Shown: piece after piece, positions 1 through 64,000 of the stretch
Numbering within the stretch: position 1 is the first letter of the stretch
Layout of the letters: each line of letters begins with the position of its first letter
The notes under the pieces: generated by a model
Told to the model about the DNA's origin: nothing
Seen by the model: the letters and a program-made list of their open reading frames with translations, nothing else
Database searches by the model: none
Origin: Eremomyces bilateralis CBS 781.70
Lineage: Eukaryota
NCBI GenBank assembly: GCA_010015585.1
Contig: ML975156.1
DNA: 64,000 nt
Reading direction: 5' to 3' (one strand)
Translations under genes and position numbers: made by a program

Positions 1-752
1 GACCCACTGCAGTGTCACTACTCCTTGATGGAACCCAATGGAAAACATCTCTAAGATTTAGTGTAACCTGCGAGGACTCGATAGTTGCGTACAACATCAG
101 AATGCCGCCAGCTAGTGCCAGATCTCCGTCACCGGACTGGCCGTCTCACTACGTTCGGGACCTTTGTACAACCGTGATCTACACAGGTCCTCGAATGAAC
201 TCCATTTAGCAGTCCGTTTTATAGATTCATGGTACTGGTGTCCGGTCACTAGAAGCTGTACCTGTACGATAAAGCTAAATTAGCCTATGATACGCGAGAA
301 TTGCCGACTTCACCGTCGTGGATTCCCCTGATTGGTACGAATTCAGCCCCTAGGAGTCCTTCTCATGCAATTTCTCGGAATATTGAACGTTCAAGTCGGG
401 TGGAGGACTTGACTGTTGCATTTTAATGACGACTACAACATGCTTCAGACTATGACAGCGTCGTGGCTATTCGGAGACTTCCCACAGCTGCGGATCGCTA
501 AAGATAACTAGCGTGGCAAGCCACCTCTCAACATCGGCTTCCAGAGATATTGGTAGAAGGGTAGATATCGTTATCGTTAATCCCAGCGCTGATCTCCGTT
601 GCTTTGCCTCCTGATATGGTGTTGGATATTGAACAGAGATGCCCACGGTGAGTGAAGGGTCAATATAAAGACATCATGGCAGCGTGATTGCAACTTGAGT
701 AGACATTCGCATCCTCTTTCCTTTCCATATCGTTAGCAGAACACTCGCTTTC

Positions 753-2282
753 ATGATGAAGGTTTCTCAGTCGATTCTGTCGTTAAGTTTGGTTCTTTTT
801 GGCCTAGGGACAGTGGCCGCACCTCAGGGCGTTTCGATTGCCCTTGCTATTCCATCAGGTACTCCAACGCCTTCCCTCGAATTCGTGGAAGCCACGAAAG
901 AGGAGCCGGAGACTAAGGAAGACGGAATATCATCAAATTCGAGTTCTTTGGGCAGCCCGCCGCCGGTACTGGAAATCGCTTTCTCGAAGTTGAAGAACAT
1001 TTACAGGAGATATATCGCCGATGAGCTAGTGGACAGAGGATGGTCTAAGAAATGCAATTTTGGGAAAGTGATGGTGAGAAAGGAATGGTTAGTCGACTGC
1101 AATTGAACTCAGCGAAGCGCCAGATAAAGGGGCTAACAGACCCAGGGGTACTATGTCCCAATCCCAAAGGAAAAAGTATACCGACGCCGTCAAATGTCTT
1201 TACAACAGGCCGTCGCAGTCCGACCCTGTTCTGGTTCCCGGCGCGCGCAACCGTCTCGACGATTTCGTCGCTACCCATCTCACCTTCAGCAACAACATCC
1301 ACTTCAATGGCTACGTCTTCGCCTGGCATCGGCACTTCACCTATCTCTACGATCAAGAACTCCGCAACGAATGCGGTTACAGCGGGCCGACCCCATACTG
1401 GGACTGGGTGATTGACAACGCTGACCCACGTCGGTCCACTGTATTCGACGGCAGCGAGTTCAGCATGGGCGGCAATGGAGAGACTATCCCGCATGGTAAT
1501 ACAAGTATTAATGCATTTGGAATCACATTGAGCCTCCCACCAGGCACTGGAGGTGGCTGTGTCACAGAAGGCCCGTTCACGGATCTGGTTATCAATCTAG
1601 GACTTTCGCCGAATGTGAGCGCGCCAGACCAGAACCAGACCGCTCCACCTGATGTAACATCCCATTATTTGGCACCGTTTGCGGATGCATTCAAAGGAGA
1701 CACCACTGCGGCGGTCCAAAAGAGACAGAATGACGTACCCCCGGAGATCCTGCAGGGATTGAATTATAACCCACGATGCATGACGCGCGACATAAACCTG
1801 CAATGGGCAGCGCTGGCCACAACCACAGCACTGGCCCGTATCCTGTCCTGCGGCAATGTCAGATGTCTGGAGCAGCGGATTGATGGGTGGGAGGAAGGCG
1901 CTAGTGACGAACAACAGGCGAGAGACCAACTCCACGGAGGAGGCCATTTCACGATCGGCGGTTTGAACAACGATCCGTTCGCGAGCCCGGGCGATCCGGT
2001 GTTTTTCCTGCACCATGCCAATCTCGATCGTCTGTGGACAATTTGGCAAAGTCAGAATCCGACCGCCAGACTGTATGAGGTTGGAGGGACACGGACACCT
2101 TTCAACAGTAAGTGATTTTCTTCGATATAAGGCGGAAGGATAATAGACTGACTTAAACAGATCCTCCGAGTGATAACGTCAGGGAGACTGATGTGCTGAG
2201 GTACGGGGTTGTAGGGAAAGATATCATCATGCGTGATGTTGGGTCTACGCTGGACGGCCCGTATTGTTATGTCTATGCTTAA
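753..2282 (+). CDS. Secreted tyrosinase-like di-copper protein (3 exons: 753-1087, 1146-2107, 2161-2282)
   Basis: N-terminal signal peptide; VRKEW..YTDAVKCL motif across intron 1; CuA region (H..IHFNGYVFAWHR); CuB region (LHGGGH..DPVFFLHHANLDRLW); GT-AG introns with branch sites restore the frame and give the C-terminus CYVYA; TATAAA at 664-669. Confidence 0.9.
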
Positions 2283-3656
2283 GCTGCATTTCATGAGTCG
2301 GTGCTCTTTCGCATTCATTGACCTGCCTGGGGAATGTGGCTATGTCGACCGACCGTGTCTTATTGGTACTAGAGGGTCTGTTTGGTGATGAAGAGAGAAT
2401 ATGGATTTCGTTTGAAGTGTAATGGGAAGCAGTTGAGAGGGGGTCCGACGAGGAAAGGGTTTTTCGGTTAATAGAAAACACGCTCCTTTAACTCTTTGGT
2501 ATGCCAATGTCACTCGTTGAAGCCGACTCTGGATATTATAGTGACTTGTATGCATGCCGATAAAGTAATATGTTATACTTCACCAGTGGCTGTAAGCTGG
2601 CAGAACGTAACTAGGCGTGAGGCCGAAGAGCACCAATACTCCTCTTTTCTTGGCGGAAGGTCTGCGGTACGAAACCACGAGACATAGCGAGTTCAAGAAC
2701 CATTCGCGAGGGGTTCGCAGGTTGGAGGTTTACGCCCACAGGCCGCACAGGGAGTGAACCATGGACTTAGGCGTCCACCGGGAAATTTCCCAAGCAGCTG
2801 GCATCGCTGAACCCACGGTGGCATTTTCGGGTCGGTTTCGGGATCGGCTGGTCGAAGGGATTCTCGGACTGTATGAGTGGTAGTTTCGGACCGGGCCGCG
2901 TTTATGGGTACTGTACTGCCGGAAAGCGGCTCCGGCCCCCTGTTGACTTCTGCTGCACCTCCAGAAACTGATTTTAAACCGCAATAGAGTAAGAAATCAT
3001 CAAATATCTAATTGTTACGGCATACCGAAGACCTGCCATTATCATAACTATCGTCTTCAAAAGCTGGCCATCCTTTACAGCCGGATTCGTGTGAGGATGA
3101 CCACTACACTCTCTGCTTCAAGATGCCGGGATTCGATCTTGCGGCGTCAAGCCAAGTCCAAGTTTAGTAAACGGCAAGACGGTGTGTTGTCATATAGAGG
3201 CCCTATGCCTCAGATATTCGGAATTGATATACAGATCTCTTCCAACCCACGCTGTTCTTTGTGGCATCGGGATGAATCGGGCCGGCCCCGAGCGCAATCA
3301 CAGGACTCCCGAGTATACAGCAACGGTTTCTACTTCGCAGTTCGCGCTTTCTGAATCAAGTCTTCCAGTAATGACGCTTCTTCTTTATCCCCCTACATGC
3401 AACCACGCTCAGCCGCTCTTCCTTAAGTAATCTGTCGAAGTCCTGTTTACTACCCTCCGGTGTAGTTGGGAAAGTAAGTATCTGTATCCTCAAGCCGAAA
3501 GACTCCAGGTCAGCAGATATTATTCCAGCCTGACGATTCGAAAATTGCGCCTGTGCAGTCAATCTACAATCGTTTTAGACTTGATTCTATCACTAAATAT
3601 CCTATTCTGCTCATCTCACAGCCCAGTTCGAAGCAAGTCGCTGGGCCGCTGGCAAG

Positions 3657-4663
3657 ATGTATCAAGAGTAAGCCATAATACGATGAAGGAAACCATGAAT
3701 ACATAGAGACTTACTTGAAATGCCACCAGGATCTTTGCATCGGATCCCTTCACCTTCATTGTTGGCAAAGAGCAGAAGAGAGTCATCGCTCACGCCGAGG
3801 CGATTGCACGACTGTCGCGGCCACTTGGGCAGCTCATCCGTGGACCTATGAAGGAGGGCCAAGCGAAATGTGCACAGCTGGAAGACATTCAACCAGAGGA
3901 TTTCATCCGGTTTTGCCAGTTTGCGTATACTGGTGACTATGCCCCAGCTCGACCTGCTCGCAAGGATTCGGAGCCGAAACCTAAAGGGGATGAGAACGCA
4001 CCAGATACAAAGCCATCTGGGTCCGGCGAAAGGGCAGCCAGCCCGGAGATGTCAGATTCGGCCAGTTTGATTTCCGTCACGTCAGTCTCGGTCTCAGGGT
4101 TGCAAGGGTCCGAAGCGATGTTTGGGATCGGTATCAACTTGGACGAGGAGAAGAAGAAGACCGATGCGTGGTTGCTCAAAGGTAGTCAGGGGAAGGACCC
4201 GGTAGATTCGAAGTTGGAGGAATTACGCGAACGGTTCGGCCTGACTGTGTTCAAGGCGAATAGGGCAAAGAACGCGTTGAAGAGGCTTTGCCGGCCCTTC
4301 GGCAACAAGAATCCAGATGAGGATTTCGCGCCGGTTTTGCTCTGCCACGCTCAGCTGTACGTCTTCGGAGACAAATATGACATCAAAAACCTCCGCTGGT
4401 TGGCCCTTGAGAAACTGCGGGCGACGCTCGTGTCCTTCCAGCTGCACGAACAGCGCGTTCAAGATGTTGTGCAGTTAGTCCGATACGCCTATGGGAACAC
4501 GGCAGCGTGTCCGATGGAGCCGTTGCGGGACATGCTGGCGCAGTACTTAGCAGGGAGGATCAAGGTCATTGGCTCGAATGAAGCCTTCCATGTGCTACTA
4601 AAAGAAGGGGGCGAATTCGTCACAGACTTTTGGGGACAGATACTTGCCCAGGTACTCTCGTGA
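3657..4663 (+). CDS. BTB/POZ domain protein (micro-exon 3657-3667, exon 3730-4663)
   Basis: Spliced N-terminus MYQEIFASDPFTFIVGKEQKRVIAH; PMKEG..EDFIRFCQFAYTGDY; LLCHAQLYVFGDKYDI..LALEKL. This is the typical fungal BTB pattern. The start is tentative. Confidence 0.82.
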
Positions 4664-5172
4664 TTAGGTGGATAAACTCTCATTCCCAGATGGGTTGGTT
4701 ACTACGGATTTGGCTTGCTCTAGTTCGGTGTCTGGCAGCTATGGATATTATTCACCCTCATTTTCGGCACGGATGTTAGATCGTGGTAGACGGTTAACGG
4801 GGCATGCCAAAGTCAGGTTTTAATTTTGCAGAGGAACTTACATCTCCGGGACATTCCATTCCTTCATATCACTATAGCATGAAAAAATGAAAACCACTCA
4901 TGGCCTGCACTACTGATTTGAGTGATATAAATAAGACTGGTTTCCATATACGGCCAAGTCTACAAGCGGCACAAATACACTTGGAATTGGAAAGATTGTA
5001 CAGCTGAGTACCTAGAATGACAAGTGGAAGCAGGAATCATGATCTCCAGTCTGTGATCAGGGCGTTTGAATAACATATACACATGTGTGAGTACATAGTG
5101 AATCAACACTGAATTATGTAGAGTCGGTTAAAGTCAGATTGAAGCATTTCTTTTTCGTACTAACTACACAAT

Positions 5173-7298
5173 TTATTTATCTATAAGTGTAACTCGCATC
5201 GATTTCATCCTCTTCAGCGGTCTTGGCCCAATGATATCATCTTCTCCCCAGCTCACTTTACCTTCTTTAAGACTTTTATTCGGTTCATCCTCTACACCAT
5301 CCTGCTCGGACTTCACGATCTTACATAATAACCATGCGTCCCATACAGGAAATACACCCGTTCCTGGCACAGGCTCTGCATTATACCGCGTCAGTCCTAC
5401 AATAAATACCACAAGGCAAAGCACTAGTGCCGTCCCACACATCAACGCGAATGCAATCAATGTACTCCGACCGACTTCGATCTGCCATCCAATAGCCGCA
5501 ATCGCGACATCCGTGTCCGGCGGCGCGATCGCCAGAAGGTCTGCCGCAAATTGTTGAATCTCCGGCGTGATTCCTGCGGATGACGCCCCACTTTCTTCTT
5601 CGCCGATATGTGATAAACCCCGTGCATAAGGAGAGGGTTGAGAGTAGTACAAGATGACTGCCAGGAGCGACTGGATGGTCTCGGCTCCGCGGGTGGCCAT
5701 GGCCGGGTCGCTGTGGAGGGTGGTGACACCCTTAAGCCAGGACCAGACGAAGGCGGGGTAAACATAAAGGCTGAAGAGGTTGTTCGACTCGCTCGAATCG
5801 CCCGTGTGTGCGGTCGTACCTGTGGGCGAGAGTGGATTGTCGATTGGCCCGAAGAACAGGGAAATGAGATCCGTGAGCTCCCTGAAATTGCCACAGGCAA
5901 GACTAAGGCCGGTGAGCATTCCATTAGCGTCCACGGGTATGGGTGATGCGTTAGAAGTAAACGTGTGAGAAAGGATGCTGCCATTTTGGCGGGAGTAGGC
6001 GACGTCGGCACGGCGGAAAGAGGTTTGTAGCTTGGCAGACCAGCCGAGATTGGTGTACCAGGACGTCACGCTTTCGTTTCGGCACTGGTTTGGACTTGAT
6101 ACGGAAGTTGGGCAGTGAACGATGCCTAGCAGCAATTAGCAGAGTCAACGGACGTCCCCATTTCAAGGAAGACCTTACGCGCTCGCACTGTACTCGCATT
6201 CTCGTTTGCGATGCATAGATGGAACGCCGCAAATGGGAAGCCATATACTTGGCATTCATCAGCCTCGAACGTCCAGGTCGGTTCGCCTTCTGTGTATTCC
6301 AAAACATAGCCTTGCTGGTTCATCGCGAGCAGCGCACCGCTTCTCTGGTCTCCCTTGATACCACTAAAGGCATATTCCACGCCGCCCGGTAGGTAGTAGA
6401 CCCTTCGACATCTTGTGGCAGTCCGGAAGTCTGGATTTTGGGCGCAGTCCGTCAGACGTTGCGTTCGAGGTGTGATATCTACTGATCGAGCAGGATCACC
6501 GACGAACATCACGGAGAGACTGACTTGGTCGGAGATCAAAGAGACATTGTTGGCGAGGGTGGCATTGAAGGGCAGGACGCCCCAACCTTTGAATGGAACC
6601 GCTCCCTTCAGAGGAGCAAAAGCAAGTTTGGTATTTATGTCACCTTGATGACTCAGTGTCTGAGTATGTTTGCATCTGGAGGAGAAGCTAGACTTACTCA
6701 TAATAACTATGCCAGATATTGGTACTAACAGCATCAGCATCAGTCTCCCCAAGCTCATCACTCGGGTGAGAATTCGGACTGAACGCCATCCGCCAAAGGA
6801 GAGGTGTAAAAGACCGAGCACGCCGGTGGATGCATGCAAGCTCAGATATTCCGGGAGCATTATCCCTCCATCAGCAGACAGTATCATCCACATCAGTCTC
6901 TCCAGTGCGATAGATACAGTCACAGCTAGAGACACACCCGTGAGGCCTGATAGAACGGAGAGGACAAAGATCGTATTGCTAGAGGATGAGTATAGTAGGG
7001 GTAGGTTCAGTGAAGGCGACTTCTCAGTCGAATAGATAATCGTGAGCAGAAAGAGTATTGTCGTCATTACAAGCGAAATAGCCGCAATAGCTATTTGCCG
7101 TATCGGATGTTGCTTGTGCACGATGGTAGATCTGGATGATGAAACATCGTCAACGCTTGTGGCTCCTCCGGCATAGGGCTCATATGCCGTTTTGGTCGAG
7201 TCCTGGAACGACACTGCATCGACCGGTTTGCCGGCTCCCGGCAGGAAAGGATCGTAAAGATCAAGATTGATCTCGCGATGTTGAAAGAAGTTGTCCAT
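5173..7298 (-). CDS. Multi-pass fungal membrane protein of unknown function (introns 6644-6697 and 6126-6178)
   Basis: ORFs 6126-7376 and 5173-6135 join through GTAAG..CTAAT..TAG. Several hydrophobic helices at the N-terminus and one near the C-terminus flank a Cys-containing luminal region. The start could be 7376. Confidence 0.7.
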
Positions 7299-8025
7299 TG
7301 TGACTCCGCGCTTGAATACAAATGTACAGAAAATGAGTAGAACCAGTGGCGTCAAATATAGAATTATACAGAGCATGAGCTGACCCCGCGACGAGAAAGC
7401 CGATGTTAAGGGGCCAGTATATGCGCCATATTATGCCATCCCCCATCCAGGGCCAAGTCCCACCTACCTTGCCATAATTCAGCCTCGAATAATGCCGAGG
7501 GATCCGAGTGGTATTCTTCCATGCCAAAGTCGATCGCCAGGTCGTCTACATGTGGGCAGTGCTCTTAGATTGCAGGGAAGCAATCGATGCCAATCAATCG
7601 AGCAAGCCGTGAGTACAGTTCCAAGATCTATTCCGGGACACCCTGGGCTGCATTGCATACAAATGAATGGTTGAGTAACACGGTCAAATAACCCTCCGAT
7701 GATCAGTATACATCATGAAAGGTGCCGTAATAAGGTTACATCCACAGCATGCAGCCCTACAGCGATCGAAATATCAAATATGTCGATATGAGAGGATCAT
7801 GCCTGAGGCAGTAAGGCAACCCATATGTCGCTGACCAGACTGACAAGCCAGACGCTAGTCTGATGCATGAGTCCATTCTCCTCAGGTTCCAGGGGATTAT
7901 GCGGAACGGTATGCTGGTTTCTTTCTTCCCGAGAAACCCGTAATCAAAATCGCCCCATCCAATGTCTCCATGAACAATACGTCCAATAAATCTTGAGCCA
8001 TGGACACGACTGTCAATCAATCGCA

Positions 8026-10587
8026 CTACACAATCTCCAAGTCATCATCGTCGTCAACGTTCGTGCCTGGCACCCCCAGACTCTCCCGTCCAGGTATCCG
8101 TATGCCCTTCGTCTCCAACAAAAACCGCGCCCGCTTCCTCGGTGACATCTCTTCATTGCGAGGGCCGCTATCAGGCTTTGCTTTGCTCGGTGGCTTCGGT
8201 CGCGACGTATCCAACCAGTCGCTCTTTTTCGCCCCGCCCCAGCCCATCGGCTCCGATCCGTCTGCCCGCTTCCGCTTCCCGCGCCCAGGACTGAGCCGGA
8301 TTTCGCTCGCTTTGTTGCCGAGTAGACCAAGGGCTTCCGCATCGGCGCCACCGGTATTATCTAAGGGTTCTTTCTCCCCATTGCCTACCATGGCCTCCCC
8401 GCCATCAGTGGATTCCGCTCCAGGTTCCCGCATTCGCAAGTACTGACTCCCCATCCCGGCGCCTAACTTCCCTAAACTCGACGCGAGGGCTCTTTCTTTG
8501 TCGCGCGCTACCTTTCGCTTCTTCGCCAGTTCCTCTCGGGACGGCCCTCGTTCATTGTAGGACGTAAGAGTGCCGATGAATGGATCCTCGAAAACGCTTC
8601 TGTTTTCCTCCGGTTTCTTTCTTCCACCGCGTGGAGGACCAGAGTTTCTGGAACCCATTCCCGGTGCCATGTAGAGCGTGGTGCCCGTACTTCGGTCATG
8701 GACCTTGCTGCCGGGGAGTAGCCCGGTGTTCCTGGATTGCCCGGATCCGAACGTGCTTTTGGAGGCGCCGAACATGCCTCTGCCAGCGCCGCCCCCACCG
8801 CCACCGGAAGAACCAAAATGGGGCGTGCGTCCCATGCCATTGATCTCCATTCTGCCGCGCCGCGCTTTGTCGACTTGTAAGTTGATATGGTATTCACAGA
8901 ACTGCGTCTTCCGCTTGTCGATCCAGCTACCGCAAAGTTGGCCGTCACTTTTCCGGGACTCGCACCAGCCGAGATCGCGGGAGGTACCTATCTCGACGAC
9001 GGTGTCTTCATTCCCGGCAAGCTTGAGACTGAATGCGTTCGTGTCTTTCCGATGGGGCAGCGGAGGGAGGATATCAGGATTGAGGATCGCGATCACGGTG
9101 CCTGGTGTGAGCTTCCACAATTTGTTGAACGCCGCACCAAATAAATAGAGGTCGATCTCCCATTTGAGATCACAGAGGTTCAGCACCATGAATTTGTTCC
9201 GGCCAGCGCCTTCACCGTCACCTTCGCCATGGCCATTTGTGCTGTTGTTTGCTAGGGCACCAACGCTGACGCCTCCACGCTTCTTGTGGTCCTGTGGGGT
9301 GGACTTTTTTGCAAGGACGGCGAGCACGACATAGGAATCGTTTGGGCAATCTGGTGGGTCGAAATCTGGGCCCTTAACGGTGGCAAGGAGTTGCGGAATC
9401 GTGAAGGTTGAGTGCGGTGTGAGGAGCCGTTGGACGGTTGCATGCGGTGTGACGCGCTTGGTCAAGTGGAGAGATGTGAAGGGATCGAATGTTGAGATCT
9501 CCTCGCTCGACCCTGATTCAGATGCTGCATTTGCATGGATATTATCTTGTTGTGTTCGCCCTGGCGCCGTCATGGAAGGTGTTGGTGCAGCCGGTGCATG
9601 GCCTTCCGGTCGTCCTCGCTCAAATGACGAAGCGGGCGTTGGCAAGTCTCGGAACCCTGATGTTGTGGACACTCTTTCATGCTGACTATTTGCGGTTAAT
9701 GTCGATGATTGAGACCGTAAACTGGCTTCCTTATCCCCGACCTCATCCATAAGCTGCTTCAAACCAAACCCCTGGCTCCTAGCCCTCTCAAAACGTGCTT
9801 CTCGATCTTCCTTGGTTTTCTCCTGACGACGGACTTCCGCTATTCTCTCACTGAAAGACTTCGGTCGTTCTTGGGTCGATGAAGCTGTATTTCCGGTGAT
9901 AGATCTGCTCCTAGAGATCCCATGCTTGTCGGAAGACCTGGGTATTGTACCACCGAACTTGGAGCTTGCTGCTCGCTTCAATGATACATCTTCTGCGCGT
10001 AGTCCTTTATCAATTCCAAGCCGTCGGGCTGGAGAGGCAGCTTCCACTGGAGTCTGTTCCTTCTTCACTGGCGACAATGGAACTTGGACGAAAGATCTAG
10101 AAGAGGTTGATCTTGAGTCTGTAACGAGGCTCGATCCAGCTGATATAGAAGAAGGATCTCGGTGTAGTCCAGTAACCGTACTTGGTCGCGAGGATGTTCT
10201 TGATATTGACCTATCATCACTACTTTGTGACGCCGCTTCCCGTTTTTTCGCTCTTGCGGCTTGTAATCTCTTCAACTTCAGCTTGGCTTCGATGGCTTGA
10301 AGTTTCAACTGCAGCGTCTCCTCATCTTCATCATCTTCATCCTCCAGATCGGCCTCTAGTTGGGCAATGGGTAACCGTTTCGTTGGGGAAGGGGAGGGGG
10401 AAACATTGAAGCGCTCGCGAGCTTCCTCGATCCTCTTCCGACCTCGCGGGGAGCTCTGGAGAGCTTCGAAAGGCGATTTGGGTGGCCATTTCGCTGGACT
10501 CGCATCGGCTAGTAGTCGTCAGACTATGTACCTGGAAGAATGGTGAGGAGACATACCTTTCGGCCTGTTTGATTCCCTGACAATCAT
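8026..10587 (-). CDS. MCM10: DNA replication factor Mcm10
   Basis: OB-fold region (KFMVLNLCDLKWEIDLYLFG..KLTPGTVIAILNP) followed by a CCCH zinc finger (LGWC..GQLCGSWID..FCEYH). A short first exon MIVRESNRPK splices to WPPKSPFEALQSSP. Confidence 0.9.
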
Positions 10588-10803
10588 GACAACGGGGACA
10601 GTAGCGTGTATGGGCAAAGACAGCGCACCATCGCAGATGATGCTTCGTCAACATCAACAGCAGTCCCTCCCGAGCATCAGTGGCGTATGACTCTATCAAT
10701 CGTGCAAATTGTGGCTCTCATTGGTTTTGTATGAGATTACGGATACGGAGTACAGGTACTTAGATTGGAGTCGTGACAGGGGATTGTATTAGGTGAAATC
10801 CAG

Positions 10804-10847
10804 CCAATCAGCGACGGAGGAACGCGGCGCGTCAAATCGCGTCGCGT
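10804..10847. promoter_or_regulatory. CCAAT box plus four MCB-like CGCG cores in the MCM10/RNH202 bidirectional promoter
   Basis: CCAAT at 10804; CGCG at 10823, 10828, 10838 and 10843 (ACGCG, CGCGT, TCGCGT twice) within a 394-bp divergent intergenic region. Confidence 0.6.
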
Positions 10848-10981
10848 GCATCTTTTTGCGTCGAAGTTCAACATCAATGATCAATCTACGGATACTCGTC
10901 AATTACAACTAAGAGCACATGGTTTTGGAGTTTTGGATACTTGCATCTCGGAAAGATATTTTAGCCTAAAGAAGATTCATC

Positions 10982-12370
10982 ATGAAGACTAGATCGAAGC
11001 CCGCTACTCGCAAGGCGGCCGTTAAAGGGGATACAGAGACACAATCGACTGCGACGAAGGCATTATCACCACGCGATACCAATCCTCCACGAGTCTTAAT
11101 ATTGCCTAAAGGAGCGTCATCGCAATCAAGGATCATCTCTCTACCACATCCAGCCACTGCACAACCAAATCGATACCTTTGTTGTCCAGAGAATGGGTTT
11201 TTCGAGTTCACAAGAATAACAGCGCCGCGGAAAATACCTAGTAGTTGGCTTATCACACATGGTCAAGAGTCGGAAAGTAGCACTGCTGCTACAAGAGGAG
11301 CAGAGACTGTGGTGCCCGATCAAAATGGAAACTCGAGTGAAGAGAAAAAAGGGGATTGCATTGATGATCCCTCGGCCTACATTTCGCAAGATGCGGATTT
11401 GCTCATCGCAACACGATACGATCCCGTCTTCTTTCTCCTACCAACATTACATCCACTAACAACGAACGCTCAACAAAAGAATATGTTCCTGTCAGACGAA
11501 GACTACCTCGACCTACTGGAATCTACATCTCGGCAATGGAAGGATGTACTTCGAGATCCACCTACCAGAAGCAGAGTCTCTAAGACCATAGAAACGATCA
11601 GCGATATCGTTGAAGCAGGAGAAGAGAAAATGTACCGCTGCTCGGATCAGAAGATAATGGGGCTATTGGTCACGCGAGCGAAGAGCATGGTTGAGAAGGG
11701 CATTCCCGCGTCTATGGAAGATCGATTCGTTTCCCGGCCCCTCCAGGCGCCTTCCAGAAGGGTTCCGGTTCCGAGTCTCGAGAAACAGTCATCTTCCAGC
11801 TCGGAGGACAAAGAATCCGTTCCAACCCTCGAATCGCAAGCTTCAACGGTTGCCACGCCATCCGAGTCCGTCGACTCTCAGAGCACGGTTTCGACTTCAC
11901 AATCAGCTAGCACAGCTGCGACGTCCATCTTGTCCGAACAACCCGAGCCGCCAACACCGGCTGAGACGGAGACACCCGCATCAATTGTCCACCTGCAGCG
12001 CCTCCGTGTCGCTCTAGACCTTCTGCTGACAAACGTCCCACTTCCACTCTGTACACATTTGAACACCCAACTGTCCTCTCCTTCATCTCCGATCGACTTC
12101 GCCCCCCTCACCTCTTATCTCTCCCACGTCGCCTCGCTCCGTGCGGAGGTCGTAGCGCAATCGAGCTTCGCGGATAACGTGAGCCGCAAACGGGCGCTCG
12201 ACGACAATGAAGAGGCGGCGGATCGGCGAGCAGAAAAGAAGCGGAAGAGCGAGGACGAGGAGAAGAAGCGGAAGACGGAGAGCCGAGGAGTAAAACAGCT
12301 GCGGAAGGTGGATACGAGTGGCATGAAGAAGTTGACGGGGTTCTTCAAGAAGGCGCCGGCGAAGGGTTGA
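10982..12370 (+). CDS. RNH202: Ribonuclease H2 subunit B (Ydr279/Rnh202 family)
   Basis: LPHPAT..RYL..GFFEFT; ATRYDPVFFLLP; GIPASMEDRFV; C-terminal SRGVKQLRKVDTSGMKKLTGFFKK with PIP-box-like FF. Confidence 0.85.
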   Translation: MKTRSKPATRKAAVKGDTETQSTATKALSPRDTNPPRVLILPKGASSQSRIISLPHPATAQPNRYLCCPENGFFEFTRITAPRKIPSSWLITHGQESESSTAATRGAETVVPDQNGNSSEEKKGDCIDDPSAYISQDADLLIATRYDPVFFLLPTLHPLTTNAQQKNMFLSDEDYLDLLESTSRQWKDVLRDPPTRSRVSKTIETISDIVEAGEEKMYRCSDQKIMGLLVTRAKSMVEKGIPASMEDRFVSRPLQAPSRRVPVPSLEKQSSSSSEDKESVPTLESQASTVATPSESVDSQSTVSTSQSASTAATSILSEQPEPPTPAETETPASIVHLQRLRVALDLLLTNVPLPLCTHLNTQLSSPSSPIDFAPLTSYLSHVASLRAEVVAQSSFADNVSRKRALDDNEEAADRRAEKKRKSEDEEKKRKTESRGVKQLRKVDTSGMKKLTGFFKKAPAKG

Positions 12371-13661
12371 ACTCTGATCGTGATGCAAGCTGTTGGCTCA
12401 TGCGAAGCTTCTGATTGCATATGGACGAGGGAGATACCGCATCTTCTGTCAGTCGACGCAGGATCCGACACTAGCCAAACTACACGAATCACTGAAGACG
12501 AAACCACGGAAACAAGGCGTGACTGTCGCTTGGATTGTTCCAATCTATCAATCCTTATGCTACATTGTTCTGGAATGACCGGCTAATCCACATCTCCTCA
12601 ATAAGCCGTCACCATCCCGCGTCACGCCCACTCAATGAATGATGAAGCAGTTCCATTTACTAAAGCTCATCAATACCAATCGGTGCCGGAGTATGCAGTG
12701 AGCTCACCTTCGTGGGGTTGCAGGGAGTGCACTCGCAGGATGGGTCACAGTTTCCTTTGCCTCCTGGGCAAGAGGTGCAGCTGCTACAGGTCGCGTTAGT
12801 GATGGGTCCTGGTTTAGAGCCTGAAGCTTTGTGAAAGCTAGATCAAATGTTCATACCAATCGCCGGGCATTGGGACGGGTTGAATATGGATTCGGGTGTT
12901 TAAATTTCGATGATTGATGGACTGAAGGTTTGCTTCGAGCTGAGTTGGATGTTGATGACCATGAGAAGTCAATTTCCAGAGTTTATGGCATTTATATATC
13001 TTTCAGCTTCAGAAATCCATCATTTCGTCAGAACCACGACATGCTTGTTCTCATCGAGTCATCTGTTCAGCTTGCCTGTCCCTGGCGTTCCTTCTGACAT
13101 CAACACTTCCTGGACAAGCAATGATAAACCTGGGAATGCGCATCTTCCAAAAATCCGGTTTCTGGGTCCCAGACAGAAATGATGGGATGAATTGTTCCGT
13201 CGACCCCGCGGATCAAACAGGGTTAAGTCCCATGGTTTATACATCGCTCTGTTTGGTAATCGGAATTCGGAGCGGATACAAGATCGAGCCACTGGATCAC
13301 TCGAGCAGGGTGGATGGGCGATCATACGGACGATGCAATCCAAACATGCATCATTTATGAAAAGCAATCCGGATTTCGTTAGTAATGCGAGGATCCCATC
13401 TGACCACCTCCGTGTTCGTTTCAAGCCCTTCAAGGTCAAGATAAAACCAGTGGTCGCCTATTCGATCACGACGAGCAACAGGATATTGCACTCGCTCTCG
13501 GCTAGACAAGAATTAGAGCATTGAAAATTCCAAGGGGGTATATCCTTCCACCATTAACTCGCTCAACACTAGCTCCAAGCATCAGCAAACCAAAAATATA
13601 CAAGCCCTCTTTAAAAACTACTCGGGAATACGCCCTTAAACTGACAACTAACGTCTCAGCA

Positions 13662-14832
13662 TTAACGAGGTGTGTTGGCCAATTCCGCCGAACCAGGATT
13701 CGGACTCGGCACCGCTGCCGGCGATATCTCTGCCAGTTCAGCGCCTCGGCTCTGCCCGCTTCCGTCCGGAGTCAATTGCGCATTTACCGGCGTCGGAGGC
13801 GAGATGTTGGGCGCTGGCAATTGCACCGACGCCCGCTGCCAGTGCATAGCTTGTTCTGGGATCGGCTGCAGCGGGATCTGGCCCGCATTCGCCCCATTCG
13901 GCATGCCTTGTATCTGGGAATTATACATCTCCGCCAGTGACCCAGCTTGTCCCGGTGGAGGCGCCATATACGACGTCGGCTGCTGTTGCCCCGGGGGCCC
14001 CGGAGGGAAATATGCATTCGGGGGCATCTGCCCGGTTGGCATGGATGCCGGGACAGGGACCATTCCGGGCGGCGGTTGCGCGTAGGTCGTGAACTGCGGT
14101 TGCTTATACATGCTCATGTGCTGCTCGTTCTGCATATGTAGGAGTTGCGCTTGTTGATTGCCCGCCTGGGTGATGAGGGCGGCGAGGCGCTGGCGTTTGT
14201 GTTTGCGGCGGCGGTCGGTGTCGACGCAGGCCCAGACGAAGAGGATGAAGTGGATGATGCTGGGAGAGGGTTAGATGCGGTTTGGTGACGGGGATGGGGG
14301 AGGGGCGAACGTGAGGATAATCTTGATCGCTGCGGCGCCGATGGTCAGGTCGAACAGGTCCTCGTAATCCACGAGCAGCTGGATGAGTGCGGCGGAGAGT
14401 AATCCGCCCCAAATGATCAGATCGAGGCCGACGTGAGCGCCTGGATGGATACCCCGACCGTTCACGCATTGTGTAATGAACTCGGCGACGTTCCAGATTA
14501 TGGACAGAATGGCCTACGCTGCGATCAGCCTATAAACCACCCAGGAATGAATCGAAACATACGAATGTGTAACTTTCGGGAGATACCCAGATCCCCTCGT
14601 AATCGTAGGAACATTCGTTAACAAGAGTACCGTAGTAATGGCAAGAGTACCGGTAGCCGTTCCGACTGAAAGCAGCCCCTTGCAGCGCAACGGCGATAAT
14701 CGCACAGGTTACTGCTAGCGATCGAAGGGAAGTCTTGAATGTGCGTTGAAGTGGACTGCTTTTGTATGGACCAGTATCTAGAGGCTGTCCCACGGCCGGC
14801 GTGTAGGGAGGTACTTCACCCATAGTCGCCAT
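13662..14832 (-). CDS. Four-TM (MARVEL-like) fungal membrane protein with Pro/Gln-rich C-terminal tail, spliced
   Basis: ORF pieces 14530-14832, 14271-14465 and 13662-14135 link through intron signals; HPGAHVGLDLIIW and HFILFVWACVDT segments; P/Q-rich tail. Confidence 0.65.
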
Positions 14833-15292
14833 GGTTCGAAAGTTGACAGAGCAGTGACAACGGTCCGAACGGACTGGGGGATTGGAGCACGACGGCGAAT
14901 ATTAAAAAGGTTAACACTCAAGAAAAATAGGACTACAGAGGTCTCAACATCATCCGACAGCGAAAGAACGAACAGACATCGAAAATACCAGTGAAGAATC
15001 AGGTCTTAAGTAGCATTAACTCCTGAAGGATCAGGCAGTGTTTCCGGTTCTGTACGTATCATGCTTGATGCTTGCAGAGTGATCAGCGTATCCATGCGCT
15101 TGTCCATTCCGATCTATTCTCATTGGATCAACGCTGCCTCTAGACATGGGCTCAATGTTACCATCCGTTAGTGTTCGTCGTGCTCGGATACGGGGAATGC
15201 TCAGTGAAACGGAAATGGACCCAGGTTCGGAAAGGATTCGCGGTTCAATCTCAAGGTAAAGTACTAACTACTGTTAACTTACTAACTACTAA

Positions 15293-16603
15293 CTAAGTTA
15301 AGCCAAAAGTCTGCGCACAGACCCCATTCTCAGCTGAATATCTCTACACCCACCCCTTACTTTGACAATCAATAACTTTACCAAAATGAGGTCTTTTGGC
15401 ACAAAAATAAGTGGTAATCGAGGGCCTAATAAGGAGTTATCGGCCGCTTAAAGAGTTGGGATTGTTCAGGCTGCTGAAGATGGGAAACCAAAGACTGAAA
15501 TCGCGCGGAACTTTCGCGTCTCTAGAAGCGCGGTGTATGGGACTCTAGAGAGGTGGGAAGAACATCAAACCACCGTATCTTTACCCCGTGAAGGGTGTCC
15601 CCATAAGCTATCACGCCCTGACGAACGGCATATCGTTCAAATCGCGCGTCGATTTCTTAAAATGGAGTATGGAGAGCTCCTCGCAGGTATTTCGTACCTC
15701 CGCATTTCTAGGAAGACTATCTACCGAACCCTTAAGAAATATCACCTTACCAAATGGCGAGCGAAGAAGAGGCCTTACCTGAAGCCCCACCACGCAAAAT
15801 ACCGCCTCCGATTTGCCCACGAATTCCTTAAATTCGACTTCTCCCGGACCCACTCCACGGACGAGTGCTCGTATGAGAAGGGGGCGGGCAGTAAGCAGGT
15901 ATGGGTATGGCGACTGTACCACGAGGCATATGATCCGCAAATGGTAGAGCCTAAGGCCTCTGGCAAGGCCATTCACAGATGATATGGGGCTCAATCTCGC
16001 GTGATGGGAGGTCAGGCCTGGTGATCATGGACCGCGACGAAACCTCCGCAAGACAGGGCTATTCCGCGAAATCCTACATCGCTACGTTAGAGGAGGGACT
16101 TCTCCCTACGTACGAACCCGGGGATGTTGTTATCCAGGAGAACGCAAGGATCCATGCGGCTAAAATCACCCAAGAATGGCTGGAGACGCACGGCATTTGG
16201 GTCATCGATTGGCCGGCCAATTCCCCAGACATCAACCCCATCGAGCACATATGGCGTCTGTTGAAATCAAAGGTCCTAGAGCTGCACCCTGAATTGAAGA
16301 ATGGGCGCCTCGGAGGAGGCACGGGAGGCCATGAATGCGGCGTTAAAGGAGGCGTGGTGGGCGATCCCTCAGGAGACGATCCGAGAGCTGATCGACTCAA
16401 TTCCGCGACGTCTACGGGCGGTAACCAAGGCAAAAGGGTGGCATACGAAATATTAGATATTTCCCAATTAAGAAATCAAAAAATTAGACTGAATTTGCAT
16501 TTGTATGTGTTTTGCAGCGTATCTCAAGATACGGTGTATGGCGATCAGATTTGGTGAATGGTGATTTTGGGGGGTGTGCACAGACACATGTCTACTTATT
16601 GTA
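15293..16603 (+). mobile_element. Degenerate Tc1/mariner (DD34E-type) DNA transposon
   Basis: Transposase remnant bracketed by imperfect inverted repeats: left TAAGT..GTCTGCGCACAGACCCC (about 15294-15325), right GGGGTGTGCACAGAC..ACTTATTG-TA (about 16571-16603). Confidence 0.8.
15386..16456 (+). pseudogene. Tc1-family transposase pseudogene
   Basis: HTH region (KTEIARNFRVSRSAVYGTL); STDEC; MIWGSIS; QENARIH where the catalytic QDN reads QEN; WPANSPDINPIEHIW; end LIDSIPRRLRAV..GWHTKY. In-frame TAA at 15449 and frameshifts near 15975 and 16300. Confidence 0.88.
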
Positions 16604-17041
16604 ACCAGTGGAGCGTGGAGGATCGGCGGGATATGAATTGAGAAACAAGCCTTTTTGGAAGTCTAGGCGGGTCTTGGTACGGGGAATTTTTATACTGGAG
16701 CAATAGAAATTAAGAAATCAGGTGGGAACTTCGATAACCAAAGGGCGCGTCGCTCCAGATAAGACCGGACCGCCCCGAGCCGAGTGGAGATCCTAAGGTG
16801 GAGTGGATAAATGCAGATGATTTCCAAATCAAACAACATCATGTCTGCAGTGCGCATGGCACCGAGATTGGTTTCTGATAGGCGTCGCAATTCATGGATC
16901 ATGGACAAGAACGCCCCAAACGCACACTGCTGAGATCGTGGATTTGTAATCATCAAGTCAAGATATTATTTCGAGCTACCTTACCCATCAAAAATCAGTC
17001 ACCTAAATGACGGCATGGCTGATGGCGTCCAATGCCTTACT

Positions 17042-18046
17042 CTACTTAGGAGCCCGAGCTTTAAGAGTCTCCCTATCCAATGCCGTCACAAAATAATCCC
17101 CAAACAAGAACGCAGTATTCTCGTCGCCATACTCCTGCTGGGTTCGACGGTGGATATTCTGGACGCTACATTCCAGCGCCATCCCCGTTAAGCCCTCTTC
17201 ATTCAGGACCTCCTCGACGGCCCGGACGATTGTCGACGGCGGCGTCACAACGTTCGTCGGTGCTGCAGCCATGAGGGCCGGTGTAAGGCCGGTATCGACT
17301 AAGCCTAGCCTTATGTCAGCAGTTTGAACGACACACTGTCGGGGATTTAGCAAGTACCTGGGCAGAGGCAATTCACGGTGATGGGCTCATTCCTCTTCGC
17401 GAGCTGCGCACTCAAAGCACGAGTGAGGCCGACAACCTGAATCCGATCAGCACGATGCTCTGCAGGGCGGTCAGGGGATTTCATACTCCATGCTTCGCGG
17501 CTGTGTACAGTGGGATCCCTGTCCCGGGGAACAATCCACACATGCTCGAGGTGAAGAGAAGCTTTCCACCCTTCGATGGATTCTTCCGGAAGTAGTGGAG
17601 AGCGAGATATGCACCGTAGACCATCGCATCCAGGCATACGGTCATGACATCGATATTGGGCTTGGGTGGCGGTGCGTCGTCTGCCGCTTCCACCGGAGCG
17701 TAGAAGTCGATCCGGTCGCCGATTCCCTGCGGATGATGAGTACTCGGAGACAAAGACGAGGCGGAGGGCATACAGCGTTCTGCCAGACAAAATCCAGTCG
17801 ATGGAATTTCTTCCACGTTGTCTCGAATGCTTTAGCATGTTGGTCGTAGTTAGCGGTGTCGACATGGAAGAATTGGACTTGGTCTCCTAATTCCTTCGCA
17901 ACTGCTTCACCTGTCGCCTTGTTGTAATCAAGAACGGAGACATTCCATCCAAGCTCGACTAGCCTCTTCACTGTTGCGAGGCCCATTCCAGATGCACCTC
18001 CGGTGATGAGAGCAACCTTTGTGCTGGATTCTCCATTGCCAGCCAT
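17042..18046 (-). CDS. Short-chain dehydrogenase/reductase (15-hydroxyprostaglandin dehydrogenase-like), multi-exon
   Basis: VALITGGASGMG, NAG-like QNA|G, catalytic Ser region FTSSMCG, YTAAK (YxxxK) and VNCLCPG, spread over ORF fragments joined by introns. Confidence 0.88.
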
Positions 18047-19337
18047 GATGTGAGATATGAGACAGATTTTGATTTATTAGGTCTGAGTATAGTTTGAGGG
18101 AATTGTTAGTCCAGTACGTATAGACATATTGAACGACATCATAGCATATATGTCATGCTATGCACATAGAACCCCTCATACACTGAGGTGCTCCTCAACA
18201 GTGGCACAGTTAGCCCTCGGTTTCGGTTCAGACTCATTCAGAGCAGTAGTACGGAGGACCAAATACGACAATAAAGAATCTCCCACTTGATGGAGAGGAT
18301 CACGACTGAGAGTGGAGAATCAAGCAGCCCTAGACCCTGATTGGGCAGAAGTTGAGTGCAACACATGCATCGGCTTGCAGGTCTGGGGCAGTGGCTCGGC
18401 TAGAGTGCGGATGCTGAGGAAGTTAGTCAAGCATGGGGTATACTCAGACCCGGCTACCAGCATCAAGATGGTTGCACCGGATTTTGTTTGCCCCTTTGCT
18501 CATCTAAGTATAGCGTGAACCAGAATATATGCTCGGGATCCTTCTCATCAAGCTTCGTCGAGGCGGGGTCAAACCGCCTCAAACGACCCATCCACCGAGC
18601 TCCTGCAGATGATGAGTTTTCAAAGAAGACTTGGGTAACAAAGACTGAACGGTGGCCAATGAACAGAAGCCGTAAGAGAAAATAATTATAGAGGATACCA
18701 GATTCCATCAGACTATGTTAGGCGAAGAATGTACACATTGGACAAGGAAAACGATATCCGTAGGTTACGGTTCGGTCCGGATAGAGCAAGCGAAGCGTAT
18801 GTACGGCACGACGTTACATTTGACATCAACTGGAAATAATCCATAAGATCCTAGCTGGTATATCCGAATCCATGGAGTTTCCTGGAGGCCAGAGTCAAAG
18901 GGGAGTTAGAAATCCATCTGGATAGTAGAAAAGGATTGTACGTACGGAGTACATAGAAGTGGTTGGAGGTTGTCGTCATCTCTCCACTTTGTATACTCTA
19001 TGGATGCCCCAGTCCAATCACATGGCATAATAAAGCCAACTGAACCTTTCAACCACCACCCCAAGATCAGATATCAGTCTTCTTCACCATCTTCATATTA
19101 ACTGATCCTGATTAATTCTCCTAATATCCCACGCTGAAACCACTGACAACCGACTTGGAACTCCGTGTACTTGAACGACATCCGTCAGCTGCGCCCATCC
19201 CATACGCAATCAGCCTCCCCGCTCTCGACATGAGCTGACCTGGGGAGTGCTTGTATGGCAGCCCTCGGTGAGCATTCCAACCCGAAAGCACCGAATACAG
19301 ACTGATCTCCAAACAAGACACGCCCTGGCTGGAACAG

Positions 19338-21212
19338 ATGTCCTTTCCTTCCATGCCTAACACCACACAAGATGCCTCCACCCCATCCACCGGCGACCCC
19401 AACCCTCCCACTTTCGCCGCCTTCTCACCGAATCCCCTAGGCCACGGCGCCCTCAAACAGCGATCCACCATCCTCGTCCACCAGAAATCTCCGCTCCTCG
19501 TCGCCACACCTCCACAAATCACCCGCGCGCTCGCATATGCATACCCGTTCCTCTCCCCGCTGAACCGCGCCGCCGCCCTGCTCTCATGGACCTCCCCCGA
19601 TCCGTGGGAGAGTTTTCTCCTGCTCGCCGCATTCTGGGCGATCACTTTATACGGTGACCACATCCTACGATGGGCGGGACCGATCGTGTTGATCACCGGC
19701 CTGATCTTCGGAATGTACCTTCGGCGCTACTCTCCTCTCTCCACGGGATACACCGGCGCGAAAGGGCAGGGCAGTCGCGCCCGCTCCGATTCCGACACGC
19801 GCCACCACAAGAGCCTCGACGAGATTCTCGATACCCTAAACATCTTCACCTCGCGGTGTAACATCCTGCTCGATCCGTTTCTGCGATTGACGGACTTCCT
19901 CTCCACCCAACGAACGGCGACCTCGGCCACCACACGGCCCGCGCTCACGACATTATTCATCCGCCTCCTTCTAATCACCCCGATATGGTTCGGCCTCACC
20001 CTTCCGCCACTTTACATCATCACCACCAAGCGCATAATCCTCTCAGTCGGCACCGTCGCGCTTAGCTGGCATTCCCGGCCCGCCCGCATCTCCCGCGTAA
20101 TCCTCTGGCGCTCCCGCCTCATCCGACGGACATGCACCGCCCTGACCGGTCTCCACTTCAGCAACCCGGAACCATCCCCCAAAACCACGCAACCTACCGC
20201 CGCCAATTCTACCAAATCGACCAAAAAAACCGCCAACGACGTTGCCGCGTCGCTGCTCCTCAAACGCGACCCGGCAGCCCCGTCCATCCGCTTCACGTTC
20301 GCCTTGTACGAGAACCAGCGGCGATGGTTGGGGATCGGATGGACGAGCAGCATGCTGGCGTATGAGCGGGCGGCGTGGACGGACGAGCATCTGAACTCGG
20401 CACCGAACAAGGACCGGTTCGAGCTGCCGGAGGTGGACGGCGGGCATGCGGAGTGGCGGTGGGTGGATCCGGAGTGGCGGGTGGAGATGAGCTCGGAAGT
20501 GAGTCCGCGGCGGCGAAGGGGGGAGAAGGTGGATGATGAGGAGGAGAAGGAGGGGTGGATTTATTACGATAATAAGGTAAGCGGCCATTTTATCCCCGCC
20601 GTCCTTGGATTCATGCACCCGGTGTCTCACACACCGATCAATAACTAACCCTTCTTTCTACAGTGGCGCGATCCCCGCCGAGGCCGCGACTCCTGGGGCC
20701 GCTACACCCGCCGCCGCAAATGGTGCCGCGACGCCGAACTTGTCGAGATCACCCCGGCCCCAACACCCACCTCCGGCACTAAACACTCCCGCACCCCATC
20801 CGCGCAAGCAACCTACTCCAGCATCAGCACCTCGCTCGCCGAGCTCCCTGGCTCCTCCCCCTCCTCCTCAACGCTCGTGAACTCCACGCAGTTCCCGTCC
20901 ACCGATGGCGCCGGCGCCGGCTCGATGACCGGGGCGAGCGTGGGTGGGAGCACAGGGAGTTTAGGCGCGGCGGGGAATAGCCATAGCACGCCGGACGCGA
21001 CGAAGCGGAAGGGGTGGTTTCGGCGGACGAGCCGGGCGGCGAGCGAGAAGACGGGGAGTACGGGGAGTGCGCACGGGACGGGGACGGGGACGGGGAGTAG
21101 CGAGCGGAGGGAGAGGGAGGAGGAGGATGAGGCGGTGCCGATGGGGAGGAAGACGGTGGAGCAGCCGGGGGATTGGGGTTATGGGGAGGATGTGCGAATG
21201 GCGTTGGGGTAG
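19338..21212 (+). CDS. Pex23/Pex30-family integral peroxin with dysferlin (DysF) domain (intron 20577-20663)
   Basis: Reticulon-like hydrophobic N-terminal half; DysF motifs YENQRRWLGIGW, WRWVD.EW, EGWIYYDNK|W and RYTRRRKWCRDAELVE. Confidence 0.85.
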
Positions 21213-23119
21213 TGAGATGGGAGGGGGAATGAGGTTCGGGAATACCCGATTGTACTGTAATTACATTGTTTGAGAAGCGAATTAGCTATGACATTTTGCA
21301 ATGGTTTGCGTGGCGCGATATCGGTAGCGCCTATTGAAGTGAATCTGAATGGGTACTACAAGGACACTCTCATCGTCCATCACTACCTATTGTCACATCA
21401 ATGATGTCACGATCATCCCTCTCACAAGCACGCCCGATTCCATTCTACAAGCTTAGGAATACGTCTCTGCATTCAGTCTAGATTCAATATACACAACGAA
21501 TATAGCTAGCTACCCGCCGCCCGCTCTCCGCATTCCATGTTTTCTTTCGATTTTCGGTCAATTTGTCGGTCTCGTAGGGCAATGCATAGGAAACGTCAAA
21601 GAAGGTCGAACAGTCCGTCGTCCAGCTCGCCCCGGTGCATGTTATCGTCGGTTGGAGGTAGCAGGTTCCGACGGGTCTGATGATTTGGCGAGGTCGCTTC
21701 TCCGCGAGGTGCAGGTCGTCGTGAGGAGTCGTTCGTTGCCCCGATATGGATGAAAGTTGCCACGATCGCGGTGCCATGTCGGGTGGAATCAGAGGATCGA
21801 GGACGAGTGGCGAGGGGTGCAGTGCATTTGATTCTAAAACGCGTCAGGTTCCGTTCCAACCAGTCCAGCTCGTGCTATCTAAAGAGGACATACTAGCCGC
21901 AGCTGCATGCTCCCGGAGCGCACTGGCAGCTTCCACCACAGCAGTTGGGCTTTCCACAGGAAGAAGACATGTTGATTAGTTGGATGATGAGAGTATTTCT
22001 CGCGTCTGATTGATCGATTCAGAAATGCTATTGTGATTGAGGTTTGTAGGTGTGCAGGTGGTGAGGTCTGACATCAGATACGCTATCGGAACGCGGGGTT
22101 TCTGTCCTTTAAATAAACAAAGGCGATGCTGCTTGCCCCTCACACCTGACAAGGCTAAACCCCACTTCGAAAGGATCGAACCAATCAGCGGATCGGATCT
22201 TACTGATAAATGGGTCTATTGAGAATTTGAGGCGCCTCTCTCAGCTTGCTCACACGCACAAATCACTCGCGGCACTTGTGCGGCAGCCTAGCAACCACAT
22301 TGGGGTTCACATTGACTGTTCTCACGAGATACAGAGTCCAAACCACCGCTGCCGCAATGCTTGGGGCGCTTGGGACCGTTCAATTCCGACATGGGAACGG
22401 CCCGCTCGACCGGAATAGCGCGACGTGAGCACGTTTTGATTTGGGTAGATGGAGCGACGCCGTGTGTCAACGCTGGCGGGGTGAGCAAGTTAACGCGGGT
22501 GAGGACGATGATGGAGGGTCAGACGGGTGAGCTATAGGCTGCGCAGGCGTGGGTGGATGAGCGGATTAGCAGATTGGAAGAGCAAGGAAGTCAGTCCACT
22601 GAATCTGTGACAGGAAGAGGGGACATTCCTTCGTTCCATCGCTGCTGTTAGATACTGGAGGTACGTACCTGCGCTGGGCTGATATCCTTGGCTGGGGCTG
22701 CGTGCGCATCGTGTCGTACGAGGTGCTGGTCGTCGCACTTGCGGGGTTTCCGCGATGCAGATCGGGTCACAGGTTCAGTAGTTTGATGGCTTGGGAGCTC
22801 GGTGTCCGATCTCTTCCGTGCTTCCGCCCCATGCGTGGCGGTTATATGAATCTGTTATCTCATCGATGGACATGCCTTCGACCCTAACGCCCACACAGAG
22901 GAAGCCTTGACAGACTGTAAACGATAGACGTTCAGTGGTAGAGCAACACTCTGGACTCCATGATACCTGTAATTACTAACTATTTTAGTGATAACTAGAT
23001 ATGTAGGTTTCTATGCGAAGGACGCAAACTTTCCCTTGGGGATAGCTTGATGATCCAGACCGTACTTCGCCTCATGATACAGCCCATCAGTGCCCACTAA
23101 GCCGGACTTCTTGAAGTCA

Positions 23120-23980
23120 TTATCCATTAGATCCACAAGGCGTGTCCTCTCCATCAAACCCCTTCGAATCCGCCATCGTAGCAGACTGAAAGAACCCCAT
23201 CTGCTGTACCTTAGCGTCGCGCATCATCTGATGCCGACGCCGCTGATCTGCCTCTCTCCAAAGCGGGATCTCAAATTTCGCTGGGAAGAACCCAGCGTAC
23301 TCCCAGTCAATAACTCTCACGATCTCGAACGTCAAAGGATCCACGAATATGTTGTGAGGTCCAAGGTCATTGTGGCAGAGATTATATACTTCGGCATCCC
23401 TTTCCATTCGCGGCCATGCCTGATGATTGCGTGGGCTATATAGTGAGGCTGTGGGGATCACTGGCAGATTAACGTCGACGCTCCCTACGAAGTTGCGGCG
23501 AAGGTCACGAAGTTGGGGGAGGATGGTCGACTGGATTTGCTTGTCAACTTCTGTGATGGCGGTCTCTTGATCAGCGGGGTCCACGTCGTCCAGCAATATC
23601 GCATCGTTCGGAGCCAAGGACGTTTTGAGATGCACTAGCCCGTTTTCCTCGTATATACCCAATAGGGTCGGCACGGGGATGGTTGTCTCCGCGGCGATAA
23701 GCTTCAACGTGGCAGCTTCGTTACGTAGTCGTTCGGGGACTAAGAGCACCACTATGGAGTCCCCGTAGATGTTGTTCCCGATCTCATCGGGGTGGTTCTG
23801 CCGCTTGATGAAGGTGTGTTGGGTGAAGTAGTAGGTGGTAAGGGTGAGCTTGTAGGAAACGAGGAGGGGGTCGTCCTGGGAGAAATGCGGGGGATATTTT
23901 TCAGGGATATATTGGTCGTTTGCCCTGATGCTTTCGGAGAGTTCGTGGAGGGCTCGCAAATGTGGGCTGAGGGTCTCCAT
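23120..23980 (-). CDS. APH/choline-kinase-like phosphotransferase family protein
   Basis: NEAATLKLI..TTIPVP; Brenner motif HNDLGPHNIFVD; IDWEYAGFFP. Confidence 0.85.
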   Translation of the reverse strand: METLSPHLRALHELSESIRANDQYIPEKYPPHFSQDDPLLVSYKLTLTTYYFTQHTFIKRQNHPDEIGNNIYGDSIVVLLVPERLRNEAATLKLIAAETTIPVPTLLGIYEENGLVHLKTSLAPNDAILLDDVDPADQETAITEVDKQIQSTILPQLRDLRRNFVGSVDVNLPVIPTASLYSPRNHQAWPRMERDAEVYNLCHNDLGPHNIFVDPLTFEIVRVIDWEYAGFFPAKFEIPLWREADQRRRHQMMRDAKVQQMGFFQSATMADSKGFDGEDTPCGSNG

Positions 23981-24277
23981 GGTGTGAAGTGTAGCTTGTC
24001 ATAATTAGCTGAGTACACGGGTCGAAGTATGTTGATACTTTGACTGAGGGCGAGGCCCTGCTCCCGATAATGAGCCAGTTTGTGTATCGTGAAAGGCGGC
24101 ATCCATTAAAGCAGACCTTGTATCCTTGACATCATCATATTCTAGAACGAGTTCCCGGCCTAGCCATGATCTGGAAACAATAATAAACCAGCTCATGGCA
24201 TCAATTTAATTGATTAATACCTTCTCATCCAGATACGACCAATCATCAACATTCCGAATCTCCGGTCCAGATCAAAC

Positions 24278-25459
24278 ATGTCGACCTCCCTTCTCCGCAT
24301 CCAGTGCCTCTGCGGCTCCTCTGCCTCGACCATCTCGCTCCCCTCATCTTCCCTCCCACTCCAAACCTACCTCTGCCACTGCAACATTTCCCGCCACATT
24401 TCTGGCTGCCTCTGCAGCTCCTACGCCCGCTACCCACCGCTCTCGCAAACCCCTAGACCCGACCTCTCTGCCCTCACGGCCTATCGCTCCTCGGACATTC
24501 TCACGCGATATTTCTGCACGACATGCGGAACGCATATGTATCTCGAATACGACGATGACGGGCACTTTGAGATCGCGACGGGGCTGCTTGCTGGTCTAGC
24601 TGTGGACCCTGATAGGCCACCGATGTCTATTGTCAAACATGTCGGGCATATGTGGATCGAGGATACTGAGGACGGAGGGGCATCGGATTGGATCTCAGAC
24701 CTTAATGGAAAGAGTGCGGAGAGGTGGATGAGAGGTGCTAATAGTAGTCCGCCAGCGTCAAGGGGTTGGTCACAAAGGTCATTGGGCGACGAGAAAGATA
24801 AACCTTCAGAAAGAGAAGATGACACCGGGATGTTGTTTGCCCGCTGTTACTGTGGCGGGGTGGAGTTCGCTATCTCTAGACCAGACTCCGAGTCGTGTGT
24901 ACATGACGGCACGGCCGACTTTCCAGACTTGCTGGTGCCATATAATTCCGAGAAGTCGGCGAAGAATCCCGATGGCAAGCCGTGGTGGCTGTCGAACGAC
25001 GGACGGAGATACACAGCAGGTACTTGTGCGTGCGACTCATGTCGGCGCGCTGCGGGGTTCGAGATTGTCGAGTGGGCGTTCGTGCCCGCAGGAAACATCA
25101 TGGTCCCGGAACTAAGGGACGCAAGCGAGCCGCCGATTTGGAGGAAATATGAAGTGGGACGAGAGTTTGGTACGGGTCTGCTGCAGAGCTTTAGTAGTTC
25201 GGATAGGGTTTTTCGTAGGTTCTGTGGAGGGTGCGGAGCGAATATCTTTTGGGAGTCATATAACCGCCCGTACATCATTGACGTCGCAGTAGGGATCCTT
25301 CGTGCCCCTGAGGGTGCGAGAGCTGAAACTTGGTTGGAATGGGTGACGGATCGAGTTAGTTTCTGCGAGGAGGGTGCTAATCCGGGCCTCGTTTATGACC
25401 TGACGAGAGGGTTAGAAGGATGGGGTAAGCGACTAAGCTTAGTATCTATGATTCCCTAA
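24278..25459 (+). CDS. Tandem Gfa/CENP-V (Mss4-like) zinc-binding domain protein
   Basis: Two repeats of CxCG..CxC..R..FCxxCG: CLCG/CHC/RYFCTTCGT and CYCGGV/CACDSCR/RRFCGGCGA. Confidence 0.85.
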   Translation: MSTSLLRIQCLCGSSASTISLPSSSLPLQTYLCHCNISRHISGCLCSSYARYPPLSQTPRPDLSALTAYRSSDILTRYFCTTCGTHMYLEYDDDGHFEIATGLLAGLAVDPDRPPMSIVKHVGHMWIEDTEDGGASDWISDLNGKSAERWMRGANSSPPASRGWSQRSLGDEKDKPSEREDDTGMLFARCYCGGVEFAISRPDSESCVHDGTADFPDLLVPYNSEKSAKNPDGKPWWLSNDGRRYTAGTCACDSCRRAAGFEIVEWAFVPAGNIMVPELRDASEPPIWRKYEVGREFGTGLLQSFSSSDRVFRRFCGGCGANIFWESYNRPYIIDVAVGILRAPEGARAETWLEWVTDRVSFCEEGANPGLVYDLTRGLEGWGKRLSLVSMIP

Positions 25460-25579
25460 TGATAATATCATCATCGTAACCGTTGCCAACCCACTCGCAC
25501 TATTACTGTGTTGTCAAGTAGTTAATATAGTTGTGGGCGGAAGTTTTCAGTCCAGTTGAAGCAAACTACTCTCTGCCTA

Positions 25580-26349
25580 CTACCGTATGCTGACGCCACA
25601 GTTAAAAGCAGGCCCAACAAGAACGCCCTTGTTTTGTCGCCAAAGTTTAGCCTCTGTATGCCCAAACGCCCATAACTTCACCGCTGGTGCGGTCCAGCAT
25701 GGCTCAGCAGAGAGATCTGTCATAAACGCCGAACGCACACCAGATGCATCTTTTAGATGACGCGGATCATTTGCTTCAGGAGAAGTTGTAGGACTGTAGT
25801 GTGTGAATATGATAATCTCCTTGTGCGGTTCCGACTTGCTAATATGCAGAAACTGCTCATTCAACCAAGCGAGTTCGGAAGCATGTGCGGCCTTATGGTC
25901 CTCCACAGTCCAATCCTCGACCCACTCAAAGTCGCTGACGAATAATTGCACAGATTGCGCTTGCTCGGGAGATATGGCAGAGAATAACGTGCAACCTAGG
26001 ATAGTTACATTATGACTGATGTCGAACCGTCTTTGGTCAAGGAATATGAAGCAGCCCAGTGATGGATCGGATCTGCGGCGGCGGGAAATGCTCTGCGAAA
26101 AAGAGTGGAATGCAGATTTGGCTGTGGTATAGCTAGTGTCATATGCTTCATGGTTTCCAATTACAAAAAAGATAATTTCGAATTGTTTGAGTTGCTGCGA
26201 GAGAAATTCAAAAAGGCCGATGTCGGACGCCAATCCGATGTCCCCTAAGAGAGCTAGATATGGACATGATGGAGGAATGGTAAATTCGAAATATGTAGGA
26301 CGTGTGGAGGGGGTTTCAAGGTGGAGGTCGGAGAGGCGAGGAGCTCCAT
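25580..26349 (-). pseudogene. Calcineurin-like metallophosphoesterase, probably disrupted
   Basis: LSDLHLE, LLGDIG, GNHE, THYSP and AFGHT motifs are present. The nearest ATG (26349) is out of frame with SDLHLE, and the final GHxH reads GHTE followed by an atypical short tail. Confidence 0.6.
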
Positions 26350-26934
26350 TGAGGTATGGGTGTGGGACTTGGGAAATGGAGGGAAAGGTTATGTAACGAA
26401 GATCGAGATAGAAGCGGTAGCCGGTAGGTAATAGGGATTAGGGAGCAAAGCAATCGTCTGGACAGCTGTTTCGTTCAATATCCCACTTTAGTGGATTTTC
26501 TGTGGACTTTATTTGGTTTAAAAGATCGCCGACTGTGACGCCACAGAGTATAGACCAAAGGCACGTGATGCGCGAATCAACTTTGAGATTTTGACAGAAA
26601 CGATTCACTGTTCCACGATAACCACTAAACCACTTGTAAACGTGGAATTTCCTTTCAACAAGTACTCCTCCGAAGGTATATCTACGAAGGATTCATTGTC
26701 GATAATAATCTGCGATGAAAGTCATCTTGAAGCTAAGTTCTTGACGTTCTTCGGTTGACATTCCCGCACACGAGACTTGAAGTTCGCCATTGCAGCGCAG
26801 GTGATTGCGACTTCATCCAGAATTTCGAAAAGGAAGTCGCTCAAGGCACCAGCGCACACCAACCATCAGAACATCGTCACCTGATCATCACAGCGTCTTC
26901 CTTCAGCTCTACGGAATTCCCTGAAATCATCACT

Positions 26935-29419
26935 ATGGCAGATTCTTATCGCCCTCCTCGGAAAGCTCCCACAGGTGCGCGAGACAACAATCCTCATCCT
27001 AAGAAGCGTGGAAAGAAGAAGACCCAGAAACCGCAAGGAAAGCCCAAGAAGGCCAACAACAACATGAGCAACAACGACATCGGCCAACAACAAAGCTTTC
27101 AAGTCCGGGGAGCCGCAGCATCGGATAACTACCGTCCTTCACAGTCCTCCAACTTCCAGAGCAGTTACCGACCAAGCCTTGAAGATCGCGTCACCAATGA
27201 GAGTCGACGACCGCGAACCGATAACTATCGTCCGAATGCCGGTTCTGCACACGACTTTGGGAACCATAATGATGGCTTCCAGTTCACCTTCGAATCGATC
27301 CAACAGCAGACGTTCGCGCCGATGGAACCGTCTGACCCAAATTCCCACAGGCGCCGATATGACGATGGCAGGAGGCACAACCAGTCCCGAGCAGCCCGTC
27401 CGAATTTTGGTGGGCGGCCGAGGTTCTCCGCGGATCGACGCGCGCTGATGACCACGAAGCGCGAGACTACCCCGGAGCGCTTGACGGGAATGGCCGGCGG
27501 CCCTGCGTCGTTCCGCAATGTAGATAATCTGTCCGAGTCCGAGGCGTCGATGGAGTTCGACTCGGATAGCGGAGATGTCGCAGACCTGAAGCAGGACCAG
27601 CCGTCGAAGAAGAGGGTTAAGCTCTCCGAAGAACCCACCAAACCGAAATGGTCCAATCCGGATCCGTACACTTCCCTCCCACCGCCTGACGCGACGGCGC
27701 AGGGGAAACGCAAGGATGTGGTGCATCTGATCCGCAAGGCGAAAATCGCCGTGGAGAATGAGCAGGCCGGTAGAAATGAAGTCTCACAGAATGCGGATTT
27801 CATCTCGCTGAATTTCGACGATGAGGACGAGGGATGGAAGGCTCCGGTATCCCCGCCTCCCCCACCTCCCCCACCTCCTGTTCACGGCCTTCCTCCAAGG
27901 CCGCCGCCTCCAACTGGTCCACGAACCATTCCTTCTGCGGCGTCCCTCAGCATCCAAATTCAACCAACCAAGGATACATTCAAGGACCGCAGGCAAGAGG
28001 CCCGGCAGAACTTCCGAGACTTCGAAGATGAGGATGAAGAAGAGGAATATGAGCCTCCTTTACCTTCAAATTGGCCAGGGCAGAATGATGTCCCTACCAA
28101 ACCTGCCTTCCCCGGTCGAGAAATCAAGGCCGCAACTGGTGCCAAGCGAGGAAAGCAGAAAGCACAGGTCCCTGATGTAACGCCACTCCATACTGGTAAG
28201 AAGCGAAAGCATACGCATGTGGCGGCTGTGCTACCCGAGTGGTGGATCCCTCGTGGATCGGCTGGAACTCCTTGGTGCACCAGGGCCACTGATCACTCCA
28301 ATATCGACCGCATGGTGGAGTGGCTCCATCTTGAGATGGTCGATTTCTACGACCATGTCAAGCCATGCGTATTCGAGCAGTCTCTTCGGGAAGACCTCGT
28401 AAACCGTCTTCGTAAGCACGTCCAGAAGAATAGTGGTTTGCCTTGTGATGTCAAATGCTTCGGATCGTTCGCGCAAGGAACTTACCTTCCCACTGGCGAC
28501 ATGGACATCGTTGTGGTGTCCAAGACATTCGAACAGACAGGCAACCGCGCCTTCGTGATGAACAACTACAAAAAGATGTACCAATTCTTTCGGACGCTGA
28601 CGCGAGCTGGATTGGCTTCTCATACTGAAAATCAGATCATCGCGAAGGCTCGGGTGCCGATTATCAAGTACGTGGACCCGTACACAAGGCTCAATGTTGA
28701 CATTTCTTTCGAGAATCTCAGCGGCGTCGTAGCGATCCGAACGTATCAGGATTGGGCCACCGAGTTCCCGATCTTAAATGTCTTTGTTGCCATCATCAAG
28801 CAATTCCTGAAGATGCGAGGATTGAACGAGGTCGTCAATGGTGGCATCGGGGGCTTTAGCATCTCCTGCCTAGTCTACAGCTGGCTCAAGTTGCACCCGA
28901 AGATCCTCTCGAAGGAAATCATCCCCGAGCAGTGTCTTGGTGAGCTCCTGATGGACTTCTTTGATTTCTACGGCCGCGATTTCGACGTAACTAGCACTGC
29001 TATCCAGATGCGGCCTCCTATGTACATCTCAAAGGTAAGTTACCTTCTGCTCCCATCGTTTTCCTTTCACCAATCGCCTGCACCTGCCATCGCTCCCCGC
29101 AGTCCGTATTGACACCCTCCAGAACAACCTCATCCTCGGCGGTAACGCCAAAATCAAACCCGAGCGCCTCACCATCATCGATCCCAACAACCCGACTAAC
29201 GACATCTCGGGCGGCTCCAGTCGTATCTCGACGATCTTCGCCGCCTTCCGCGCCGCTCATGGAGCCCTTGAGGATCGCATGGACGAGCTGCGGAGCATGC
29301 CCATGAGCGAGCGGAAGGGCCAGAGCATCCTTGGCGTGGTCCTCGCCGGGAATTATATCACGTTCGAAACCCAGAGAGATCATTTGGAGGATACGTGGGA
29401 CAGAAGGGGGAGGCGTTAG
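26935..29419 (+). CDS. TRF4: Non-canonical poly(A) polymerase, Trf4/Trf5/Cid14 type (intron 29035-29122)
   Basis: Nucleotidyltransferase motif FGSFAQGTYLPTGDMDIV; ARVPIIKYVD..NVDISFEN; LNEVVNGGIGGFS; PAP-associated IIDPNNPTNDISGGS in exon 2. Confidence 0.88.
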
Positions 29420-30945
29420 GGCGGATAGTTTCCCCCTGGAAATTTTCTAGGCGGTGGACTTCTGTGACCACCAGTGGATGTGCTAATATCACTGTATGTG
29501 CTTCGGCAACGGTGAAGACCTGTGTCCTTGACGCGGTCTGCGAGTCACTTTGGATGTACCGGCGCCTCCTGGGCACCTTTCGACTGCGGTTTCGATGTTT
29601 CGCATGACAGTCATTAGATGGGAGAACCTCACGGATGCACGAATTATCGGATAAATGGTTACGGGTGGGCGGGGTGTTGAACGCTAAAGAAGGCGTTGCT
29701 ATATGGGCCATCACGGGGCGGACGACATACGGAGTATTGCTATACCAACAGCTGGATGACGGGCTGAATTACGCGGTTCCAACTTCCTCCGAGTTTCTTC
29801 CCTGGAGTGCCCTCCTGATTGCTTTTCTAAAATTCCAAGTTCTCAGTCAACCTCCCCCGTGCTACTTGATCTTCCTTTCTGTTTCGAACTTTCGCCTGGT
29901 TCGACTCTGAGTCTTCTTCACTTCAGCTTCTTTCGCTCTCTGGAGGGTCTTAGGTTGTTGTGATTAAGTCTTCTGTGGGTGAGAAGTCAATTGGAATGAT
30001 GATGACCATTCGCCAGAGCATGCTTACTCTCGCAGCGTCGCACTAGCGCTCCGTTTGCATCCCAGGTACGTCGAGCCGCTTCTATCTCCTGTCCTCCATT
30101 CTCTTCGTAGATCTGGAACTTTCAGCTAACCTTGCTTAGATCCTCATCCCCTCAACCTACCAGCTCCACAGTTTCACCTGCAAACTCCCATATCCATTGA
30201 TTCTCCCAATAACGGACCATCCGCGCCTTGACCTGCCCGACTACGTTAACACTAACCACCTCCCAGCAAAGAAAATCTCAGCTCGCTCGAGCACCGTGTC
30301 TCCTCCATCTCACGCCTCGCTGTCTCGCCTGCCATGGGACCGGTGTTTCTCACGTAAAACGACCCGGGTAGCTGTGGTGGAGAGAAGTGAGGTGGGTAGG
30401 AGACACCCTTTTTCTCAGCCCAGTCGCGCTTTATGCATGGCTGGGGGGAGGGAATTTGTGTCGACATCGGTTGAGCAACATGCTGGTCACTGAGCAAATT
30501 TTTCATACAGTGTATCCTGTACAGCCATTAGCAAAATTGGCTTCTTCCCTTGGGGACTCTAGAAGTTCTCAGTGCACCGCCTCTATTACGCTGTGGCGTT
30601 TGCTTTAACTATCTGTAAATGGATTACGGGATTAGCGCATAATATTTCGTATACTTTGGTTGCATTCTAATTATTATTTAGTCTGATTCGAACTCTTGCA
30701 CCGCCATTGCCTGTCTCGCCAATTCTTGCCTTGGGGTCATGGCGTGGTGCAGACCCATTCAATTGCTGGCAGCCCGTTTGCTATCTTCGGAAGGTGGCTC
30801 CGATTGTGAGCAGCTATCGAAGACGACGGTCAGATAATTAGAGAGAGGGCGATTCAATCAATAATGCAAAGCTTTCATGCATTCTTGATACTTGCGTTGA
30901 ACAGTATTGTGGGACACTGGGACGCGGTTAGCCACGCCGATCACT

Positions 30946-31003
30946 TAGTTAAGTTAATAATAGTTAACTAAGTTAAGTTAGTTAACTAACTTAGTAGTTA
31001 GTA
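30946..31003. repeat. TA-punctuated low-complexity array (15 TA dinucleotides in 58 bp)
   Basis: The sequence parses exactly as TA separated by 1-3 nt spacers (GT, AGT, A, AC, ACT, G). A similar array lies at 15262-15300. Confidence 0.75.
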
Positions 31004-31690
31004 GAGTGAGTACATAGTCCGGACCCCCGTAGTGGGTCCATATAAACTTGAGTCAACTTTGGCTAAAACAATACGGATACCTCTTTCCATAGTTAGGGAG
31101 TATTCCATAGAGATCGGATTATATGCCTTAGCCTTTCTTCTCGCCTGTGAGGGATGCGCTGATTCGCCATAGCTGTACGGAATAGGCTGTAGCCTTGGCC
31201 CTTGGGCAACAAGGCTAAAACAGACGACGTGTGGGAGACCTGGTCAGGTGCATTGCTGGCTCGGAGCATCTGCGTGGTCCCTTGCCAGAGCTGGACATTC
31301 AGATCGAACAGTGCAGCGAGGCTGCGCTTTGCGCCGCGCCGTAAAGCTCGATGGTGCTGCAGAAAGCGACGATGTCGAAACACCGTTCCGTCGCACAAGC
31401 CTTGCTCCTCAACAACTTCCACACTACTCCGCAATACTCAGTACAGATTATCATATCACCATCTGCCTCACATCTCCTTCCCTTCTCGAAGTCTTAGATT
31501 GCCAGGAGCTGCCTTCAGCGAACCGCGAATTTCCACTTTACCGATGCTGAGCGCTTAGCATCGCTTTTGATAAGTCCGAGACTATCAGGCTTCAGCGATA
31601 GCGACCCGCAACCGATCAGATATCACGAAAATCGATTGTCCGCGGGAGTCAGATCTCTCCTACCAGGGTTTTGAGTTCGGCCGTGCCTTA

Positions 31691-34600
31691 ATGGTCAGCC
31701 AGTATTCTCCAACGATGCCAAAGAGGGAATCAGAAACTCAAACCCATCAAGTTGCAGAAAAGAGAAGAAAGATAGTTGATGATAACGATGGGACCCAACT
31801 GGCCACTACTCCTCCACAGCAACACGCAACCTCGCCACTGACGACGACAATCGAGCTCATACGTCTCGATCGAATCAGAGATGCTTTGAACAATAAAAGA
31901 CTTGTTATTATGGTTGGGGCCGGAGTAACACTGAATGCCACGGCGACTAGGTCAGGCGACATGCTTGGTGAATTGTCGTGGAAAGGCTTGATACAAAATG
32001 GACTCAACTATCTCGTTGCAGATGGTCATGTTGAAGAGGACCATCGCAGTTTAAGGTTTGCACGCGACATACTTCAAGACTCTAAGTCTCAGCCCAAGGA
32101 ACTGCTACAAGCTGCTGGAATACTGAAAGATTTTTTGGAAGACGCCGGTCATCTGCCTACCTGGTTGCATGATACATTTAGCGGGCTCTCTGAACAAGTC
32201 AGGCATGCTGACATCTTGAATGTTCTGAAGTCATTCCACGATAAAGGAGCTCAATTGCTCACAACAAACTACGATGATCTTCTTGAGGAAGGCCATTGTA
32301 ATCTGCCCCGTATTAGGCGGACAAACCATGAGGAACTTCTGAAGTTCCAGAACAGAGATATACGTGGTGTTGTCCATGTCCATGGCAGCTTCCATGACCC
32401 TACCGACGTTATCCTAGACACGACTGACTACTACAAGATCAAAACGTCAGATGACGTTCAGAAGCTGCTGAAGACGCTTTGGAATACTTGCACCATCCTG
32501 TTCGTTGGCTGCGGATCTGGATTGGAAGACCCAAATTTCAGTGCTCTGTTGAAATGGGCGTGTGAACATCAGAACAATATCCTAAATCGACATTGTCTAT
32601 TAGTTCGGACCGGAGATCCTCTCAATGTTAAGCCTCTTGTGCGATTACAATTTGGCACAAGCTATACAGATCTTGTTCCTTACTTACAGCGGCTGCTGGA
32701 AGACCCCGAGCAATCAGCAGCAGGAGGATCGACCAGGCCGAACCGTAAGTAGCGTCGGATGTGTCCTAGTGTCGAATACGTCTATCTATACCAGTAAATA
32801 GAACAGGTATATGTTATCGTGCTATGAGGCGCTAATCTAAAACAGTATATCCCTCTCCCTTCCAAGGTCAAGAAGCCGATAAAGCTGAAAGACCCCAAAA
32901 GGAAGTGGACGGTTAGTGCCAACCTCTATCCAGATGTCCATCCGAACTTTGATGGTTAACGCGTCACAGCCTGTCTCCGCTCCCTATGCTTTAGCAACAT
33001 CCACGCTCGGCGGCAAGACATAGCCGCCGCCCATCCAAATACATGTGACTGGATTTTTACTACCACCGAATATAAGAAGTGGCGGGACCGTACTGACCTA
33101 CAAAATCATAACGGAGTGCTTTGGATCAAGGGCAAGCCGGGAGCGGGGAAGTCGACGTTGATGAAGCATACTTTAGGCCATCTCGAAAAGACTTCCGTCG
33201 ACCACTTGATTGTAGCGTATTTCTTCAACGCTCGAGGCGCCATTCTCGAGAAGACTCCTCTCGGCATGCTTCGATCGATTGTCTACCAGCTCGTTGATAA
33301 AGAAGCTCTGCTATACGAGCATTTCGCCTCTATCTTTCGCGAGAAGCAGAGAATACACACAGGAGATTGGGTGTGGCGACAGTCAGAACTGAAGGAGTTT
33401 ATACTCTCGGAAATCAGGCTGTGGAAATCTAAGCCTCTCGTGCTTCTCGTTGACGCGCTGGACGAGTGCAACGAGGCAGATGTGCGAGACGTAGTTGGTT
33501 TTCTGGAGTTGCTAAGCATCCATGCTGTTGGATTTGGCGCTCCTCTGAGGATTTGTCTCTCGAGTCGTCACTATCCCAGTGTTAGAATGAAGAGGAGTCT
33601 TGAGTTGACGGTGGAAAAGAGTGAAGATCACCAAGAAGATATAGCGAGATATATCAAGGAAAGATTGACGAAAGAGGACGACGACGACGATATAGAGGAT
33701 TTAGAAGATATCGAGGACGAGATCCGGAGAAGAGCGAACGGAATTTTCATGTGGGTTGTTATTGTAGTCTCTCTACTTAACAAAGCCTACGATGAGGGCC
33801 GCATTGAAGCCATGCGTAAGACGCTAGAGGAGGTACCGAGCGACCTCGAGGAGGTGTTCGGCAACCTCTTAAGAAAAGACAGTGAAGATAAGGCCGAGAC
33901 AACACTCATGCTTCAATGGGTGCTGCTCTGTCAGAGGCTGCTGAAGCCTGAAGAGCTCTTCCTCGCCGTGATGACCGAAATAGCTCCGAAGACGATAGAC
34001 AAATGGAACCGATCCAAGTTCGCCAGAGAAATTTTCCAGCGACGTATCACTTCGTCGTCTAGGGGCCTGATCGAAGTTCGAAAAGGATATGAAGCATCGG
34101 TGCAATTCATTCATCTATCGGTCAACGACTTCCTTCTTCGAAACCAGAGGCTGCAGAAACTAGACCAGACGCTGGGACCGGAACCTATCAGCGCCAGCCA
34201 TGGCCGATTGTGGGCGTGCTGCTGGTCATATATTGAGCGAGTGGACACTACAGGCACAGGCATGAAGAAAATGAAGGAGCTGAACGACAACCATCCTTTC
34301 CTGGGGTATGCGGCGAGGCATATACTTTACCATGCCGACATGGCTCTATCAGAAGGTGTCATCGCAGAGACCATTGTACAGTGGCTTCAAAAGTATAAGG
34401 AGTGGTTTAAGTGGTGGAAAAAATTTCTTAGTGCGACTGGCGGTGAGAGTGAGTATCCATATTCGGGCGATCATATGGGTGCGGAATTAGTCTACACGTT
34501 ATCACTTCGTGGTTATCAACATCTACTCCGATATGTCCTGGCCGAGGGCGCCAACATCAACGCGCAATGCGGGCGCTACGGCAACGCGCTCCAAGCAGCA

Positions 34601-35689
34601 GCAGTAGGGCTTGGAGGCAACAAGGAGGTGGTCGAACTGCTGCTGGCCCAGGGCGCCGATATCAACGCGCAAGGCGGGGTGCACGGCAACGCGCTCCAAG
34701 CAGCAGCAGCAGCAGGGTTTGGAGGCAACAAGGAGGTAGTCGAACTGCTACTGGCCCAGGGCGCCGATATCAATGCGCAAGGCGGGAGGTACGGCAACGC
34801 GCTCCAAGCGGCAGGGTATAGAGGCAACAAGGAGGTGGTCGAACTGCTACTGGCCCAGGGCGCCGATATCAATGTGCAAGGCGGGGAGTACGGCAACGCG
34901 CTTCAAGCAGCAGCGTATAGAGGCAACAAGAAGGTGGTCGAACTGCTACTGGCCCAGGGCGCCGATGTCAACGCGCAAGGCGGGCACTACGGCACCGCGC
35001 TCCAAGCAGCAGTAGTAAGGTTGGGAGGCAACAAGGAGGTGGTCGAACTGCTGCTGGCCCAGGGCGCCGATATCAACGCGCAAGGCGGGAAGTGCGGCAA
35101 CGCGCTCCAAGCAGCAGCGTTTGGAGGCAACAAGGAGGTGGTCGAATTGCTACTGGCCCAGGGCGCCGATATCAACGCGCAAGGCGGGCACTACGGCAAC
35201 GTGCTCCAAGCAGCAGCGTATGGAGGCAACAAGGAGGTGGTCGAACTGCTACTGGCCCAGGGCGCCGATATCAATGCGCAAGGCGGGGAGTACGACAACG
35301 TGCTCCAAGCAGCAGCGTATGGAGACAACAAGGAGGTGGTCGAACTGCTACTGGCCCAGGGCGCCGATATCAACGCGCAAGGCGGGCACTACGGCAACGC
35401 GCTTCAAGCAGCAGCAGTAAGGTTTGGAGGCAACAAGGAGGTGGTCGAACTGCTACTGGCCCAGGGCGCCGATATCAATGCGCAAGGCGGGCGCTACGGC
35501 AGCGCGCTTCAAGCAGCAGCGTTTGGAGACAACAAGGAGGTGGTCGAACTGCTACTGGCCCAGGGCGCCGATATCAACGCGCAAGGCGGGCACTACGGCA
35601 CCGCGCTCCAAGCAGCAGCAGCAGCAGCAGCAACGTATGGAGGCACCAAGGAGCTGGTCGAGCTGCTGCTGGCCCAGGGTGCTAAATGA
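31691..35689 (+). CDS. NLR-like protein: SIR2-like domain + NACHT + ankyrin repeats (exons 31691-32744, 32846-32911, 32970-35689; about 1279 aa, or 1271 aa from ATG 31715)
   Basis: SIR2_2-type motifs VGAGVT, TTNYDDLLE, HVHGS and LFVGCGSGLEDPNF. Introns GTAAGT..GCTAAT..CAG and GTTAGT..GTTAAC..CAG are both phase 1 and restore one frame. Pre-NACHT CLRSL.F...AHPNTCDWIF; Walker A GKPGAGKST; Walker B LVLLVDALDEC; 11 ankyrin repeats. Confidence 0.88.
34547..35686 (+). repeat. 11 highly conserved tandem ankyrin-coding repeats (99-114 bp units)
   Basis: Unit GADINAQGGxxGNALQAAxxxGNKEVVELLLAQ, nearly identical at DNA level; unit lengths 35, 36, 33, 33, 35, 33, 33, 33, 35, 33, 38 aa. Confidence 0.95.
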
Positions 35690-36927
35690 AAAAGTTGGCC
35701 GATGCTCTTTAACAGTGTATAGAGACTTTTCATGATATTTATTTCTAGGTCTCTATTTCATAGAGAGTTCAAGGGGAAAGAGTGTATTTAAGGTGAGAAA
35801 AGTGGATCTAGGTCAGTATATCTCACACCTTCTCGAAGCTTCCCATAATTTGGGGCATGCAATTTGAGTGATCATTGTGATGGTCTCAGGCCCGTGGAAT
35901 GTTCCCCATTGTTTCTATTTGGACATGGTTTAGAGGAGGATAACCTGACTCGCAGACTTGGAAATACTACTATCCAATGTGCCTAGCGCGACTTCCTTTT
36001 CTTTTCCACTTTAGCATGACAATAAAGAAAGCTGTTCACAGCACACGTTACATCTAAACCGTCTCGGAGTCGCATGGTTTCAAATTTGCGAGGCAATGAG
36101 GCGTTGAGGAGAGGAAACCGAGAGTATTCGACGTTTTAGTTGACAATAGCAGGGATATAACTCGCAAAGTTAGAGGTATCAGTAAGTCTAGGAGAATTTC
36201 TGAATAAGGAGAAATGTTCAACGTGAAGCGGCATAGAAGGTAAGAATTAGCGAGGCAGGTAATGGGGCGCAAGGGCTGGAATCAGGGTCATGTGAAGGTG
36301 AGGGTTTGAAACGGTGTCTATAACGAAGGGCCACTTGTATCGCAATTTACGCTAACCCAACTGCAGCAGACGCAAACACCAAGGCGTAAAGGAGGCGGTG
36401 CAATGAGAATGTCTGGAGTTCGCAGGAGGAAGCAAATTTCGTTAATTAGTGACTGTAGAGTAGTTCCAGCGCCTCCTTTTCGACATCTTGACCCACGGAA
36501 TCGGCCACGAGGGAAGGAATTGGTGTGTGTAACAGGTGTGTATGGGTGGAACAAAGAGAGTCCAATGTTGAAACTCATACTGCCAGGGGTATAATCATCC
36601 TACGAACCATTTTATTGGTTGATTTATTCCAGACTGACCAGGGTGGCATAATGGCCTTGTTCCTAACACTGAATCGACTGATACTCAGAATTCACTAGAT
36701 GTGCACACAGATTGACAAAACAACGTCTGGAACACATTGGACTAGTCCACTGTATAATATCTTTGCGTGTTGGACGGAAATACCAGGCTCCGCACGCCCG
36801 ATTTCGCGTTTCCTTTTCCGTCATTAGTCAAAAATCAAAGTAAAGACGATTATTCAGATCATCAAGACTGCAGACAATCATCTTACCAAAAACAACATCC
36901 AAGGGGTCTCAGACAACAAGTAGCAAG

Positions 36928-38264
36928 ATGGCCGACTAGGGCGTGATAGGGGCGGGGATGGCGGTGGCAATCGACGAACCGGTCAATTTCGGTGAAGCAT
37001 GGGAAACTGCTCGTGCGGACATCAGCATCATCCCCATTGACGGCGAACTTCCATCACCGCGGTTCGTAGAGTTTGCTCTATGGGTTGCATTCATTCTGCA
37101 ACATCCTCCGGTGGATGCATATGTCTACCGTGGTGGGGATTACATTCTCAATGCGAGTTGGGTGGTCCAGATTCTTCGGAACAACTGGTCCCAGCTGCAC
37201 TACGGCGTCGGCAATCGAAAGCGGAGCACCATCGACAGCTTGCGCGAGTACGTGTCGAATCCGCTCGGTCGACTGGTTGAGCTTGGACGTCTTGAGGAGA
37301 CGGTGGTGAGGCTCTTGGGTACTACGGACACGACGCTCTGTACAAAGTGGCATGGTCACTTCGGCCACTACCCTGCCTGCGCTGAAGTCGACAGTGGTAT
37401 CCATCCCGAAGTGTTGCCCCTGACAGGTACGGTGCAGTGCACTAACAACTGTGGCAGGTCTCTCTGCTACTCTTGCGTGGGCCGATCCGCTGCGGTCAAA
37501 GACCTCGAGTTTCCCCCTTGGCTCGCCACGGTCTAGATCAAGGCGCAACCGTCAACTGCTGCCTCGAGTGTGCTGCAAGGACCCCTGGCATTTGGGACCC
37601 CAAAATGCAAAGCGTGGTTAACTGTCAGTGCCCGCTGATCCCGAAAGATAGCTGTATCTGTTCGTGGTGCAGGATCGAGTGGTGGGAGAATTTGGGGAGG
37701 CTAAGGGCGGAGCATGAACTGACAGCAGTCGATATCAACGGCCAGTTCGAGGTTCCGTGCCCGAGGTGTCATGAGCGCCCTGGAAACGTGCCGCTCTGTA
37801 GGCTGTGTCTTGTCTGCAAAACGATCATCAATGCCCCAGTGGAAGGACCAACCGCATAGGACCGTCTTGTTTTCGAGGACGGCTTCCTCTTGCGCAAGGA
37901 AATTCCATTGTCGCAAGTGCCCTGGAACGCCGACGCGGTACAATACTGGGGACAGACGTATGGTATTCCATTACCTCTCGTCGACCACCCGACCATCCAA
38001 CCAACGATGATGGGCATGCCGACGCTCGCTGGTGTATGGGGACAGGCAGGGATTGACTACTATACGATAGCGGACGCCCTAGAGGCTCTGGAGGCCGATC
38101 CGTCCAGCGGTGACCCCAATCCCGACAACGGTTTCGGAGCCATGGACGAATTCATCAACCTCCTTGACGTCCAGGCAGATGTGAATATTGAGCCTGCCCT
38201 TGTGGAAGGGAAAGACATGAATATCGATCCTGCCCTGCTTGAGCTGGACCAGAACCCATCCTGA
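36928..38264 (+). pseudogene. Disrupted Cys-rich (putative Zn-binding) orphan gene
   Basis: ATG 36928 is in frame with ORF 36943 through TAG 36937; frameshift near 37520-37540; TAG 37857 links ORFs 37473 and 37890 in frame; many CxxC/CxC motifs; C-terminal NIEPAL/NIDPAL. Confidence 0.6.
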
Positions 38265-38411
38265 TTCTCTGTTCGATCTTGCAATTTTCAATAAGAGCAA
38301 ATCGTTACCAACCCCGAAACCTGTCCTGGTACCCTTTCGATCTGCCAATCCCTATAAAGAGCAGATCCCCTGTTTTTGGTCAGTGGTTTTGTTTTTGGCC
38401 ATGTACAACCA

Positions 38412-38632
38412 TTGCTTTGGTTTCCTTAGGATTTATTACCTTCGAGGTTTTCCCTAGGGCTGGGTAATTGCTTTGATTTCCTAGGTTTTGTCACCTTCGA
38501 GATTTTTCCTAGGCCGGAGCAGAACTGCATCGGTTCCCTAGATTTTGTCACCCGAAAGGATTTTCCTAGGGCGGAGCAAAACTACTACTTTATTCTTAGG
38601 TTTTGCCATCTTCGAGGTTTTTCCTAGGACTC
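38412..38632. repeat. Degenerate minisatellite, about four copies of a 56-59 bp unit
   Basis: Unit approximately TTGCTTTGATTTCCTAGGTTTTGTCACCTTCGAGATTTTTCCTAGGCCGGAGCAGAA, each with two CCTAGG-like sites. Confidence 0.8.
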
Positions 38633-38982
38633 AGGCGGCGTAGTAATAGAATGGAATATGTCCTTCTCATAAGAAAGATCTGACATAGACTAAATAGGTG
38701 ACATGCTATGTGACTATGAACAAGAACTTGTAGCGCTGACTCCAAATTTCTGACCAAAAACAATGAATTGACATAATAACCCATGAAGAGAAGAGAGACA
38801 AGACCATCGTATACATCCGTTTCAAAACGCCGCGAGCACCGCTCGAACATGACCAGGCTAGAGGGGAGAAAAGTCTATGTGCAGTGAGACTTCACCATCT
38901 CCATTTAACTACTTTTGCATCTTATCATCATACCAATAGTCATCCAACGCACCTCTGAACAATGCATTGTTCAAAGGGACAA

Positions 38983-40026
38983 TCAATCCACCTCTTTTTC
39001 GTTCTTTGTTGCGTTTAACCTTGCTTCACCACCACTCGCCTTCCACCACACATCACCGCTCCACCGCATCATTCGCATGACTGCGGCGCTAGGTGTATCC
39101 ACAGCCGGTCTGACATCCAAGAAAAACACCGGCATCCCATTCTCCTCCGGCGCTCCCTCATAGTAATCAATGACATACCTCACCTCCTTCGTCGTCCCGT
39201 CTTTCATTTCTCTCGTGATGAACCAATCATGTCGATCGAACGGGGCCTCGCCGCTGAACTGCCCCGGCGCCACCTGGGACGCCCACTGCATCATCTGCGC
39301 CTTGGGCGTGAGGTCCTCGGGGCGGCCCATGAATCGTGTGAGTCGGGGGACGGCGCCGTCTTTGTTCTCGTCCCAGAGTTCCTCGCTGATGGCTGCTCCG
39401 CCACGGAAACATTGCTGGACGCCGGGGAGCCAGCCACGAGCGAACCGCCGCTCCCAGTCCAGGATCTCGTCCCATGCGCCTTCGTTTAGGAAATTGTGGA
39501 CCGCGACCATCGATTCGACGGCGTCGGCGGGGGTGTCGGTGAAGCCTTTTCGCAACATAGCATTGTACATTTGCTGTGGGGAGGGGTATTCCCAGTTGCC
39601 GGTGCCTGGATCGCCTTTCGGAATAGAGGAGGTTTCACGATTGATTGGAAGAGCGACCGTTTGATTCGGGGCGCGTTCGGAGGAAAGATGATAGGGCATC
39701 CAGTTTAGAGGGTTGAGTTTGGAGAGAGAGGATGTCTTTTGTTCAGGTTCTGAAGGAGTGGGAGGAATAGGCATGGAGGAGAGGGGTGTTGAGCCCGAAG
39801 GCGAGGTTCGATCAGGAGGAGTGTATGGACATGAGGACTCGGTGGATGGAGGAGCGGCAGGCTTTGGTACGGATGGTTTCTTATGCATGGGACAACCAGG
39901 CTAGACATTGTTAGCAGTGCATGCGACAAGTTGATAGTCTGTACATACCGGAGGGGACGTATCTGTCCGAATCTTTGCTGGAGTGGCCACCGGCGCGGAA
40001 GCCTCGTCGGCCCAAAACCAGCCCAT
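38983..40026 (-). CDS. CYC3: Cytochrome c heme lyase / holocytochrome c synthase (intron 39901-39948)
   Basis: N-terminus MGWFWAD; CP heme-regulatory motifs (GCPM, SCPY); [50 protein letters not shown]. Confidence 0.92.
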
Positions 40027-40487
40027 GATGTAGAAATGAACAGGAATATAGCAATTAGAAGGGGATCTCGCGAATGGAAGAATCGGAATATGGGATATTA
40101 GTGGTAGAGGATATGAGGTAATGAAGGAACAAAGGAAAAGAAAGAAGGATAAGGTGACGGCGCAGAAGGAGAATCGATGAAATGAAATGTTGAAATCAAT
40201 TCAATGAAATGAACCAATCCCTGTCGGGTTTAAAGTGTGGCGCAGCTACCCGCAAATGTGGCTGATATGTGGCTTGAATGCGTTGATGCCACATCGACCA
40301 CCAACTACACTGAACTTCAACAAACACTGATGCCTTCATATGGCATATCCATATCCATTCCTCATTGACGTCTCAACTCACCTGCTAAACTAACCTGAAC
40401 GATCCTCCGGTGACAGAACGATGCCAATCCTTCCTGTCCTGTAGTTAGCGAGCATACAACCCCCATCAACCCTCGACCATCAACACC

Positions 40488-41520
40488 ATGTCCCAATATT
40501 ACCCTCCCAACTATTCCTCCTCCAACAATCCGCAAAACCTCCAGTTCTACCCCTCCTCCTACAACACAGGACCTTCACCCGGCCACGTCTCCGGCCACTC
40601 TACGCCATTTCAAGCCTCCTACCCCGGCGGTTCGAGCTCCTCCGCGTTCCCTGGCAGCAGTTATGGCGCATCCTCCAGCGGATTCAGCGGAGCCGCCTTC
40701 GGCGCACCACCAGGCGTATCAGGGCGGATGGGCGAGCAAGGCGGTCTAAGAACAGGATGGCTAGCTGCATTCTCGACAGAAGGGTACGAAACAGAGCCGC
40801 CATTATTAGAGGAATTGGGAGTGAATTTCGGACATATAAAAACGAAGGTACGCGGCGTCAAACATAATCTAGTGCTGGCATACGATGAATGAACAAAACT
40901 AACGTAAAACACGGCAGACCCTCACTGTCCTCAACCCCTTCGCCCCCATCTCCCACCACCTCATGGACGACTCCGACCTCGCCGGCCCCCTCCTCTTCGC
41001 CCTCCTCTTCGGCTTCTTCCTCCGCGCCTCGGGCAAGACGCATTTCTCCTACATCTACGGCCTCTCCCTCCTCGGTTCCACCTCGCTACATGTCATATTA
41101 TCCCTCATGTCGCCCCCACCCAGCACCGACTCGACGACCGGTCAACCACCCTACACCGCTTCCGCATCCCACTATCCGACACCCGACCCGTCGAAATCCG
41201 GCAGCTCGCACTTCGCGTCCACGCTGACATACGCCCGCAGCGCGAGCGTGCTGGGGTACTGTATGCTGCCGTTGGTTCTGGTGAGCGCGTTGGGCGTGGT
41301 GGTGAGCATGAGCACGTTCACGGGGTACATCATCACGAGCGCGGCGATCCTGTGGTGCGTGTATAGCTCGAGCGCGATATTCGTGGCGGTGGGCAGGATG
41401 GAGGGGATGAGGGGACTGGTGGCGTATCCGCTAGCACTGTTTTACATGTGTTTTGGCATTATGGCGATTTTTGGGGCGAGTAGTGCGAGTGGGGCCAAGG
41501 GTACTGCGGGGACGGGTTGA
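40488..41520 (+). CDS. YIP1: Yip1-family ER-Golgi transport membrane protein (intron 40848-40917)
   Basis: EPPLLEELGVNFGHIKTK|TLTVLNP; DDSDLAGPL; SVLGYCMLPLV; LVAYPLALFY. Confidence 0.92.
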
Positions 41521-42170
41521 GGTTATGAGGATCAGTGGCTGGAACGAAGGGAAAGCGGGTTGCCATATCTAGTAGCTATGCTGGACGGAGCGATTTTAAA
41601 CCCTGAATTGATCGGGATTCTAGGATACCAAAAGGAGCATCAACTGAAGTGGACATGGTAGCGAATCACTTTAGATTTACATGACCAAGTCGTACACATG
41701 AGTATTGAACAGTGGAATGAAAGCACTTGTATCTTCTATTATGGAAAAGGAAATTTCTAGCAGGGGTTGTCGTGATCTCAAACCGCAAAGGATTTGTTTG
41801 ACTGGTAACGTCGTTGAATTGTTAAAGAAGAAAAGAAAGAAGAAGTCTCCTCTTCTCAGAACTGTTATTACATCTTTTGCTATAGGCGGCTCCTTCCTTC
41901 TCAGGCGGCTCCCATCCGTCCTTCTCAGGCCGCAAGGCTACAAACACAGACTGGGCGAAGCCCAGGACTGTCACAGGGGTTTTCAATTTGTGAATATTAG
42001 AGTATAAGGCAATTTGGAGGAATGATGGAAAAGATCAGGAACGTATCTGAAAGGTCGGACTTACCTGTACTAGTGTCGGGTGTAGCTGAGAGATTAGCAT
42101 TTCTCGTCAAAGCTCAATAGTACGTGTCCATAACTACCACCACTGCGTCGGACTCGGACTCACCTGCATT

Positions 42171-43020
42171 CTAGGTATCGCTGGACACATCATCAAAGAC
42201 CTCCTGCACCAGCTGATTGAACGCCGCGTTGTCCTTCGCAGTCTTTGTCAGGCAAGTGGATTGGTCGAGGAGGGTCTTCGCAAAGGTCCGAAAAGGCTGT
42301 CCGATCCGCCAAATGCGAGCGAGCACCTGTAATTCCGCCACAGGGCACGATTGCGGTTCCAAGAGCATGATGAATCGCGCGGCCGTGAGGGTGATTCCGG
42401 TCCCCGCAACCCCGACGGTGCTAATGAGCACGTCGATGGGCATTCTGCAGGGGTTCTAGAACTCATTGCAGATGACATCGTACTTTTTGGTGCTGCCCAA
42501 CCACGAACCCATCGTCTTGATGCGCAGATGGGGGAATTGCTCCGCCAAGATATCGGCAAGAATGAACACCGTGATTAGGAATTCGGTCAGGATCACCATT
42601 CGGTCTCGCAGACTGGTGGCTCATGTGGTCTTGTCGTTGGCGTCTGTGCAAGGGGTGATCAGCGTCGTCATGGACTGGCTCTGCCTTTGTAGCATAACCA
42701 TTTCCTTGACTTTGGATACCACATATCGCGCCTTGACACTCGTGGCCAGGAGACGCTCGCGATGCCTGGCGAACAGTGAGTTGGTCCAACCGTCGTGCCA
42801 GTTGTTGCCCACGATATCCTCTAAGTTGGGATTGCTAGGCGGGATTTGGAGGTTCGCGTCAAGCATCAACGTGTTCAGATATGGGAACACAATGAAGGCG
42901 CGGCCTTTGTTTGCCAGATCTCGAATCCTTTATTTATTGCCGATGGACTTCATCTTCGCAATTTGACGCAATGTACCGGGCCAATCTGCAATTTGCTTCA
43001 CAGGCTATTTGGTTTCGATA
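42171..43020 (-). pseudogene. SNF2-family helicase C-terminal domain remnant
   Basis: VLISTVGVAGTGITLTAARFIMLLEP..ELQVLARIWRIGQ (SF2 motifs V/VI). One reading frame is broken by TAG (42456), TGA (42621), TAA (42930) and a further TAG upstream. No N-terminal ATPase lobe is visible. Confidence 0.7.
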
Positions 43021-43494
43021 TCCGGATGGATGTTAGATTCCGGGATCAGTGCATGCTGTCTGGTAGGTCGTCGAGATGTCTCAGGTCACGTCGCGTCCTG
43101 AATAGCCAGGCGTTTCCAATATCTCCGGAAAATTGCTATGGATGAGAGCTTTCATTCGATCCAAACAGGTTTATGGCGCAAATAGATGCGGATGAGACAA
43201 GGACGGTAGAAACTGGTTGCATAGAATGGAGTTGGGAAGCTTTCTATGACTAAGATGAACATTCAACCCCGTCAGGACAATCTTTTGAAAATGGGCCAAT
43301 CAGAGCCCCGAAATCGCGTATGACATGATGAGGTCTTGGCGGGATCTTGATCGAGCATTTCTCAGATTTATATTGTGGAAGTACTCTTTAAGACCAAGTC
43401 TATTAGCTTAGTTTAAACTCATCTATATCATCTCATCCTGACTAAACGTATTCCTAGCTTCTATACCTCTATGTAGTCCGACCAGGCATCCAAC

Positions 43495-46050
43495 CTAGCC
43501 CCTCGGCGCAAACCGTTCCAACCAGCTCGCTGCTCCTTTGACATCTCCCCTCTCCGTCTCCAACGCCTTCACCCACCACTCCATCCTCCACCCCCCAACG
43601 CTCACCTCCCTCCCCTTCTCCTCTGCCACCTTCTTCCTCCCCTGACTCGCCTCATCTACACAGAAATGCAGCGGTCCCCCTTCACCATCCTTCTTCACCC
43701 CCTTCACAAACTCCCCCACCGCCGCCACCGCATCCTTCGCCCCTCCAATCGCCGGTATCCCCAAATTCCCCCGTCCCGTCTTACAGAACTCATTCGTGCA
43801 AAACCCCTTTCCACACCCCGCCAACAACTGCGTCAAATACCGCCTCTCCACTCTCCGACTCAGCGCCTTCCGCTCCGGGTCATACTGGCTGACATACAGC
43901 GGCCCGAAACACGTATCGCACAGCCCGACCTCCGCGCCCATCCCGTTCGCACCGCGCGGAACGGTGCGTCCGCAGTTCACGTTGCGGCAGACGGTCGGGG
44001 GCGGCTTTGCGGCGTTGTCCAGCGCGTGGAGTTGGAGGTGGGTGGAGAGGTCACGGAGACGCACGGGACGGTGGCAGATGTCGCAGTCAGAGGTGCGGGA
44101 GCCTTCGGAGAGTTCGTGAGGGGTGAGGTTGGTGAGGGCGACTTCGGCGGCGGGGGCAGAGGGGAGGGAAGGGTCGTGGGAGGTGGTGGGGGAGATGGGG
44201 TGGGAAAGATCGTGGGAGGTGGTGGCGGGGATGGGGTGGGAAAGATCGTGGGAGATGGTGGCGGGGAGATCGTATGGTTGGGATGGTTCGGTGGTGGTCG
44301 TGTAGGTTGTGTCGGAGGACGGGATGGTGCGGCCCTGGGGGACGAGGAGGTGGCAGAATTGGCAGAGGATCTCTTTGTAGGGACAGGTTGAAGTGCGGTG
44401 GCGAGCTAGTTCGAACACCGACGTGCATCGTTCGTTGCATGCGGGACAACGCGTGGCTTCATGGTAGTATGCATCGTGTTTCTGCTTTGATACGATGTTG
44501 TCGCCGTTTGCAGATGCTGGTGGAGATGTGCTCGCGTCCACGACCGGGCAGCTGGAAACGTCGCAGTGCCAGTGCGACGAGGCTTCCTCGGAGTTCTTGA
44601 GGAACACGCGGTTGCAATCAGGGCAGCGCCAGTTGTTGCGGAGGCAGAACGACGTGTGAAGATGGAGCGTGCGGGATGGGATCGAGTTCTGGCAGTTAGG
44701 GCATATCTCCTCTCCAGGCTGCGCTGGCGTCTTCTCGGCTATAATCGATGTCCCTGGAGGTTGCTGTGACTTCGAGTCGAAGGGTAGGACGCGAATGGTA
44801 AAGCTTCGCAGCCCATAGGAGGATGACGAAGTGGGGTACGCGTATACAGATACGTATATCGATTCTGCCGTCTCCAGCTCGACGTTTGTTGGGTTCAGTC
44901 GAATTCGCTTGGGATAGCGACTGGTCAAGTCTGCCCACACGAATTCATCATCTCGTGGCCTTGCTCTTTGCCTCGCTCCAGATGGGCTGATCAGCAAATC
45001 GACTTCGGCGTCTTCCACTCCGAGGTTGGCGACCAATTCGATCTCCAGTCCTTGGCTCCTGTCCCACGATGGGATCTCATAGTCCACATACTCGTCCTCT
45101 TTCACCCATCCTTCCACCTTCCGGAACAAATCCAACGTTCCACCTGCACTGCTTCCGCCTTTTTCCCCTTTCTTCTCCCGCTTCTCGACGATCCGTCGTA
45201 GCGTCTCGCGTGCCTGCTCCTCATCCAGAGCCTCGATGTCGACTTCCAGGTCCGTGTCGACGATGCATATGGCGTCGGACTCGGGCTTCAATTCGTCAAT
45301 GAGAAATCGGAACTGCTCTCTGACTTTCCTCCGCTGATTTGAATCGGCATTGGTTGCAGCGACAAGTCGACCACTAGGAACGACGAGAATGGAGGACTTG
45401 GTGAGAGTGGTGTAGTTGGACCGAAGATGCTCTTGGAGGAGGGCCCGCCAGTCTTCGGGATCGTAGCCCGGTTCCAGGGGCCGCAATTTGACGTAGGTAC
45501 CTTTGGGGACGGAGGTGGCGTGGACTGTTACTGCTTCTTCCTCTTCCTCTTCCTCTTCGCTGTCTTGCATTTCCACGTTCTCATCTCTCCCTCGCAACGC
45601 TTCTATCCTCGCCTCCTTGTTCTTGACCACCCCTCGTAACCCCAACGCTTCGCGTAGGAACCCACTCACCACCACCGTCCCTTCCTCCGCGCTAAACTCC
45701 CTCACCCCTGCATACACCACCCTCCCATTCCGTGGATTCACCACTCGAAATGTCAGCGGGTGCGGTAGCTGCCTCTGCCTCTCTTCTCCAATAGTGCCAT
45801 ACCCCCCGGCTTCGCCGCTCTGGACGCTCCTCTCGAACGCGTCCCACCGGTCCGGACTATCCCAGCGGGAAAATGCATTAGTGGAGGGGCCGCGCTGGGG
45901 ACCAGTAGTCACCGGAGAAGCGGCCAGGAGTTCCTCAAGGGCGGAGGAGGGGAGGAGGAGCTTGTCGCCAGGGAGGGAGGTGGGGGAGTGGGAGATGGTG
46001 AATTGACGGGACCAGGATGGAGCAGGAAAGGGGGTGGAAGGGTTGGACAT
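43495..46050 (-). CDS. UFD1-domain protein with multiple zinc fingers and C-terminal UBA-like region
   Basis: GDKLLLPSSALEEL; PLTFRVVNP..YAGVREFSAEEG; PKGTYVKLRPL; ICIVDTDLEVDI; C-x2-C..H..C fingers (CPNC..HTSFC, CPYKEILCQFCH). Confidence 0.85.
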   Translation of the reverse strand: MSNPSTPFPAPSWSRQFTISHSPTSLPGDKLLLPSSALEELLAASPVTTGPQRGPSTNAFSRWDSPDRWDAFERSVQSGEAGGYGTIGEERQRQLPHPLTFRVVNPRNGRVVYAGVREFSAEEGTVVVSGFLREALGLRGVVKNKEARIEALRGRDENVEMQDSEEEEEEEEAVTVHATSVPKGTYVKLRPLEPGYDPEDWRALLQEHLRSNYTTLTKSSILVVPSGRLVAATNADSNQRRKVREQFRFLIDELKPESDAICIVDTDLEVDIEALDEEQARETLRRIVEKREKKGEKGGSSAGGTLDLFRKVEGWVKEDEYVDYEIPSWDRSQGLEIELVANLGVEDAEVDLLISPSGARQRARPRDDEFVWADLTSRYPKRIRLNPTNVELETAESIYVSVYAYPTSSSSYGLRSFTIRVLPFDSKSQQPPGTSIIAEKTPAQPGEEICPNCQNSIPSRTLHLHTSFCLRNNWRCPDCNRVFLKNSEEASSHWHCDVSSCPVVDASTSPPASANGDNIVSKQKHDAYYHEATRCPACNERCTSVFELARHRTSTCPYKEILCQFCHLLVPQGRTIPSSDTTYTTTTEPSQPYDLPATISHDLSHPIPATTSHDLSHPISPTTSHDPSLPSAPAAEVALTNLTPHELSEGSRTSDCDICHRPVRLRDLSTHLQLHALDNAAKPPPTVCRNVNCGRTVPRGANGMGAEVGLCDTCFGPLYVSQYDPERKALSRRVERRYLTQLLAGCGKGFCTNEFCKTGRGNLGIPAIGGAKDAVAAVGEFVKGVKKDGEGGPLHFCVDEASQGRKKVAEEKGREVSVGGWRMEWWVKALETERGDVKGAASWLERFAPRG
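44174..44270. repeat. 36-bp coding minisatellite, about 2.7 copies
   Basis: TCGTGGGAG units start at 44174, 44210 and 44246 and encode PATTSHDLSHPI-like repeats. Confidence 0.85.
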
Positions 46051-48360
46051 GGGGCCAATGAATAGCAATGGAGAGAAATATTAAGGTGGAGGGAGGGTAT
46101 CTCAGCGCTCTAGTTCGGCGCTGAAATGGAGCTTGTTACAGTATCCTCGTAGGTAAGACGATGATACGTGTATGCCGATTGCGTTGATGTTACGTGCTCC
46201 TCAGCACGTGTGGGGCATCGACCCTAGCCTTCAGGGAACAAAGTGTGGGGGAGGAAAAACCACGGTGATGGTTTGTGGGCCGAAAATCGTTTCAGATGAC
46301 CTCGACGTGGCGCTCAACCGAATGTAGGGCTTGCAGCGTGCAGGCCAAACGTGCAGGCTGCAGATGGTGGAAGCTTGAGTGATGGAGTGCTTGATGCGGA
46401 GGGTGCCGCTGCGGACTCCGGTGGTCGGTGGTAGCAGTTGAGGTGGAATGTGGGGTAGATGTGATGGCACTGGTAGTTGAGGTCAGAGATGAGAGATGGT
46501 GTTATTGAGGCGGTGTATGCGTTAGAGCAGAAACGGCTTGAAGCCAAATAGAAACAAGATTGCCGGAGGATTTCCCAGGATAGATGGTCGATGGAGTGAG
46601 GATTCCCAGATACATTGACGTCTGGTGATATTGGCGTGCCTGGAGGTGATGATCAGACAACGTTTTGAATCCCGAATTCCGGCAAGTCGGTCAATCTTGT
46701 GGATAGTTGGAATTAAACTGTGCAGATGACCTCCCTAGCGGATCGATTTAATATATTTCTCAGGATAATCAAGCCGAACCTGGAGATAGAAATTAGAAAT
46801 TGCCTCTGATGTGGTTACGGGATACGCGTCGCCTCAGGCGCCTAGGCACCCACGCTTGAACATCGAGTCGTCGAGACAGGTATCTTGTCTCTTGATGAAA
46901 AATCCAACCGAATATCCAATCTACGTTCCACATCCTACATGACGTGATTTCCAACTAAACCTCTCGAAGCTTCTATATCCGCATCTGCATTATCTATGGA
47001 GTGCGGGTTGTTCAGCATTCTGCCGCCACAGATGCAGCTATCATGACCCATAGTGGCAAGTTGAAGCGGTATCCTCCTATTAGTCCACCGTCCAAAGTAT
47101 CAACTGACAAACGACTGGCATTGTCCGGTCTAACGTGTTATTCGGCTGAATACCTGGTACCTTGGTGGCCACCGCATCCTCCAGCGTGACAAGACCTGGA
47201 TGGCTGTCCGGGTCACTCCCCCGACCACATCATCTCACAGATTTCTCACTCTCCAATCAGCCCCAGATCATGCATCATCCTGCATCCCCCCGGCTCCCAC
47301 AGCCTTTCCAAAGTCTAAACGAGCTGCAGTCTGCACCCGGTGAGCGACTCACTTAGAGCGAGGCGTGGGAGAGATGTGGTCGTGGTGGGCTGTCAGAATG
47401 CTAAGTTGCTAACCCAACGCGCGGTCTAGCCCATCGAGGCTATGTGCCGAATATCGTCCTGTGGGGACCCTTGGATGCAGCATTGCAGCTCAATCAGAAA
47501 GGCTTAATTGATATTTGATATGGTATCCCAGCCACGATGCCCACAAGTCACACTATGGTACTCACTCACAACGAAAGCGAGAGGTAGGCCAGTGGCCTGA
47601 TTCGCGCGAAGGGGGGATATTCCTGGATATTCCTGGAAGTATGATGATGAGCAATCGATTACCTCGACAAATAACATGCCCAGCACCCGCCGGGGCCGCT
47701 ATTAATACAGCGTTGCGAGTCGCGGGATTTAGCGTTGAGCCGATCTCAACGTTGCTTTTGGACCTTCACCCCATCCCATCTTACTCAATCTATACCTCTC
47801 CTCAACCACATCACACCTGCCTGTCTGCTTCATTTCAGCCTGCTGCATTTGCTAAAACTATTGGCGACATCGGTCAGTTTAGTTTGGAGACTGGACAAAC
47901 GTTGAACGTGTGCGCATCCTCGCGTTTCGTTCATCATGGCTTCCTCAACCATCCCCCCGACTTGACTGACGTCGTCATTCAACCCCCAACGCGCTTTGAT
48001 AATACCTTCAATTTCCCCTGCTCTGGCTTGAATAATACGGATCATCGACCTTTTCATTATTATTTTGCACCTTGCGATTACTTTCCGAATATTCCGAGAT
48101 ACCCTGAAAGACGGTCTTTGACCTTTGAGTGCGCGAAACCCGTGAACGGGGTTCAAGGTCTTCTACTCTACCTTATTGTATGGCCCCCTTAACTTGTGGA
48201 GATTACCAAAAGTATCCCTATGGGTCTCGATTCTGCTTCAACATGTTCCTCGTTCTATATACTGATCTCTTACTAGATTTCACTACTTTAATCCTAACAT
48301 CTTCACCTATCCGTCGATCCGCTCCGCGTTCACCCCAATTAGAATCTTCATCGGACCAGA

Positions 48361-50235
48361 ATGCCTTGGCTCCCACTCACCGTTGAACGCTTTCATTCAT
48401 ACGTCCCCCCCACAAAATGCATCCCGCAGGAGACCGTCCTGGCCGAGGACTCAATGGGCATCTTCGAGCAGGTCCACGAGCCATGCAAGCCGACGCTCAC
48501 CACCATCCTCTCCAACCCGCTCCTCCTCCATCTCATATCGCCATACATCCCCCTCCCCTCCCTAATCGCCCTCTCTGCCACCTGTCATGACCTACACGGC
48601 CTCTTCGATGCCTCCCCTGTCCCCTACCGCCGTCTCGAGCTCTCCCCTCTCCGCCACGCCTATCCCCCACCCCCCCGTCCTCTCGCCATCGGCGGCACGG
48701 AACAACGCACACAGCAGATGGATGATTCGCTCACCGCGTCGGACTTCTACTCCGCCCCGCTCCGGGGGATATTCGCGCAGCTCTCCCGCAGACACATGCT
48801 CAACCACATCAGCACGATGGTTTTGGACGGTCTGGCGGTCACGGCGGAGTTGGTCCGGGAGATCATCTGCGAGGACCGCTTCAATGTGCGCGTGCTGAGC
48901 ATCCGCGAGGTTAAGCATCTCAACGAGCTCGCGCTGCGGCAGACGCTCCTCTATGCCGCACGACCTGGACGCGCAGATGGCGCGTTGAAGCTTCGCGCGC
49001 TGTATGTCTTCGGGGGCCGTGATCCATTGGAGGAAGCGGAAGATAGCGGCCGAGGCGCCAGGACACGACGTGCGCGGACGCGCAGCCCGCTTCCCGCGAC
49101 TGGCCGACCGGCGCCGCGGAGTCCACATCTGGAGGGCCAGGAAAAGGTTAAGGAAAAGCCCATGAAATCCTGGTATCACCCTTCGGGGCGCATCCTCCCC
49201 CGCCGACCCGATGTCGACTGGGCGACCGTCCTGCATGCCTGTGAGGGACTCATCTACTTCGACGCGGTGCTGTGTCGTGGACCCCGCCACAACCCGTGTC
49301 ATTCCCTCCTCTCCTCGCCCCCCTCCTATCTTCCCGCGGCTCCAACCCCCCCCGCAACCCTTACCTACCTCCCTCCCGCCATCGCCACCATCGCCCTCGG
49401 CCACGGCTGCACTTCCTGCACCTCTTGCCCCGAATCCCCCGCGATCTACGGCTCCTCGCCCTCCCCCCAGCTGCCGCTGCTCGCGCCGCCGCCGCTGCAC
49501 GCGAGCACCGTGCGCGCGGCGCAGTGCCCCCTGGGGATGCTGGAGCGGTGGAACGCGACAGAGACGGGGTACGAGAGCGCGTGGCCGCCGAGGGTGTATG
49601 CGCGGTGCGAGGCGTGCTTGAAGCAGCGGTGGTGTGAGCGGTGTGGGAAATGGTGGTGCGAGGAGTGTTACGATCCGGGACGAGGGGGTGGGGTGCATGG
49701 AGGCGGGGAAGAGGCGGAACATGTGGGTGTGCATGATCAGGGAGGGCAGGTGGAGGAGAATGAGGTGACGATGGATGAGGAGGTGGCGGATGGAGATGGA
49801 CAGCCAGAGAGTGAGGATGAGGCGGATGGTATTAATTGGGCGGCGCTGGCGCTGTATGGCGATTTTGAAGAGGATGTCCGGGCGCGGTTGCGGCGTATGG
49901 GGAGAAAGCATACGCAGCCAATGGGCTCAAAGAGGGAGTGCTTTGGATGCGGTCAGACTGTGAGTTCCGTCCCTTTCCAATCTTTCATCTCTCCCCAACT
50001 GTTTCCCCTTCCTACCAAGCAGATATCGGGCTCTTATATTCGATCTTTTTTCGAGGGAATGGGTCGATCAAGCGTACTAACAATCGTCATGCAGTGCCAC
50101 TCCTGCACCAAACAATTCATCCGCCCGTGCCGCACCTGCCGGAACGAATACTGCGTCCTCGATAATGACGGGAGCTCGGCGACAGACTGCGATTGGTGTC
50201 GCTACAGCGGCCGGCGGACCCTGGATCCGTACTGA
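48361..50235 (+). CDS. F-box-like fungal protein with Cys-rich C-terminus (probable in-frame intron 49960-50094)
   Basis: F-box-like LTTILSNPLLLHLISPYIPLPSLIALSATC; TMVLDGLAVT..FNVRVLSIRE; FDAVLCRGPRH; CEACLKQRWCERCGKWWCEECY; terminal CxxC array. Confidence 0.72.
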   Translation: MPWLPLTVERFHSYVPPTKCIPQETVLAEDSMGIFEQVHEPCKPTLTTILSNPLLLHLISPYIPLPSLIALSATCHDLHGLFDASPVPYRRLELSPLRHAYPPPPRPLAIGGTEQRTQQMDDSLTASDFYSAPLRGIFAQLSRRHMLNHISTMVLDGLAVTAELVREIICEDRFNVRVLSIREVKHLNELALRQTLLYAARPGRADGALKLRALYVFGGRDPLEEAEDSGRGARTRRARTRSPLPATGRPAPRSPHLEGQEKVKEKPMKSWYHPSGRILPRRPDVDWATVLHACEGLIYFDAVLCRGPRHNPCHSLLSSPPSYLPAAPTPPATLTYLPPAIATIALGHGCTSCTSCPESPAIYGSSPSPQLPLLAPPPLHASTVRAAQCPLGMLERWNATETGYESAWPPRVYARCEACLKQRWCERCGKWWCEECYDPGRGGGVHGGGEEAEHVGVHDQGGQVEENEVTMDEEVADGDGQPESEDEADGINWAALALYGDFEEDVRARLRRMGRKHTQPMGSKRECFGCGQTVSSVPFQSFISPQLFPLPTKQISGSYIRSFFEGMGRSSVLTIVMQCHSCTKQFIRPCRTCRNEYCVLDNDGSSATDCDWCRYSGRRTLDPY

Positions 50236-51033
50236 GCGCCACGTGAAGGTACTTGTAAGGCGCATTGAATGCCGTCAAAGGGTGCTATTATGATATTGGG
50301 GGGTTTGTGGAGGGCTATGGACATCTCGACTCTTGGTTGCTTGCGATACCCATATCAATACAGTTGGAACGGTTTTGGGGGGGATGGCAAGCACTCTACT
50401 CACTTGCGATGAAGACTGGGACTTGGGAGCGGTAATGGTGATCGAGGAGACTAGGGAAATGAAGCGCGACGAGATTGCTTCCTGGTGTAGAGTGTGCTAA
50501 GATGTGGCACGTGGTCATCTACGAATCCGTGGCGGAGATACCGAGATGGTTCTGGATACCAACATGGACAGTGATCATGAATCACAACAAACCTTCTGCC
50601 CTACTTCTCCATCTGGGACCGCGTAGGAGTTCTGGATTTATCGTCTCTCAACGGCTTAGATTCCTACATATATACATTTCTAATATATGCCCTCTTCTAC
50701 CTTCTCGACATGTTCCCATGCCTGCCATCACAGCCACCCGAGAGACAGGCACCTGGCTGCAACGAATTATGGCGCGACAATTTTCCACGGTAGAGGTCTG
50801 GTAATTTTCATGTGGCTTCTCGATATATGAATGGTCGAAGAGAATGTCCTGAACCCAAGAATAGTGAGCATATGGCCGATGTATAGACTGGCTTAGGCAC
50901 TGGCACACGATAATCGAAAACTACCGATACTGCTCGAGTACAAACTCACTCCCAGCGACCCAATGGGTTAGGACACGATGCGAGACGGGTTGCTTTGTTG
51001 AGCATGTAAATCACTGTTACGGATCTGCTTCTC

Positions 51034-52393
51034 TCAAAATATCGGCCCTTGTGCTTTTGATTTGGTCGTTTTAGGTAGAGAACCCACTGCTGCGCTAGAA
51101 AACTGGTGAACAAGAGACACGGTGAGCTCAGCGCAATAAAATCGAGGAAAGCAGCACCGAAAACAACCGAGATACTTCATAGCCTTCTTTACCCACGAGA
51201 AATAGATCGCGTACATTGCGGTCGGAGGATTGAATTCCTTGTGATTCATTCTGTGATACAGCCCGTACGGCAATGGCACCGTGACCGTTCCGCTGCATCG
51301 GAGGCATCGAGCAGCCAGCATACATTCCCCTTCCTTATTGATGACAGGCCGATCGCAGTGTATGACCGGACACACGAGTTTGCTCTGGATGGTGTGCCCG
51401 TGGTAGAATTTCGTCGATCAGTTCGGAGGCTGTTGTAGAGGCCGTTGATGCATGTGGTGCACACTATTGCAGGTAGCACATATATGCAGGTGCTGGAGCC
51501 CGGTCCGACCTTGATAATCGCCTCGCAAGCATGTAGACGACACATGTCCACTGGACCGGAGCGATCGACAAGCTCGTTGATCGGATGCGTGAACTCGTTA
51601 TTCTTCCGTTTGACGCAATCAATGCAAGTGTCTCGTGGACAGAATTGAACGTGACTTCGGATCGTGGGGAAGGGTTTATTCAGGGGGACAGTTGAGTGGT
51701 ATGAGTCGGAACACGTTTTAGCTAGTCGATCGAATAGACAGTCTCTTGTCTGGTCCTGGTCCCAGTAGAGCTGCCAGCCACCCAGGCCGCCCCAAGAACA
51801 TATCTCACCTAGTCAATGGCTATCTTTCCCTCTAAATCGGCTTTATCTTGTCCGCCGAAGTGTGAGTAGTAACTGTCCTTTCCTGGGTGCGCAAGGAGAT
51901 AGACGACTCGGACAATGTCTTCCATCTCGAGCACGCTGGCATATCCTCGGACTGTGGGCTCATTCGATAGCCTCTGGAGTAGATGGCCGTGTTGGCTCGG
52001 GAACGTATAGATGAACAATTCGCGCGGAGGGGCAATAGAGGCGTCCGGTTTCGGCGAAGGGCTTGCTTCTGTAGTTTGCGTTAAATTATCTTCCATTGTA
52101 GGTTGTAATGGGCCGCTGTTGAGAAGCTGGGCGGCGGAGTCCATTGCAATCAGTTGAGGGTCGATGTTGGGGTAGGGTTATTCCGCGGCCTGATCAACCG
52201 CATCTTGTAGTTCCTAAGCGATTAGCGGAGAGTGAGACGCAGGGCGCTGAGTGACATGATTTGCTGCTCCTGAATCAATGTCATCAAAGTCGAGGGCTCT
52301 CTCGATTCCCTCGAAGTCGATGTCGCTGTCGATAAATTGGCTACCGATGCCGTTCATGGACGACATATTGAATTCCAACGGGGTGTCATCCAT
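51034..52393 (-). pseudogene. Disrupted Cys-rich orphan gene
   Basis: ATG 52393 is in frame with ORF 51809-52144 through TAG (52214) and TAA (52178); further stops and frameshifts follow; Cys-rich 3' part (CPRDTCIDC, VCTTC, CPVIHC, RCLRC); NIDPQL motif. Confidence 0.55.
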
Positions 52394-54605
52394 TTCTTCC
52401 CGGGACTAGCAATGAATTCGACATGAAGTGTGGGGATTTCGTGACCTTGATCAAACAAGTGATAATGGCCAGTGAGATACCAAAACAAGAGCTCTCTCTG
52501 GTATCTAGGATATAGAAATGATGCTCAGTGGTAAACAAAGAAGCCACAGTGGTAGGCTGCTCAAGAATTTCTGCGAAAGACTATTTTAATGTGTGCAGAG
52601 CAACGGAAAAGAAATAAGGGAAGGGTGAAGCAGGAAATTAGAAAGTTGGGAGGGCCTCAATTCCCTGAAAAGGTGCAATTGATTCATAACAACTAAATGA
52701 CCACAAGCAAAAGTTACAGCATTCAGCATAATTCACAACATACAATATCATTTGCAATCCATTGTGTGCCTTGCATCAAACGCCCTGAAGAGCAAATCTC
52801 GGCATGAGCATGTCTCGGCGGGCAAGTCGATTTCCTCATAGCTAAGCCATGCCTATGACATTGCCCAATTCAATTACCAATCGCTGCTAAGAATGGAGGA
52901 ATTGTCTAAACCTTGGGCAACAAGAACCCCATCACCGCCCTACGAAGAGAGCATGGTCGAATAGCGCCGCGATAGATAAACGATATGAACCCGGTGCACA
53001 ATGTCTACCCCTTTCCAGCACGGACAACTGAGAAATAATCCTGATCGCTGTCCAAGACAAGATAAAGGGAATATAAAAATCGTAGGAAATAGAGAGGACG
53101 AGACGAATATAAAGGACACTAAAAGGAGAATGCAAGAGCGCCGTTTCAGGCAACTAAACAGGCGAATTCGAGATTATACGAGCTGAAGCCAGATTCGACT
53201 GAGAGGAAACCAAGGACAATGTATTTGCGAGCGCCTTCACGGCCGACAATAAAGTTGATAGACTATAAGGATCTACGACAGGGGCTTTGACTTGGACGAG
53301 ATAGGCTATATGACATAAAGGTGCAGATATATGCTCCACTTGTCAATTGAGGAAACCTCCCCTGGCCCCGAGTTCGTCCAAGAAGTCCAAGGCAAATCTA
53401 TTGGGCAGTCGAGTAGGAAATGACGCCTGGACGGATATTCCGTGGCACGGTGATTTCGGGGGAACCAGCTCACATATACGTGCAGCCAGATGTTCCGGTT
53501 CTATTCAATGTCTTTGTTCAAAAGGTCTTTTGCGTTCTGGTTCCATCAGATTATGTTAACTACTTGTGGCAATTGGGCTAACTAAGGTGAGAATGGGGCG
53601 AGGTTAGAAATCGGAAAGAGGTTTGTCCGAACCGCACACGGAGCCTTGCCACTTACCATACCAGAGAGACCGAGAGAGATTCATACGCCCGTCAGGCCTC
53701 TCTGCGAGGCTCATGTGGGGAGGAGCCTTACTATTAATAGGCAGGAAGGGCAATAATAAGGCACCACAATTCCTTCCTCCCGTACGTGCTCTTCCCATCT
53801 GCACCATTCAGGATGGCACAGTATCTGGTGTTCAGGACGTCCTTTCATCAATGGCAATTGATGAATCATGAACAGCCCTTGACGTGCACAAACTCATACG
53901 GATTGGAGTCTAAGGGCGTCTCCTGGCGTTACTCACATTGCAACATCCAAGGGGAGTCAGCCCGAATGCGACTGATTCAAGATGACTTTCGGTGGGTATT
54001 TCTGAATGGCAACCTATGAAGCCAGTTATCGCTCAAGAGCCGCGTTTCTATTATCTTACGTTATGGGAGTACTATTATTCCATACTCAAGTCCAGCTCCT
54101 TTCAGCCCTTCTGTAAATGCCTGTAGAACGGTCATCCCGGACGGGGGCCTTCTACAGGGGCTATTTGTCCCAGTTAGTGTTCGATCTACCACACTTTAAG
54201 TCACCACGATCCTATGATTCGTTTCCCTTCCTATGTCATCAGGCGCTACTACGAAGAATGTACTCGATAGTCGATAATATTGCCATTGTATCTAGTTCTC
54301 GTCAATGCACTTGGACTTGTCGTTCGTTGATTGGTTAATTCAGAGCACAACATACGCGTGTGTCAGAGCTATGCAAGCCTCATATATGGTAGTATGCTTA
54401 CTGAATATGATTGTCGTTGAGCCAAACCTTCCTCATCCACCAATCCACACCGTACTCCATAATCCATACCGAATTCCCATGAGTAGGGATGGGGGCCGAG
54501 ACGATCGGGTCTTAATGTGATGGCGATCTCCCGTCCTTTATAAAGTCAAAAGTCCCAATGAGTTGACCATAATTTTGTGTTATCTTTCTACGACCTTGTT
54601 TCAAT

Positions 54606-56636
54606 ATGAAAATTTATAACTGGCCAGCTCTGCTGCCGTCGATTCAGCTACTATTTGGTATCGCGGAGGCCGTGAAGCCGATCGGAAGCTCGTTTGGAGT
54701 CTCCGGAAGGGATGCCACCTTTGACTATGTCGTAGTTGGCGGAGGCACATCTGGGTTGACAATTGCCGCCCGATTAGCAGAAGAGTATTCCGTTGCTGTA
54801 ATCGAGGCTGGAGGAATCTATCAAGTTGATAACGGCGTCGGCTCGACCATTCCTGGGCTGGTTGGAATCCAGTTCCTCGGATCCGATCCGGCTGACACCC
54901 ATCCTGCAATCGACTGGGGTTTTGTGACTGTCCCCCAAAAGGTATGGTCGGATGAGAGAGGATTGACATATCGCAGCTGACATGGCAAGCCAGCCATTGA
55001 AAGATCGCCGTGTTCACTATGCGCGCGGGAAAACTCTAGGCGGTTCTTCCGCAAGGAACTTCATGGCCTATACTAGGTTTGTCTCGACCCCGCAGCCGTT
55101 CATATCGCCATCTGACCTTAAGTTTAGGCCCAGTAAAGGCGCCATGCAAACGTGGGCAAACGAAGTTGGAGACAAAAGTTACACATGGGAAAACACGCTG
55201 CCTTTCTTCAAGCGCAGCGTGTCCGTCACAAAGCCAGACCTGACAAAGCGATTCCCCAATGCATCCGTTGAGGAAGACTACTCGTCTTACGACAACTCTC
55301 AAAATGGCCCACTCCACATCACATGGCCGGCATGGGCATCGCCTTTCGCCTCTTGGTTCAAGAAAGCTGCATTTGCGATTGGCATGGACGGTACCAGTGG
55401 CTTTACCAATGGTAAACTCTTGGGTTCATCGTGGTTTGTTGCCACCATCAATCCCAAGACCATGGAACGAGAGTCGTCGGCGACCAGTTTCCTGAAGTAT
55501 GCTACGGATACCACTGGCTTGCTAGTTTACAAACAGACATTGGCAAAGAAGATTCTGTTCAATGAAGAAAAGGCTGCCAATGCCGTTGTTGTCGAAACAC
55601 TGGGACTTCGCTATACGCTTTCGGCCACAAAGGAAGTCATTCTCTCCGCCGGCGCGGTCCAGAGCCCGCAACTTCTCATGGTTTCCGGTGTTGGACCGAA
55701 GAAGGTGCTAGAGGGTCTAAATATCCCCGTCATCGCCAATCTGCCCGGTGTTGGACAGAACTTGGAAGACCATCCCCTATCATGTTCAGTTCGACGTGTC
55801 AACCTTATCACGGCATCGAGGATGCTCAACGACCCGGAATATGCGATGAAGGTTCAAAATGACTACGTTCACCATGAATCCGGCCCTCTCACCTCTCCTG
55901 CTGGCGTGATCGCTTTTGAGAAGTTCCCATCCTCGGTGCGGAAGACCTTGTCGAAATCCGCGCTGGATAAACTGAAGTCTTTTCCAGCAGATTGGCCGGA
56001 CCTGGAGTACGCAGTGCTCGACGCGAGCATGGGATATAACCGCAATTACTTGACTGAAGATCCTATGGACGGAAGTAACTATGCCTCAGTCTGTGTCTCG
56101 ATTCAAACAGCCTTCTCCCGCGGAAGCGTCAGCATATCCAGTACCGACATAGCAGATCCCCCTGTTCTGGATGTGGGATGGCTTTCCGACCCGGTCGACG
56201 TCGAACTTCAAATTGCCGCTTTGAGGCGCACACGACAAGTTTGGGAGGCAATGTCCGAGATAACGATTGGGTCGGAGTATTTGCCCGGCCCGAACGTCAC
56301 CTCCGACGCAGAAATCCTCGATTTCCTCGTTGATAGCTTGACCTGGTTTTTCCATGCATCAGCAACGTGCAAGATGGGGAAGCCCTCGGACAAGATGGCG
56401 GTCGTGGACACCAAAGCCCGAGTATTTGGAGTCAAGAATTTGCGCGTTGTGGATGCGAGCGCGTTCCCTTTCTTGCCGCCGGGTCACCCGCAGTCGGTCT
56501 GCTATATGCTGGCTGAGAAGATCGCGGAGGATATCAAGAACGATGATACGAGGTGAGTTGCTTTGCATCGGAAGGAGACATCGTTGCTGATTTTGAGTGC
56601 AGTCGACAACCGGGTACGGGCAAATCCGAGCTTTAA
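54606..56636 (+). CDS. GMC oxidoreductase (AA3_2-like) with signal peptide; introns 54942-54993, 55077-55127 and probably 56553-56602
   Basis: FDYVVVGGGTSG; VAVIEAG; ARGKTLGGSSARNFM; EVILSAGAVQSPQLLMVSGVG; HASATCKMG; LRVVDAS.FP..PPGHPQ. The unspliced form ends at 56556. Confidence 0.92.
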
Positions 56637-57062
56637 TTCTACGGAATTCCCATCGCCTATCATCGAGGACAGTTCGGGTGCACAAATTGATGGCGCTGAA
56701 GCACCTCCAGAATGTCAACGGTCTCATTTGCTTACTTAGCCACACATCACTTCTGGGGATCAGGAATTCCGTCCATTAAGTTCCATGGAAATTAATCAAT
56801 ATATTTTCCCTTTACGAAAGTCAGGAATCATGATCACGGCCGATTTGAAATCAAGTTCATCAACCACAATGCGTTTGGCTTGAATAGCGATTATAGTTAT
56901 GTTTAACTAAGTTACTCAAAGTAACAAGCTCAAGCATTGGTAAGAATACCTTGTCGGTTCTTTTGAGAATAGCTCCAACACTTCAGTCGTACAAGTAAAC
57001 CGGCAGGTTTGCAAAACCGCGCAACCCCCTCTGCGCGTGAAGGCTCAGCACTGAATTATCCT

Positions 57063-57969
57063 TTAACGACCGCCGAGGAGGCTGCCGAACCCGCCGCCGC
57101 TGCCGCCACCAAAGAGGCTGCCGAGTCCACCGCTACCGCCACCGCTGAGACCACCAAGTCCGCCGCTGAGGCCACCAAGACCACCAGCAGCGCCACCAGT
57201 AGAGCCACCAGTAGAGCCGCCAGTTGAGCCGCCAGTTGAGCCGCCAGTTGAACCGCCAGTTGAGCCACCGCCCTGCTTGGCCTTGTTGACTCCGTCGGCA
57301 AGGAATTGCGCAGCGGGGGTGATACTGTCCCCGTAGGTCATGTGGCCCACATTGACCATGAGCATGGCGCCGCAGACACCGTCGCTCTCATTGCAGAAGA
57401 CCTTAACCTTCTCCGGGGGGAAATTGGGGATCTTGCCGTCGTCCTCCTGGTTCTGGGTGTCACCGAACGTAGTGACGGCGGCGATCTTGCTCTTAATATT
57501 CTCAGGGAGGCTCTCGATCGTGCGATGCATGACGGCAGCACCCTGCGAGTATCCTCCGGCGACGATGATGGAATTCGGGCACTTCGAGTTCGCCTCATTG
57601 AAGACCTTAGTAGCGATACTAATCGACGCTTTATCGGTGCCGCCCGTTTGCATATTAGGTCCAATAGATGCGTCATATTCGACACCCTGAACGGCCGTGC
57701 TTGGGACCAGTTTCTTCAGGCCCTCGGCTAAATCGGGCCCGATCAGGAAACCCTTCGTCGAATTAGTCTATGGTTCCGGATTGAAGATCGTGAGGTTTAC
57801 TCACCATATTTCCAGGCTCTGTCGAACCACGCGCAAAGATGAAGATGACGTCCTTGCATGCCCCCTGGCTCAACTCGTTCGAGGACATGCCCAGCTGGCG
57901 CTCGGCCAGTTCGACTGCTGGTGCCGCCGCAGCCAGTGCGGCCAGAGAAATGGTAGACAAAAACCGCAT
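57063..57969 (-). CDS. Cutinase (CE5) with Gly-rich C-terminal tail (intron 57753-57804)
   Basis: Signal peptide; [27 protein letters not shown] nucleophile motif; [15 protein letters not shown] catalytic Asp/His; TATATAAA about 100 bp upstream. Confidence 0.95.
57075..57272 (-). repeat. Coding repeats: (GGST)x6 followed by GGLG/GGLS units
   Basis: 12-bp tandem units such as GAGCCGCCAGTT on the plus strand, within the cutinase tail. Confidence 0.85.
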
Positions 57970-58247
57970 GTTGAAGTTGAAATGGCAGACGTGTAAATGA
58001 AAGAATGAAGTTGGTCAGGATCGTGCTGCGTGCTGAAAAGGGAACCACCGAGTCCAGGACAGCCATAGTCTTTATATATGCTTTTCATCGTCCGGTAGGA
58101 TCCGGATAATAGGCTGCATAAGGCATGAATAGATTGGACAACAACCCCACAATCACGGAGAGAAAGGGGCTAGGACTATCATATTGAGAATCACGCGAGC
58201 AAGGTCAACTTGGATCAATCGTCCCGTAAATGTATACTTGAAGCAAT

Positions 58248-58283
58248 ATGACTTGGAGAATGACTTGGAGAATGACTTGGCAA
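58248..58283. repeat. 12-bp tandem repeat x3 upstream of the cutinase gene
   Basis: ATGACTTGGAGA ATGACTTGGAGA ATGACTTGGCAA. Confidence 0.8.
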
Positions 58284-60575
58284 GGGATTCATTGGCCACC
58301 TGGACGGGCCAAACCAGGGACAAGAAGGTTTGCAACCCTGTTGGATATGCTCCAGAGGCTTAGCCTGGGGTGAATTACCGCTTCATGAAGAGCAAATATG
58401 GGCGCGGCAGCAGATTTCAGTTCCTCTTTACTCTCTTGGATATTTTCTCTCTCCGAATCTGGTAGCCAAGGCCGAGATATAGGTGTGATATATAGTCGTA
58501 CATGATATCCTATCGTACACGTTTCGAGCATATGGAAAACCGCTATCCGGCAGGAGGCTCCGCAGGCATGGTTTATGCACCGGCAGCCAATGACGGCTCA
58601 GAAGGTTTCATGGAACCCCAGTCGGAAGGGATGGTGAAACGGTCGACGCTCGAGCAATCGAGGGACATGGGACGAGATCCCTCATGATGAACGGTTTGAC
58701 AGACCGCTGGTGTTTCTGTTTCAGGGATGTAGCTCTTACACCTTTCGAGAAATCAGTGTTTTGGTTCCTGTCATTCAATACCATCTCCAAGAAGTGAATG
58801 CATCGTGAAAGCATTATGCGGAGTATTATCGTAGCCAAGCAACAGGCGTGCACCAGCCTGGTGGCTGGTAGAGATCTTGAGCCCACCAGCAAGTGCCAAG
58901 GACTCATCACTCAAAGTCATGGGACATCGAACAGAATTAAAAAAATCCATGCGATGCGGATCTCGTCCTGCCAGCTGACTGGTGAGCCAGATTGATTAAT
59001 CCCCATTGATTTTGAGTTCGACCTCACTTCGGTAACGTAGTTCGGTCATCGCGAGGAGCGATCTATGTAAAGCGAGTGAAAGCGAGAAGGCTGATGAGAT
59101 CGCCATCGACTAACTACCTAATTACAGGCTGGTGGGGATTTAGCGCCGTTGGATAATCAGCGATTCAGGGTCGGGGTGAGGAGTGATATAGATTGTTTTC
59201 GGAGGACCTGAAACACCACTCACGAAGAAAGCGAAAAACTCGTACCCTCGATCGCTTCCCCAAAGAATGCCCAGCACCACTAGCTCGTGATATATTAAAG
59301 TAGTTCAGCGCGGAAAATATTGGGTACTTGTCCATGCAGGCATTCGAGCGGCGAGATCATCTCTGATGAGGAACCTCTACACGTTCAATATCATTGTCCA
59401 AGCCATGGCATCGTATATGCGATGCGCATATCGTGACATACTGCGGCTCTCCTTTTCTGGGCAATATCTCTTTCGAGTTCTTATTCGGAAGGCCGGAGAC
59501 CGGTGGGATCGTTCTCGGACTAATCCGATATTCGTCCCAGAAGGATAGGATCGGGGGATTATGGATATGGAATTGGCAGGATAAGGGCCGGGAGGATTGG
59601 CAGCTGTCAGAAGCTTCTCAAGATCGCGGAACGTCGAATTTCTCCGTCGGTAGTGGTCCTTGGAGGTAGTGAATATTCATAGGGCTAGATAAGTAAAAAG
59701 ATCTCTAAAGTCCTGGGCTAAGGGATGGAGAACATCCCTTATGCTATACGCTGGTTAGTCATCGTCTTTGGCCAACGATATCCATAGGGACCGTTGTAGC
59801 TTGGATGAGAGGGAGATGTCCGCGGTCCAGTTCGATCAATTCATAATCAACATTCACAATCGGACGTCCAATTTCTTTTCTCATTCTCCTCTCATGTTCT
59901 ATATTTCCTGTTCAACCTTAGTTATCGATCTATAGATGTGTAAGCGTGTCTCATGCCCCCATGAGACTAGCGAGCACTGAATGGGCTGCGGGCAGGTATC
60001 ATACCGACAAACCAGGAGAACTGCCATACCGGACGATCGAGCAGAATACAATAATTGACCATTATTACAGAAAACCTCACGATTGGCCCAATGCGTGGAG
60101 AGGCATTGTGCAGAAGGCTCGTTTTCGGAATGCTGGTGTAAGAGGTGTTCATCAGGAGACAAAGAAGTCTGCGTGTCTCCTCCGACTTGCAAGTCCATCA
60201 TTCCCCGTCCCATTGGCCAGCAATAGCCGCAACAACCGGAGTACTGCGTAGAAGCTTCCCACGTATCCTTTTCAAGCTTCCAACGAGGCTTCCACAGGCC
60301 ACTCATTCCCGACCGTTCCCGACCAGTATCACCAGCAACTGGCCAATGTTGTTGTCGCCTATTTCGCTAGCACCTGTCTAGTCGCATCGACATAAAGGGC
60401 TGGGTATAGACCTAAACCAGGCAGAGACACCTCAAAGACGAAGAGAGTATCGGGATGGGAGCGGGCACTTGCTCGGTACTAACCCTATATGGCTGTTACA
60501 TTTTGAAATGGTATACTTTGGTATAGGCAGTGATTACAGATAATGGTTCCAGAACCGCCTTCATTCAAGTAGAGC

Positions 60576-63055
60576 TTAGAGCCAATTCGCATAAGCCCAT
60601 GCGATGCGCTTAACCACGCTTTTCTGTCTCTCCACTCCCGTTCGGATATCCACTAAATCCTCGAGCTCTTCCAAAAAGTCCCGGAGCACGCGTTTGGGCA
60701 ATGTCGCACTTGCGGTTTGGCGGAGCACATGGACCTCGCAGAGCAACAGACCGTGATCTTTATAGAACAGTTCGCCATAGCCGGTTGACGATGCCGAGGT
60801 CAGGATGCGGTCGATGTTGCTGATGATGTTAGAGGGACGGTCGATAAAGGACACAAGGACGCTTACCGTAGTTCCTTCACCATCTGGCCCTTCTGATTCC
60901 GCTGTTGAATACCGCTTCGGTTTCCCATGGCTGAACTTAGCCACCAGAATACGCCGAAGCAGACAAAGAGCCCAGGGGTAAGGCCAACAAATCTACATCG
61001 GAAGTCAGCATCTGCGGAGGAGAAATGGCGGTAGTCCAGCGTATTCCATACCCAAATACCAGCTCTTGGCTCTTCAACAAACTATCAATCCCCCCAATTG
61101 CAACCTCCACATCTACCTTCGTTTTCTGCACCTGAATAAGCAGCGTTCTCACCAGCTCGCCCCTAACCGTGCCCCAGAGCGGTGACCGCATATCTCGCTC
61201 GTAAGCTTTCAGGACCGGAGTGAGATCACCCTCCCGGACTTTGACTCGCATATCGGCAATCTCTGTGTCCGACAGCCGACTTCCACTACTATTCTTCGCG
61301 TTGTCAACTGCGAACTCGACAACCATCCTCTCCAGGCTGTCACGGTCGCCTTCGAGGCTCCGTTTGCTCATGATGCTGACCTCGCTATCTTCGTCATGGC
61401 GGATGGTGCCGATGACATTGCGAATCGGCGCGATGACCCAGTTATTCCAGAAATCTTTGGCAGTGGTTCCGGAGTCCTTGAGCCACTGTACGATCTCTGC
61501 TCGTCGATTCGTGAGGATCCGAAGTACGGTGCCCGACGACAGGATGCCCACGGTCACAATTGGCCAATACCTAACCCAGCGGGGTGGACGACCGTTCTGC
61601 ATGACCGCAGCATTGAAAGTATCTTGATACGCTGGCAGACCATTTTCAAGCAAGCCGAGCAGGCGGTTAATACCTGATAAGGGCTTTAGCCATGATGAGG
61701 ATTCCGTGGCTTCATCGAAATCAATATCGTAGTAGGGGTCTTCTTGCGTTGCGGATGCGATGGCATCGTCGAATTTCGCAGCAGATAGAGTAGCGTCGCT
61801 CGCGCGACCTAGGACCGCATCGAGAAGCGCAATGGTTTTTGCCGTAGATGATTTCCATTTGGTGCTTATGAAATGGGGCTGTGATTGCGGATGCATGGCA
61901 GACAAGGTTGATGGGTCGGGTGTATGGATACTATCGTAGCGAATGTTAGTTGTGGTGGATTTAAAGAAAGCGGATATTCTACTAACCCTCCGGCGCTCAA
62001 TCCTTCCCCAAGCAGGACACCGAGCGCATTGGCATTGACCACCCTAAGTTTCTGTAATCCTTTCCGCTTAACCGCCAACTCTCCTCTTGCAAGCATTAGT
62101 GGTCCTATGAGTTGCTTTCGCCAGTCTCGCATGTTTCTCTCACGAACCACGCTCCGCACTAGCGTGTAGAAATCGCTCCACCCACGATTCACGGCATTCC
62201 GTGTCGTCTGCACAAGAGTCGTCGACGATCGTCTCCGACTCTTTGCTTGAGCGCTTTGATCGGCGCCGGAGGTCGTGATGTTCTCGATGCGCCGCGCAAC
62301 CTCTCCGTATACATCTTGAATCGAATGGAACAACCGCAACGGTGTCATCTGAACGGCGAACAGTGCCGTATATCTATAACTCGAAAGCACGTCATCGAAA
62401 TAGTACAGATGCTCGCTCAGTGGTATTGTGTTCTCCAGTATTGTATCCAAAACAATTCCATACGCAGCGTTCGTTGCCTTGGCCAGAAGTAGCCATTCCA
62501 GGTCGTGCTCGAGGGATTCATCCGTATCTGTCTCCCATACTTCATCACCAATTCTTCCATTTTCCTCGTGGTCCCGATGATAGGAAGAGGCATACGAGTC
62601 GGTGGCTCCCTCTTCTGTGCCATCCGGTAGATCAGACCGGGTTCCTTCGGCTCCTAAGCCCTCCCTTTGACAGACACGGCATCCTTCTAGTCGAGAGGCT
62701 TCCTTGAGTGCTTGGACGATTCGATTGCGGTGGTGGATCAATGATCCTCTATGGGATGGTGAGTGCGAGAGGGCCTTCACAAGGGCCTGAAGCTCGCTGG
62801 TCCGGTCGGAGAGTCTCCGTTTTCGGGGGGAGGGAGCCGAGGCTGACCGTACCGCGAACTGCTCCTCTTGGATTGCATTCTCGTCGCCATGAGAGTCATA
62901 CTGTGACCATGATAATTGCAGACGGTCCAACTGTGCATCAATGCGTTGTACCTGGCTGCGGCACGTTAGGACGTGGTTTCCACCCTCTACTCCAGCCAGG
63001 TTTCTGCTCGAGTGCTGGATGTGCTGTTCGTGACTTACTCCAGTACAAAGGACAT
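60576..63055 (-). CDS. NCA2: Nuclear control of ATPase protein 2, multi-exon
   Basis: Spliced start MSFVLD|QVQRIDAQLDRLQ; LEWLLLAKAT; GRPPRWVRYWP; FWNNWVIAP..IGTIRHD; SLERMVVEFA; GELVRTLLIQVQKTKVDVEVAIGGIDSLLKSQELVFG; GLLLCEVHVLR. Confidence 0.9.
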
Positions 63056-64000
63056 GGCTTCGAGGTATCCGAACTCAATACGGCCAACAAGTGACCATAC
63101 CTAACCAAGCTCGGCTTCGGAAGAGAAAGGAATGGATCTTGCGCGTTTGAGCTTCAAGAAAGTTTACCCCAGAATTTCATCCTGAAATTCTGCCCAAGCA
63201 ACCAGAAAACCAAGCTCCACGTGACTCGTCGTCCGTGACATCATAACAGCTGACTTCTTCCTAGCCACCATGCAATTCCGTGCTCAGTGCTGAGCCACAG
63301 CGGGTTAGTCAGCAGCTTCCCCTGAGACTTCAGCATCAAAGAACCAACTTCCCCTGATTTACCATTTCAGTTCATAATCCCACATTCTTCGAAAGTCGTT
63401 CGGTCTTAAGGGCTTCAGGCTTCCTGAGTTGTATCCTAATCATGCAACATGGCCCAACAGAACATGTGACCTCTAAAGACATACTTTGACGGGATAGCCG
63501 AGACGAACGGTGATGATGAGTGCTCCGCTTGGTTGGGTCGGATTTGTGACGCAAAGGCTGAACTGGCAAGTTTTGTTTCCAGTCTTCGGGAAAGGGGAAA
63601 TGGCGCTGGATCATTCCTATCCCGCGTGTCCACAGCAAGGGATTAACGGTGGAGAGCCCACAACAACTTGGACCATTTTATTATCCTGGATTTCATTGAG
63701 GGGACCCTTTTATTGACCGTCCTCAAGTAACCGACCGAGACTAGCGATATGGTTCTAAACCCAGATATCGGCCCAACGATATTGGATAAGATCTATCATC
63801 AAATCGCCGATTACATGTTCCAACTCTCTCAACTTGCCTTTACCCGCACCGGAGCTATCACGAAGACCGAGATTCAAAATGGACCGTCACTAAAGATCGC
63901 TAACATATAATGTGAACGAGTTGGCGACTGTCATAGGATATCCCGACGATCAATTTCCTCGCACTATTTGATCGTGCGAGAGATTACTTCAGGTCGCTGA

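Follow-up and report, generated by a model that had tools for sequence, protein, structure and literature searches.

A three-exon locus of Eremomyces bilateralis predicted to encode a NOD-like receptor with a FAM118-like SIR2 domain, a NACHT module and ankyrin repeats

Two open reading frames (ORFs) follow each other closely on the plus strand of contig ML975156.1 of Eremomyces bilateralis CBS 781.70, within the window considered here (the whole analysed stretch of 64,000 nucleotides, to which all coordinates refer). The first codes for a SIR2 domain and the second for a NACHT module with ankyrin (ANK) repeats, which raises the question of whether the two constitute one gene and, if so, what output the resulting protein would deploy. 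As part of the account favored below, we consider it fairly likely that the locus is a single three-exon gene of this filamentous ascomycete, coding for a NOD-like receptor (NLR) of 1279 aa.

The two ORFs occupy 31574..32752, in which the ATG at 31691 is the first in frame after the upstream stop, and 32960..35689. Joining the exons through both predicted introns (Table 1) gives 3840 nt and a translation whose sole stop is terminal. The peptide encoded by the short second exon is also found, by alignment, at the N-terminus of the protein P0241. In the NACHT frame the first methionine is encoded at 33161, downstream of Walker A; hence, the intact frame of 909 codons would be translatable only as a fusion, and a separate NACHT-ANK gene, started independently of the SIR2 part, was rejected. 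The only sequencing run found to cover the locus, X1, which is not on record as RNA and only presumed to be so, yielded a contig of 3180 nt that joins 31420-32910 to 32969-34640 and thereby spans both the SIR2 and NACHT regions. Missing from this contig are 58 nt bounded by GT..AG, their limits being precisely those predicted for intron 2. A single 225-nt intron skipping exon 2, which would likewise preserve the frame, was rejected on account of the use of the donor at 32912 in the same contig.

Table 1. Coordinates of the features of the predicted gene
Feature	Coordinates	Strand	Basis
5' leader of the transcript-like contig	31420..31690	+	X1 contig starts at 31420, preceded by adapter letters; lies 5' of the ATG
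Exon 1: disordered N-terminal 47 aa, then SIR2_2	31691..32744	+	Pfam, AF2 model, P0121
GAGVT glycine-rich NAD-binding loop (G76, G78)	31916..31930	+	G76 and G78 invariant in 39 aligned homologues (A1)
Asn193 of TTNYD (motif start 32261), predicted catalytic	32267..32269	+	at least 90% conserved in A1
His231 of HVHGS (motif start 32375), predicted catalytic	32381..32383	+	invariant in A1
Asp280 of GLEDPN (motif start 32519)	32528..32530	+	invariant in A1
Intron 1, 101 nt, phase 1	32745..32845	+	GTAAGT donor, CTAAT branch-like site, ACAG acceptor
Exon 2, 66-nt linker (..LYPSPFQGQEADKAERPQKEVD)	32846..32911	+	frame arithmetic, translation; donor used in X1 contig
Intron 2, 58 nt	32912..32969	+	GTTAGT, TTAAC, ACAG; removed in X1 contig
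Exon 3: NACHT, helical/winged-helix region, ankyrin array	32970..35689	+	ORF and Pfam; stop TGA 35687-35689
NACHT NTPase core	33038..33568	+	Pfam NPHP3_N, residues 27-203 of the ORF translation
Walker A, GKPGAGKST	33131..33157	+	sequence motif
Walker B, LLVDALDEC	33443..33469	+	sequence motif
Ankyrin array: capping half-repeat and 11 near-identical units of 33-36 aa	34532..35686	+	Pfam, unit count

Multiple lines of evidence place the N-terminal domain in the SIR2_2 class. The ORF of exon 1 is recovered by the Pfam profile SIR2_2 (PF13289; E 5.1e-17, 62.7 bits vs a cut-off of 24.5), and no other Pfam family, PF02146 included, was detected in it at E ≤ 0.01. A search against PDB sequences returned 14 matches at E ≤ 1, no classical sirtuin among them; FAM118B comes first (E 4e-21, residues 69-336), followed by DSR2 (5e-05), KomC and ThsA (~0.01). 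The nearest characterised relative is hence human FAM118B rather than the bacterial defence proteins to which the preliminary description of the locus had likened it. The AF2 model of the exon 1 protein (pLDDT 80, with residues 1-47 below 50) also has FAM118B as its best Foldseek match (TM 0.72 by target), with DSR2, ThsA and HAM-SIR2 thereafter, and no classical sirtuin appears in the 40 Foldseek matches listed, down to rank 50. Further, the CxxC zinc module is absent from exon 1, in which cysteines are present only at positions 203, 267, 274, 291 and 302; the lack of a zinc-binding module has been stated for SIR2_2 proteins in general (PMC12700824). A classical deacetylase sirtuin was accordingly ruled out on the basis of Pfam, the PDB sequence matches, Foldseek and the missing CxxC. 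Alignment places N193, H231 and D280 opposite N163, H206 and D255 of FAM118B, and the first two opposite N133 and H171 of DSR2; D255 is mentioned alongside H206 in the FAM118 study (PMC12700824). These features suggest that the domain is FAM118-like and probably NAD-cleaving.

The comparison with human FAM118B (SIRal; PDB 9r0p / 9r3e) is instructive in both directions. The two share the Asn/His/Asp set, the absence of the zinc module and a Rossmann fold with a small helical subdomain. However, FAM118B is a free protein of ~350 aa which forms head-to-tail filaments and has FAM118A as a partner, whereas the domain under consideration is tethered to a NACHT module, which would supply the oligomerisation. 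The identity is ~25% to FAM118B in the fold alignment and 28-29% to the FAM118 domains of the eel, and, in our reading of the PDB sequence alignment, a histidine occupies the position of the FAM118B filament residue F122, so that the assembly mode of FAM118B need not apply. The strict FAM118 clade has been delimited as vertebrate-specific, with at least 41% identity (PMC12700824); being fungal, with ~25-29% identity and a histidine at the F122 position, the domain lies outside it. A complex prediction with two SIR2 copies (residues 48-345) scored 0.01 vs a mark of 0.32, which is uninformative on self-association.

The C-terminal half is of a more familiar kind. The ORF of exon 3 is matched by the Pfam profiles NPHP3_N (E 1e-32), NACHT (E 8.3e-07), Ank (E 2e-64, in 10 stretches) and Ank_2 (3.5e-70). 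At the DNA level the ankyrin repeats form a 99-nt tandem array (34538-35619, matches 90%), whose copy number is that of the assembly, short-read assembly of 99-nt repeats being unsafe. The repeats vary only in the inter-helix loop and at three columns (3, 4 and 6); highly alike repeats with few variable positions are the pattern described for the ankyrin arrays of fungal NLRs by Dyrka et al. 2014. The pN/pS of 1.06 vs 0.38 in the repeats is circular, since the columns were picked for their variability, and is no evidence of positive selection. The closest relatives of the NACHT module are fungal NLRs with other N-termini (50-87% identity), and SIR2_2 is found in just one of the 120 listed. NLRs with HET, PNP_UDP_1, SesA or NACHT_sigma domains ahead of NACHT-ANK share the NPHP3_N-type NACHT and the conserved ankyrin repeats (50-65% identical) and differ in the N-terminal output domain. 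To judge from the alignments, then, the NACHT-ANK half is an ordinary fungal NLR chassis, common to HET, PNP_UDP, SesA and NACHT_sigma N-termini. Most structural points of the preliminary description are thus upheld: the SIR2-NACHT-ANK architecture, the frame of about 1279 aa through two canonical introns, the SIR2_2 rather than classical assignment with its absent zinc module and retained Asn and His, the intact Walker motifs and the 11 repeats were all recovered, and the GAGVT, TTNYD, HVHGS and GLEDPN motifs lie exactly where it had placed them.

This domain organization offers a glimpse of a potential mechanism. The 11-repeat C-terminal ankyrin array would act as the sensor of a ligand and the NACHT NTPase as a nucleotide-driven switch that oligomerises upon activation, with the N-terminal FAM118-type SIR2_2 domain as the output; the NACHT ring would bring the SIR2 domains into a higher-order assembly, in which they would cleave NAD+ by means of Asn193 and His231. 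The outcome might be the draining of NAD+, with the hyphal compartment being stopped or killed, or else the making of an ADP-ribose-derived product. The NAD+-depleting cell death put forward in the preliminary description is one option. Oligomerisation-triggered NAD+ cleavage is plausible from the domains and residues involved, and on balance we favor the account as a whole, i.e., one three-exon gene with an ankyrin sensor, a NACHT switch and an NAD+-cleaving SIR2 output. A search of the main texts of openly accessible papers found no report of NADase activity for any fungal member.

The alternative that survives best, possible although rather less probable, is that the fused receptor is made but that the enzyme at its N-terminus, the SIR2 domain, serves signalling or modification rather than execution by NAD+ drainage. 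In line with proposals for FAM118B, it would then process NAD weakly or transfer ADP-ribosyl groups. FAM118B is the closest characterised relative in both sequence and fold, and it has been reported as a weak, assembly-dependent NAD-processing enzyme with a signalling role rather than a killer, needing its partner FAM118A and acting in TLR signalling without cell death; N163A, H206A or an assembly-breaking mutation abolishes its NAD processing (PMC12700824). Additionally, an HMG box is fused to the SIR2 domain of the fungal relative P0172, which is unlike a suicide module. However, the low identity to FAM118 noted above weakens the analogy, as does the reported absence of the vertebrate-specific surface patches from non-vertebrate relatives. 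Moreover, all bacterial SIR2_2 enzymes recovered as structural relatives (DSR2, ThsA and KomC/HAM-SIR2) have entries that their depositors named NADase or NAD(+) hydrolase. These bacterial SIR2_2 enzymes act by draining NAD+, and the N-terminal domains of fungal NLRs characterised to date are mostly death effectors. The latter generalization agrees with Dyrka et al. 2014, and NAD+ draining is stated in general terms for bacterial SIRims by Bonhomme et al. (bioRxiv 10.1101/2024.09.18.613514).

Should NAD+ cleavage upon activation be shown, it would extend the NAD+-targeting immune effectors to the fungal NLR repertoire. Such effectors are known in the form of SIR2 in bacteria and of TIR in plants, animals and bacteria. 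Human FAM118B would also gain a relative that is tractable and tethered to a receptor, in which the activation of this enzyme by assembly could be studied.

The second question concerns the fusion itself, for which intron 1 is decisive. Retention of this intron leads to an in-frame TAG at 32750-32752, two codons past the donor. The X1 contig, which alone is transcript-like, carries intron 1, and its listed joints include none over that intron; contigs of this kind drop rare variants and give no isoform ratios. The call of intron 1 hence draws solely on its splice signals, the frame and homology, and its splicing, and thus the fusion at this locus, is inferred, whereas the splicing of intron 2 is seen in the contig. 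The spliced SIR2-NACHT transcript anticipated in the preliminary description is matched in part: the transcript-like contig spans both regions with intron 2 removed, but intron 1 is retained.

Homologues provide the comparative side of this argument. The protein P0002 aligns to the model at 63.5% over residues 54-800 in a single HSP across the junction, and SIR2_2, NPHP3_N and ANK are combined in at least five database proteins among the matches listed (P0009, P0016, P0017, P0019 and P0020). The collinearity of bacterial SIR2_2-NACHT proteins such as P0070 with the model speaks for a fusion as well. A scan of metagenome contigs with the alignment A1 of 39 homologues recovered related loci; a NOD module lies downstream on the same strand in 15 of the 21 fungal-like ones with at least 600 nt past the SIR2 match, and the SIR2 ORF closes just ahead of the NOD ORF in all 14 related loci with the SIR2-then-NOD order. 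One of the related loci, L020, is decayed or mis-assembled. With P0016 as the query, no relative was found among the metagenome contigs.

An alternative reading of the same data, which we consider unlikely, is that the locus produces a free, FAM118-like SIR2 of 353 aa from an mRNA retaining intron 1, with the NACHT-ANK part being an untranslated 3' portion or what is left, as a very young pseudogene, of an earlier NLR. The contig does retain intron 1, with the SIR2 ORF ending at 32752, and the genome's own protein set contains a free SIR2 of this very length (P0121, 100% identical to the exon 1 product), while the matches listed from that set at 497-1584 aa include neither a NACHT-ANK nor a fused protein. 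Further, most of the 120 listed homologues of similar length are free SIR2_2 proteins of ~280-400 aa. Against this, the NACHT-ANK part is an open frame with both Walker motifs intact and 11 ordered repeats, intron 2 is spliced despite lying 3' of the stop, and intron 1 has canonical signals and preserves the frame. The numerous free SIR2s of the databases also speak less strongly than they might, as many of them are probably first exons cut at the same junction, given the invariant layout of the 14 loci.

One could also reconcile the two forms by treating intron 1 as a switch, its retention giving the free 353-aa SIR2 and its splicing a SIR2 tethered to the NACHT-ANK receptor, which we regard as an improbable arrangement. 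By analogy with FAM118A/FAM118B, both forms might then cooperate, the free form feeding or damping the assembly nucleated by the receptor. If this were true, such a two-output design could be general in fungi, given the SIR2/intron/NOD layout in those 14 loci, and many free fungal SIR2_2 proteins of the databases would stem from NLR genes, either as alternative products or through truncation.

Returning to the fused receptor that we favor, its junction intron has a practical corollary: annotation pipelines would call a free SIR2 at such loci and drop the receptor, as for the genome's own protein. Catalogues of fungal NLRs therefore probably under-count the SIR2-NLR class. In three of them, the body text contains none of the words SIR2, sirtuin or PF13289.

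With respect to provenance, the 46 fungal SIR2 rows, that of this gene among them, all fall into a single clade (SH-aLRT 97), which adjoins vertebrate (eel) FAM118 (SH-aLRT 89), apart from the 18 bacterial rows, in a tree from a quick search with a midpoint root, the FAM118 branch not being starred and ThsA and pAgo outgroup rows not being included. The SIR2 domain is, to judge from this tree, probably of an old opisthokont lineage and not visibly a fresh bacterial import; likewise, the ordinary fungal NLR chassis argues for domain shuffling rather than recent bacterial transfer, and the sequence comparisons together point to such shuffling behind the architecture. The recent horizontal acquisition of a SIR2-NACHT module from a bacterial SIR2-STAND antiphage gene, an origin that the preliminary description had proposed to check by phylogeny, is highly improbable, since, although bacterial SIR2_2-NACHT(-FGE-sulfatase) homologues are collinear at 25-33% identity (e.g., P0070, 25% over residues 59-573 of the model), the fungal SIR2 clade lies beside FAM118 and away from the bacterial rows, the NACHT is nearest to fungal NLRs with other N-termini, and the gene has spliceosomal introns, housekeeping genes as neighbours and an ordinary GC content.

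The bacterial systems remain a useful parallel in terms of logic. Bacterial SIR2-STAND and antiphage SIR2_2 proteins (SIR2_2-NACHT-FGE-sulfatase, DSR2, ThsA, and Avs5, which we take to be such an antiphage enzyme) share the SIR2_2 fold with its Asn and His, and the STAND forms share the order of sensor, NTPase and N-terminal SIR2; the activity of the antiphage enzymes has been reported to depend on assembly. They differ in their low identity (25-33%) and in their sensors, which are FGE-sulfatase, TPR or phage-protein-binding modules, whereas the NACHT of this gene groups with fungal NLRs.

Fungal proteins of this general organization are already in print: Bonhomme et al. (bioRxiv 10.1101/2024.09.18.613514) report SIRim-NACHT/NB-ARC-ankyrin/TPR proteins of the FAM118 'clade A' lineage, and theirs was the only account of a fungal SIR2-NACHT-ankyrin protein found in a literature search of openly accessible main texts; the same search found no functional study of this architecture in fungi. 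Hence, of the novelty suggested in the preliminary description, the architecture is known both in print and in databases, and it is the functional side for which no precedent was met. The gene is accordingly an experimental candidate and not a discovery. The clade A proteins, which are both fungal and animal, are described as beginning with SIRim/SIR2_2, followed by NACHT or NB-ARC in the middle and by ankyrin or TPR repeats at the C-terminus, and this gene appears to be one more member with no difference in kind; what is added here is its exon structure, a check of the catalytic residues, a contig resembling a transcript, and the intron at the junction. Database proteins with this layout include those of Rhexocercosporidium (P0009) and Curvularia (P0017).

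The candidate SIR2-NACHT-ankyrin gene is distributed over two open reading frames (ORFs), the features of which are collected in the table. Besides SIR2_2, no Pfam family was recovered in the first ORF at E <= 0.01, and a scan of the exon 1 translation found no CxxC. The ORFs are connected through a 66-nt exon bounded by two short introns whose fungal splice signals are good, and the three exons, joined computationally, make a frame of 3840 nt for 1279 aa, the sole stop being terminal. The preliminary description had proposed just such a single frame through two canonical introns, with SIR2, NACHT and 11 ankyrin repeats, and the exon join, the Pfam matches and the count of repeat units bear this out; its motif positions are all exact, and the absence of CxxC is correct. 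Its observation is confirmed, and its interpretation is supported in part.

Features of the SIR2-NACHT-ankyrin gene (window coordinates)
Feature	Position	Strand	Details
First ORF	31574..32752	+	ATG at 31691; Pfam SIR2_2 E 5.1e-17
GAGVT	31916	+	motif in exon 1
TTNYD	32261	+	motif in exon 1
HVHGS	32375	+	motif in exon 1
GLEDPN	32519	+	motif in exon 1
Intron 1	32745-32845	+	GTAAGT .. CTAAT .. ACAG
Intron 2	32912-32969	+	GTTAGT .. TTAAC .. ACAG
Second ORF	32960..35689	+	NPHP3_N E 1e-32; NACHT E 8.3e-07; Ank E 2e-64, 10 stretches
Walker A	33131	+	second ORF
Walker B	33443	+	second ORF

Searches of PDB sequences recover human FAM118B as the best match of the SIR2 part (E 4e-21, residues 69-336), followed by the bacterial enzymes SeThsA (7uxt, deposited as 'USG protein'; 1.6e-05), DSR2 (5e-05), KomC and other ThsA entries, with no classical sirtuin at E <= 1. 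An AlphaFold2 model of this part (39 homologues, pLDDT 80, residues 1-47 disordered) likewise has FAM118B as its best structural match (TM 0.72 by target), DSR2, ThsA and HAM-SIR2 rank next, and none of the 40 structural matches listed, reaching rank 50, is a classical sirtuin. Together with the profile match, this upholds the assignment to SIR2_2 rather than to the deacetylase sirtuins. The predicted catalytic Asn and His are also kept: Asn193, His231 and Asp280 align with FAM118B N163, H206 and D255, and the first two with DSR2 N133 and H171. The FAM118 study (PMC12700824) describes the zinc module as absent from SIR2_2 proteins, NAD processing as abolished by N163A or H206A, and activity as requiring head-to-tail assembly and FAM118A; unlike FAM118B, with its filament residue F122, the present protein has a His at the position aligned in the PDB sequence alignment. 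Separately, the 47 predicted-disordered N-terminal residues (window 31691-31831) include a basic KRRK patch, also seen in the homologue P0122 (77% identical), that could be a nuclear-localisation signal.

Fungal NLRs make up the best 120 listed relatives of the NACHT part, with 49-87% identity. Their N-termini, tallied by hand with family names checked on examples, comprise NACHT_sigma (9), HET (8), PNP_UDP_1 (6), SesA (4), NACHT_N (1) and SIR2_2 (1, the homologue P0002), the remainder being mostly unassigned. The homologue P0001 is 66% identical in the SIR2 domain and only ~30% over 166 aa in the NACHT, which is of a different subtype. Since NACHT relatives carry other N-termini and close SIR2 relatives sit on a different NACHT subtype, we interpret the NACHT-ankyrin chassis as the common fungal one, on which SIR2 is one head among several that can be exchanged. 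The ankyrin array has 11 near-identical units that differ mainly in the inter-helix loop and at columns 3, 4 and 6, and the underlying DNA repeats in tandem every 99 nt with 90% matches; such near-identity, binding-face variable sites and repeat-number polymorphism are given as typical of fungal NLR repeats by Dyrka et al. 2014. Over the array (window 34571-35627), the summed contig depth of X1, the one public sequencing run found to contain this sequence, runs from 11 to 148 and the contigs are interrupted; the true number of repeats may differ from the 11 assembled.

On the basis of the STAND paradigm and the relatives of both parts, we lean towards a reading in which ligand-triggered NACHT oligomerisation leads to NAD+ cleavage by the SIR2 domain. 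The ankyrin array would bind a ligand, either foreign or an allelic self variant, and the NACHT would swap nucleotide and oligomerise; the N-terminal SIR2 domains would be gathered into an assembly cleaving NAD+ via N193 and H231. The outcome would be a compartment that is depleted of NAD+ and stops growing or dies, or perhaps a product used in signalling. That the domain is a signalling variant which does not drain NAD+ is less likely, though a signalling product has already been proposed for FAM118B, its best match in both sequence and structure.

A fused SIR2-NACHT-ankyrin product is probably made from the locus. If intron 1 is retained, the first Met of the NACHT frame lies at 33161, just past Walker A, which leaves an intact 909-codon NACHT-ankyrin frame without a start of its own. 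A single HSP with P0002 (SIR2_2 + NPHP3_N), at 63.5% over model residues 54-800, spans the junction, and P0241 (NACHT part 87% identical) likewise joins the exon-2 peptide to the exon-3 start. Five listed proteins (P0009, P0016, P0017, P0019, P0020) combine SIR2_2, NPHP3_N and ANK, and further listed homologues have the same order, but with WD40, TPR or NB-ARC. X1, the kind of which is only guessed as RNA, supplies 13 contigs 100% identical to this sequence. One of 3180 nt starts at 31420 after adapter letters, is continuous to 32910 and resumes over 32969-34640; it omits 58 nt with GT..AG ends, the outcome expected from splicing of intron 2, and unites SIR2 and NACHT in one assembled molecule. 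Intron 1 is present in this contig, with no joint across it among those listed, and its retention gives a stop at 32750-32752 after 353 aa, exactly the SIR2_2-only protein P0121 of the same genome (353 aa, 100% identical); among the listed NACHT-part matches (497-1584 aa), none is from this genome. Production of free SIR2 only, in line with this contig and P0121, is nonetheless improbable in view of the intact yet startless NACHT-ankyrin frame and the junction-spanning P0002 alignment, and the contig neither shows nor disproves splicing of intron 1, since minor variants are dropped from such contigs and isoform ratios are not derivable from them.

Related metagenome loci point to a wider occurrence of this arrangement. 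Of 171 contig relatives of the SIR2 alignment the best 80 were kept, and the first 30, all fungal-like with 38-58% identity, were examined; in 21 of them the sequence continues for 600 nt or more past the SIR2 match. NACHT or NB-ARC follows on the same strand in 15 of the 21 (13 by tblastn, L010 and L021 by Pfam), an indication that most of these loci are NLR genes, and L011 additionally shows NACHT inside its 470 nt of downstream sequence. L023 has TPR_10 repeats beyond an ORF without assigned family, L002 (365-2518, +) has an uninterrupted 718-codon ORF with SIR2_2 then PNP_UDP_1 and no NOD, and four have no assignable downstream domain (L006 and L009 with familyless ORFs, L018 and L026 with short flanks). 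The 14 SIR2-then-NOD loci tested all have a SIR2 ORF that ends soon after the domain and a NOD in an ORF of its own, so that an intron at this junction looks like a family trait; eight of them have a consensus-like donor hexamer at or near the SIR2 ORF end. The SIR2 ORF ends 1-68 codons from the domain (loci L001-L027), and a NOD ORF comes after it in 16 of the 30 loci. This recurrent intron accounts for the 'free' SIR2 in the annotation of the window's own genome, and probably for many such database entries; the majority of 'free' fungal SIR2_2 proteins (~280-400 aa) predicted by metagenome gene callers may be NLR first exons cut at the junction-intron stop. L020, with stops within both its SIR2 and NOD matches, may be decayed. 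In L009, an ORF (7972-9012, +) that weakly matches PigL_N and SesA, a further NLR-head-like domain, lies ~2 kb 3' of the SIR2_2 ORF beyond a familyless one. The SIR2_2-PNP_UDP_1 architecture without NOD recurs, beside L002, in P0003, P0005-P0007, P0011 and P0199; each domain is an NLR head or NAD/nucleoside-targeting effector.

In a tree from a quick IQ-TREE run on 67 SIR2 domains (the window's and 66 hand-picked from 240 listed proteins; midpoint root, without ThsA or DSR outgroup), all 46 fungal rows including the window form one clade (SH-aLRT 97), which adjoins three eel FAM118 domains (SH-aLRT 89, branch not starred) and, under this root, is separate from the 18 bacterial rows. The preliminary description had suggested a phylogeny to test horizontal origin; a recent bacterial transfer of SIR2-NACHT is very improbable given this placement and the fungal relatives of the NACHT part. 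Free, NLR, PNP, ANK-only and HMG architectures are interspersed inside the fungal clade, with 11 changes of the NLR-linked label for 14 rows (as few in 41 of 500 label shuffles), a pattern compatible with frequent shuffling of domains, with truncated gene models, or with the two together. Three fungal SIR2_2 proteins with a C-terminal HMG box (P0172, P0227, P0235; Bisporella, Pseudogymnoascus) form one starred clade; for part of the family, this fusion hints at a role linked to DNA or chromatin.

Bonhomme et al. (bioRxiv 10.1101/2024.09.18.613514), whose work has since appeared in final form according to PMC12700824, already describe fungal proteins that combine an N-terminal SIRim with NACHT or NB-ARC and ankyrin or TPR repeats, and place fungi in the FAM118B lineage; SIR2 is one effector domain of bacterial NACHT proteins (Kibby et al.). 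The words SIR2, sirtuin and PF13289 are absent from the main texts of Dyrka 2014, Wojciechowski 2022 and a 2025 Sordariales study, as are NADase and FAM118 from the latter two, and a full-text literature search, with most subscription journals outside its reach, turned up no functional work on any SIR2-NLR from a fungus. By its sequence, the gene is a further case of an already known SIR2-NLR kind with a predicted function. What is added here is modest: the exon structure, the checks of catalytic residues and fold, a transcript-like contig in which intron 2 is spliced out while intron 1 is kept, the intron recurring at the SIR2/NOD junction, which accounts for 'free' SIR2 entries, and the indication of NLR genes at 15 of 21 sampled fungal-like SIR2_2 loci.

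The closest named homologues come from Eremomyces bilateralis. The neighbours of the gene (among them MCM10, an RNase H2 subunit, Pex24, a Cid1-type poly(A) polymerase, cytochrome c heme lyase, Yip1, a UFD1-like gene, a GMC oxidoreductase, a cutinase, NCA2 and a tyrosinase) and the ordinary GC content mark the region as a normal chromosomal stretch of a filamentous ascomycete. GC-rich stretches (0.59-0.60) occur at window 48343-50232 (+), 20001-22000 and 44001-46000, one containing a 630-codon ORF without Pfam family. A Tc1/mariner-type transposase at 15452-16554 (+), spread over two ORFs with HTH_Tnp_Tc3_2 and other HTH, then DDE_3, looks like a decayed copy.
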